Shown here in pieces: positions 1-64,000 of a stretch of 64,000 nucleotides of DNA. The DNA is from Sminthopsis crassicaudata (lineage: Eukaryota). Below the pieces are notes generated by a model. That model was given only the letters and a program-made list of their open reading frames with translations, did not search any database and had not been told where the DNA came from. The translations under genes and the position numbers were made by a program. Position 1 is the stretch's first letter. Each line of letters opens with the position of its first letter. The stretch is taken from positions 344,797,765 to 344,861,764 of the forward strand of contig NC_133620.1 in assembly GCF_048593235.1 (NCBI RefSeq), written 5' to 3'.

Positions 1-400
1 TCGGGGACAAACCTCTCGCGAGGGCGTTTTCCCCTGACCCACGTGTCCCCAGTTCGCGTCCGGTCCGCAGCGGACGTGGGGCGGTGGCTATTTCTGCGGT
101 CCGGGGTCAGAGGGTAATAGGCGGTCTTTGATACTTGATGAGGCTGAGAGCTAGTTTTTCAAGCGAGACTCTTTCTGCTGGTTCCCTTTATTGATAGAAA
201 TCTCCGAGGTCTCTTCGGGGGATAGGGACAGAGAAGTCCCAGGATGTAGCCGTGGGACGCCAGGTGTGCCTGAAAGGGGACAGCAGCAGTTGCCCCCGTA
301 GGCGCCCATTCACTCTCTCCCACCTCTTTCTCCCGGGACCGCATTCTGGCTGACTGTTGTGGACATTCCCTCCACCTCCCCTCTCGGTGCCGAATTGCTG
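1..400. promoter_or_regulatory. CpG-rich segment about 1.7-2 kb upstream of LSM12; possibly the edge of a divergent promoter (G6PC3 is the head-to-head neighbour in human)
   Basis: Many CpGs in otherwise CpG-poor DNA and an E-box CACGTG near 40-45. No G6PC3 coding sequence is visible, so the assignment rests on synteny only. Confidence 0.3.
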
Positions 401-1939
401 ATCCTATTGGAAGATGGTGCTCCCCATGCCTTCACAGGTCGCCCTGGTGCAGGAACATTGTAGATATTGATTGATCTCTGCTGGAAGACTTCTGGGTTCC
501 AACTCCCTTGTTCTGACTTGGCTTCGGCTCCCCGTAATCCAGAGAATCCAACAGTATTGTTTTTATATGGGTGGGAGGGAGATTGAAACCACGCTCAGTG
601 CCTACCTCTGATATCAACAGTTTGCCAGAATTTGGAGGATTCGAAAAAAGGAATCTAGAAATCGGAAGCAGTCATGTTTTTGGTGAGGTCTAGGCCACAG
701 GGCATGGAGGGGTAGCATAAGGTTAGGGTAACCCCCCAAGGCCGTTTTCTAGCCTGAGACATTTTTGTTCTTGGTTAGGTTTCTTGGGAGAAAAGGAAGA
801 AATGAGCACAAAAAAGTGGACTCCATTCAGTGAAGAAACAGCAAGTTTTCGTAGTGAGACGATTAAAGATAGCTCATTTATGAAGTGGAGTGATAAACTA
901 GTAATTTATATTGTGAAATAATAAAACAGTTAATTCATGTAGTGGGGAAAGGGCTAGAGGTATGCTGACATGGACATGAATGATTAGGATATCTGGTTTC
1001 TAATCTCAGGAGTAGACACGTTTTGTTGTAACCTCTTAAATTTACCTTCTTTCAGGATGGAGGGAGAATAAAATGAAGTAATAGAAAAAGACTACAAAAG
1101 ATGCTTTATATAATCAGCATAATTTTTTATTTTGCCAAGGTGCTGCAGAAGGCAGGGGTTTATGCCCATTGCTTGGCAAAAGGAATGCTTTCCCTTCCTT
1201 TTTCCATATTGAGGGCCCTATCATATCCTTTATTGACTACGATCCAAATGAGCTTAACAGAGGCAAATCCATTCCTCTAACCCAGACGGGGTCTCTAGGA
1301 TTTTTGCTCTTTGACCTAGGATTAGACCAGCACAAGATAGGCGTTTTAGATTGAGGCCTAATGTCAAAATTTGTAGAAAGTGACAGGAAATGACTGTCAC
1401 CATGATCTTGATCCAATTAACTTACAGCTAAATAAATTCAACAGCTACTAGGTCCTACCCATAAAGAGCTAAAAAAGTAAAATCTTATTATCAAGGAATT
1501 CATTAATTTAAATTGGACTATTTCAACCTTTAGCCCCTTTTGTCTGCTCCCTATCCCTTTGTATTTCCTCTTTCACTTTGTGAAAGGAGAGCAAATGTGT
1601 GCAGTAAAATTTGTTTTGGGGGAAGCTTAAATAATTGAGTCTCAGATTGCAATTTCTTTGGGAACCCCTCCCCCCAAAAAACAAAACCCAAAAGAAGTCC
1701 TCAAAACTATATAAAGCTGAACGGAACTGGAAGATCTAGTTTAAATTTAGACAAGTTGTGTGTTAGCGGGGAGGAAGAGTGGAGAGATGGATGAAAACTG
1801 TCAGCTCAGAGTAGAGGGTCACTTAGAGCCGGACCCCTCTCCTGGATTTTCACCTCATTTTCCTTCGGCCAAGCTTTTGATCTCTGACTCCCTAATCCAT
1901 TCTAGTCCCAAGGTAGAAACCTTCCTTCTCCTTTCTCCT

Positions 1940-4252
<2,313 letters not shown>

Positions 4253-5466
4253 TAACACAATGGTGGGAAGGGCTGGATCTTAGACTATTTGAGTGACTTT
4301 TGTCTTTGAAATCTTGTCAGCTGAATTTATTTCATTAACACATTGTCCCTTGTATTCATTCATGCCTCTTTCCTTTTCTAAGAGGCTTATTTTTGCTCTG
4401 AATTCCTGAATGCTATTAAGGGAAAAATCTCTCCTCAAAGAGGGTTGGTATTGCAATTTCTTTTCTTGCCTGAAAAGTTAAAAGTTACTGAATCTATTAT
4501 CCGGTGTCCCTATAATCTGAGAAGACCTTCCTTTGTTTTCTTCCAATAAATTTTCAACCTATTTCATGGAGAGATAGTATGGATTCCCCTGCTACAGAGT
4601 TTTTAGGACAGGGTGTCAGCTCCTGATGGGTTCTTGGAGGCAGGAGGACTGATGAGGTGACTTCCTGAAGGGGAGGAACAGCTGGTATCTCTCTGTCACA
4701 TCAAAGGCCTTTAGGGTAAGGTAGTCACATAAGAGCTACTGAATCCCATTTGTATAATAGGTACTTTGGGAGGTACAAAGACACAATAGAATCTTGTCCT
4801 CATTGAGCTTCTAGCTCATGGAACTGGTGGGACCAGGTTTATATTTAGTATAAAATAGAAGATTGCATTCATGTAACTGAGGAATTAGCATTGTCCTATT
4901 TGGCCTCCCAGGCCAAGAACAATGCACAGAAACCCAGATTAAGGCTTGGCATGAGGAAAAAAAAATCTGTAAGAATTGGACTATCCATAGTGGGAATGGG
5001 CAGTCTTGGGAGATAGTGGCTTCCCTTCCCCTGGAGAGGTATTCTTGATTAGGTATGGTTTGTATTAAATGATTTCCGAACTTCTCTTAACCCTGAGCTG
5101 CTAGTATTTTTGTCATGACCTGCATTCGGGGCACAACAAACATTAGTGTATCTCCAAGTACATTAGCTTCAAAATGTATTTGACTGAGTGGTGTTATGTC
5201 AAGTTTCATATTTTTTCTTTCTTTAAAGACGAAATCATCTTCCAATGAGCCATATGAGAATATATATATATAGGGTAGTGGGTATCCTTCTCCTTGTTCT
5301 AATCAAAGCAAAAAAGGGGAAGTATAGATTTTTCAGGGGTACAATTTAAATCAGGTTGTTGGGCTGAGTTGCTTATGAAAGGGCATTAACACTGTAGCAC
5401 CTTTGCCCTTGTCTTCAAGGTGACTGATTCATATCAGAATCCCTTACGTTGATCCTGGGGGCTCTT

Positions 5467-5500
<34 letters not shown>

Positions 5501-6420
5501 AAAAAGTTGAGTGATTTTTCTTTGCCTAGAAAGGACTTAAGATTAATGACTGGGACCATTGGTATACACATAAAGGAACACTAGTGTCCAAATTTTTGCT
5601 GTATTTAAGCCTGAGTGCAGGGGCCTGACTATTCAGGATACTATGCATTACTTGATTTAAGTAAATGGCTCAGGGTTGTCTCTTTTAGTATTCTTATTGG
5701 TTAATCAAGGTCTTATTTATGGCTGCTGGAAGTCTTTTTTCAGATTTAGATGTCTATTTAAAAACCATTCAAAACCTATCCCTAATCTACTTTTCCAGTC
5801 ATAAATATATTATTCCTTTTCATGTACTGGCCTTCTTGGCTGATCCTTATAGAACTTTCCCATACATGCTTTGCACAGACTGTTCCTCATCACTGAAATG
5901 TACTCCCTTCTCACCTCTGCCTCTTAGAATCTCTAATTTCTTTTAAATATTAGTTTAAGGTCTATCTTTTAGCATGGGAGTTGTTGGGGACAAAATAAAA
6001 TAATTAAGTTTTTTGGCTTGTGTGATAAGCTTAGTTTTTCACATCTTTTAAAAAAAACTTTTAAATATGCATTCTATTTTTTCAGTCACTTGTTTTATGT
6101 GATTTGATAATTTTTTTGTCAAATTTTTAGATTTAATTCTTCATCACTATACTTTTATCACATTGGATATTTAAACATATTTGAGGAAATAGTCCATTTT
6201 TCCAAGTCTAACCTTGATGATAACTCAGTTTAAAATGAGTAATTTCCTTTTTTGTAGATATCTCTTATATTTCTTTTGTGTTATGTAGCATGATGTAAAG
6301 TTGTATTGCCATATTCTATTTATGAATTTCTGTAATTTTAGGTAGTTCAGCTCTTCAGTGTATCAGTACATTTATCAAAGTATATCCTCCCCTCAATGGA
6401 GATAAGACTTTAAGGCCCAA

Positions 6421-6451
<31 letters not shown>

Positions 6452-6554
6452 CTCTAAAACATTTTGGGGGGAGGTAGTCAGAGTCTAAACAAGATGCCAA
6501 GATCTCACATACTTAACCTGGATTCTTAGTGACTGGTTTTGTATAATCTTGATT

Positions 6555-7018
6555 GAAAATGTTAGTCATCAGTAAAAACTACATTTTTCTAGTCTTCAGT
6601 ACTCTAGTCTTTATGTTGTCTTGCCCATGACTAGCATTTTTTCTTCATTGCAAGTTAGTTGTTTTATGCTGGTCGTCGTCTTTTTCTTGATTTTAAGAAG
6701 TCTATATACTTCACTACAGAGGAATCAATAATAAAAAACCAGGTACCTCTGAAAGTCTTTGATTGTTTGCTGAACATTAATTTGGCTAGTTTACAGGAAT
6801 AGTTAGCAACTTCTGGGCATCATTTTTTTGTTTTCAGCCACACTTTGAAAAGCACTTTTGTGCTTTGGTGGGACTGAGCTTGTTTCATTATGGGCTTGAA
6901 TGATCTTTGAAATTCTTGATTGCCTTACACCAAGAGCTGCTGCAATATTTCTCATAGTCATTGAAGTGAGCTCTTTAAGAGCAATGACTTTTGTAGGTTT
7001 TCTTGGAGTAATATCCGT
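6555..7018 (-). mobile_element. Tc1/mariner-family (Tc1-like) transposase fossil: N-terminal HTH domain through the first catalytic Asp
   Basis: Manual translation across stops and frameshifts: (T)DITPRKPTKVIALKELTSMTMRNIAAALGVRQSRISKIIQAHNETSSVPPKHK..KCG*KQK..PRS..INVQQTIKDFQRYL..RKRRRPA..MKKKC*SWARQHKD*STED*KNVVFTDD*HF. This follows the Tc1 pattern DITPRKR...KCGRKRKTTPR...WAK...W..EDW..V.FSDE.HF. Confidence 0.85.
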
Positions 7019-7357
7019 TCTTAAAAACTACAGAATAAAAGAGCAATGAAACAACGTGCAAGAGATCCAGCACTCCACTGACAGAGAACTAAAGATGGGG
7101 AAACCAGCCCAATCCGGGTTCATCTGGTCAAGGTCAGCCATTCTGAGTCAGCCTACTGTCAGTAGAAGCACAGACAAATGACCATTACTGTCACAAAATG
7201 AAAGCATACCAAAATCATTCCTTGTCTCAAGCATTTCTCATGCCACACTATACATGAAGCTCCTTTGCTGAGCCTGTCCACCCAGCTGCCTAATATCTTT
7301 CCCTTGATTACCTTTTATTTATTTATTTTGTATATACTTACATTTATACTTACTATT

Positions 7358-7488
7358 CCCCCCCCCCCCTGAGGCTGAGGTTAAGTGACTTGCTCAGGGT
7401 CATACAGCTAGGAAGTGTGCAGATTTGAACTCGGGTCCTCCTGAATTCAGGGATGGTGCTCTATCCACTGTGCCACCTAGCTGCCCCC
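7358..7488 (-). mobile_element. WSINE1-type tRNA-derived SINE with a G-run tail
   Basis: Reverse complement reads GGGGCAGCTAGGTGGCACAGTGGATAGAGCACC...GAGTTCAAATC...AAGTCACTTAACC; C12 run at 7358-7369. Confidence 0.85.
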
Positions 7489-7519
7489 TATATATATATT
7501 ATTTCTACTAATGTAAGTT

Positions 7520-7615
7520 TTATAAGGACAGAAACTAATTTTCATTTTTGTATCTCCAGTTCCTAGCATAGTACCTGGCACACAGTAGTAGATGCTTAAT
7601 AAGTGGTTGCTTGAT
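7520..7615 (+). mobile_element. LINE-2 3' end fragment
   Basis: TTTGTATCTCCAGTTCCTAGCATAGTACCTGGCACACAGTAG...GCTTAATAAG, the typical L2 terminus. Confidence 0.65.
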
Positions 7616-7624
7616 TGTATCCTT

Positions 7625-7810
7625 GGTAAAATAGCTAGTATTTTATCATACTTTCAGGTTTGCAAAGCTTTGGTTTACATATGTTAACTCATTTGATTCT
7701 CATAACAGCCCTTGGAGATAGGTACAGATGAGGAAACTGAGGCTGAGAAAACAAAGTATCTGAGCAAACATTTGAATTCAGATCTTCCTGATGCCACAGT
7801 ACAACAATAT
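7625..7810 (-). mobile_element. MIR/CORE-SINE fragment
   Basis: CORE motif ACAGATGAGGAAACTGAGGC with flanking CATTTGATTCTCATAACAGCCCT. Confidence 0.65.
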
Positions 7811-9703
7811 CCAATGTTCCACCTAACTGCTTCAATGTAAAATTAGCTTTGTTATAATAGATCATATATTTCACATTACTTTAAAATTCCATTTGAGTGT
7901 AAATTCTTAGTGCTACCAAATTACTTATTTGATCCATTAGTTGGCCAAATCAGTAAGCAAGCATGTACTAAATACCTACTGTGTGCTTGATGCTGTGCCA
8001 GTTTCTGGGCATCAGAATACTAAGAACAAAACAATTCCTATTCACTAGGAGTGTAAGAAAACAAGAACACATATAATAGAGAATAAGTAAAAGTAGAGTT
8101 AGTAATTAGATAAAAGACATTTTTGAGAGACAGGGTCTTAGCAGTTGAAGAAATCAGGAAAGTCTTCACAAGGAAGGTGGTGCTTGAGCTGCTTCCTGAA
8201 GGAAAAAGGAAGACAAAAGTGAGAAGGGAATGAATTCCATAATCAAAGCTAATTTATTTAACAGATGTTGGAAATGCCAAGTTAACACAGTGTTTAAATT
8301 CTTTCTAAGTCACTTGGATTATTAATGTCAAGATATAGTAAGATGTGTCTTGCTATTTTTTAGGATGTGTGGGAAACTCCATCAGCAATTAAGGGAGCAA
8401 AGAAGTTCTTAGGCCCTTGAAATAGTATATGGTAATTGACATAATTTCCCAGAGGTGACATGGACTTGAAACCTTGCCTTACCAAAATGGTATAAGGGTT
8501 TGCAAATCAGAAAGGTCTCAAATTTCAGTTCCAAGCCACTGTTGCATAGAATCAGTTGCATGTATTTATGAAATGTTTCATTTAACAACTCTGAGCTCCC
8601 CATTGTTGGGGCTCAGTGTCTCCCACTGAAGTCACCAGTTAAGGGAATCCTTGGACTATTCTTTTTCTACTTGCATAGTTCATGATATTTGACAGACCCA
8701 AATAAGGTTTAGAGAGCATACCTTTCTCATGATTTCTGTGATCTTTTTAAAGAGGTTTGAAGAGACATTCTCCATATTTGTAGTGTGTATTAAAGGAGAG
8801 TGTATTTATTAGAAATAGATGTTTTCAAACTTATTTTGACTAGATTGGCAAATGTGTACTGCCAGGGGAAGTCCCTCAAAGTTATTTGTACTAAAATATC
8901 TGTTATTCAGGGGTCAGTTGTTATGCAGGTTTGCAGATTGTTAGTGTGTCTGTAGGTTCTGCTGTTCATGTTTTGGACTTTTTACATTTTACATCCGCTT
9001 CCTAGAGTGAGGAGAATAACAATCCCCAAAAGCCCATTACGCATTTCTGATATCTCAAACTTATGACTAAAATGAAGTTGGAAAATTCTTTGGGATTGGT
9101 CTTAGGGGTTCTTTACATTGTCATGTGCCAGAAATTATTTTAGATTTCCCCCTTCCTAGAAGCAAGTTACTTTGAAATTTTCCTTTATTTGAGTTAGAAT
9201 GGTACAATACAGCTAGGGTTTCCAAGCATCTGATGAAGTTAGCATAATTTTTTTATGGTTAGTTAACTTGGGATCCTCTTTAGTGGAGAAACAGAACAGG
9301 AGAGTGTATAAGTAATGTTTAAATACTCTAAGGTGCGTGAAAGAAAGATGTTGGCAAACAGTATTGTGTTGATATTGTCTTTCAGCCTTTCTAGTAGTGG
9401 AAGATATAGTCACATTTTGGCTGATCTTGCTGGCATTGTAACTATTCTGCTTAATTAAACCCTTTGTTGTCATAAATGAGATCGTTGTTAATTGTAGACC
9501 ATCAGAAAATGGAGAAGCATTTTAAAAGAAACATTTAGTAACTTAATTATTTTTTCTACTCCCTGAGAAAGTATTTACCTGAAATCTTTTAGGGGTGGGT
9601 TAAATCTTTTTAGGATGGTATTTTTATTGTTTTGGAAAATGATGCCATCCATTCTCAGTAATGGGAAGGAGAAATCAGGAGGGAATGGAAGAGGGGAAGA
9701 GAG

Positions 9704-9737
<34 letters not shown>

Positions 9738-12306
9738 CTTTTCTAGACAGATGATTATCAACATTATTAATTATGTTATAAATTTTCTAAATATAAGACG
9801 TGATTATTCAAATGAAAATCTGAAAGCATTTCAAAAACAGTCATTTGGATCTTGGATTTTTACAATATTCTACTCTGGTGTTCAGCTCCCTTAGTGCATA
9901 TAAGCAAGGACTGACTTAAAAGAAAGTTGATAGAACACTTAAAAATCACGATTGAGCCATTTCTGATTTTGGGATTAGAGTAGGGAGCAGGTAATAACGT
10001 CACTTTTATTGGAATTTATTATGGATTGTCCATAAGTCTTTTGTTTTAATTAATCCATGTCTCTTTTTTAGTGTTAAGGAAATGTTTGAGTTTGTTTAAG
10101 GTGTGGTGCTGGGTGCTTTTTGGTAGATAATATATGACAAGCCCTTTTTCCCTGGCAGGAAGAAGTTATAATCAAGTAGAGTAAATTAAACAAAGTGCTA
10201 CAAAACCTAATAGTTTTTAAGTAGGGATGGGGGATAGAGGCAAGTATTAAGTATAGGATTTATACAATATATTTGCCTTAAACTAAATGTGATTTGCTAA
10301 ATAATACTTCTTAGAGAAAACAGGAAATATTGATAGCAGCATTTTGGCAGGTATTTTAGAGGCTTTTTCCTTGAATGTTATTACCCATGCTATCCTAGGT
10401 TTCATAATAAATCTAGTATGTGGTGAATTGCCAGTGTATCATGGTAATATTGACTATTCATCACAATCTTGGATATCAAAATAAACTTAAATTTCAGGAT
10501 CATGTTATTAATATATTAAGTATTTACTAGGTATTAGATACTAAACTCTTACTTAAAAAAAAAAAAAAGAAGAGATGGTTCTTTTACCACCTGGTAAAGA
10601 GAAGAATCAATCAAAAAACATTTCTAAAGCATCTTTGTGCCAGGCTCTGAGGATACAAAGACATAAATGAAACAGTCACAGAACTTCAGGTCTACTGGAA
10701 AAGTAATATGTATATAGATAAGTATATACAAAGTAAATACAAGCTAACGTGAGGTGTTAGGCACTAGCAGAGTATTAGAGACTGCATGTAAGAATTTGAA
10801 TTGAGTTTTGAAAGAAGCTAGAGGTTTTAAAATGTGGAAATGATAAGAGTGCTTTCCAGTAGTGGAAGATAGTCTGTATGCAATGCTATAGAATAGGAGG
10901 TACAGCATTGTGTGTAAGGAATACCAAAAAGCCTACTTTGGCCAGGAGGAAAGACAGTTGGAAGGGAGTAATGTGTAACAAGCCTGGTAAAGTACAAAGA
11001 TGAGATTCCCTGAATGTTAGAAGTTAAAAGGGACTTTAGCGATTATCTAGTTGAACCCTCCCATTTTAGTATACCGTCACCTGTTTAAATAAGTATATTC
11101 TATACATTTGGAACAGGGATGACTGTAAACCAGTTTTCTAAGTTAGAGAAAACTTGAAGAATGGAAGGGGATTTGGAAAGTTAAATTTAGATTAGTTGTG
11201 GGGAAACAGACCAAAAATCTCTAAATAATCTAAAAACTTTAAGCAAGGGTTTCATTCTTCTCTTTGATATATTTTAATAGGATTCTAGTAAGCAATTTAC
11301 TTGATTCTGTTCCTCTTAGTTCCCTTTAGTCATTTGATTGCATATATCCACGCAAGTGAGGAGACAATGCAAAAAATGTAGTTGGCCATTTCTTAGAAAA
11401 GATTCAACCTTAGTTGGCATAGAAAATGAAAGAAATTTTATTTTTGAAAGGCGCTAAGTTTTATATTCGTCTCTGATTCTGAGATTTGGTCACATTTAGG
11501 AAAGAAGTTGGTTTTAATTGAAGATTACTACTTTCAAAATTTAAACAGATGGGAGAATAAAAATAATCTTAGTCCATTTTTGATGTTTATAGATTTGAGT
11601 GTGTTCCTAAAGTTGAAGTTTCTCTAGCTATTGAATTTTGATAAGTAATGAATGTCCATTGAGCTCTATTTCAGTGAAGTCACTATGAGGCACATGAACA
11701 TCCCAATATTTTTTGACCACCCATCCCTGGAACTGTGTCCGTGTTATGAAAATGGGATATTTACCATATACACTATATATGTGCATTTGGGAGAGGGTGG
11801 GGAAGAAGGGGAGTTCCAATCTGAATGAGACTTATAATATTATGAAATTTTTTTTTTTTGAAACAAATAGAAATTATAATTTGAATTAGAAATAGAACAA
11901 ATAATTGGAATTAAATTCATCTTCCTACTAAATATTCTAAAAGCTTTTAAGTTAACTTAAAACTAAAAGTTTTAGTTAGTGATGGAGACAATGCACTTGG
12001 GAAGTAATAGCCATGAAAAAAAACTTTGATCCTAAAAGTGGTGCTAGAAGGCTGTAGATAGACATTATTCAGGATCATTTGAAGAACTGATTTGATGATG
12101 GTTGTAATGGGGAAAACCTGGAGGGATAAGGTTGGAAAGAATGAGGGGAAGAGCATAGAAGTCCAAAAGACAATTGGTGATTATGTAGTGGAGGTGCTCA
12201 GAGAGGAGAGAATGAAGTAAAGCCTGTTGACTGGGGTTCTCCTGAAATGGTGATTTTAGAGAAACACAGATCAGGAATAGGATCCCAGGTGACAGTCCTT
12301 CTAGGG

Positions 12307-12513
12307 CATTGCTTCTCAAACTTTTTGGTCTCAGGACTCTTGTATTTAGAATTGAAGAGTAAACCAAAGGATTTTTATGTGGATTATATTGACATTACAT
12401 TAAAAATTAAAATGCTTTTGTATAATTATGAAAATAGTTTTGACTTCACAGACCTCTTGAAAAGGGTTTTGGGGATTTCCAGGATTCCCTGGACTATACT
12501 TTGAGAAACATTA
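12307..12513. mobile_element. hAT-Charlie (Charlie4-like) non-autonomous DNA transposon
   Basis: Ends CATTGCTTCTCAAACTTTTTGGTCTCAGGAC... and ...CTTTGAGAAACATTA form imperfect TIRs; the internal AAAATAGTTTTGACTTCACAGACC resembles Charlie4 as recalled. Confidence 0.65.
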
Positions 12514-12860
12514 CATCCTCTTTGAGGGGGCCAAGAAAGAGGGACTGGAAGATGACTTGGTTTTATATCATATCTTTGATATTGTGTAATCACGGGCAAG
12601 TCATTTAATCTCTTCTAAGCCTTAGTTTTTAGCTTATCTATATTGGAATCATAATACCTGAGTACTTATTGTTGAGGCTAAATGAGAAAATATGTAAAAT
12701 TCTCTGAAAAATGTCCATTGCTAGGAATGAGTCTGAGCTATGCAGCAGTTAAAACCAGGGCTAGGTTGGTCCATTAGCTCTGGAGGCAGTGAAAGGTTTA
12801 TTTCCTGGGTGAAAACAATTAGTCTGCGGGAAGAAACTGGCCTTTAAGATATCCACAGGA

Positions 12861-13007
12861 GGGGCAGCTAGGTGGTGCAGTGGATAGAGCACCAGCCCTG
12901 AATTGAGGAGGACCCAAGTTCAAATGTGGTCTCTGACACTTAACACTTCCTAACTGTGTGACCCTGGGCAAGTCACTTAACCCCAGCCTCAGGGAGGAAA
13001 AAAAAAA
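12861..13007 (+). mobile_element. WSINE1-type SINE with target-site duplication
   Basis: Full-length copy with A-rich tail; AAGATATCCAC at 12846-12856 and 13006-13016; TTT/AAG L1-endonuclease-like site. Confidence 0.9.
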
Positions 13008-13209
13008 GATATCCACTGGCCTGTGTTTCACCAATGGGAGTGGCTGATCACACCTCTGAGCCTAGTTGTAAGGTCATTGGGTTGTCTTTAGAGTTGGGAG
13101 GAACCTTAGGCACCATTTAGTTCAGCTATCTCCTTCTTTATGAGGCAATTTAGCCTCTGTAGAATGAAAGGTCTTCTCCAAAGTCAGACATCTAAGAAAG
13201 CCTTGGAAC

Positions 13210-13830
13210 TGTCCTTTAAGTGTTGGCCCTTTTGAGGAGATTGAGGCCCAGCACCCAGTGATAGGCTTTGGCCATGTGAGACAGTCATAACAGTCTTTCT
13301 CCTTTGCAAAAGATACCCTTTTATGAGAAGAGATAATCTAAGGACCAGGAAGTGGTAAGGATGAAATAGATTTGGGAGACCATGTATTTAGAAAGGAAAG
13401 AGGTTTTAACAATTAATAAGGGAAAAGACAAATTCCCTAGGGGAATCTACAGTTAACTAGGAGAAAAGGAATACTCCCTGAGGTGGGAGCCATTGACTGG
13501 CAGGCTAATAGAGAAGTTTAGTACCCTAAAAGAATTAGCTGTAAGAAGGAGAAAGACACCAAGAGGCCAAACACCAAGGCCAGGCTAACCCAAAAGGAAT
13601 TCAGCAAAGATGCTGTGGGTCATGAGCAGATTTGTAGGGGAACTTTAACCTCATAGGTTTGACATAATTGGTTTCTGATTGGATGCAGTAAGGTGGGGTT
13701 ACCTCATATCTCCACAGGGGATGGAGCATAGAAGTACCCTGGACAGCAGTAAGGAAATTTGAAAAGGGAAGAAGGTTGGGAGGGAAATGAGACCAGTTTA
13801 AAGATTCTGGGCTGAAGAGATGTGAGACAG
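13210..13830 (-). mobile_element. LTR-like / unclassified insertion
   Basis: TG...CA ends at 13210 and 13829 with near-matching 4-mers (GAAC/GATC); tandem CCAAT boxes on the minus strand; internal 11-bp direct repeat ATGTGAGACAG. Confidence 0.35.
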
Positions 13831-15043
13831 ATCCTCAACAGTGCCCTTTCCTGCTTGCTTCATCGAATAATCTTATTAGTACTTCAGGCTTCCTCTGCCA
13901 ACTCCTAGTGACCCAGGACCTCATCACTTTTACTCCCAAAGTCCAACATGTTTCTATTCTTGATTGTGCTGTTTTCCATTCTCCATTGTTAAAAGCATAA
14001 CTCAGCATGTTACAGCACATATAAAAGATATCAATTTTAACCTGTTTATTATTCCCCATGGGATAAAGGCCAGTTGAATGGAAAAATGTGGTGTGATAAT
14101 ATAGCCAAGATAAAGACTTATAGATGCTGTGATGGAAAGAATACTGGGTTGGAATACAGAAAATTTGGGTTTAGTAACAAATTTGCCACAGGTGATCATA
14201 GTATTTTGAATAAGAGAATCTTTTAGGTCCTGTTTTTTTAAAAGAGGGAAAAAACTCTGATTGGGTTGGCAGAAACTATAGTCACCTGTTTATGTGACTC
14301 TTCCTTTTCCCAAAATTGTGGGAGCTAAATGTTATAGTTAGTTGATTCCATACTTCAGAGATGGCATTCTTCTCCCTAATTCTAAGCATGTGACTAGGTA
14401 TGTCTTTAGAGCCCTAGTTATAGTCAACATTTTTTGAGGTTTTAACTATGTTACATAATTTGTATGATTGAGCTTCCCTTCTGTCCCCTCATAATTTGAT
14501 CATTTTCATGCTTATCTTAGTACCTCTGGAAGGTACTAACATAAGATTATTTGGTTTCTTAGGGAAAATTGGCTAAAATTGGTAGGAAAGAAAACTGAGT
14601 TCTTGGCTAAAAGTTAGATTTGAATCATTTGTATATTCCCTTCAATTATCCCAGGCTATCCTTTGATCTTTTTGTATGTTTTGGCATGAGCTTGTTGATT
14701 TATAATCATACTTCAACTTGGTTGCCAGCCTAGTTTTCACTCTTGCAGGTTTACATGATTGAACAATGCTTGATTTCAATGGTAGATGAAATAAGAAATG
14801 ACCCTTGCATACAGCAGGTTCATACATTCAAGCAGAGAGATGAGATGTTGTCAACATCAGGTACAAATGCTTTTTATTTTGACAACAGTTATGTTTTAAC
14901 CACTAATCAAAGCTTTTAAAGCTAATTATAACATACCGTTTTTCTTTTAAGCTATGTGAAAAAGCAATTTTGTTTATAAAATGTTTGTGGCCTGGCTGAT
15001 TGTATCTTGGATTTGGTTGTTTATTGCATCATGAAAATATGAT

Positions 15044-15152
15044 AGTGTTTAGATGTACTTATCATATAGAAAGTTTGAAGATTAGTTTGTAGTGGGGGAA
15101 GTGTTTAGATGTACTTATATAGAAAGTTTGAAGATTAGTTTGTAGTGGGGGA
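15044..15152. repeat. Two-copy tandem duplication (56 bp + 53 bp)
   Basis: AGTGTTTAGATGTACTTA(TCA)TATAGAAAGTTTGAAGATTAGTTTGTAGTGGGGGA twice, differing only by a 3-bp indel. Confidence 0.95.
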
Positions 15153-16239
15153 GGTAATGATTATGTACCCTGAATTTTTAAAGCATCTTTCCTACCCAAA
15201 TCACTCATGTTTGCATATTCTCTTCATAGCATTCCTGGAAGGCTAAGAAGAGGTGAGTGAGATTTTTTTGTAGAGAACAAGGTTTAGGGAAGTTAAGTGA
15301 CTTGTTTAAAATATCCTGATTAGTGAAGGAGCTAGTCTTCAAGCCACATTTCCTGACTCCTAGATCTCCACTTAAATGGCTAGCAGCCTAGTTCAGACCC
15401 TTCTCCTCTTGTCTCCTATATTATGGCAACAGCCTTCTGATCAGACTTCTGTCTTCCAATCTATTCCCTCTTAGTTCTATTCTCCACATCAACATCTACA
15501 CAGCTGCCAGAATAATATTATAAAGCATGAATCTGACCATGTAATTCCCTGTCTTAGAAACTTTCATTGTCTCCACATTACCTTCAGGATGAAAAAGATA
15601 CTTAATGTGGCACTGAAAGTGTTTTATAATCTGGTTGCAGTCTTTTTTTTTTTTTTTTTTTTTTTCTGTCTATTGATGAGGATTAATTAACAAACATTTT
15701 AGTATAGAAACAACAAAAAGAAGCTCTAGTTTTGGTTTGGTTTTAAAAAAGTATATTAAATTATACAGTAAAAAGGAAATTGTCCTGTTTGTTTTTTCTA
15801 AGCTTTTTTTTTTTTGGTGTATTTTAATGTTTTAATAGATTTTTTTTTTTGTTTTTTGCATCTTTTAATGCTCACGAAATCAGTGTTGTTCCTTCCCTCC
15901 TTCCTTTACAAGAAGGCTGGTTAAGCAGAAGATATCAACACACTGACCATGTCTGAAAATGTAGATCTCAATTGCAGACAACTTTTCAACCTTATTGCAT
16001 ATTGTTCATTTATTTCATATAAGCCAAAGTTGGTATTTTATTTGCATGCCTTTACACAGGCTGTGTTTCTCTCAAGCCTGGAATTTACTCTTCTTAATTC
16101 CATTTAAGAATTGTTAGCTAAGTTTATTGAAAGCTTGGTTAAAATTCTACTTTGATACTGGTGAAGCCTTGTCTGATTGCTTCAGATCCTAGTCCCTTCC
16201 TCTGAAACTACCATTAATTTACTTTGTTTTGTCATAGAG

Positions 16240-16450
16240 ATTGTATAACATAGAGGATAGAGTCAGCCTGACCTCAGATTTAGGAAGCTCTTTTCTGGCA
16301 ATTCTGGCTGAGGGACTGGGCAGATCACTTAATCTCTCAGTGTTCCAATTAACTCTTGTAGGGCTAAATTGGAGAGAAGACTGATTTACTGTGAATAGAG
16401 GAAAGTCTTTACTAGTAATTTCCTCCACTTACTACAAGATTGGTCCTCCT
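16240..16450 (+). mobile_element. Old marsupial SINE (MdoRep1/Mar3-like); a related copy lies at about 36640-36835
   Basis: tRNA/CORE-like head followed by a ...CTCAGTGTTCC..AACTCT..AGAGGAAAGT.. tail shared by both copies. Family name is from recall. Confidence 0.4.
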
Positions 16451-16928
16451 TAAAAATATATATACTTATATGGATGCATATTATTGTTGCTTAATGGTCC
16501 TTGAGGGAAGAATGGTTTTATTTGTTGTAAAACCTGGCACATAATAGGTACCTCTCTCTGCCTTTAGGTAGGCTATCTCCTATTCTTGGAATTTACCCTT
16601 TTTTTTTTTTTTTAAACCTACATTTTTAGAGTCCTTTGCTTTTTAAATTTTTATTATTTTTTTTGAGGTTAAGCAAGTGTATATACCACTTCCCTAGTTA
16701 TTTGGGATTTCTTACTTCTTCAAATTAATATGTATACCTTTGCTTTATTGTTTGCATTTCTCCTCTCCTCCCCTCAGTAGAATTAATATAAGCTTCTAAA
16801 GGATGGGGAGGGACCATTTATTTTATAATAAATATGATAAAATGCTTTTTTGCAGTTGAATTGTATTGCTTTTTTAGGCAGTAAGCCAAAACCAAAACAC
16901 CTCTCTGACTTGTTTGCTATTAAAAGAA

Positions 16929-18392
16929 TTTTTTTTTGTTTATGTATATATTTTTTATTCTTTTTTGTAATTTTTTATTAATTTTTATAATTATAACATT
17001 TTCTTTGACAGTACATATGCATAGGTAATTTTTTTTTTTTTTTAACAGCATTATCTCTTGTACTCCCTTCTGTTCCAAATTTTTCCCCTTCTTCCCTCCA
17101 CCCCCTCCCCTAGATGGCGGGCACTTCCATACATATTAAATATCTTATAGAATATCCTAGGTACAATATATATGTGCAGCACCAAATTTTGTTGTTGTTG
17201 TTGTTACAAAGGAAGGATTGTATTTGGAAGGTAAAAATAATCTGGGAAGAAAAACAAAACAAAACAAAAAAAAACCCAATGCTCACAGTTTACACTCATT
17301 TCTCAGTGTTCCTTTTCTGGATGTAGCTGATTCTGTCCATCATTGATCAATTGGAATTGGATTAGCTCTTCTCTATGTTGAAGATATCCACTTCCATCAG
17401 AATACATCCTCATACAGTATCATTGTTGAAGTGTATAATGACCTCCTGGTTCTGCTCGTTTCCCTCAGCATCAGTTGATGTAAGTCTCTCCAAGCCTCTC
17501 TGTATTCATCCTGCTGGTCATTTCTTACAGAACAATAATATTCCATAACATTCATATACCAAGATTTACCCAACCATTCTCCAATTGATGGACATCCATT
17601 CATTTTCCAGTTTCTAGCCACTATGAAAAGGGCTGCCACAAACATTTTGGCACATACAGGTCCCTTTCCCTTTTTTAGTATTTCCTTGGAATATAAGCCC
17701 AGTAGTAGCACTGCTGGGTCAAAGGGTATGCACATTTTGATAACTTTGGGCATAGTTCCAGATTGCTCTCCAGAATGGTTGGATTCTTTCACAACTTCAC
17801 CAACAATGCATCAGTATCCCAGTTTTCCCACAGCCCCTCCAACATTCATCATTATTTGTTCCTGTCATCTTAGCCAGTCTGACAGGTGTGTAATGATATC
17901 TCAAAGTTGTCTTAATTTGCATTTCTCTGATCAATAGTGATTTGGAACACTCTTTCATATGAGTGGAAATAGTTTTAATTTCATCATCTGAAAATTGTTC
18001 ATATCCTTTGACCATTTATCAATTGGAGAATGGCTTGATTTCTTATAAATTAAAGTCAATTCTCTGTATATTTTGGAGATGAGGCCTTTATCAGAACCTT
18101 TAACTGTAAAAATGTTTTCCCAATTTGTTACTTCCCTTCTAATCTTGTTTGCATTAGTTTTGTTTGTGCAGAAATTTTTTAATTTGGTGTAATCAAAATT
18201 TTCTATTTTGTGATCAATAATGGTCTCTAGTTCTCCCTTGGACACAAACTCCTTCCTCCTCCACAAGTCTGAGAGGTAAACCATCCTATGTTCCTCCAAT
18301 TTATTTATGATTTCGTTCTTTATGCCTAAATCTTGGACCCATTTTGATCTTAGTATGTGGTGTTAAATGTGGGTCCATGCCTAGTTTCTGCC
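16929..18392 (-). mobile_element. 5'-truncated LINE-1 (ORF2 C-terminus, 3' UTR, poly-A) with target-site duplication
   Basis: ORF pieces CIPFDPAVLLLGLY..KMFVAALFIVARNWK and HMKECSKSLLIREMQIKTTLRYHYTPVRLAKM are L1 ORF2p. ATTAAAAGAA occurs at 16919-16928 and 18393-18402. Confidence 0.95.
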
Positions 18393-20879
18393 ATTAAAAG
18401 AAGTTTTACATGGATATAGCTTTCAGGTTTTACAAAATTTTCTTTTTGAGCTAGTTAGTGTGGCTCAGTGTATAATGGGCTTAGATACCATAAAACCTTG
18501 GCTCAGATACCAAATCAGACATTATAGTCTGAGACCCTGTTACTACTACTGTAAAATGAGGATGGCAGTAGCACTTAGCTCACAACTTTGTAGTTAGGAC
18601 CTCAAATGAGATGTCAAGACCTTTATAATCATTAAATGTCTGTAGCCCAAAACAGATTTCTGCTAAAAATGGAAATATGTATCATTTTCTGACTAAACTC
18701 ATCAAAATGGAGTTCTTAGGCCTTCTTCAGTCTGGTATCATTTAGTCAAATGGATATCTTTCCTTTTAGTAATTAATGTGATCTGTTACTCTCACAGCAT
18801 TCCTATGCATTCCCCTTTTTATAGAAGAATCTGGAAAGAAGAGGGGAACCCTAAATGCTAACATAGTTAAGGACCAAAAAAAAAAAATTTTTTTTTTTTT
18901 TTTTTTTTACAAAGTTGTTGATAGATTTTTCAGTGAGAACAAAACAACCTTTCTGATCAAAAAGGTTGCATTATTAAAAACTACAAGGTAAGTGCATTCT
19001 TAGATTATAAGGTTGGTAGAAATGCAAAAGAGCATGTAGAAAGAGATGACTGAAAGTGGCTGATCCTTTTGAGACACTTAAAAAAGGAATTTTGCAGGAA
19101 AAAAAAATTAGAATAGAGCAGTGGTGAATAACTAAAGCCCCAAACTACAAGAAACCAAGGAGTTTGATGTCTAAAAAGATTGTGAGATTTTTAGATCTAT
19201 TGAAAAAGTCTCTTGAGATCCTGAATGTTGTAAACTTGGAGCAGGAGACAGTCCTCTTCCCAGAATTGAAACAGATATTGAAATGGACTCCATCTTGCTA
19301 CTCTCTTTAGTTACCCTAAGGTTTTTTTTTTTTTTTTTTTTTTTGAGTTATAGCAACTCTTAGAGACTTATGGTGCCTTTATTTTAGGACAGCTGGTTGC
19401 AAGTCTTAGAACATAGTGAAAAAGAAGGAGCTGAGTTTCTTTTGCGGTTCGGAATTCACGCTCAACATGTTTTCTTTGGGATGGCCCTTCTTCCTTTAAA
19501 CTGGGAAGTCTCTGGTTTCCTTGACACATAATGAGATTGTATGTCCAGACCTGGTGTGACCTTAGAAACCAACTGCTTCTCAATCCTTTTATTTTAGAAT
19601 GAACCTAGAAACATTAAGGGACTCGTTCAAGTTGTTACAGGCAATAAGAGTCTAGGAACAGGATTTCCACTATGGTCCTTTGCTTCCAAATCTGGGTACC
19701 TTTCCACTTTGCCATTCTGTTTGCTTTCCCATTACATCTGGGATTGTTGAAATCATTTAGTCATCAAATACCAACTTTCAAAACATCTTGCTAGGGGTAT
19801 ATGTTTTGTTGTTTTCTTTTCTCTTAATTACTGAATAGAATAAGAGATTGATTGATCTACTAGTTTTATAGGGATTGTGTGTGACTAAGAATCTTGAATA
19901 TTAAAATGCCCAGTATCAAGTTCCTACTGTCTCTTTGCTACTAAAAGAAGGGTTGGTTAGCAGAAAAGGAAGAAGGTTCTTAAATGGTTTCTTAGGGACG
20001 CCTGCAAAATGAAAGGAAACTTCAGGTTCAAGTGTTTAAGGAGTAATTGCAATTGAGCTGTATTCTGCCAGTAACAAATATTTTATTTTACATTTTCAGG
20101 TTATTAGGCCCATGGTGCTCATTTTCTGAAGTTGCCTACACCTTTTATGTGGATACTATTTAGGAAGTGACATAAGCCAGAAGGTTGGCCTTGAAAGACA
20201 TGCCAAATATTGGTCATAGAATCCTGATCCATGTTGTGTTTTAGAAGGTATAATGGGTTCTGGAGTCAGTGTCCTCAATTATACAGTGAGAACGATGCCC
20301 TGGATGACCTTTCTCATCCAATTCTAGTCTATGATCCTCTGATCTGGGTTCAAATGCCAGATCTGACTCTTTGTAATTATTTAACTTCTTTCCTCATCTG
20401 TAACATGAAGGTAGTAGACTAGATAATCTTCCAAAGTTCCTTCTAGTTTTATATGTTTGAGGCTTGCCTTACTAAGTTGTAACTAAATCATATAATTTTT
20501 CTTCCAAGGACAAGTTTTTTTTCTTTTTCAAGTCAGTTTGGTAATATGTCTTAAAAGTTAAGCTAATAAATGAACTGAGGAAATCATATAGGTATATTTC
20601 ATAGTAAAATCCTGAATCTATAAACACAAAAATTAGGCGGTGATTATTTGATTTGTATAGAAGTAATTTAGTCACAACTTATTTGACACAATTTATTTTT
20701 ACTAATTTTTTGTTTTGTGAACTTAACAAATATCAACCCACATATTTACATTTACAAGAAAAACCCAATATAAAAAAGGATTCTATATGACATTATGACT
20801 ATTGCATACCACTTAGTAAATGTATTTAATAATATTAAATGTAGTGTAATTTTACCAACATTTACTTATCTTTGTTCTT

Positions 20880-21260
20880 CTGAACTGTCTTTACTTTTCT
20901 TTATTTTTAAATTTTTATCTTTTTTTAATCACTCTCATTGCTCTCTCTCAAAAAAGCTTTCCATTGTAACAAACAAGTATAGCCAGACAAAACAGATTAA
21001 TTGATTGTCTCTCTCTGATAATATATGCTTCATTTAACATTTTCAGTCCATCATCTCTCTGCTAAAAAGTGGAAGTGTATCATTAGTCATTAGTTTTCTG
21101 TAGTCCCAATTGGTCATTGCATTGATCAGTAATTACATTTTTCAAAGTTGTTTTTTATGCTACTGTAATCTTTGAATAAATTTTTCTTGTTTATCAGTTC
21201 ACACAAGTTTTCAAAGGTTTTTTAATCTCTCCTTTTTTTCATTTCTTATGATGCAGTGTT
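20880..21260 (-). mobile_element. Old marsupial L1 3' end; similar pieces at about 33690-34020, 38130-38500 and 45150-46270
   Basis: Shared motifs such as TGTAACAAACAAGTATAG..CAAAACAGATT and CTGTAGTCCCAATTGGTCATTGCATTGATCAG after a T-rich tail. Confidence 0.5.
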
Positions 21261-21859
21261 CAGGTACAATTTTTTCAAGAACACATAATTTGAAAGTTCT
21301 ATGTAATAATGTTTATAACAGTTTCATTCTTGGGAAACAATTTTTTTTTTTTTTCTGCCTAGAGATTTTCTTGTCCCTTGGTCACTGTTGTTGAACTCTA
21401 AATAGTAAAAATTCATTCCATCATAGCAGTATTAATAGTAATTCCTTTCAGTTATATTGGAAGAGAAGGAAGTCAATTAAAACAGGTTATAGAACAGACT
21501 GCTAGAGGTTTCTGAATTGACATCTGCTCCTCCTGTTGCCCATAGTATTATTTTAGCTGGTGATCAGAAAGAGGACTGATTTGCAGTCATCAAGTGAAAG
21601 GAAATCTCTTCCTATTTTAACATTATTTGGGTGGTAAATACTTCAAGAGATTGATATTGAATCATGGTATCTGTTTCCTTTATAAAATGAGGCCAGAGTA
21701 GATAATCTGCAAGAATCTCCAAGGTTTCTTCCAGTTCTCAAAATTTGATATCTTTGATACCTTTGGATTATTTGAATTATTAGAAGGAAATCGGTGTTGG
21801 AATAAGTCCAGGTATCTTGAAAATCAATAAAGTTTTCTGATGATGAGCATATGGCTCCA

Positions 21860-23100
21860 GAATAAGCATTTAGTTAATATATGTTATATGCTAGGCATTA
21901 TGTTGCTATGGAGATATAGAGACAAAAATTAGAGTCTCTGCCATTAAGGAACTNNNNNNNNNNNNNNNNNNNNNNNNNNNNNNNNNNNNNNNNNNNNNNN
22001 NNNNNNNNNNNNNNNNNNNNNNNNNNNNNNNNNNNNNNNNNNNNNNNNNNNNNNNNNNNNNNNNNNNNNNNNNNNNNNNNNNNNNNNNNNNNNNNNNNNN
22101 NNNNNNNNNNNNNNNNNNNNNNNNNTTGGAGAGCACTACCAACTGGGACAATAAAAGCCTTCTTGGGAATAGTGGCCACTGAGTACAGTTTTGGAGGAAA
22201 TTGGGGATTCTAAGAGATAAAGGTAAAGGTAAGGAAGAAGTGTATTATAGGCATAGAGATGGGAGATGCATTGTTTTATTGTAGAGGAATACTCCAGTTT
22301 TGCTGAAGTGTAGCTTGCCAGTAGAAAAATAAAGTCAAATAAGATTAGAAAGGTAATTTGGGGTCAGATTGTGAAGGATTTAAAGATAAAGTAGAGGAGT
22401 TTTCTTTTGATTCTAGAGAGAGTGGGAATCTATTGGAGTTTATTGCATTTATGGTTATGCCTGTGCTTTAGGAAAATCACATTAATAGCTTTTGCGGGGG
22501 TGAATTGGAGTGGGGAGAGACTTGTGGCAGAGGGAGACCAATTACGAGCTATTTTATTAGTCAGCAAAAGATGTGACAATGACCTGAATTAGGAAAGTTG
22601 CAGTGTGAGAAGAAAGAAAGAAGGGAGTGAGCATAATGTTGTGCAGGTAGAAATGACAAGACAATCAGTAAGACACGTATAGATCAGGTTAGGGTGAGTT
22701 AGAAGCTGAAGAAAATACTGAAATGGTGAGTCTGGCTGACTGGAGGATTGGTGTTACTCTCAATAGAAATAGGAAATTTAGGATGAGTGAATTTAGCAGA
22801 GAAGATAATGACACCCATGGGATATCCATTTGAAGATAGGAGATTTAAAGCTCAGGGGAGAGACTAGAGCTGGATATATAGATCTGGGAGTCTTCTGTAT
22901 AGAGATGATAATTAAACACAAGGGAGCCTCTGATGTCAGAGAGAGATGGAGCAGTCAGACAGGTAGGAGAGAACCAAGAAAGAGTATTCCAGGAGGAGAA
23001 TGTGTTCAATAATGTCAAATGCTGCAGAAAAGTTAAGAAAAAGGACTAAGAAGAGGCCATCTGATCGGGCAAAAAGATCATTAATGATTTTGGAGACAGC
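21860..23100 (-). mobile_element. LINE-2 fragments interrupted by an assembly gap
   Basis: L2 3' end AAGCATTTAGTTAATATATG..CTAGGCATTATG..AAGGAACT and a purine-rich L2 body. Confidence 0.6.
21954..22125. other. Assembly gap (N run)
   Basis: Run of N. Confidence 0.99.
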
Positions 23101-25713
23101 ACATCTGTCTTCTGCCTGCTAATGTGGTGGACATTTGCTCACGGTTTCAGTTGATTGTCAGAAAAAGGAAAGGGGTGAGAACTGAGTCATAGACAAAGTG
23201 ATGCCAATCAATATAGACAAGTTTAGGCCTTTGGATTTGAAAGGAAGTAGAGGTTACAGGTCAGTAGAATGAGAGGATCATAGTCTAGTTAATTTTTTTT
23301 TTTCCTAATTGTAGGCAGCAGTAGATCTGGAGAGACTGAAGATGGGGGTGGTGGGATCAATCTGCCTGATAATTGAGATTGGGAAAACAAAAATAAGCCC
23401 AAATACTTAGCCCATAATGAATTGGTTTCTAATGGTTCTTCTATAGACCCCATTATCTATAAGTATTTAGGATCAAATTTGAGGGCTAGAAAAGAATAGA
23501 GATTATTTAGTTACAGCTTTGCTTAAACTTTCACAGATATTTCCTTTTTTCTTTAAACGTCTACTTTGTACCTAGCTTGTCAGAATACTATTAATGTTTA
23601 ATCTAAAACACTTTTGAGATTTTAACTCAATTTATCTATTCTCTGATAGATATAAAACAGCTCATTTTGCTACTCCCCTTTACCTCCAAAATATACTTTT
23701 TTATATTTTGAAATCCGTCTACTCTTCACTCAGCCTTGCTTCATTCCACTAAATTGACAGAAGTTTATTATTAGAGATTTTTTTTTTTTTTTTTTTTTTT
23801 TGGGGGGGGGCTAGCATTCTTAAACTTGTTTGGTGTAGAATCTACATATATACTCAAATTGTATAGTCAGCATAATCTTGTCAGAAACAGCTTTCATCTG
23901 GTCCTGTATTGGGTGATTTTGTTTTCTTGCAGTAAACATTTTTGAAGGAAGTTTGGACTATTGAAAATGAGAGACTGGATTCTGCTTGCTAATGTGGTAG
24001 ACATCTGTACAGTAATTCTTCCCTCCCCTCCCTCCTCTCTTCTAGCTGTTCTGGGATCTCATTAGAGAGCCCCTACTATATTACTTTTGCAGCCCTTATA
24101 TTCTTTCCATTCATGGTCTTTATTCTTTCTTTTCTTGGAATCTTCTGTTTCTAAGAGGCTGGTTGGAAAGTGCAGTAGAATGGATTCCCCCCTCTATGAA
24201 GAGGGTTGTCTTAGTGACTCAAGACTATTTTGTTGTTGCTGAAAATATTCCACCAGAATCTCTTTTATAGAAATTGTTTCAGAAGCCATGAGCCTCTCTT
24301 GCTGCTGTTTTTTTGCAAAGGCCTTATGGAATGATGTCTGCCTTATTTGCTTGTTTCTTTAAAGCTACTTTCCATTGGGTCAAAAACAGCATAAAAAGAT
24401 TTGAAAAGATATGTACAGTATTGCAAGTCTTTGACTACTATAGTATTTATCCTTTTTTTCTTCCCTGTTTCTTTCAACTTGAAATGCTATGCATGTACCC
24501 AAATCGACAAGTCAAGGAATAGCAAGTTTTTTGGCAGAAACTTCCCTTACTCTGAATTGTAATAAATTGCCTCTGAAACTCAGATAACAGGTGTTGGGTG
24601 GGGGAGACAGGGGACAGGGACAGCAGTTCTTGAAAGGGATTTTCATATCAGCCTTAACTTTTTTGTGTGTGTTTTTGCTATGAAGAATTAGATATTTTAG
24701 GTTTTTTTTTTTTTTTTTTTACTCTTCTGTTATTGTGCAAGAGTTGTACTTTTGAAGAAATACTGAGGCTGCAATAATGAAATTGTATTCCCAGGTGTAA
24801 TTTATGTTATTTGGAGATTCTGATCTCTGAGGCACTGTGTGCACAATGCAGCTATAGCATCCCCCCTGTCTTTTAAGAAGTTGACATTCTGGAGATGAAA
24901 AGGACCAATCTTTGTATAAGCCTTATAGGTTTATTATTATCATACAGTTAACTATTGCTTGGCCATGTTAATGGGAAGGAAAAAGCATTTATTAAGTATG
25001 TAATAAGTGCCAAGTGCTTAAATCCTTTATAAATATGAAGAGGAATAGTGAAGGGAGTAATGTAGAAATAAACCAAAATTGTTTTTTAAAACATGCTTTT
25101 TCTTGGTAGACTTTCCAGATGTATTTTGACTTATTAAAGTGAATTTTTGTACTTTTGGGACTTGGCACTACACTGGCTGATAGTATGAAAGTGGGACCAA
25201 AAATATTTTTGGTATTTAGGGAAAGTTATCCTTGGATTGAAAATAGGGAAAATTCACATACAGATAAGAACTGTCCCAAGAGGTCATAATCTGTACTGTG
25301 TGTTGTTTCTTTTCTAGTTTCTGTTGCATCAGAAGAAAGGAGACAGGGTATAGAAATAGTGCAGTTCAAGCTATTTTATTGTTGAGGAATTTTTGTTTGT
25401 TTTATAGTTTCTAGTGTGAGTGGGGAATAACAATTTCGTGGGCTCCGACTTCTTCATGCAAACACTAAGTTATGGAGTTGGCCAAAAGGGGACTTCATAG
25501 GTTCCAGTTTTTACATCTGAAGGTTTTTGTATTATTACACTACAATGTTAAGAATCAAAACTAGAAAAGCAACTAACATTTCTGGCTTAAGCATGAGGAT
25601 ATTTTTGTTTTTCTTCTCTGCAAGGTTGCCTGCTTGGTTTTCTTTGTTGGGAGAAAAAGACCACCTAAGCCAGTCTTTTTTAGCTTTGTTTTAACTTTTT
25701 TTCAGCATGTTAA

Positions 25714-25890
<177 letters not shown>

Positions 25891-26884
25891 TAAGTGATTG
25901 CTGGAGGGGAGTGGGTGGAGGCTAGAGTCTTCTCTATTTCTTTGCTATTTCTCAGAAGTGATCTCTGTCAAATGCTTGGCCATGCCAATCTGTTTGCCTT
26001 CTTTTAGGTTATCTGAACTTAAAAGACAGGGACTTGTGACCCACAGGTCAGAATCTGGAGATCTGAGTTTTTTCTTATCTATCTCCATGGTGCCTTTCCC
26101 TAAAAGGATAAAAGAAGCTGTTGCTTTTTTATTTTTTTCTTAAAGCATAGTAACTCCTCATTACTTTCTCTTTATAAGTAGTGAAGTAGTACAGATTTTG
26201 CTGTCATTGTTTCATCGAGGGGAATACCCTTTTTACTGCTTCACAAGACCTTTTGCCACAGCAGAAGTCATTTGACATTCCACTAGGTCCCTGTTTAAAA
26301 GATGAAAATACTATACCTTCTCCTTTTATGCTATCTTCACCTGCCCCTTTTAAATGCCAGGGCTTGAACTCACAGATGGCAGCTGGCATCACTGTTGTCA
26401 TGAGGCCAAGCTTTAAGAATCTGAGCATTTACAGGTATGTGAAGGAGCCTTTGTTAGGATTCTCACGGAACTCTGGTCCATTGTTAAGCCATTTGATACA
26501 TAAGAAAGGCAAGGTGACAGGTCAGATGACCAAATTAGAGTTTATCAAAATATGAGGTGTAGCTCTTTTGCTATGAGAGGAATTGTCTCCCTCCAGGACT
26601 CCCTGGACTGCTAAATTGGATCCAGCAGCTCAAGTCTAGCTTTTGTTTGAATCTGAGCTTGGTTTGGAGTTCTGAGTCTATAACCATCAGGCAAGTGAGT
26701 CTCTCTGGGGAATACAATTTTCTAACACTCTTCATGTCCCTCAGACTGTAGAGTGGCTTCCCTGAGCCTCGCTTTTATTTGTTTGGTGTTACCTTCCTTC
26801 ATTTTAAGTGCATATTCCCTTTAAAAAAACCAAACAAACAAACAAAAAAAACTTAATGTATAGTGATGAGCAAGTGTTCAATAG

Positions 26885-27208
<324 letters not shown>

Positions 27209-27859
27209 TGACAGAATCATGTAGTAAAATAGCAATTGCTGCTTTTGCATGTTTCTTTGCACGTCTTGCTACTTAAGATCAACTTTTTGTTATGCCTTTT
27301 ACTTTCATGTCACAGATTCTTTATAAATATCCACTGTAACAGCTCATAAAGGAGTTCAGTAAGAACCTTTGTGTCAAAGAGGATTCTTTGTCTCCTCAAC
27401 TAGCTCTACAGTAATCCATTGTTGTAGAACTGGAATCAAACCATTTGCCATTAAACCTATATTCATCCATTCATTTATTTATTCAGTCAGTGTTTGTGGC
27501 TGCTGTGTGCAATGCTCTGTGCTAGCTGTTTGTGGAGATGCAGAAGGAATATCCCTATCTTACTGTCCTTAAAAATTTAAGCTTATTGTTTAATAAAGGA
27601 GATCAGATATGTACATAAATAATTATAATATAGGACATGATAGAATAACTAGAAATGTGAATGAAATGCTGTAGGAACTCACAATTCCGAGATAGGAGAT
27701 TATGGCCAGCTGGGGAAGTCGGGGAAGAAGAGTGAGGAACTAAACAGTCAAAGTCACCCCGGCTTACAATTTCAGTGTCCCCTTGAATGTTTTTTGTACA
27801 CTCAATCCACACACATGTAATCTGTTGCCAAGTGTTGTTTCTACCTATACAACATCTCT

Positions 27860-29110
27860 TGTATATTATTCTTTCTTTCCACTCATGCAATTACCACTCT
27901 TGTCTGGTTCTCTATTAGCTCGTGTCTGGTCTAGTACAAAAGTGCCTTTTGTTTGATCTTCCTGCTTCACATCTCTTGACTCTAGTCCATACTTCATTTG
28001 GCTTTCAAAATAATTTTCCTAAAAAGCAAGTGTAACCATACCAGTACTTTGTGTAATAAGCCCCAGTGTCTTCCTATTATTTCCAGGATCAAATATAAAA
28101 TCCATTATTTTGACTTTTAAAACCCTTTATAACCTGACCACTTCCTATCTTTCCAGCCTTTTTTTATACTTTACTCCTCTCTACTGATTCTATGATTCAG
28201 TTATAGTTACTTCTGCTATAACACTTATTTTAAAAACGTAAATTTGTTCCAATGGGACTGATGTATTAGGGAGCATTTTGAGTATAACTCAAAATTTGAA
28301 TTTGTATATGAGAAAGAGCAAGAATGAAGAAAACTGCACTTCATAATTACTCACAGGCTGCAACCCTTCCTCCCCACTTCCTCCGACAAGCATCAAGTGT
28401 TTCAAGATATAGCATTATATTTATTGTATATCTTTTGGTGCACTAGGAACTGTGGGTAGAGAAGGACTGGTCCCTAATCTTCTCATGCTCCAATCATTTT
28501 CCATGGCCTTGGGTCATTCCCCACCCCCAATTTGATTTTTGTCTTGCTAATCTTGTAGGAATGCAGCAGCTGGAGACTAAGAACAACTGGAGACCATTAG
28601 TGCTGTCACTGTTATAGTATTCTTATGTTTCTGCCATTTTTATTAGGTTTCTATCATTTTACTATGGATCACTGACAAAGTTTTTTGAGTTTTATCCCAT
28701 TTTGCCCTAAAACCATTTTCCCTGTAAGCCCTGTAGTTTTTTTATTGTCTCAAGTTTTCATAATACAATGCTTTTTGGGACCATGTGTTGAGTTATAGCA
28801 GAATTGATTGTACAGTAGACTATTTTTGCTCATACTCAACACTCCATTTCTTGACTTTTGCTTTTTAACTAGAACTATCATCTCTTCCTCCTAGTTTCCT
28901 TGGCTGAAATCCTGTCCTCTGCAAGAGACCTTTCCTGGACCATTCTATTTATGCTGTACATATGTTATATGAATGTAATTATCTTCATATTCTCTCCTTT
29001 ATTGGGAATATAAGTTTCTTGGGATTAGGAACCCTCTTTTATCTTTCTTTGGATCCCAGTGCCTAGTATAATGCCTGACAGATAATAAATGCTTAATAAA
29101 TCCTTGTTGA
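27860..29110 (+). mobile_element. LINE-2 3' region split by a Tigger-like insertion
   Basis: Pyrimidine-rich L2 body ending GTGCCTAGTATAATGCCTGACAGATAATAAATGCTTAATAAATCC. Confidence 0.65.
28204..28810. mobile_element. Tigger6-like (TcMar-Tigger) non-autonomous element
   Basis: TA-flanked; TIRs TAGTTACTTCTGCTATAAC and GTTATAGCAGAATTGATTG; internal AATTTGTTCCAATG..TATTAGGGAGCATTTTGAG. Confidence 0.75.
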
Positions 29111-30208
29111 CTAAGTAAGGCTATTAGCCTTTTTGGACTAAGGCAAGTAAGCTGGCTGTGTCCTCTTTATTTGGAATGGTCAGTATTAATTGCTAGCTCA
29201 TAGACATTAGAGTAATATATTAGTTTTCTTACTGGTCTTCCCTTTCCCCTACTTTCCAATCCAAACTGAATTATATTTTGAGTAATTTTCCTATTATAGT
29301 TGATCACTTTCTTAAAAATTTCAGTGGCTTTCTATTGCCAGTTGAATGAAATCTAAACTTTATCTTGCTATTCAAAACTTTCTAGCCTTTTACCTCTTAT
29401 GAGTATTTTTAAGAATATACTTTGCTTGATTCCAACTGTGCTACTGTTCTCCTGAATATGTCCTCTCTACCTCCTTCCAAATACTACTCCTCGCCCGTGT
29501 TCCAGGGGAAATGATAGTTTCCTCCTTAGTTATCTCATAGCACTTTGTACTTCTCCTCTATACTTATACATTACCTCATTTAGTCTATATTTTAGTTTGT
29601 CTGTCATCATCTGTGCTATTTAGAATCCACAGGAAAGCTTGTATCTGTCAGTGCCTAACACAGAGCCTTGCACAGAGTTACCTGCATAATAAATGTCTGT
29701 TAAATTGAAATGAAGTCAGCATTGTTCTAAGTAATATTCTTTGCTTCCTGAATTGATACTGTTACTTTGGTGTGGGGGTGAGTACAGAATATTGAGGAAG
29801 ACCTGGATTGGTGGTATGATGTTTATGTTGATGTCTTGATCTAAGATAAGTACCCAACTTTTCTTATTGAGGCCATGCTATTTGTAAGTCCCTCCTTAGA
29901 AGGAGGTCAAATAAAATACTAGATATAAAAAATCGTAATAGTACAAGATACTGCTCACTCTTGAGTATCTATAGTAGTAATAGTGGCAATGAGAGCATGC
30001 TGTTTCCCCTTTGGGGGATGACCTCCCCAAATTTCAAAAGCTTATAGAAGTTCTTTTCCCTGAAATTACATATTGAAATTGCACTGAATGTTTTCCCTCT
30101 TTCCAGCTCATCTTTGGGTTAAAGGGAGGCAAGAATGAATACATCTGATTAAAGCAGTAGCTGACAAGTCCAATATGGGCAGCAATAGTATTTAAGCTGA
30201 ATCTGTGA

Positions 30209-30349
<141 letters not shown>

Positions 30350-30520
30350 GTCCCCACACCCCGCACACTTGGGGGACTCTTTCAACATCCAGCAGAGGAG
30401 GGAGGCGACATTGGCGTCTTCATCGGAGGCAGGCCGGGGGAGGGGAGGGAATTCCTTTATTTCCCGTTAGCTCTTTTTAATGAAGGGCTAACAATTCCAA
30501 ACCTTAGACTTGAACAAAAA

Positions 30521-30664
30521 NNNNNNNNNNNNNNNNNNNNNNNNNNNNNNNNNNNNNNNNNNNNNNNNNNNNNNNNNNNNNNNNNNNNNNNNNNNNNNNN
30601 NNNNNNNNNNNNNNNNNNNNNNNNNNNNNNNNNNNNNNNNNNNNNNNNNNNNNNNNNNNNNNNN
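30521..30664. other. Assembly gap in the LSM12 3' UTR
   Basis: Run of N. Confidence 0.99.
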
Positions 30665-30886
30665 TCATCTTGTTAATTTTATTTTTGAAAATACTTTGTA
30701 CCCTTCCCTCTTTGTCCTTTCACCCTTGACTTTTTTCTCCTACTCTGTTCCCTGCCATTCTGTTTTTATAAGTGGTTATACTTGCCTTCTGAGCAAATGG
30801 GAGAAACTTTGACATCTTCCGTTCTGAAATAAAAATAACAAGCTGACTGTGATATTTGTGTTGAGGCCAGAACAGCAAATAGGTGC

Positions 30887-31028
30887 NNNNNNNNNNNNNN
30901 NNNNNNNNNNNNNNNNNNNNNNNNNNNNNNNNNNNNNNNNNNNNNNNNNNNNNNNNNNNNNNNNNNNNNNNNNNNNNNNNNNNNNNNNNNNNNNNNNNNN
31001 NNNNNNNNNNNNNNNNNNNNNNNNNNNN
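30887..31028. other. Assembly gap in the LSM12 3' UTR
   Basis: Run of N. Confidence 0.99.
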
Positions 31029-31793
31029 GCCCAATCCACTTCTACTCCCCACCCCTCTCCAAAACCCCCTCTCCCCCCCAAAAAAAAAGCCCCTTAGCAA
31101 AGTAACCAACTTGGCCTAGTCCCAGAATCTCTTGCCAGCTTTTGAAGTGTTGGGTATTTGTGGATGAATGCAGGGTTTGAGGGGAGGAAGATTCATGGTA
31201 TCTTACCTTTTTTAAGTGTGTGTATTCTAGCTGTTTACTTGGGCTGGAATTTCTCATGTGTCCTGAAACTCTAGATTTCTCTCCCGTTATCCTACTTCAT
31301 GGTACTAGAAATAAATCTCAACATTCCCTGGTAGACTGGAGATACAACTGTTGATTTCTCTTGTCCTCTGCAAGGATCATCTTGCATGGCATATTTCATC
31401 TCCTGCTTGAATGGCAAACTCTTCCAAGTGACCTGGGATAATAGCCTCTTGTCCCTATCTCATTCCACCTTAAATTATCCCTACCCTTCTGGTTTCTCTC
31501 TTACTGACTTGGCAAATTTTTTAGTCCAGGAATCTTGAGTAATTTCCAGACTCCCTTTTTCTCTCTCTTTACTATCTGATGATAGTTTGGGCTCAGCAAA
31601 TAGTCTAAAAACCTAGGTGTTTCTGGAATTTAGCCCATCACTTTGGCTGGCTATGGTTAATCTGCTGAGAATTAACTATCACTCCCTTTCTCATGTGCCT
31701 CAGGGCAATGATATTGGGATGTGTGCTGTCATTTTTCCATTAGGCACAGAGTAGGTTGTGCATAGCCTTCATGAAACTGGCTAGAGTCTGGGA

Positions 31794-31930
31794 NNNNNNN
31801 NNNNNNNNNNNNNNNNNNNNNNNNNNNNNNNNNNNNNNNNNNNNNNNNNNNNNNNNNNNNNNNNNNNNNNNNNNNNNNNNNNNNNNNNNNNNNNNNNNNN
31901 NNNNNNNNNNNNNNNNNNNNNNNNNNNNNN
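31794..31930. other. Assembly gap in the LSM12 3' UTR
   Basis: Run of N. Confidence 0.99.
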
Positions 31931-31952
31931 TTTAGTATTGTTTAGCAAAAAC

Positions 31953-31958
31953 AATAAA
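31953..31958 (+). terminator. LSM12: Probable LSM12 distal poly(A) signal AATAAA
   Basis: AATAAA about 1.6 kb after the stop, followed by U/GU-rich sequence. Other AATAAA hexamers lie at 30828 and 31310. Confidence 0.55.
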
Positions 31959-34900
31959 ACCCAAATTTTTTAACCATCAGCTATGTCTCAGTGGGTTTGC
32001 GTGTGCCATGGGGTTAGGGAGGGGATTGGAGTGAAGGGGATTTAACAAGGTAGAGAGGCCCCCTTCCTTTCTTTCCCTAGAATTCCCAAGAATTTCCCTA
32101 GAATCTTTCTGGATATTTTCATGCATAATGTCTGGTTATAAGGAGAAAGTGATTTGAGAACAAGTTTATTGTGTATATACACACAAGTATAGCTTGTTAA
32201 GTTGTTTAACAAAGGCTTGAATTTCTTTGTCTCATAAGAATCAAGAAATAGTCTTCCAAGGGTAATTGGTGTTAGGTATTTAAGAGTTTGGAGCCTCCAT
32301 TTTGAATTCCAATAGAAATATGAAAAGGTTGATGTGAAGGCCAGAAAATTCAGTAAAAGAGAATCAATGAGAAAAGAGGAAAATTTAGTTCAGAGAAGTA
32401 AAATTAGAGATATTGTAGGAAGCTTTTTTCCTAAACCTTTTAGAAGATTAAGGACCAATTCATTTTTCTTCATTTTCATTGAGAATGTGTAAAGAATTGT
32501 TCAACAAGAAAGATTTAAGGTTGAACTCAGGAAATAACTCTGTTAGGTATTTCTTAATATTTGATATTAGAGTGGGTGACTAAGGTAAACTGTTAAATTT
32601 TCCTAAGAAATATAGATCCTCAGTGCTTATTTTTTTGAAAGACAAGGATTAGGCTTCCTGAAAGCTCTAGGCTGAGGTAAGTAATAATTTACAACTTTTC
32701 TGTTTGGAATAGTAGAGTTGTAGCCAGAAAGGGTGAAACAGATCTGGAAAATAGGGCCAGATTCCCTCAGGCAAATAATTTGAGACTGATACCATTCTTC
32801 AACTCTGATGCATCCTTTAAAAAGTAAGAAAGGAAGGAATTTGATACTTTTTCCGAATGTTTCTTAGTCTTTTCTCACCAAGAACATTTTTTCACTCAGG
32901 AAGTATTATGGAGTATTATGTGTTCTTTCATTGTAGTACTTTTTGGAAGAAACCAGGGAAGTGGATTTTTTTCTTCCTCAAACAAACAAAAAAACCATTT
33001 TAGCGTATATTAGGGAGACAAGACATATAGACAGATTTTAATACAATATATTATGAGTTAAAGCAATGGAATACATAGTACTATGAGGAACAGGGAGGGG
33101 GGGAATTGATTACCAAATTCAGATAGGACATGTGCTGGGCTTGGAATCTTTGGTTAGAGTAGATGAGAGTATTTTATATAAATGTTACTTGCTGAATAGG
33201 TATTGATTGAAAAAAATCTGGTGTTTTGATGAATGCTTCACAAAAATCCTCCTCTAGTGCCTTTTTATGGCATGACAGTGCCCCTACCCCCTGATATGTG
33301 TGGCTGTATCTTGGACCTGAACCTCTGGCAGGCCTATTGGTCTCCAGGGGCTTTAACTTTGGGTATTGTTAGCAGACTCTGTATTTCAACTAAACAGTTG
33401 AAGTGAGAAGCTCAGAGTTGGCTGGCCACAGAGTGATGAATTTTTTGGCCACAACCACGTTGAATACTGCTACCTCAGAGAGAAATTTGCTTTGGAGAAA
33501 GGCATATCCACATAAAAATCATGAATATTCAAATCCTGAATGAGGAATCTGAAGTCTAGATTGGGAGGAGAGAGGAGATTCATTTTGGATCTTAGTTGAA
33601 GATAACATATGTCTGAATTCAAGATTGTCAAATAGAGACATTTGGACTTGACCCTACAGATTATGCAGTGATGGGAAGTTTTTAGTGTAGGAGAGTAAAA
33701 GGAGCAACTCTTTAAAATGTTATATTGCTGTTTTTTGTTTCCTGCTATTCTTCCCCACACTTTCTACCACACAACCCCTCTCTTGCAACAAAGAAATTGC
33801 TGTGGAAAACATTGAATACATTTTGGCAGTTTTTGTTAAACATTCTCCAGTTATAGTCCCCATTCTCAACCTGGGATTTGGGGGAGAGAAGGGGAAGCAT
33901 ATTTTCATCATTGGTTCTGTGTAACTGAGATTGGTCTTTTCATTTAATCAGCATTCTGATTTTTTGTGTGTAAGGGGTATGTTTTTCATTACATTGTTCC
34001 ATGTATTTTCTTGTTTCAATATGCAATATTTTTGGGGATGAATACACAGTATGCAAGAGAAAGAAGAAACTGAAAATTTGAGACAAGATACTTAGAGTAA
34101 TAAATTAATAATGAAAATTAAGTCATTTACTAGGTATTGACAGATATGATAGAAATTAAAAAAGGAATGATAGATGAGACTTGATTGTTTTTCTAGATTT
34201 AGAGGGAGAGGAAAAGCAGAAGTCATCTATATGGAAGTTTTATGAAACTCAGTGACTTGAGAGCATACTTCACTATAGACAAAATCTTAAGGGAAAATTT
34301 GGGTGGGAATATTCGTTTTGTACATACAAAATTTGAAGTCATGGTGAGACTTGTTAGCATTTAACATTAGTTAGCAGTTTGAAGCAATGGGATTAGAGTT
34401 CAGATTATAAAATAAACTTAGTCATCAGTATGGTAGGAAGAGTGAAAAAGCCATAATGACACCTTGGGGAATGTCCATAGTGAGGATTTAGAAGGATGAA
34501 GTGGAAATAAACATCTGATCTCAGGCTGGGAAATAGCAAGAATGTTATACAGTATCTTATCTGAAATTTACCTTCCCCACTTCTTACAAATTAGGTGAAT
34601 TTAAGTAGAGAGGCTTTTTATTTGTTTTTTGAGCTTAAACTAAAATGTAAGGGAAAGTTGTCTTTCTGTCTATTTGACCTTGCATTTTTCTAACCCACTC
34701 TGTATTCCTCCACCTATACCCCAACTTCTTTTCCTTGCGGGTAATCTGACACATCCAGGAATGGCCAAGGATAAATCCAAGCCCATTGCTGAAGTTGGTT
34801 TGTTGAAAAAAACATGAGTATTTGACTGCCTCATAATAGATGGTACTGCAGAATGATCTCTGAGACCATCTCTCAGAAGATAGAAAAATTAGGATTGGGA

Positions 34901-35159
34901 GGAGAGGGTTGCTGCTTAGGTGTGTTTGATCCCTAATCAATAAGGAAGAATTGGTGAAACAAAATTTATGGGACTCTTGAGACAGTGTGATTGTTACCTT
35001 AGAGGTCATAGTGATAAATTAACAAAATATTGCAGATGAAGAAATACACCAGAGAAATAATTTGCTCCAGGCCATGCTGAATTGCATTGATTTCCTAGTA
35101 GTAGTAAATACATGAATTCTAGTAAGACTTTGTACATACCTTTAACAATCTCTTTGTGA

Positions 35160-35302
35160 GGGGCAGTTAGGTGGCACAGTGCATAGAGCACCAGTCCTGA
35201 AGTCAGGAGGACCTGAGTTCAAATTTGGCCTTGGACACTTAACACTTCCTAGCTATGTGACCCTGGGCAAGTCACTTAACCCCAGTTGCCTTGGGGGAGG
35301 GG
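35160..35302 (+). mobile_element. WSINE1-type SINE with target-site duplication and G-rich tail
   Basis: ATCTCTTTGTG at 35148-35158 and 35303-35313; tail TGGGGGAGGGG. Confidence 0.9.
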
Positions 35303-35385
35303 ATCTCTTTGTGGACAAGGTACATTGTTGCCAAATCTGAAGAATGGTTAATGATTAGATGTCCATCTGAAGGAACATATTTGTT

Positions 35386-36078
35386 CTTTTTTGTTTATTA
35401 TTATTTTGAATAGTATTGTTTTCAATTATATACGTAAAGATGTTTTCAACATTTAGTTTTCTAAGATGTTTAGTTCCAATTTTTTTTCTCCCTCCTTTTT
35501 CTTTTCCTCAATACAGCAGGCAATCTGATATAGGTTATATATATATAAAATCATTTTAAATATATTTCTGTAATACGCATGATGTGAAAAAAAATCAGAA
35601 CAAAAGATAAAAATGAGAAAGAAAAAGCAAATGACAAAAAAATTTAGTATGCTTCTATCCACATTTGGTCTCTCTGGTGTGGATGGCATTTTTCCATCCC
35701 AAGTCTTTTGTAATTGTCTTGGACCATCACATTAGAGCAGCTAACTCTATTACACAATCTTGCTGCTTCTGTGTACAATATTCTTCTGGTTTTGCTCACT
35801 TCAGCATCAGGTTGTGTAGACCTTTGCTGGCTTTTCTGAAATGAGCCTGTTCATTCTTATAAGAATAATAATATTCCTTTACACTCATATGCCATAACTT
35901 ATTCAGCCATTCTCCAGTTGATGGGCATCCACTCAGGTTCCAGTTCCTTGCCACTACAAGGAGATATATTACAAACACTTTTGCACATGTGGGTCTTTTC
36001 CCCTCTTAGATGATGTCTGGGATAAAAACCTCAATAGTGATAATGCTGATATGCAGTTTTAGAGCCCTTTGGGCATAG
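35386..36078 (-). mobile_element. LINE-1 3' fragment
   Basis: ORF MFVIYLLVVARNWNLSGCPSTGEWLNKLWHMSVKEYY (ORF2p C-terminus) plus 3' UTR. Confidence 0.85.
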
Positions 36079-36109
36079 GAACATCCCTATTTTGTTCAAT
36101 TTTTAATCA

Positions 36110-36400
36110 CTGACTTGGATAACAATGTGAATAATACAGGTAAAGAGGGCTCTTCTATATGTCACTCAAGAGTAGTGGGATGACAGCAGGGCTCAGAGGG
36201 ACCTAAATAGGCTCAGCATGGTAGAATCTAGATCAAAAAAGATGAACTTTTGAGAGGAATAAATCTTAGTTCTCTTATAAAAGATTTGGGGGCAAATGTT
36301 CAAGATGGACAGAGGTGTGGCCTGGCAGCAGCTCAAAGGAAAAAGATGCTACAATTTTCATTTATTCAACATGAGCTAAGTGGTTAATAGGAGCATCACT
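36110..36400 (+). mobile_element. CR1/L3 LINE fragment
   Basis: Degenerate ..GGGACCTAAATAGGCT..AAGATGAACTTT..AATAAATC..AAGATGG..GGCAGCAGCTCA..AAAAGAT pattern of CR1 ORF2. Confidence 0.5.
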
Positions 36401-37835
36401 AGTGGATCCTAGATTTCCTGACAGAGCTCAAAAGTAGTTTCTTATCAGAAATAGGAGAGAGATGGAGTTGTGGATAGCTTTTTAGTTGCAAAGTATCTTT
36501 AAGCATTATACAGATCAGTTCTCTCTCATTGAGGGAAAATGTTAAAGAGATAAAAGAGAGAGATAGAAGGACTGATCCAAGATCATTTATGCAGAGAGTT
36601 GGAGTACTCTAGCACTCAGATTTTTCTGATACACTGGCTAATTGGGAGGAATTATAGTAGAGGAATTTGGAGTCATGGATTCTGCTTCTGACACCTCTAA
36701 AATAATTATGTGACCTTGTCTTGTGTGACCTTAGTGCTCTAAGCAACTCTCTAAAAGCATAAAGTTGCAGAAGGGGGACCGTCCTACATTGATTAACAAA
36801 GTTTCTTCATATAGAGTTGCCATGTAGTCAGATCTGGTTCCTTTCCCCTCATATACAAATACAAATGTTCCTTTATACAAATGACAAAAAAGTATGAATT
36901 ATGAACTTATGAAGTTTGATTTTTTAAAAGTATGTATTACATTTTAGATAGTAATTAAGAAAAGTGCCCTGATTATGTCCTCTTATGAACTATAACTATG
37001 TTACAAATAAGTTGAGATTATGAATATTTTGCTCTGTACCTCTAACCCATCTTTGCCAAACATGGGAAATAATATTTCATCTTTGGGCCTCTTTAGTCAT
37101 AAATGATCATTGGTCACTGTGTTGATCAGTCTTGAACTCTTTCAAAGTTACATTCTTTATACTCTTCTGATTGTCTTCCTGGTTGTGCTAATTCTACTCA
37201 ATATCCATTCATACATTTCCTTTCAGATTAATCTGAATTCTTCATACATATCTTATGACTCAACACAATCCAATTACTTTCATATAACAGTATTTTTAAG
37301 GCATGTCCCAACTGATAGGGGACTATCTTTATTTCTTGTTCTTTGTTGTCACAAAATGCTACAAACATACGCTTTTTCCTAAGCCATCTAGAGGATAAAC
37401 ATCTCTAGTTACCTCAGTTTTTCTTCTGACTTGACTATCTCATTGCCCCTTAAAAGTTAAACCATAAAAGTTTATAGAGAAGAGTTAGATCATAGAAATT
37501 ATATAGTCTAGCTGCGTTGTTTTACTGAGAAGAAAAATTGAGATGCCCATTGAGATAAAATGACATCACAATCAAGTATATCACTAAAATGGGGATATGA
37601 AAATTACATCTTTGGCATTTTTACTTGAAAGCCCTGGGAAAATTCATTGAAAGACAGAGGTCACGTCCCTGGAAAGGATTAGGACCCAGATTTATTTACT
37701 AATTTTATTATTAAGACATGAAACTTAACAACTGAAACTCCTAAATCTTGAAAAAACTTTTAAAATCCAAAGTTATATACTAAAAAAGGAAGCATTTTTA
37801 TATGTATAATAGCATTTTTAAAAAAGTTATGTGTG

Positions 37836-37993
37836 GAGCAGCTAGGTACAATGGATAGAGCACCAGCCCTGAAGTCAGGATAACCCAAGTTCAAATGTGG
37901 TCCCAGACACTTAATACTTCTTAGCTGTGTGATCTTTGGCAAGTCACTTAACCCCAATTGTTTCAGAAAAAAAAAAAAAAAAAAAAAAAAAAA
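37836..37993 (+). mobile_element. WSINE1-type SINE with long poly-A and target-site duplication
   Basis: AAAAAGTTATGTGTG at 37821-37835 and 37989-38003. Confidence 0.88.
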
Positions 37994-38497
37994 GTTATGT
38001 GTGAAAATCAGTTTCTATTTTGCCCCACTTGCTTTTTCTCAATAAATTTCTTTGCTCATTCTGTAGGATTTTCTAAGTAAATCATTATGCCATCAACAAA
38101 TCTGCATGCTTTTATTTAACCTTGTAATAAATTATATTTGCTAACTTTCTAAATTGTCTTGTGCTTCCTTTTGAACTTCCTTTGCTTCTATATGTTTCAA
38201 AACATGATCCAGTGGTCCGGTTTTGTGCATTGTTACTACCCCATTTCATTCCCCCAATTTAAAACATAAAGAGGGAAAAAAGATTATAAATTATAAATAA
38301 GCATAGTCCAACAAATTAAATCCATGCAGTTGTCCAAAAACTGTCATTTTTTGCATTTTGAGCCTCTTGCTCACTTTATTGTAGGTCTTCTATAGACTGG
38401 GGTGGATGTTACTTGATCAGAATTGCTACATCTTTGAAAATTGTTTTTTGTGTTTCTATTTTATATGAGTTTCTTCTTCCCAGAATTCTCTGGTCAC

Positions 38498-38528
<31 letters not shown>

Positions 38529-39079
38529 TTGCTTACAGCATAATCATAGCCCTTTTAATACAAGTTAATTGATGGTTACAAATTAGTAGCAACTCTACTT
38601 TTGGCATGAAGTTTGTTTTCCTTTCAGGTATTTCCTTTCTGGTATCATCATCATCTTCCTCATCCCCAGTATTCTTTTTATCAATTTTTCTCCCTGTTGA
38701 GTTGGACATATTTCTGGACCACACTGTGTATATGCCTGTGTTCACGTGTTGATTTCAGATAAGAATAAGGTTCATCCAATGCCACCTCCCCTCACTCTTT
38801 CCTCCATGTTTGTTTATTCTTAAAACTTTCTGAGAAATAGTAAGTTCTAGTCCTTTTTCCTCCTCACATTCTTATTTCTTTCTTTAAAACCCTAAGAACA
38901 GAATCAACATCCTCAAATCCTCTTTTTCTTTTTTAATTCCCTCACTGCCCTTTGAAGACATTGAGATTGTGAAGGAACACATTTCTTTTTCTCCATTAGA
39001 ATGTTAGCACTGTCTTATCATTATATAGCTCTTTCTAATTGCGCAACTAAATTTGACTTTCTTGATTTCTTTCTAACTC

Positions 39080-39720
39080 TTGTGTTCATATTTTACTAAG
39101 TATTTTTTTCATCAGAAAGGCTTGAAAGTCATAATTTATTAAATATTTATTTCCTCCTCTCCCTCCAATAGGATTATATTCGGCCATGGGTAAATTATTC
39201 TTGTTTGTGCATCTGTGTCATTGACCTTTTTAAATAACTATTCTAGAATTTCTAATTTTTAGTAGAAATTGCTGGGGTTTTTGTAATCTTGACTGGTTAT
39301 TTTGGTATTTGAATTGCTTTTTGCTGGATGACTGCTGTGGTTTTTATTTGACATGGGAGTTCTGGATTTTGGCTATGATCCTCCTGGAACTTTCCCTTTT
39401 GTTTTTTCCTTCAAAAGGTGATAAGTGAATTTTTCTATATTTACTTCCCTTCTGATTCTAATAAATCTGGACAGTTTTCATTTATGATTTTTTTGAAATG
39501 TGTTTAAATAAAATCACTGTTTTCAGAGAGTTCGGTGATTCTAAATTTATCTTCTTGCCCTGATTTTCAGATTAATTCGTTTTTTCTTTGATATCAGGTA
39601 ACTCATTATTTCCCCCTTTTTTCCAATCCTTTGACTTTGTTCTAATATTTCTTGCTGTTTTATGCAGTCATTGATTTGTTTAGTGCATTCTAATTTTACT
39701 ATTTGTAATTTAGAAGAGTT
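39080..39720 (-). mobile_element. Old LINE-1 ORF1 fragment
   Basis: KQQEILEQSQRIGKKGEIMSYLISKK..EDKFRITELSE resembles marsupial ORF1p (..EIIKQNQK..KYLIGKTTDLENRSRRDNLRIIGLPE, from recall). Confidence 0.65.
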
Positions 39721-41968
39721 TGCCACTTTAATCCATATCATTGATAAAAATATTGCACAGGACAAAGACAAAATATACTGTTAGAGAAGAAAATAACCTC
39801 CAGTTGTGATTGATTTATTAACACTTTGGATAGAGTTTATTAAATTATGACTCAACTTGACTCTTGGCATGTAGTCTTGGGGAATAAGAGTTGTCAAATT
39901 GCTTTGCCCGAATCAATGAAATATATCTCTAGTGTTCCTGTTTTACTAGTCTGATAGTAACCCTCTCAGAAAAGCAAATAAGATTAGTTTCACATGACTT
40001 ATTCCTAGTAAATCCATGCTGAGTTTTAGTATTTCTCTTACCCATTTTTTTGAAAAGGACATTTACTTCTAATCTTCAAAGATCTTTGCCTTCTTATCTG
40101 CAATTTCTTTTAATATCCTACAATGCATTTGTCTTCAGGGTCTGTACTAATTAAAAGGGGTAAGGTGCACGTTTACTGGTTTTTTTTCTCCAACTTCAGG
40201 CTCTCTCAAATTCATAGCATCATAGTATTTGAAATTAGAAGATATATTGGAGATCATCTAGTTCAATCTCCTTATTTCATTGTTGGAGCTCAGAGGAAAA
40301 AGATTCAGAAGGTAGGTCACATAATAAGTAAGTAAAGCCAGAATTAGAACCAAATCTTCTGACTCCAGATCCTTTATATAATCAGAAAGCTCTGCAAATG
40401 TTCACTACTCATTAAGATGTCTTTGGGGATTCAAGTGATACAGCAAGTGATAACTGTTTCTCTTTTCCCTCCTTTAAAAATTCATTATGCTGAAGTCTAG
40501 GTCTTTTACAGAGGGCAGGGTTTAATGTCACAGTAAACTCTCTTGCTTTGCCTTTTTCTTCATTGGTGATGGTTGTGTTGTTCGTTAAACATATTTAGTA
40601 GGTTGGGAGCTGTGAGGGATTTTTAATATTTTCAGAAATCTACGCTGAATAACCATAGCATAGGAAGATAAAGAAACTTAGAAAAGAGATCTAAAAGATA
40701 TAAGGGAAACAAATGGATTTATTTTCCAGGGCAAGACAGAGAAGCTGCCATCTCCTTAAACATTTGGGCCTTCCCCTTTAACAAGGTAACTTTGCTCCCA
40801 TTCAAGATATAGCTGGCTCCTGAAAAAACAAGGGGACAGAAGAGTTCCTTTTTGACTCCTCTTCTTCTTCCTAATACTTATACAAAGACCTAAGGGTTGT
40901 AAGTTGGTCTAGTGACTTATAAATGGTGATGGATTTCTTTGGTAGCTTAGTCAGATGGCTTTCATCTTTAAAAAAAAAAAATATTTCCTTGAGTAACTTC
41001 CTTGAGCAAAGCAATTGGGCTTCCAACTTCCCTGCTTTTCTCCTCAACATAATCCTGTATTTAGTTTTTATTCATTTTACATAAGAAATTTTGTTCCGAA
41101 ACATTTTATGATATGCTTGGTGTTGCACAGCTAATAAGTGTTGGACAAGGATTTGAATCTAGGCCTTCCAGTTCCCAATTCAGTGTTCTTTTTATTGTGC
41201 TACAATTGCCTTTCATAGAATATGCCATAATAGAAAGGCATTAGATTTAGATACTTATTACCTTTGTGACTTTGGGCAACTATCACCTCTTGGTGCTTCA
41301 ATTTCTCTCCTTAAAATCAGGGGGAGAACTAAATAATTTCATTTTCCTTCTGGTTCCCTTCTTAATCATTTTTATTGCAATAGAAAGTAGAAAACATTTT
41401 TAATGTATTGGCTTATCCAAATCTCCTTTTCATTGTATTTTGTCTTTATTGAATTCCCTTCTTTGCCTTTTTGGAAGTTATTCCTGCCATGAGGTCGGGA
41501 TCTTGCTATAGTCCAAATAGGCTGTTACTATTTAACTTTTCTTTTTGAAGTGATTGAGTGTGGGATGTCAGTAAAGAGATGGAGAAAGTGCTGCTTCTAG
41601 AGCCTAAAACATGTTACTGAAATAGGCAGAGGTTGTAGCACCAAGAATGACTCAGAACCTCATATAATAAGGGAGGAGGAATCTTTTTACTTGTCTCTTT
41701 AAACCAAGTGGAGTTAAGGAGAAGATGCTGGCAGTTTCCTCCTGGAAGTCTGATTAGCCTCAGATCATTGAGGCCAGAACAAACATAGGAAAGGTTCATT
41801 GATTTCTCTCTTTCCCCTTCTCAATCTGAGCTCTGTTGGGACTAAGCAAATTAGCAGACACTTCGGAAGATGGCAACAAGGAGTCTTGATCAAGGAAGTA
41901 AAATTCCTGGATCTCTTGATGCCATGGTTTCCTTTTTCATGGCAAATTTTTCCTAATTTAGACCACAT

Positions 41969-42225
41969 TGATGAAGTAGATAGAGGACTGGGCCTGAAGT
42001 TAGGAAGACCTGAATTCAAATCAGGCCTCTGATTCTTACTGACTAGTGTCATGCTGGGCAAGATACTTAACCTCTGTTTGTCTCAGTTTCCTCATCTCTG
42101 AAATGAAGATAATAGTAACACCTACCACCCAGCGTTATTGTGAGGATCAGATGAGATAATATTTGTAAAGTACTTAGCTCACAGTGCCTGGCACATAATA
42201 GGTTCTATGTAAATGCTTGCTATTG
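41969..42225 (+). mobile_element. Near full-length MIR-like CORE-SINE
   Basis: tRNA-like head, CORE CTCAGTTTCCTCATCT..AAATG, and tail GTGCCTGGCACATAATAGG..TAAATGCTTG. Confidence 0.8.
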
Positions 42226-42265
42226 TCATCGTCATCATCATCGTCGTCATCATCATCATCATCAC
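42225..42265. repeat. (CAT/CGT)n trinucleotide microsatellite
   Basis: gtcatcgtcatcatcatcgtcgtcatcatcatcatcatca. Confidence 0.9.
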
Positions 42266-42348
42266 TATTATAATAATTATTGTTATAGGTGGGTAATGGA
42301 GTTATGAAGAAGAGAAGTGTGGGGTAGGGACCCTAGTTCATTACTGAT

Positions 42349-42353
<5 letters not shown>

Positions 42354-42398
<45 letters not shown>

Positions 42399-42416
42399 TT
42401 TTTTTTTTTTTTTTTT
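42354..42416. repeat. (CT)n plus poly-T microsatellite
   Basis: Direct reading. Confidence 0.9.
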
Positions 42417-42569
42417 GTTCCCTAGTGTCAGCAGACATTTTGAGGGCCAGGGTGGAGAGATGAGATGTTCAGTTTCCTCCAAGTCTCAGGCAATATTGAT
42501 AACCGTCTGGCCAGTGGGGTCCCGAGCCTATTTCCCCTTCCCTCAGTGGGCTTGGAGGCTGGTGTTGCC

Positions 42570-43112
42570 ATGGTGATGAATTTTCTTCTTTTGGTGTGGC
42601 AGCAAACCCTATATTGGGGTGGCTATCTTACTCAGGGCTATAGCAACAACTTGTCCTGTTTTCTGCTCTTTGCCAAGCTCCTAGGACTGTATTCGACAAT
42701 TGACGGGGATGCAGCTTCCTTGGCCTTCCCCTTGAAGTCACTGATGGGCCCTGGCTCTTGGAAGCTGAGCTACAACAACTTTCAACAACCTGACCAGGAG
42801 CTCCTTTGAAGGGCTGTGGAGACTTTGGGCACTGCTACCCCACAGTGATCTTATAGCCTCCACCCCCAGAGGCCTCTGGCTTAGGCTTGGATCAGCTCCG
42901 GAGCTACAACTGGCACATCTATTTCCCACCTGACTTTTCTGAAGTTCTGGGCTCCTTTGAAAGAGCTGAACCTTGTGTACAATTTCCTCAGAGCCCTGAA
43001 CACTGAGCATTTGTAGAGATCCTGGAACTTTTTGACCTGAGCCATTAACCAATTGGTTATATTAAAACTTGGCATTTTTTAGGGGAATGGGCTGAGGTCT
43101 TGACCTTTCAAT
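42570..43112 (+). pseudogene. Decayed gene for a secreted or membrane leucine-rich-repeat protein (signal peptide, LRRNT, about 5 LRRs)
   Basis: Mosaic translation across frameshifts: MVMNFLLLVWQQTL/GVAILLRAIATTCPVFCS..*DCIRQLTG/GLPLEVTDGPWLL/KLSYNNFQQ/LTRSSFEGLWRLWALLPHSDL/SLHP/EASGLGLDQLRSYNWHIYFPPDFSEVLGS/LKELNLVYNFLRALNTEHL/EILELFDLSH/NQLVILKLGIF/RGMG*GLDLS. Confidence 0.8.
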
Positions 43113-46100
43113 AGGTGTTTTTATTTCTTTCCCTAAATTAGTTGAAATATTCCATTTCAAGAAAGAGTTGGACACCTGCCACAGGCATTTGGTTCCAGTT
43201 TGCAAACAATCCCTCTTATACAAATATGACTTTGTAGAAGTGTTTGGAATACAGTCCTGCCATTGTAAATAGCAAATTTTAAATAATGAGGGGTCTGGAT
43301 CTCTGGCAAGATCAGCACTGATGTATTGTGCTGAATACTATAAACAAAGAAGGATCTTTCAGGTTTGAGATCAGAGGTAGTATATATAGGTAGAAAGATA
43401 TGTCAGAGGCATGACCCTCTTTGCCTCCTCCAGTTCAGTTTTAGTGGTTGTCAGACAATAAACAGTAAATACCTGCTCTATGGCAGGCATTGTGCTAAGT
43501 ACTGGGGACAAAGAAAAGCAAGGAATCCCTGCTCTTCTATTCACATTAATGAAACAATATGAAAACTGTAGAAATAGAGATAACATGAATTCAAGATAAT
43601 TAGTAAAGAGGAGGGACTAGCATCAAGGGAAAGCAAGAAAGGCTAAGAGTGGTAGAGGGAGAGCATTCTGGCTGCTTTTCCACTTCTGTTTTAAGAGCAC
43701 AAAAGCTAATAAACAACTCCCTCAATTCCTCCCATCCTCTGCACTTCTGACCCAGTATTATGACTAATATAAGATGCCAAAATCCATCCAAAGCCTGCAA
43801 AATTTCCCAAGATTGGGTTTCCTCTTTGGGGAATGCAGGAAGTGAGCAGAAGAGATAGCATGCAGCACATGTGGATAGGGTTTCCAAGAAAGCCTGTATT
43901 AACATTTCCCACTGCAGCCTTGCAAATCTTTAGGATTCATAGGACAAAGTTCCTTGGCCTCCATTAAGGGCCCTATGATTTGGGGGGGGGGGGGGAAGTG
44001 AAGTCTGAGCTTGTAGATGTCCAAAGAACAAGTGCTTTTAAGTTCTATTTTGACTTGCAAGTTGATGACTTAACTTTTTTATTGCTCCATCTGCAGTTCT
44101 GTCCTCCAAATTTGAATTGGGTTTGGGTTTCAGGAGAAATAAACTTGTTGGAGAATGGTTTCTTTTTGTTGTCCCTTTTCTAGTGTGGGGAGTAGAAGGA
44201 ATCCCGAGTTTGGAAAGTGATTGTTATTTGTTATCACCTGCTCATCTGCGCCACCCTCCCATCTTCCCTGTCTGCCTACATTTCCAGTTGTCTTACATAA
44301 TGTAGTCATACCCATACCATACCCACTACTCAGTGCCCCAAATGTTCAAACTATGACCTGGTGATTTAGAATAAAAATGATTGCTTATTGTCTATCTGAT
44401 GCACAAAACATTGCTCTAGAAACTGAGGAACACAGGAAAAATGGAGACATTGCTCTTATACATCTTGGGGAGATAGTCATTTAAACAGATGCAAAGCAGG
44501 ATATAAGTGTCTTGAGAAAGGTAGAGGCACAGCAGCGGCAAAAGTACAGAAACCGGAAATATTGGGGACAAGGTTACATGATGGAAGCATGGGACATACG
44601 AGGGAAATAAGCATGAAAGAAGAATGCTACATGTATATCTTACATCAAATTGCTGTCTTGCAGGGGGGAGGATTTGTCTTTACATCTAACTGGAAAAAAT
44701 ATTAAAGTAAAGAGGATGAGTGCTAAACTGACACTGACCTTGAAGCTTTTTAAGCAAGGAAGTAATGTGATGGGGACTTTGCTTAGGAATATCCATAAGA
44801 TAATACTAGAAGAGATATTGGAGGTTGTCTAGTTCAACTTTCTCAGTTTATGGATAATGCAACCTCTGAAGCTCTGAAGATAAAGTTGCCCTAAGGTCAT
44901 ATAGGCTGTAAAGGGTTTGAAACTCAGATGTGGGGATTCCAAATATAGCTCATTTCTATTGCCTCTGATCTGCCTTGCAACTGTCAAGGGTTGACTGGAG
45001 GCAAGGAGACCAGGAGATGTTATTTAGAATAGTCCAGGTGAGATGCTTTGAACTCAAGGGATGACAGCAGCAGTGTTGACAAAACTAGTGAGTAGAAGGT
45101 GGATTTTGAGAGAGAAGGCTTTAAGGAGAAGGTGCAGTTAATATATATTACTCTTAAAAAAAAAAAATTTGGATTGATGACATCTTTTGTTTTTTACAAG
45201 GCCTATATTTTCCCCTAGATCTCTTCCTTTCCCAGAAAGCCATCTTTTTAAAAAAGATTTTTTTTTTTAAGAGAAAAAAATTGAAGCAAATCAGTATATA
45301 GAAAAAAAATGACACTGGTGAACTGTCTCCTTCGCACATATATCAATAAAATGGAAGTAATAGACTACTATCAGCAGCAGGTGGTGAAATGATTAGAACA
45401 CTAGGCCTGGAATCTGGAAAACTTGATTTCAGAATCTTGCCTCGGGTACTTTTTAGCTCTGTGATCTTGGGCAGGTCACAACTTCTGCCTTAGTTTCCAC
45501 ATCCATCAAATGGGGATAATAGGACCCACTCTAGGTTAGGACCAAATGAAAGCATACCTGTACAACAACACAGTGCCTGGGAAATATTAAATGTGATATA
45601 GATTCTTGTTTTCTCCCTTCAGGCTGTCATTAAGATAGTTTTATTTTGCTGTGTAAATAGAACATCTGAAAAGGCTAGCAGAGTTCTTAGAAGCTGATAG
45701 GAAAGCTATAAAATAGCATATCATTTTCATTTTCCAGTATTTCTCCTCCTTTAAGAGAAAAAAAAGAAAAAATAATCAAAACTAACCACATCAGCTGAGA
45801 TCAGTATATCAGTTTTTTACACTCACAGTATTCCGCCTCTAAAAAAGAAAGGAGTTTTTTGGTCATATCCCTTCTTCAAAATCAAACTTGGGTCCTTGTA
45901 ATTGGTTTTTCCCCCATACTGTATGTATGTTCATAGTTGTGCATGTTGCTTATCTACTTCTGCTTATTTGCATTATGCTAATCTAGGCTTCATAGCTATC
46001 CTTTTTTATGGAGCAGCAAAATTCCATTACATTCATGTCATTTTGTTTTACCTGTGCCTCAATTGATGGCCACCTCATTTATTTCCATTTATTACTTGTG

Positions 46101-47079
46101 CAAAATTTTTGATGTATATTCAGACCTTTGATTTTGATCTTGAGATAGGTGCCTAGTAGTGGTACATGGAAATATCAAAGGGCATACAGTTTGGTCAATT
46201 CTTAACACATTTCAAAGTGCTTCACAGAGTGGTTGAGCTAGGTCCCAGATGCACTAACAATCTAGGCTTCTTTTTCCACGATTAAGAATTATAAGGGATA
46301 AAGGATCTGAAGGAGGTGGAAGAGTCCTGCCCAACCTTGGGTGTGAACGGGGCCACAAATAGGGGACCGACCTTTTCGGGGCATAAAACCAGGGTTAGGT
46401 AAGGCTGGGTGAACGGAGCGAATAGTGAATGAAAAGGGCCAGTTTTAGCACTGCTAGTGTAGCTTGCCCACCCGGACTTTACGGTTGTCCGGTAGGAGTC
46501 GGTGTATCTGGGAGGGACCTTGGAGGTCGAGTTCATTAGGCAAGGACTTGAGAGGAGAATTGATTTGCCCACCTCTATATGCTTACTAAATTTTCAAAAG
46601 TGCTGGAAGAGAAGGAAATTTGAACCCAGAATCTTGGTAGTTTGACCTGAAAGGACCAAAAGGTCCTCTTCTCCCAAACTCCTAATTTTACAGATGGGGA
46701 AACTTGAGGCTCAGAGAAGGGCGAGACCTCCCTCCTTCCAATGTGCAATGCTGAATATATTTGCATTCTCGAATCTGGATTTAAAATAAGCAGTCTACAG
46801 CTGCTCAAACCAAACACGGAAAACTAGCAACGTGGGAAGAAGCCGAGCTGCGCTTTGTCTCCGCCGACGGACGTCCCAGACGCACCTCCCCTCGCCAGCC
46901 GGAACCACGTGTTGCCCGGTGTAGGTCGGGACTGGGCTCAGTTTCCGGTCGGAAGAGAGAAGCCGGCGGCCCCGGAAGCCTCCGTTCGCGTTCCCCCGTC
47001 ACCCTTTCCCTCCCGCCCTCGCTGCGCGCTCCGGAGCGAGGCCGAGGTCGAGCCCGAGTGCCGTCTGTCCTTCCCCAAG

Positions 47080-47216
47080 ATGGCGGCAGGTCCGGGCCGG
47101 CGGCGGCGGCTGCTGCAGCTACTTATGCAGTTCGGGTCGGTGCTGCTGACGCGGTGTCCATTCTGGGGCTGCTTCTGCCAGCTTATGCTGTACGCCGAGC
47201 GGGCCGACGCGCGCCG
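47080..47216 (+). CDS. TMEM101: TMEM101 coding exon 1 (137 nt)
   Basis: MAAGPGRRRRLLQLLMQFGSVLLTRCPFWGCFCQLMLYAERADAR(R); donor GTGAGC. Confidence 0.97.
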
Positions 47217-47837
47217 GTGAGCGAGCCGGCTCGGCCACCGTAGGCGGGCGGAGGGAGATGGGGCGGTGCAGGGAAGTAGGGGGTGGGGCGAGGGTGGGAA
47301 GGAGCGGGACGGCCCGGGAGGAGGCGGACGGGCACCCCGCTGAATACCGAGAGGAAACTCCTACTAGGGCTACTATGGGATAGTGCGTGGGACCGCAGCA
47401 AGTGCCCTAGGGAGTGTGCTGCTTTCTAACTGGGAGAGGCGCTCTTGCTCGGGATTGAGTCCATATTGGGTGTCCCGAGGGGGGGAGTGGCCATAGAGGC
47501 CTTTCCGCACGGGAGCAAGCAGTTCTGGGATCTTGCGCTTAAGGCGGGGAACCTTTGCATTCCCCGCGCCCCCGCTTAGCACGGCGCGGACGCCCGGAGG
47601 CGCTCTTAAACCCTTGCGGACGGACCTTGGGGGCACCGCACGTTTGGGAACTGGTTTGGTGGGGTGGGAGGTGGAGGGAGGATGGAGACGGGGCGGAGCC
47701 GCGGGGCAGCGCCTCGCCGCGGGCACACCTGTAGCGCCTGGCTCCTATGAGGCGCGGCGGTGCTGGGGAGGACCTCGGCGCACACGCGCTGCCGGGCGTG
47801 CCACGGGGCCCATCCGGCCGCTCTGCTTGTCCTTCAG

Positions 47838-48018
47838 GAAGCCCGACATCCCGGTGCCCTACCTGTACTTTGACATGGGGGCCGCTGTGCTGTGCGCTAG
47901 CTTCATGTCCTTCGGGGTGAAACGCCGCTGGTTTGCGCTGGGAGCCGCCCTCCAGCTGGCGGTCAGCACCTACGCCGCCTATGTGGGAGGCTATGTGCAC
48001 TATGGAGACTGGCTGAAG
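47838..48018 (+). CDS. TMEM101: TMEM101 coding exon 2 (181 nt)
   Basis: KPDIPVPYLYFDMGAAVLCASFMSFGVKRRWFALGAALQLAVSTYAAYVGGYVHYGDWLK; donor GTGAGT. Confidence 0.98.
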
Positions 48019-48190
48019 GTGAGTGCTGCCCTCAGGCGGGTCCTCAGCGGCCAGCGCCAGCCCGGGGAATGCCGCGGGACCCTTAGTGGTGTCACTGGGA
48101 GGGAGGAGGGCTTGGGGGGGGGCTTTGGAGCTTTGCTCTGGGGTCTTCTCCGGATGGGAGCCGTCTCTGAGAGGGTCTCCTCCTTTCCAG

Positions 48191-48337
48191 GTTCGCATGT
48201 ATTCCAGAACCATCGCCATCATTGGTGGCTTCCTGGTGCTGGCTAGCGGTGCCGGCGAACTCTACCGGCAGAAACCTCGGAGCCGTTCTCTGCAGTCCAC
48301 GGGCCAAGTGTTCCTGGGCATCTACCTCATCTGTGTG
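48191..48337 (+). CDS. TMEM101: TMEM101 coding exon 3 (147 nt)
   Basis: VRMYSRTIAIIGGFLVLASGAGELYRQKPRSRSLQSTGQVFLGIYLICV; donor GTAGGT. Confidence 0.98.
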
Positions 48338-50597
48338 GTAGGTGGGGGCCTGCAGGTTCGGGGCGGGCCTTTCCGTCCATACCGAGTCCTTAGAGAGGGG
48401 GCGCCAGGATCCCCCACCGCCGCCCAGCTCGGCCCGGGGAGCGGAAGGGGAAGAAAGGGGCCCCCAAAGCCACGGCTGCTCTCCCAGCAGCTTGGCCTTA
48501 GTAACCGCTCCCGGTGACTGGGGAGAGCCGACTTGCTGGGCGCCTTGTTCCTGCCATCAGACTGGCTCCATTTAGCTATCAGCGCTGACCCGGGAAAGGT
48601 CCCAGTCCCGCCTGAGAAGCCTGGGCCAGCGCGCTGCGGCTTCCTTCCGGCTCGCGCTCAGGTCGGACTCTGGAGAACTTAGATTGAGTGCAAGGGCCAC
48701 CCACGGACTGACTGACCAGAGCCCGAGCCCATGCTCTGGGGCAGTTACTGCCAAAGGAAAGTGAGTCAGCTTCACAGTCCCGCACCCTATACTCAGAAAA
48801 GCTGAACTCTCCAGCTCAGAGAGGTAATAAATATTATTAAGGACTGATCTGTGGAGTGTCCTTCCACTCTGAATAGAGCAAAGAAACAAGGCCTTAGCGT
48901 CCTGGACCTCATGGCCTAGGTAGGAGGTAGCACAGATAACGGGAAGAATGAAAAAGGCTTATAAAGAAGCTTTGAGTAGGTGGGTCAGGAAAAGCGTCAC
49001 TGAGGGCAGGAGCCCTGGGCTGAGCCTGGGCTCAGTATGAGGGCAGCCTATGTGTATTGGGAACAATAAACATGAAGGCAGGTGTGACAGGTATTAGAGC
49101 CATCCAGGTATGCTGAAATAGCTATGGGAGGAGTCCAGACCCGGGATTTCACCAGCATCAGGAATTCTTGGTGTGGAGATTCCATCTGCCCAGGCAGATC
49201 ACAGCTCACTTGTCATTTAGTGAATGTCTGGGACACAGGGATAGCTGCTTGGTATCAAAAGCAAGACTTGATACTGTTTTCCTGTTTCTCCATTCACTTC
49301 GCTGTTTTTCTTGGCTGGAATCAAATTTTATATGACATATAGTTCCCATTTTTGTAGAATGTATAGCTTGATTTGGTGAGAAGGCACAAATACAAAGAGG
49401 AGTGCTTCAGGGACATCTAATTTCACCAGTGATCAGATTGTTGCTTCCTCTGACTTGCAGGAACGCCTCTGTGGCCTTGCAGAAGGTGGCCAGTCTGGCA
49501 ATAAGATTCATCCTATCCTTCACAGAACACATTTTTTCATACTCAGCTAAGCAGGTTTTTGGCTATCCATTCCCATGCCTGTAAAAGCCCCCTTTCTGAG
49601 ATATTTCTGTGATTTTCCAAACTTTTGTTATTTACATGTATTTTATTTTTTCCCCAATTACTTGTAAAAATAAGATGGATCGAAGGAGATGGACTCTGAA
49701 GGTAAAGGTAGCTGTTAAGTGTCTGAATCAATAGCTCAATATCTGCTATCTAATTAGTGCTTATTAAATGCTTTTTTTGACAGGAGGATTGTGGTCTAGA
49801 AGGGTATTAATAGTGATCCAGTTTTGTGCATAAGCACTCGGGAGAAAACCCAGCAATTCAGAGTCCCCATTAAGGGTGATTGTTAATAAAGTTGTGTTTT
49901 AGAGACATTAAGAAGGATGAAGACTTAGATACTATCTAATTTGGTAATTAGAAGATTGTTACTGATCCTAAGCAAACAGTGTTGGAAAGAGCAGGGAAGA
50001 AAGAATCCCAATTGCAAGGAGTTGAGTGGGCTATGGGGAAGTGAAAGTGTAAACCAGCCTTTTTCGAGATTTGTTGATGAAAAGGAGAGACAAGAGTTAG
50101 CTGTTGAAGGGAGTATCTGAGTGAAGTTTGTTAGAAGAGAGAAGACTTTCCCCAGAAGAGCAGGAGTGAGTGGAGGAGAGAGGGATTGAGTATGCAGAAA
50201 GGTCAGCTAGATTCATCAGAGTTTGGGGGGAGGGGGTGAGAAAGGGAGGGAATAGGATTAAAAGAGTTTGAAATGGGGATGGCTAGTACACAAAAAATTG
50301 TAGAATGAAGTGGGAGCTGAGGAATTGATGGCATTGGGTATAAAATACTCTTGTTAGAAGTTTATCAGTGGGAGCAAGGATAGCGGTGAGGGGTGTGAGA
50401 TGGTAGCTGAAGGAGTCAGCACAATTTAAGAATAAAGACAGCTACTGGAAAGCTTGAGCTGGGTGAATTAGTGAGTCTCTAAAGGGGTGATCATTTAATT
50501 AAACAATTGAATTTAGTTGACATAGAAGGGAATATATTCCAGTTAGGAGTAATACTGTGTCCCAGGTACCACTGACCTCCCCCTGCCCTCGCCCTAG

Positions 50598-50906
50598 GCT
50601 TACTCCCTCCAACACAGCAAAGAAGACCGGCTGGCATATCTGAACCACATTCCAGGAGGGGAACTCACACTCCAGCTGCTCTTCATCCTTTATGGTATCC
50701 TGGCACTGGCCTTCCTCTCTGGCTACTATGTGGCCCTGGCTGCTCAGATCCTGGCTGTGCTGCTACCTCTTATCATCCTCCTCATTGATGGAAACATCAT
50801 CTATTGGCACAACACTCGGCGAGTTGAGTTCTGGAATCAGATGAAGCTTATTGGCGAGAATGTGGGCATCTTTGGGGCTGCAGTGATCCTGGCTACTGAT
50901 GGCTGA
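50598..50906 (+). CDS. TMEM101: TMEM101 coding exon 4 (309 nt including stop)
   Basis: AYSLQHSKEDRLAYLNHIPGGE...VEFWNQMKLIGENVGIFGAAVILATDG*. Total 257 aa. Confidence 0.98.
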   Translation, partial: AYSLQHSKEDRLAYLNHIPGGELTLQLLFILYGILALAFLSGYYVALAAQILAVLLPLIILLIDGNIIYWHNTRRVEFWNQMKLIGENVGIFGAAVILATDG

Positions 50907-51708
50907 ATGGCACCCGTTAGGGATGATGGGGTGAGAAGGGAAGTTTTTTTGGGGGGAGGGGTGCAGGGGATTTTCTTCCACAGGCTATTTATGCTTAAAA
51001 AAAAAAAAAAAACCAACCCAAAAACCTCTTTTGTAATGATTGGCAGGAAAAGGGTCTTTACCCTATTCTATTAGGAAATGCACTTTAAGAAGAAGCCCTT
51101 GCATCTGGGATGGGATGTGGGTGCTGAACTTCTCCAGGACTTCTCTGACTTAGGGAGTATTTATTTTAGGAGAACCACCTTTGGGAAGATCAGGGGAGGA
51201 TTGTGGTTTTGGTGGGAATTGGGACAGGTAGAGGAAGAAGCTGGATGGACAGCAGCAGACCAGGAGAGAAGCAAAGATACAGAGGAAGACAAGGACCAAA
51301 TGTATATATTTCTTCTTGTACAACTTGTAACTAGTACAGTTAAATTCTTGATGAAAGCGTAATGCTATGTGTGTGTGAGAAGCAGCATGGACCAGACTCA
51401 GAAATAGCCAAGGGGACTGACCCAGCCCAATTTAACTAGTTTTCTGGATTACGGGAGGACAGAAACATAGTTTGTTCCCATCAGTCCCCTTCACCAATCT
51501 GTTTAATATTCCTTCTGGACTGGGACTCATGGTAAGGTGATTCAGAGCATGGCTGTTGTCCAACCCACTGTCCCCACTTTGATTGAAAGCTTCTCCAGGT
51601 TCTGCCACATCTTTGCTCCAGGTTTTGCGGTGGGCATTCTGGGGACAAGAGTACCTCATTCCTTCTCCTTTTCCTTGCTTCTCAATCAGCACATTTCACA
51701 CTTTCAGA

Positions 51709-51714
51709 AATAAA
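51709..51714 (+). terminator. TMEM101: Candidate TMEM101 poly(A) signal
   Basis: AATAAA about 800 nt after the stop, with U/GU-rich sequence downstream. Confidence 0.5.
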
Positions 51715-51964
51715 CACTATATACACCTCTGGATTTGGTTTTCTAGTTTCCCTGTAAGTGCCTTTGATATGAGTTGGTTTTTTTTACCCTAGATGATATC
51801 TTCTCTTGCCTTATACTTTACCCTCTGTTTTGGACATTTCACTCTCAAATGTCCCAGCTTACAACTTTTGATTCTATTTTTGTTCTTCAGTTTGGGAATT
51901 CTTATGTGTCATTTTGTTTTTTCCTGTTACAAATCAAATTGATTTCCCATCACACATTTCCTAA

Positions 51965-52003
<39 letters not shown>

Positions 52004-52420
52004 TCATTTATGAAAAAATATGTGAATACCTGATTTCTTGTGTAATCAAAGAGGGGCTTATTTCTGTTGAAATGTGCAGGAAAGGATGACAGGGGTTGGA
52101 ATGGACTCATAACCCTTTGCTCCCCACTGTCTACTAATTGAAGCATGGGACCTGCTCCTGCTTTGGCCTTACCTATAGATGTTGGCAAATAGTCCCATTC
52201 CACCAAACCCAAAATTGAGCCTGTCATCTCACCTGAGCTTTTAAAATCAAAATGTGCATGCACCTGCCTCTTCCTTTCTTTTCCAACTGATATCAGCTGT
52301 TCATGTTACCTTGGCAGCTCATATATGTTATTTTCTTGTGCTTATTGGCTTTACAGGAGAGGAGTGAAGGTCCTTTCTAGAGGCCTGTTTTGCCATCTTT
52401 TCACTTTGGATTAGGAAGAT

Positions 52421-52426
52421 TTTATT
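52421..52426 (-). terminator. NAGS: Candidate NAGS poly(A) signal
   Basis: TTTATT on + (AATAAA on -), about 870 nt after the NAGS stop. Confidence 0.45.
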
Positions 52427-53291
52427 GGGTGGCCATAGGGAGGGGTATGGAGATCTTGGGCTGTAGAGAGAGAGTAGAATTTAGGACAGAGGCTGAGGCT
52501 GCTACTGGCCTGATTTGGATGGACAGTGACTATTCCATGGTTTGAAGGTCATCGGGAACTAGACAGGGGATTACTTCTGCTTTCCTTCCCCCCTCCCCCC
52601 ACAACATCTTTTTTCCTCCTGTATTCTTATCAAAGGTAGGAGTGGAATCAGTGAAGGGCAAAGTTTTGATCAGCAGATTGATCATCAGAGTCTGGCTTTG
52701 AAAATGCTTTCACTTTGTCATTTTTCTCCCTCTTTTGTCTTTGTTCTCAGGACTTTGCTGTCCCTCATTGTTAATTTACCTTCCGTCCCCCCTTCCCATT
52801 CTGAAAGCTGAAAAGGGTCAACATTTAAATAAAACCTAAGACCTGAAAAAACTAATCTTAAAAGTGAATATGAAGAGTAATGAGAGGCGAGGGTAATATC
52901 TGGGGACAGGACACCTTAAATCGAACATGCAGGTGACCATGTATTTCACCCAGTTGGGCCGTAGTAGAAGCCCTGATAGGATTGAGGTTCCCAGGGAAGA
53001 TGAAGAAATAGTTACTGGTTGCTTTGGAATAGGTAGCAGACTTTTGGACAGAAGGTACCAGGTACCCCTACTCCATTCAGCTGAGCTAGTCCTTCTGTTT
53101 GTGCTACTACCCTGGTTCCCTCCCCTTCCCAGAGTCCAAGGGCCTCAAGGCCTTCCCATCTCCTCTTCCATGCAAGTTTCTCAGCTAGCAAGCCCAGGCC
53201 TTCCTCCAAACTTCCCTGGGATACTGCCTCAGCATGGTTCTTGGCTGTGCATTCAGTTGGGCTGGGGGCACCAAAGTATTGATGGTTCCTA

Positions 53292-53477
<186 letters not shown>

Positions 53478-54127
53478 TCAGTGCATGGATAGTCCCAGTC
53501 CCAGCACTCCCAATTGCCCTAGCTTGGGGAAAGATTCCTGGACAGTCTGAGAAGTTTATGCTGCCCTCTTTTTCTGGCTAATTCTTTGTTATGTTTCCTA
53601 GAGGTAACAAGCCTGAATAGAGCTGTTGCTTAGTGAATAGGAAGAGAATGGATATAGCAGCCAAGCCACAGGTAGATAAGTCTATGAATGCATTGTTCCT
53701 CACCATCAGACAAAGAAAGGGAATAGGTAACTGCTATGATTTTTGGAGAACCCCTGAGTCCTGAGGTATCTCATTTGGCACACAAATGATATTGGGGTTC
53801 TTGGAAGTGATGAAAGAAGTCCAGGTCACAGAGCCAAGGTGATAGACTTGCCATTTCTCTGGCTATAGCATTTGCTGCTTGAAGCTGGACTTGGAGGGAA
53901 TGTTCTGGGCACACTAGCCTAGGCTTTACTCATATCACGTATGACACAATCATAAGTACATTGGGCCCACAGGTAAAAATCTTTGATTTTAGTTCCTGAT
54001 TGGTTACTAACTTGATTTGTTACCTTGGGCTTAAGTTTTTGGGGTTCTTATTGATCAAATAATGCATCTGGACCAAATGATTATCTAGTGTTTTTCATTT
54101 AAGAGTTGAAATTCAGACAATGCCTAC

Positions 54128-54310
54128 CAGGGGTTGATGGGATTGGTGACACGGGATCTCCAGAAAAGTCGATGCAGATCCTGTCGCATGCACTCCCATA
54201 GCATCTGGCCTGAGCCCTGGCCTTGCCGGCTAGAGTTTACCACAAACTTGTCCAGATATGGGGTGCCTCCCAGCACAGGTTCAGTAGTTAGGATGGCTGC
54301 AGCATTGTAC
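54128..54310 (-). CDS. NAGS: NAGS exon 6 (183 nt)
   Basis: [60 protein letters not shown] (NAT domain). Confidence 0.97.
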
Positions 54311-54559
54311 CTGGAACCAATGTGAGTGAGGCAAGGTCAGGGTTTCTACTTTTACCACCCCCAACCTCATAATCAGCTCCCTGTACTGGCTCAGAGACCT
54401 GTGAGGCTTGTCAATATTTCCTAGGGTTTCCTTTACTCTTTACAACAGTTGGGCAAATTTGTCCTCTCTCTTGCCTCAGCCCCTCTCTGACACCTCTAAG
54501 AGTGACAGATGCACCTTTGGCATAGGCATTGCTCCTAGACCAGCACTGCCTTGGCTCAC

Positions 54560-54731
54560 CCTTCAGAATAGTAAATGGAGAACAGCCGTGGTCGAAGAGA
54601 GGCCAAATAGTCGTCCCGAAGCTTCTTGCCAAAACTTGCATTTACAAGGTCTACCAGTCGCTTCTGATCCAGCTTCTCTAGGCTATCTACTCGAAGCATC
54701 CGCTCAGCATTCTTAAAGAGGGTCCCTGATC
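54560..54731 (-). CDS. NAGS: NAGS exon 5 (172 nt)
   Basis: [56 protein letters not shown]. Confidence 0.97.
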
Positions 54732-55021
54732 CTAGAACAGGGAAATAACAGGATAACTAAACTGCCCACTCCCCTCCACCACCCCTGCCCTGCCATGGAA
54801 AGTTAAGTGAGATTCCATTATTTCTCTCTTCCCCCTTCTCCCAATAATCCCAGAACTGCCCCCCTTCCCTAGGCTTATCTACTCCTTAGTGACCAAAGAG
54901 ATATTGCAATGAGCCTGCCTGGTGTGTTGCTACACATCTTAGTTGCCAATCTTAGATGCCCACTGGCACCTTGCAAGTGTTACACCCAAAGTTGTTCTCT
55001 CTCCCCACTGACCAGGCTTAC

Positions 55022-55202
55022 CCTTGTTGCTGAAGAGTTCTGTAAGCAAGGTATTGGCAGATGTTATAACAGCTGAGGCATCATGGGATAGTCGGCCCAG
55101 CACATCTACGATGAGCCGAATTTGCTGCTTCTCCTTGCTGCTCACCCACTGGGCATTTGTCACTAGGTCCAGGTCAGCTGGCAGGTTTACATTACTCAGA
55201 AC
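55022..55202 (-). CDS. NAGS: NAGS exon 4 (181 nt)
   Basis: [60 protein letters not shown]. Confidence 0.97.
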
Positions 55203-55837
55203 CTAAGGACAGGAGGGAGCAATGACTATCACCAACCCTTTGCTCTGAGCCCAAACCTTTCTCAGGAATTTCCCATAATGATCCTGCCATTGATTTTCTT
55301 GCCATCTTATTGAGTCCCTTTTCCATGGTAAACCCCCAAATTCAAGGGCTGGTCACATGAAATGGCACAATGGAGAAAGGAAAGCCAGAACTATACACAG
55401 ATTAATGTAAGAATCTTATCCAACTTGGGAGAGACTTGGAGTCTTTGTGGTTTTGGACAAACCATTTCCCTTTATCAGACATGGTTACCCTGTCAGTTGT
55501 TGACTTTGCATGTTATCTTTCTTTGTTAAATGGAAGGGTTGGATGGGGGTAGAATAAGGAATGTTAAAGGAAATGATTAGGATAAAAACAAAAAGCAGTG
55601 ATTAAACTTTAAAAAAAAAATTCAGAGGCTGGTCTGATTTTTAACAGGTCAAACTGACCCCTCTAAGAGAGGGAACAAGTGCAAGGTGAAAGGAGGCAAA
55701 TAAAAGGGGTCGACAAAGGATAATCAAATTTATGTGTTTACTTGGGTGAGACTGAGACAGGCATCAAAACTCAAGTTCTTGGGGTTGGAATCGGATAAAG
55801 AGGAGAATGTTTGAGTGGCAAGATGGATATGACCTAC

Positions 55838-56051
55838 CTTTTGATCAGCATCTCGGAGACCCCCAAAGGTATTGAGAAAGATGATCTTGGTGGGCAGCAG
55901 AGCCTTGGCCAGAGCAGCAGTGACCTCCAAAGAATTGAGTAGCACAGAGCGTCGGGCACCTGTCTCGCCAATAGGACACAGGATGGGGATGCTGTCCGAC
56001 TCCAGGCACCATTTTAGCAGGTCTGTCTCCACAGAGACAATACCACCATAG
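55838..56051 (-). CDS. NAGS: NAGS exon 3 (214 nt)
   Basis: [71 protein letters not shown]. Confidence 0.97.
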
Positions 56052-56402
56052 CTGCAGGTAAAAGTTGCAGTAGGGGCTCAGCTGTCTGGGGTTCCATAAC
56101 TCAGGGAGCAGGAGGGATAAATGGGTAAAGTACCAACTTACTCTGGTGTGTGGGGTGGTGGCAGGTTTGGAAATAGATGGATTTAGGAAGAGAGGGTACA
56201 ATTAACCTGGTATAGGCTTGTAAAGAAGAGCTAGGAAATAGTACTGGTAGGTTTAGGGGGTAGATTTGAGTCATCCATGGAACTCAAGAGAGTGGGTGCT
56301 ACATACAGCCATAGGCTTAATTGATAGAGTAGTAGTTAGTAGGTAATATGAAGCTTGCGTGTACCTAGGGCACTGTGGATGTGGAAATAAAAGGTTACTT
56401 AC

Positions 56403-56677
56403 GTGGCATGGGGGGCAGGTTCAGCAGCACTCAGCACAGACCCACCTCCAAAAAAGGGCACAGCTGTGGCTGCATTGTGTCGTAGAGAATCCACAAGGAT
56501 CTTACAGCTCTGAGCCATTTGGCCTTTGGCCTCCCAGAAGGAAAGGCAGCCAGAAGGTGCAGTGGGTGCCGGGAGTCCAAGAACCACAAGGGGCTTCATA
56601 TCCATCCGTTGCAAGAAGGCCAGGGCAAAGGCCAGACTTAGGACTGCCTCTTTGCACTTGAACACAGCTTCATCCAC
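56403..56677 (-). CDS. NAGS: NAGS exon 2 (275 nt)
   Basis: [36 protein letters not shown]...[17 protein letters not shown]. Confidence 0.97.
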
Positions 56678-57753
56678 CTTCAGAGGAGGAGGTGATGAGA
56701 GCATTGGGTACAACCCAGTCATCCTGGGCCACATCACACCTGTTACTAAGTGTCCATATCATGTGACCCAATGTTTTTACTATCCTTGACATTTAAGCCT
56801 TTCACTGTGTAATGTCAATGTCCTCCATCCCCTCCAAAAGTCTATACCAAGGTCCTCATACCTCTATGTCTCCCATATTCTACCACTATCTGCCAAGGTG
56901 TCCAATATCCATTGCTATCCTGCCCATTTGTCCTGGTCCCAATCCTCACAGTTTCTCTTCTCTGAGCTCTAACCATTCCCCATTCCCTTGTATAAGCCAT
57001 GGTGGGGCCTTCATTATGGCCCTAAAACGGCTGGAAGTTCTAGCATCTTTCAGGATCCTTTCCTTTTCTTCCTCCCAAACACAGGCCCAGCCTTCAGGGG
57101 CTCTGATTAGTCTGCACTTCTTCATTCCTGGACTGTGGCTCCGCCCTTCCTTCTCCCCATCTCACCATCTTATGCTTGTTTGCCTGCCACATTCCCCTCC
57201 CCCTGTTTAGAAGTGGCCTTGGACCCCAGGGTTTACATAGGGCAGGGTAGGTGGAGCACTGGTTGTTGGGGGTGGGCCAGAAACAGGCAGAATATTGTTT
57301 TGTCCTGTTTTTCCTTCCTCAACTGCCAGTACTTCTGAATCCAACCTTTTCTTTCCAGCTTCTTTTCTACTCCACTCATCTCTTTCTCACATGGTGTCCT
57401 GTAGCACCTACTTGTTGCCCAGTTTCCACTTTCCTGGCTTAGTTCTGCTCTTACTCTAATCTGGGAAGCATCCCACCCACTTACCCTAACAGTCAGGATG
57501 GGCCTATCAGCAGCAGGGATAGTCCCTTTTCAACCTTGCCCTCACCCTGCCCATCTGTAGGACTAAAGTTGATTGTACGAAGGCCCCATTTCTGTCACCA
57601 GGTGGCCTGTTAGGGGCCTCTCCAAGATAAGGAGTCGCATTAGTTTTGGCCCTGGCAGTCCCAACTAGTGATAATGGCAGGCTTCCGGTCGTGGTATACC
57701 AAACCCGAAATCGAAATATGTCAGTGTCGATTTCTTCCCAGGACGCCCCTCAC

Positions 57754-58233
57754 CTCGATGATGGCAAAAGGTTTGTCCGTCGAGTTATAGGTGGTCTGGA
57801 ACTGGGTAAGCCAGTGCCTCGCCTCCCCGGGGCTGGCCCCACATTCGGTCAGGAACGCCTGGATGTCCCGCTGGACCAGCGAGCGGCTGGAAGGTGGCGC
57901 GGGGGCCACGGCGGGTGGCTGCGGTGCCGGAGCGGCGGCTGGACCCGGGAGCGTAGAGGTTGCGGGTGGTCCCACTCCCGGAGGAGGCCCCTTGTCAACG
58001 GCCGCCTCTTCGGGACCTCGTTCGGCCTCCTCTCGAGGCAGCTGGGTCCGGACTCGGGCAGTACTGAGGCGGCGACCGGGGCTGACACCCCCAGATCCCC
58101 GGCGCCTGGCACTACTGCTGAATCTGCGGGCAACCCCCAGAGCCCAAAGCCGCGCACTTGACCCTGTCCCTATTCTTACTCCTGCGGCCGCTGCCTTTCC
58201 AGCCAGGGTCCGAGTCACCGGAGCTGTAGCCAT
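57754..58233 (-). CDS. NAGS: NAGS exon 1 (480 nt): mitochondrial targeting peptide, variable segment and start of the AAK domain
   Basis: MATAPVTRT...SPGRRLSTA...[44 protein letters not shown]; donor GTGAGG. Exons total 1659 nt = 552 aa plus stop. Confidence 0.97.
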
Positions 58234-58520
58234 GGCAACCCCTCCAGCCCCCCAGCCTGCTACAGTATGCTCCCGGCGCCCAGCTCGAAGGTGACTCTTA
58301 ACCTTCAGGGGGCGGGGTCCAGGCCTGGGGTAACTGCAGGGCGGAGCTCCCTGCGGAGTTCGGGTGAGGGAGAGGGCGGAACTCAGCTCCGAGACCGATT
58401 TGGGGCGAGGTCAGGAGGAGGGGCCCGGAGAGGAGCCACCCAGGTGTTCCATCCCTCCCAGTCTCCAGCTTACGGACAACCCAGCCAGTCCCAAATCATG
58501 CGGTCCGTGAGATAAGGCGG
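58234..58520 (-). promoter_or_regulatory. NAGS: NAGS GC-rich proximal promoter
   Basis: Several GC boxes (GGGGCGGGG at about 58308, GGGCGG at about 58339 and 58374) and no TATA box, consistent with the Sp1-driven mammalian NAGS promoter. Confidence 0.7.
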
Positions 58521-58980
58521 TGGGAGCAAGGCTACCTTTGATCTGCTGCCAGGGTCGGTTCCAGGAACAGAACCGGAGGGAAGTCTGGTGGCGGGGGTGG
58601 GACCGAGAAAGAGATTGACGGTGGGTGGGAGGGGAGCTGAGGGTCGAGGGACTGAAGGAGAATTGCAGAATTAGGGTAGAGATTAAGAGGATGTTGGAAA
58701 TTAAAAGTTCCCAGACCCTCTTCGTTGGCTTCCTCTAGACCTACGAGAGGGGATAAGTGGAGGGGACCGAGCTGGGATAAGGATTGGGACAGGAGTCAAG
58801 GATAGGGAGGGGAAGAAGGGACAGGTTTGAGGAGGAGTGAACTGGAGATTTGCGGGGGCGGGGTTCGAAGGTTAATCACTCCAAGTTTCCTTTCCTCTCC
58901 TCTCCCCTGGAATTCAGGATTGCCTGGTTAGGGAATAACCACTTGGTCCCTACTCTCCAAGATTTGAGTGGGCCAGTGGG

Positions 58981-59762
58981 ATAATGACAATTTGGAGCTA
59001 TGCCCAAAGGGCTATCAAATTGTACATACCCCTTGATCCAGCAGTGTCTCTACTGGGTCTGTACCCCAAAGAGATCATAAAAAAGGGAAAAGGACCCACA
59101 TGTGCAAAAATGTTTTTAGTAGCCCTTTTTTGTAGTGGCAAGAAACTGGAAACTGAGTGGACGCCCATCACTTGGGCAATGGCTTAAATAAGTTATAGAA
59201 CATGGATGTTATAGAATATTATTGTTCTATATAAGAAACAATCATCAGGTCGATTTTTAAAAATCCTGGAAAGACTTACATGAACTAATGCCAAGCGAAG
59301 TAAGTAGAACCACGAGAATAGGATTATGTGATGATCAACTATGATGGATTTGGCTCTTTTCAACAATGAGGTGATTCAAAGCAATCCAATAGACTTGTGA
59401 TGAAAAGAACTCCACATCCAGAGAGATGACTATGGAGACCGAATGTGTATCACAGCATATTTTCACCTTTCTTGTTGTTTGTTTGCTTATTTTTTCTTTC
59501 TAATTTTCCTCCTTTTGATCTGATTTTTCTTGTGTAGCATGATAAATATGGAAATATGTTTAGAAGAATTCTACATGTTTAACCTATAGTGGATTACTTG
59601 CTATCTAGGGGAAGGGGGAGGGAGGGAGAAAAATTGGGAATATGAGATTTTGCAGGGTAAATGTTTAAAACTATTTTTGCAAAAAACAAAAACAAAAACA
59701 AAAAAAAAACTACCTTTGCATGTATTTTGAAAAATAAAAACCTATTTTTATTTTTAAAAAAG
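58981..59762 (+). mobile_element. LINE-1 3' fragment
   Basis: TIWSYAQRAIKLYIPLDPAVSLLGLYPKEIIKKGKGPTCAKMF (ORF2p), then 3' UTR and A-rich tail. Confidence 0.92.
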
Positions 59763-60145
59763 ACTCAGGGGATATTCATAGTTAGGGGCTGGGATAAGGA
59801 GCAAATGATTGATCATAGATGTAAAATGCTTGGCAAACTCCAAAGCATAATATAATAGCTATTATTACACAGCAAAAGAGATTGAGGAGAAGTGGTTGGA
59901 AAGGAAGGAAGAGAATCAGAAGAGTATAGTGTCACAAAAACCCAGAGAGGAGAGAGTGTTCAGGAGAGGGTAGGCAAGAATGAAGCAGAAAAAGCAAGAA
60001 GAATGACTGTCAGGACTGGAAATTAAGTGAGCAATGATAATTTTGGAGTGATCAGTTTCAGATCAGTAATGAGGGAAGAATACCAGAATACCAGGGGTTG
60101 AGAAGTGGTAGAGCAGGAGACAAAATGAGGTCACAAATTTATACA

Positions 60146-60575
60146 TGTATTTTTTTTTTAATCAAAGCTTTTTATTTTTCAAAACATATGTATGGACAAT
60201 TCTTCAACATTAGCCCTTGCAAAACCCTGTGTTCCAATTTCCCCCCCCCCCTTTCTTCATGCCCTCCCCTAGATGGCAAGTAGTCCAATATTTGTTAAAC
60301 AGGGTAGAAATATATGTTAAGTCCAACATATGTATACATATTTATATAATTACCATATCAAATAAGGAAAAAAGAAAAGCAAAATAAAATGCAAGCAAAA
60401 AGAAGAATGAAAATGCTATGTTGTGAACCACATTCAGTTACCACAGTCCTCTCTCTGGGTGTAGATGGCTATCTTCATCATTGAACAGTTGGAATTGGTT
60501 TGAGTCATATCATTGTTGAAGAGAGCCATGTCCAACAGAATTGATCATTGTATAGTCTTGTTATTGCCGTTATAA
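60146..60575 (-). mobile_element. LINE-1 3' UTR fragment
   Basis: Similar to the 3' UTR of the L1 at 16929-17400 (CCCTCCCCTAGATGGC.., TCTTCATCATTGA..TTGGAATTG). Confidence 0.8.
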
Positions 60576-61694
60576 TCTAGAAAACGATGTATAACAGCCA
60601 GTTTGGCTGAGAAAGGGAAGAGACATAACTTGAGGGGATGTAGGATAAAATCATGGTTCTTTTTGAATGGCATGGGAGATACTTGGGTATGTTTAAAAGT
60701 AAAAGGGAAGGGACAAGCCCACACCTCTATGGCTAGACAGTGTGCCATTGACTTTGTAACTGTGTCTATCCTGAGTGGGAATCCAGCGTTACCTTTCAGC
60801 ACCCCTAGGTCAGGGATTGTTGTCACACAACCGGGACTCAGGAATTGTGCCTTCATCATATCATATTACAAGTTCTCTTGAGGTCAGAGTTTATTTCCCT
60901 ATTGTCAAAATGAAGGGAGAGGTTCTTTTTCCCCACCTGAATAAAATCTCCTTGGGACTGGGAACTGTCCTTTCCCTTTCAGAGCCTGGAGTTTACTGAA
61001 GGCAGGAAATAGCTTTGCTAAAGGGACTAATTATACCTCTTCTATTGAACTGGGATCTCCAAGATGGCAAGAACTGTCTCTCCCATCAGATTGGAAATCC
61101 ACCAGAACAGAGACTTATCTCACCTCTCAGAATAAGAGCTTCTTGGGCATACATATATGTTACATCTCTGTTAAAGTTAGACTGGAAACCACAAGGAGGT
61201 TTGATATTTGCTAATCACTTTCCTCACAACTACTTTGTAATGTAGGCAGTATAAGTAGTATTATACAGATGATGAAACAGCTCTTAGGTCAAGTGACTTG
61301 TTTACAATTACACGGATAAGAAATGTCAAAATGGGCACTTGAGCCTATGTGAATCTGGCTCCAAGATCAGTGGCCTTCTCACTTTTCTTCTTGTTCTTCC
61401 TTTAATAAACTTATTTTCTTGGTTTAATTGAATACCTTCTTTTGGATTTGTGCCCAGTGACTACAAAAGAATTCTGTAGGGAAGAAAATACTCATTAAGG
61501 GGCCAAAGAAGAACTTCTGATAGTAGCCTTTTTTTTCTTATGCTTAACCCCAATGAGGACATGTTGCCTCTATAGCTCCATCTTGCAGAAATGACCCTAA
61601 AGCTTCCCTGGTATATTGATCCCTTTCATGACCCTCTGTGGGATGGACCCACTTGGTGTCCCCAGACATAGTGCCCAGACCTCAGCTGAGAGAG

Positions 61695-61755
61695 GTTGTG
61701 CCTTTGGGCAGCCAATGGGAGGCAGGGATGGTCCCATAATCAATGATTAACCTGG
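61695..61755 (-). promoter_or_regulatory. NAGS: NAGS upstream (about -3.5 kb) liver enhancer core: HNF1 site plus NF-Y CCAAT box
   Basis: GGTTAATCATTGAT in gene orientation (61739-61752), CAGCCAATGGG (61709-61719) and a DR1-like TGCCCAAAGGCAC (61698-61710). Human NAGS has an HNF1/NF-Y enhancer at about -3 kb. Confidence 0.75.
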
Positions 61756-62745
61756 GCAACTTTCTAACCTCATACACCTAATACATGTTTCCCCCTCACA
61801 TTCTCTTTTTTTTCCTGTAGAGGGAGGAGAAGATCTGGTTGGGAGTCCTCCTTACTCAATTGGAGAGTAGATAAAGGGGCAGTGTTTCTAGTTGCCAAAC
61901 AAAACGTGAGTGGGGTCGGTGAACTTTAGTGAGACTTTCACTCCAAAGGGCAGAAAGAGATTGCTCCCCACCAGTTGCATAGTTGGTTTCTCTCTCTCTG
62001 TTTTTCTATCTCTGTGTCTCTTTCTCTCTCTCTCTCTCTGTTTCAGTATCTCTCTCCAGTAAAGCCAGAGAGAAGCTGAGACATGCAGTAGAAGTGCATC
62101 AGTTGAATTTCCTGAGCCCTGAAGCAAGGGAGAGACAATATGGTACAATGAAAAGAATGTTAGATTGAGTCAGAGCATCTGGGTTCAAATTCTGACTTTG
62201 TCACTTCCTACTTGTGCCTCAGTTTCCTTATCTGTAAAGGAGTTGAACTAAATTGCCCTCTAAAGTCCCAACTCTCAATCAATGATCCTATGACAAAGGA
62301 AAAGAGTATCAAAAAGGTTTCTACCATTGCAAAGGTCAAAGAAGATGAGTACAGAGAAAAAAGTCATTGACTTTGGGAATGAGCAGCTCTCTGGTGAATT
62401 TAGCACAGTGTAGTTTCAGTCCAGGATTGGGTACAGGAGCCATTTGACTAGAGGTAGAGGAGAAAGAGCAATGGAAAGGAACAGAAGTGGAAAAAGTGGA
62501 CTTGGAGGAATTTGTTGTGCAGTATAAAGATGAAGACAGGTTGATTGCTAGGGGCTTGTAGAGTTAAGTGATGACATTTCAAAAAAGAGTCCTGAGCTTT
62601 ATTGAAGAAAGTCAAGAAGTAACTACTAGGAAGTGAAGTCACTGAATATTGAAAATCGAATGATAAAGACCTCTTAAAGAGGGAAGCAAAGGAAACAAGC
62701 ATCTGTTAAGCACCAATTGCATGCCAGGCACTGTCCAATGCTCTT

Positions 62746-62888
62746 CCCCCTCCCCCCTGAGGCTGGGGTTAAGTGACTTGCCCAGGGTCACACAGCTAGG
62801 AAGTGTTAAGTGTCTGAGACCAGATTTGAACTCGGGTCCTTCTGAATTCAGGGCTGGTGCTCTATCCACTGCGCCACCTAGCTGCCCT
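62746..62888 (-). mobile_element. WSINE1-type SINE with target-site duplication and G-rich tail
   Basis: CAATGCTCTT at 62736-62745 and 62891-62900; tail GGGGGGAGGGGG on the minus strand. Confidence 0.92.
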
Positions 62889-62957
62889 TTCAATGCTCTT
62901 TATAAGTATTATTTTATTTGTTCCTCACAAGAATCCTGTGAGATAGGTGCTCTTTTT

Positions 62958-63154
62958 GTTGTTTAGTCAGTATCTGACCTATTTTGGGTTTTCTTGGTAG
63001 AAATACTGGAGCAATTTGCTCCAACTCATTTTAAAGTTGAGGAAACTGTGAAGCAAATGAATCACATAGCTAGTGTCTGAGACCAGGTTTAAACTCAGGA
63101 ATATGAGTCGTCCTGAATCAGGCCCAGAGCCCTGCCTTGGCACCTAGCTGCCCT
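62958..63154 (-). mobile_element. MAR1-type marsupial CORE-SINE
   Basis: RTE-like tail (GTTGTTTAGTC..GGGTTTTCTTGG..ATACTGGAG) joined to CORE (GAGGAAACTG) and a tRNA-like head (CACCTAGCTGCCC). Confidence 0.7.
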
Positions 63155-64000
63155 TATCTCTATATTATAGGTGAGGAAACTGAGGAAGAGAGAGAGGTTT
63201 AGATGACTTGCCCAGGGTCACACAGCTAGTGTCTGAATGGACATTTGAATACTAATCCTCCTGACTTCAGGGCCAATGCAGGGTAGTGTGTAGGGAGGAA
63301 TTTTGTGTGTGTGTATGTGTTGTATTGAAATATTGTATTTATATCTCTATTTTGAAGGATGTAAGGTTTGTGGTAAGGAATGTGTATATCTATTAAATTC
63401 TCATGAATAAGGATTTATCAAGCCTTACAAAGGACCAGGAATGATGCTAGGCTTTGGGGACACAAAGCCAATAAACAGTACCTATTCTTAAGGATCTCAT
63501 TTTTTTTTAAAGGAAAACTTTTCATTATTGAGATGTTTGTTTTCTGTTACCAATGGATTTCTCAGTGCTAGTTCCAACAAATAGTTAAGATTTTCTAGTT
63601 GAAGGAAATGTTATTACCCATATTGACCACATGGTGACGATGCTAGCCCAGTGTTGGCCAAGCCAGCCTGCCTCCCCAAGCGCAGGTTAAGGGAAACTTT
63701 CATTATTTATTATGTTTTTCCAGCATTTGGCCCCCAAGATAGGCTTGTAAATTCTGAGCTCGTAAATAAGTAATAAAATGAGCCTAGATTGTTTTATGGA
63801 GCCTAGTCCTTCATTTTCTAGTCCCTTTAGTTCTTAGGATTCGCCCACTATCTCCTTATCCCAGTCAAAGCATTTGTACCTTCCTTACCTCATTTCCCAT
63901 CTTCATTGCCTAGTCACTGTGATGGGTGAAATTTGAACTAATTGAAGAAACAAAGGTTTGAGCTTCTAAGCATATTGATTTGTTAAGCAATGCATGCTAA

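What the first reader, a model, noticed from the sequence alone, without database searches (positions are those of the whole stretch)
42570..43112. Unannotated fossil LRR gene between LSM12 and TMEM101: candidate unitary pseudogene
Seen in sequence: a strong-context ATG (GCCATGG, 42570) starts a hydrophobic signal-like stretch. An LRRNT-like cap follows (TTCPVFCS...DC..RQLT), then about 5 LRR units in the correct order: GPWLL/KLSYNNF, LTRSSFEGLWRLWAL, SYN...FPPDFSEVLGS, LKELNLVYNFLRAL, LELFDLSH/NQLVILKLGIF/RG. About 10 frameshifts and stops break it up, so the ORF track misses it. There is no poly-A tail or TSD. Inference: an ancient gene that decayed in place. From memory only, the motifs G.WLL.L..NN, F.GLW.L, P.DFS..L..L.EL.L and DLS.NQLV....G.FRG resemble an uncharacterised LRR transmembrane family of fish and other non-mammals (often auto-named IGFALS-like). 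I know of no such gene in the human LSM12-TMEM101 interval.
Basis: partly seen in the sequence, partly recalled or inferred. Interest (0 to 1): 0.85.

Follow-up and report, generated by a model that had tools for sequence, protein, structure and literature searches.

The report
Dead LRR receptor gene beside TMEM101
This marsupial genome keeps the broken front half of an ancient cell-surface leucine-rich-repeat gene, exactly where alligators and elephant sharks still have the working gene; it is a real but ordinary unitary pseudogene from an unstudied gene family.

Summary
Window 42626-43089 (+) aligns colinearly, across 8-9 frameshifts and one TGA, to residues 13-170 of a 353-aa single-exon LRR membrane protein. 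That covers the LRRNT cap and LRR1-5. A frameshift-aware alignment scores 145-161, against 67 or less anywhere else in the window on either strand (z = 25 against shuffles).

The intact gene lies directly upstream of TMEM101 on the same strand in alligator and in elephant shark, which is the position of the relic. The family is the orthologue group of zebrafish si:ch211-237i5.4. It is kept from sharks to crocodilians and has no literature.

The 3' half (LRR6-8, LRRCT, membrane helix) is gone. Three frameshifts and this truncation are shared with Dromiciops, so the gene died before the Australidelphia radiated. Substitutions since then are spread evenly over codon positions, as expected for neutral decay. 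Platypus and an auk have no trace of the gene.

Polar bear carries an unannotated, near full-length relic with different lesions. A colugo has an apparently intact 354-aa ORF. So the loss in marsupials is independent of the decay in placentals.

Whether the relic is transcribed could not be tested. Verdict: a new member of a known kind, of moderate interest.

The parts
42570..42625 (+). Probable ancestral start codon (ATG in GCCATGG) and a decayed signal-peptide remnant (MVMNFLLLVW...)
   Evidence: Read directly. The ATG is conserved in the dasyurid L003 and in Dromiciops L008. It lies about 12-19 codons before the first aligned residue (aa 13), as expected for a signal peptide. The assignment is an inference, because the DP alignment starts only at 42626.
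42626..43089 (+). Core of the pseudogene: colinear with residues 13-170 of the 353-aa LRR membrane protein, 37-43% identical
   Evidence: Frameshift-aware alignment and traceback; z = 25; family HMM 48.6 bits; family-specific scores.
42649..42748 (+). LRRNT cap remnant. C22, C26 and C28 are kept; C37 is lost. There is a window-specific 1-nt insertion near 42667 and a TGA at 42701-42703.
   Evidence: The insertion and the stop are absent from L003 and L008.
42749..42822 (+). LRR1 remnant (GPWLLE/LSYNN/FNNLTRSSFEGLWR), with frameshifts near 42764 (dasyurids only) and 42780 (shared with Dromiciops)
42823..42886 (+). LRR2 remnant, with a frameshift near 42865-42871 that is probably shared with Dromiciops
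42887..42959 (+). LRR3 remnant (LDQL.RSYNWHIYFPPDFSEVLGS), with a 1-nt insertion at about 42956 shared by all three marsupials
42960..43024 (+). LRR4 remnant (LKELNLVYNFLRAL..EHL), with a 5-nt deletion near 43015 found only in dasyurids
43025..43089 (+). LRR5 remnant (EILELFDLSH/NQLVILKLGI/FRGM), with frameshifts near 43046 and 43077 found only in dasyurids. Recognisable homology ends here.
43090..43091 (+). 3' breakpoint: residues 171-353 (LRR6-8, LRRCT, membrane helix, tail) are missing from here on
   Evidence: The C-terminal half scores at background level everywhere in the window. The homology ends at the same residue in L003 and L008, while the flanking DNA goes on aligning between the marsupials.
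30254..30349 (+). Context: last coding exon of LSM12, 12.2 kb upstream of the relic
   Evidence: tblastx against the platypus and auk LSM12 loci.
47080..47220 (+). Context: TMEM101 coding exon 1 (MAAGPGRRRRLLQLLMQFGSVLLTRCPFWGC...), 4 kb downstream of the relic on the same strand
   Evidence: ORF list and TMEM101 homologues.

Best explanation
This is a unitary pseudogene that decayed in place. It is the remnant of the marsupial orthologue of an ancient jawed-vertebrate gene, represented by zebrafish si:ch211-237i5.4. The ancestral gene has one coding exon. It encodes a type I membrane protein of about 353 aa: signal peptide, LRRNT cap, eight LRRs, LRRCT cap, one membrane helix and a short basic tail. 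It sits immediately upstream of TMEM101 on the same strand. In the marsupial lineage the gene lost its 3' half and acquired frameshifts before Dromiciops and the dasyurids split, and it has drifted neutrally since. What remains (window 42570-43089) cannot encode a protein and has no demonstrated function. Shown: the homology, the synteny, the lesions, which lesions are shared, and the neutral substitution pattern. Inferred: the date of death (roughly 100-140 million years ago) and the role of the ATG at 42570 as the old start codon.
For: Alignment: score 145-161 against a background of 67 or less. It is colinear over aa 13-170 and keeps the family motifs CPxxCxC, W[LM]LDL.HNN, SF..LW, P.DFS..L.SL.EL, LE.LE.LDLS.N and G.FRGL. 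z = 25 against shuffles. The family HMM gives 48.6 bits, while shuffled and reversed controls give nothing.

Specificity: median score 120 against 120 family members, against 60 for 147 other LRR representatives.

Synteny: the intact gene is 1.6 kb upstream of TMEM101 in alligator and 3.2 kb upstream in Callorhinchus, in the same order and on the same strand.

Orthologous relics: a second dasyurid-like genome and Dromiciops both have one. All three share frameshifts at protein positions 62, about 92 and 124, and the same 3' end at residue 170.

Neutrality: window-Dromiciops differences fall 24/30/29 on codon positions 1/2/3, p = 0.66. Identity is 0.81 in the relic and 0.76-0.81 in the flanks. 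Only 20 of 33 family-invariant residues are kept.

No intact marsupial, monotreme or bird member appears among the protein hits.
Against: Only this window of the genome could be read, so an intact copy elsewhere in the same genome is not excluded. Its absence from the protein databases for all marsupials argues against one. The parent gene has no introns in its coding part, so lack of introns cannot separate an in-place relic from a retrocopy; that point rests on synteny alone. In a tree the long mammalian branch joins the family at an unresolved polytomy that also contains the nearest paralogues. Orthology therefore rests on synteny and score specificity, not on the tree. Monodelphis and diprotodont DNA could not be fetched, so 'before the Australidelphia crown' is the only dating shown.
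Confidence: 0.93

Rival explanations
1. The relic is dead as a coding gene but survives as part of a non-coding transcript or a regulatory element upstream of TMEM101. This does not exclude the pseudogene reading.
For: Eighteen public runs of the same organism hold at least half of the sampled words from the stretch. Many are contig sets of only 60-850 million letters, which is transcriptome size rather than genome size. The relic has fewer gap columns against Dromiciops than its flanks: 21 in 520 bp, against 100-239 per 500-900 bp.
Against: Those runs are flagged only as guessed RNA, and no run on record as RNA holds the relic. Base identity to Dromiciops matches the flanks (0.81 against 0.76-0.81). 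No DNA-level conservation to bear or platypus exists outside TMEM101 exon 1. The flanks contain simple repeats that inflate their gap counts.
Confidence: 0.12
2. The relic is a processed (retrocopied) or segmentally duplicated pseudogene of an LRR gene that lives elsewhere in the genome.
For: The parent family has a single coding exon, so a retrocopy would look the same as an in-place copy. Only one window of the genome was available.
Against: The position and strand relative to TMEM101 match alligator, elephant shark and the polar-bear relic. The relic is present at the same spot in three marsupials that diverged long ago. There is no poly-A tract or target-site duplication at its ends. No intact marsupial family member exists in the protein collections to act as a parent.
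Confidence: 0.03
3. The LRR-like pieces are a chance pattern in leucine-rich, low-complexity sequence.
For: Pfam finds nothing in the separate pieces and tblastn E-values are weak. An L/S-rich stretch at 31398-31706 reaches a score of 67 by chance.
Against: The score is 145-161 against a background maximum of 67, with z = 25. The pieces are colinear with a real protein over 158 residues. Similarity is specific to the family. The syntenic gene is intact in outgroups.
Confidence: 0.01

Closest known systems
Orthologue group of zebrafish si:ch211-237i5.4. It is unnamed and auto-annotated as 'IGFALS', 'slit homolog 2-like', 'reticulon-4 receptor-like 2' or 'LRRC17-like'. Example: alligator L004:7299-8360.
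   Same: The relic is colinear with residues 13-170 at 37-43% identity. It shares the LRRNT and LRR1-5 motifs and the same position and strand next to TMEM101.
   Different: The window copy is broken by 8-9 frameshifts and a stop. It lacks LRR6-8, the LRRCT and the almost invariant membrane helix ETATVLVIT..AERNRKK.
Eutherian copies of the same gene: Cynocephalus volans XP_062937341.1 ('LRRC15-like', 354 aa) and the unannotated polar-bear relic L006:6818-7796.
   Same: They form one mammalian clade with the marsupial relics (98/99 support). The bear relic sits upstream of TMEM101.
   Different: The colugo ORF is intact and keeps 80 of 106 family-invariant residues. The bear relic is nearly full length, and its five frameshifts (positions 102, 137, 200, 224, 268) are not shared with marsupials. 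The marsupial copies are truncated after residue 170.
IGFALS, the acid-labile subunit of the IGF ternary complex (PDB 7wrq); also LRRC15, LRIG1, LGR4 and TLR3 ectodomains.
   Same: These are the best solved-structure matches of the intact alligator protein (IGFALS E = 2e-61). They share generic extracellular LRR repeats with LRRNT and LRRCT caps.
   Different: IGFALS is a secreted protein with about 20 LRRs and lies at another locus. The similarity is at repeat level only, and generic LRR proteins score at background against the relic. The relic's family is not IGFALS.
Small single-pass LRR membrane proteins such as the BK-channel gamma subunits LRRC26/52/55/38. This comparison is by architecture, from my own knowledge.
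   Same: They have the same overall build: signal peptide, LRRNT, 6-8 LRRs, LRRCT, one membrane helix followed by a basic cluster, about 330-350 aa. One donkey gene model is auto-named 'LRRC26-like'.
   Different: They are not among the 60 best solved-structure matches. No functional link was tested. This is a lead for the ancestral function only.

Membership tests
TMEM101-adjacent LRR membrane protein family (si:ch211-237i5.4 orthologues) | Colinear sequence similarity that is stronger to this family than to other LRR proteins | tested here: met
   DP score is a median of 120 (74-177) against 120 members. It is a median of 60 and a maximum of 81 against other LRR representatives, and 41-65 against the nearest paralogue clusters. 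The family HMM gives 48.6 bits.
TMEM101-adjacent LRR membrane protein family (si:ch211-237i5.4 orthologues) | Position directly upstream of TMEM101 on the same strand | tested here: met
   Alligator L004: gene at 7299-8360, TMEM101 from 10001. Callorhinchus L007: gene at 10001-11071, TMEM101 from 14225. Window: relic at 42570-43089, TMEM101 from 47080.
TMEM101-adjacent LRR membrane protein family (si:ch211-237i5.4 orthologues) | LRRNT cysteine pattern C-x3-C-x-C ... C and family-invariant residues in LRR1-5 | tested here: inconclusive
   C22, C26 and C28 are kept and C37 is lost. 20 of 33 invariant positions are kept. This is what a decayed member should look like, but it is no longer a functional cap.
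TMEM101-adjacent LRR membrane protein family (si:ch211-237i5.4 orthologues) | LRR6-8, LRRCT (NPW.CDCDL) and the near-invariant membrane helix ETATVLVIT...AERNRKK | tested here: not met
   No trace in the window: the C-terminal half scores at background. The 3' half is absent in all three marsupials. The bear relic and the colugo ORF do have it. The window copy is therefore a relic of a member, not a working member.
Unitary pseudogene | Disabling lesions in a sequence orthologous to a gene that works in other species | tested here: met
   8-9 frameshifts, one stop, and loss of residues 171-353.
Unitary pseudogene | Lies at the syntenic position of the functional orthologue | tested here: met
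Unitary pseudogene | No functional copy elsewhere in the same genome | not testable with these tools
   Only the 64-kb window is available. Indirect evidence: no marsupial protein appears among family hits in 5.8 billion sequences.
Unitary pseudogene | Evolves without coding constraint | tested here: met
   Differences from Dromiciops fall 24/30/29 on codon positions 1/2/3, p = 0.66. Identity equals that of the flanks.
Processed pseudogene | Poly-A tail, target-site duplications, a location unrelated to the parent locus, loss of introns | tested here: not met
   No A-run or flanking direct repeat is present and the location is the parental one. The intron criterion is void because the parent coding region is a single exon. 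The original 3' end is deleted, so a tail could not have survived in any case.

The most novel reading that the evidence does not exclude
The gene was still working in the last common ancestor of marsupials and placentals. It has since been lost or let go many times, in marsupials, monotremes, several placental lineages (bear, horse, flying fox) and birds. Every cold-blooded jawed vertebrate examined keeps it, with an almost invariant membrane helix. On this reading the relic marks a repeated, possibly physiology-linked loss in warm-blooded vertebrates of a membrane receptor or auxiliary subunit whose function nobody has studied. The independence of the marsupial and placental decay is well supported (colugo ORF intact, no shared lesions). 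The link to physiology is pure speculation.
Probability: 0.2. Interest if true: 0.55.

Novelty: new member of a known kind. Interest (0 to 1): 0.36.

Why it matters
The finding adds a documented gene death to the catalogue of mammalian gene losses. It also gives a first evolutionary outline of an unnamed LRR membrane protein family. The family is a single-exon gene fixed next to TMEM101 since before sharks and bony vertebrates split. Its membrane helix and juxtamembrane basic motif are nearly identical from chimaera to alligator, which hints at a partner inside the membrane. The pattern of intact genes in fish, amphibians and reptiles, against relics or absence in marsupials, monotremes, birds and several placentals, tells experimenters two things. 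The function should be sought in zebrafish or Xenopus, and mammals are natural knock-outs. It also flags unannotated relics and doubtful gene models ('LRRC15-like', 'LRRC26-like') in placental genome annotations. None of this overturns a concept, because unitary pseudogenes of this kind are common.

Tried and rejected
- Pfam on the separate stop-free pieces found nothing. Plain tblastn gave only weak hits, E = 0.013 or worse. Both fail because the frame changes roughly every 50 bp.
- I searched for the missing C-terminal half downstream (43080-47100), upstream (30000-42650) and in the whole window on both strands. Only background scores came back.
- A score-67 hit at 31398-31706 looked like a possible second relic. 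It is a chance L/S-rich match.
- Platypus (L005), auk (L001) and gar (L002) intervals around TMEM101 hold no relic.
- The echidna look-up failed because the isoform was not on record. No DNA was served for an opossum-family genome, wombat or elephant. The loss therefore could not be dated within marsupials beyond Dromiciops versus dasyurids, nor within placentals.
- Nei-Gojobori dN/dS on codons paired through separate protein-guided alignments gave 0.5-0.7. I rejected this as unreliable, because register errors inflated the divergence. I replaced it with the codon-position count on a DNA alignment.
The run listings are ambiguous.
- The tree confirms a mammalian clade, but it cannot place that clade relative to the nearest paralogues because of long branches.
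- Literature: no paper holds 'ch211-237i5.4' and nothing relevant turned up for TMEM101/LSM12/pseudogene/LRR.

Full report
**Context**

The window is a marsupial locus. TMEM101 exon 1 lies at 47080-47220 (+) and NAGS exon 1 on the minus strand at 57721-58233. LSM12 coding exons lie at 4088-4225, 25765-25896, 27017-27154 and 30254-30349 (+). Window 39000-47300 is 87-88% identical (92% over 42300-43400) to a dasyurid-like assembly that encodes the Sarcophilus TMEM101 isoform (L003). Window 41038-47292 aligns to Dromiciops at 70-78% (L008). The finding sits in the 17-kb gap between LSM12 and TMEM101, 4 kb upstream of TMEM101 and on the same strand.

**The observation**

The pieces are too short and too often interrupted for standard tools. 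Pfam finds nothing in them, and tblastn gives only colinear but weak hits.

**Finding the parent gene**

I took TMEM101 proteins of other vertebrates and looked at their genomic neighbourhoods.

- In alligator, an intact single-exon gene of 353 codons lies 1.6 kb upstream of TMEM101 on the same strand (L004:7299-8360).
- Its product has a signal peptide, an LRRNT cap (CPPLCVC...DC), eight LRRs, an LRRCT cap (NPWACDCDL), a membrane helix and a short basic tail. Pfam confirms LRR_8 at E = 5e-44.
- Its relatives form a tight family that includes zebrafish si:ch211-237i5.4. The family is found in turtles, squamates, amphibians, coelacanth, lungfish, ray-finned fish, sharks and chimaera.
- The members carry a random assortment of automatic names. 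No mammal or bird is among the best 120, all at E = 1e-102 or better.
- In Callorhinchus the gene again lies just upstream of TMEM101 on the same strand. Its DNA is one uninterrupted 356-codon ORF.
- The arrangement therefore dates to the jawed-vertebrate ancestor.

**Statistics of the match**

I wrote a protein-to-DNA local alignment that allows frameshifts. It scores 145-161 for alligator, turtle and Xenopus proteins, ending at window 43089 on the + strand. The next best score anywhere on either strand of the window is 67 or less. Two hundred dinucleotide shuffles give 37 +/- 5, so z = 25.

The traceback aligns window 42626-43089 to residues 13-170 at 37-43% identity. It shows 8-9 frameshifts and a TGA at 42701. 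LRRNT and LRR1-5 map to 42649-43089.

A family HMM built from 121 members scores the conceptual translation, with X at each break, at 48.6 bits. Shuffled and reversed controls score nothing.

The similarity is specific to the family. The median score is 120 against 120 members, and 60 against 147 other LRR representatives, including giant multi-LRR proteins that offer many more chances to match.

**What is missing**

Residues 171-353 leave no detectable trace anywhere in the window.

**When the gene died**

The dasyurid-like relative and Dromiciops carry the same relic, ending at the same residue.

| Lesion | Found in |
|---|---|
| Frameshifts at protein positions 62, about 92 and 124; 3' truncation after residue 170 | All three marsupials |
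| Lesions at positions 57, 146, 156 and 166 | Dasyurids only |
| 1-nt insertion near 42667; TGA at 42701 | This genome only |

The gene was therefore dead before Dromiciops and the dasyurids diverged.

Since then the sequence has drifted neutrally. Differences from Dromiciops fall 24/30/29 on codon positions 1/2/3 (p = 0.66). Identity is 0.81 in the relic and 0.76-0.81 in the flanks.

A rough estimate puts the death at about 100-140 million years ago. It rests on two calculations:

- the drop from an expected 60-65% identity to turtle to the observed 41-44%;
- the ratio of shared to lineage-specific frameshifts.

This date is an inference with wide error.

**Other lineages**

- Platypus has a 4-kb LSM12-TMEM101 gap, and no trace of the gene is left in it.
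- An auk has a 1.3-kb gap, and it too holds no trace.
- Polar bear has an unannotated, nearly full-length relic (L006:6818-7796, residues 8-349, score 345). Its five frameshifts are at positions 102, 137, 200, 224 and 268, none shared with marsupials.
- A search with the bear's open frame found an apparently intact 354-aa ORF in the colugo. It is 47% identical to alligator and keeps 80 of 106 family-invariant residues. The same search found partial gene models in horse, donkey and a flying fox.
- The gene therefore survived into crown placentals, and the marsupial loss is an independent event.
- In a tree, the colugo ORF and the bear relic group together, the marsupial relics group together, and the two groups form one mammalian clade with 98/99 support. 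The long branch cannot be placed relative to the nearest paralogues. Orthology rests on synteny and on score specificity.

**Rivals**

- A retrocopy or duplicate is unlikely. The position and strand are those of the parent gene in six species, and no marsupial parent protein exists in the databases. The intron test is void, however, because the gene has a single coding exon.
- Chance is excluded.
- A secondary non-coding role remains open. Many small, transcriptome-sized contig sets from the same organism contain the stretch, but they are only guessed to be RNA.

**Comparison with the known**

The nearest solved structures are generic extracellular LRR proteins: IGFALS at E = 2e-61, then LRIG1, LRRC15, TLR3 and LGR4. 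The family itself has no literature.

Its most striking feature is a membrane helix and juxtamembrane motif, ETATVLVIT.TVLVTVIAAIVMAERNRKK, that is almost invariant from chimaera to alligator. This suggests an obligatory partner in the membrane, in the manner of small LRR auxiliary subunits. That is speculation from my own knowledge and was not tested.

**Verdict**

This is a new member of a known kind. Interest is moderate (0.36): it is a clean example, and it points to an unstudied, deeply conserved gene that warm-blooded lineages keep losing, but it is conceptually ordinary.

Noticed in passing
L006:6818-7796 (polar bear, upstream of TMEM101): An unannotated, nearly full-length relic of the same LRR gene (residues 8-349). 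It has five frameshifts at protein positions 102, 137, 200, 224 and 268, is 37.5% identical to alligator, and keeps 55 of 106 invariant residues.
   Followed up: yes
P0411 (Cynocephalus volans XP_062937341.1); P0414/P0415 (donkey, horse); P0431 (Pteropus alecto): Placental versions of the gene exist in annotations under misleading automatic names ('LRRC15-like', 'LRRC26-like', 'hypothetical'). The colugo ORF is intact at 354 aa. The horse, donkey and bat models are partial and look as if they were spliced around lesions.
   Followed up: partly
P0410 cluster (15 members, 245-257 aa): A truncated placental-type version of this protein is seen on hundreds of metagenome, Logan and ENA contigs (one member on 367 contigs). 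That pattern suggests host DNA contaminating metagenomes. The species was not determined and I did not pursue it.
   Followed up: no
Alignment A1, alligator residues 304-335: The membrane helix and juxtamembrane motif (C.AETATVLVIT.TVLVTVIAAIVMAERNRKK) is almost invariant from chimaera to alligator and far more conserved than the LRR ectodomain. This hints at a partner within the membrane.
   Followed up: no
L007:10001-11071 (Callorhinchus): The annotated product (337 aa) omits 19 residues, but the DNA is one uninterrupted 356-codon ORF. The annotated 'intron' looks like an artefact.
   Followed up: partly
L005:5964-10001 (platypus); L001:8737-10001 (auk): The LSM12-TMEM101 gaps are only 4 kb in platypus and 1.3 kb in the auk, with no trace of the LRR gene. 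In the auk, PYY-type hormone genes follow TMEM101 directly and no NAGS gene is called.
   Followed up: partly
L002:1-10001 (spotted gar): The gene called upstream of TMEM101 is a glycosyltransferase on the opposite strand, not LSM12. No LRR gene or relic lies in the 7-kb gap, although Amia, sturgeon and teleosts have family members. The gar copy, if any, must lie elsewhere.
   Followed up: partly
window 42226-42264 and 42354-42416: Simple repeats lie just upstream of the relic: (TCA)13, then (TC)18 running into T27. They are not a poly-A tail of the relic, because they sit 5' of it on the same strand.
   Followed up: yes
window 17397-18299 (-): Two ORFs (131 and 114 aa) look like the C-terminal part of a LINE-1 ORF2, inside an LSM12 intron.
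   Followed up: no
window 42450-43150; runs X1-X32: Many contig sets of only 60-850 million letters from the same organism contain 78-96% of the relic's sampled words. Whole-genome runs are about 3,100-3,800 million letters. This may mean the intergenic stretch is transcribed, but the runs are only guessed to be RNA.
   Followed up: partly
window 43440-43560: The stretch reads like a SINE/MIR-type repeat core (ggcaggcattgtgctaagtactggggacaaag...). It lies just downstream of the point where homology to the LRR gene ends. I recognised it from memory only.
   Followed up: no
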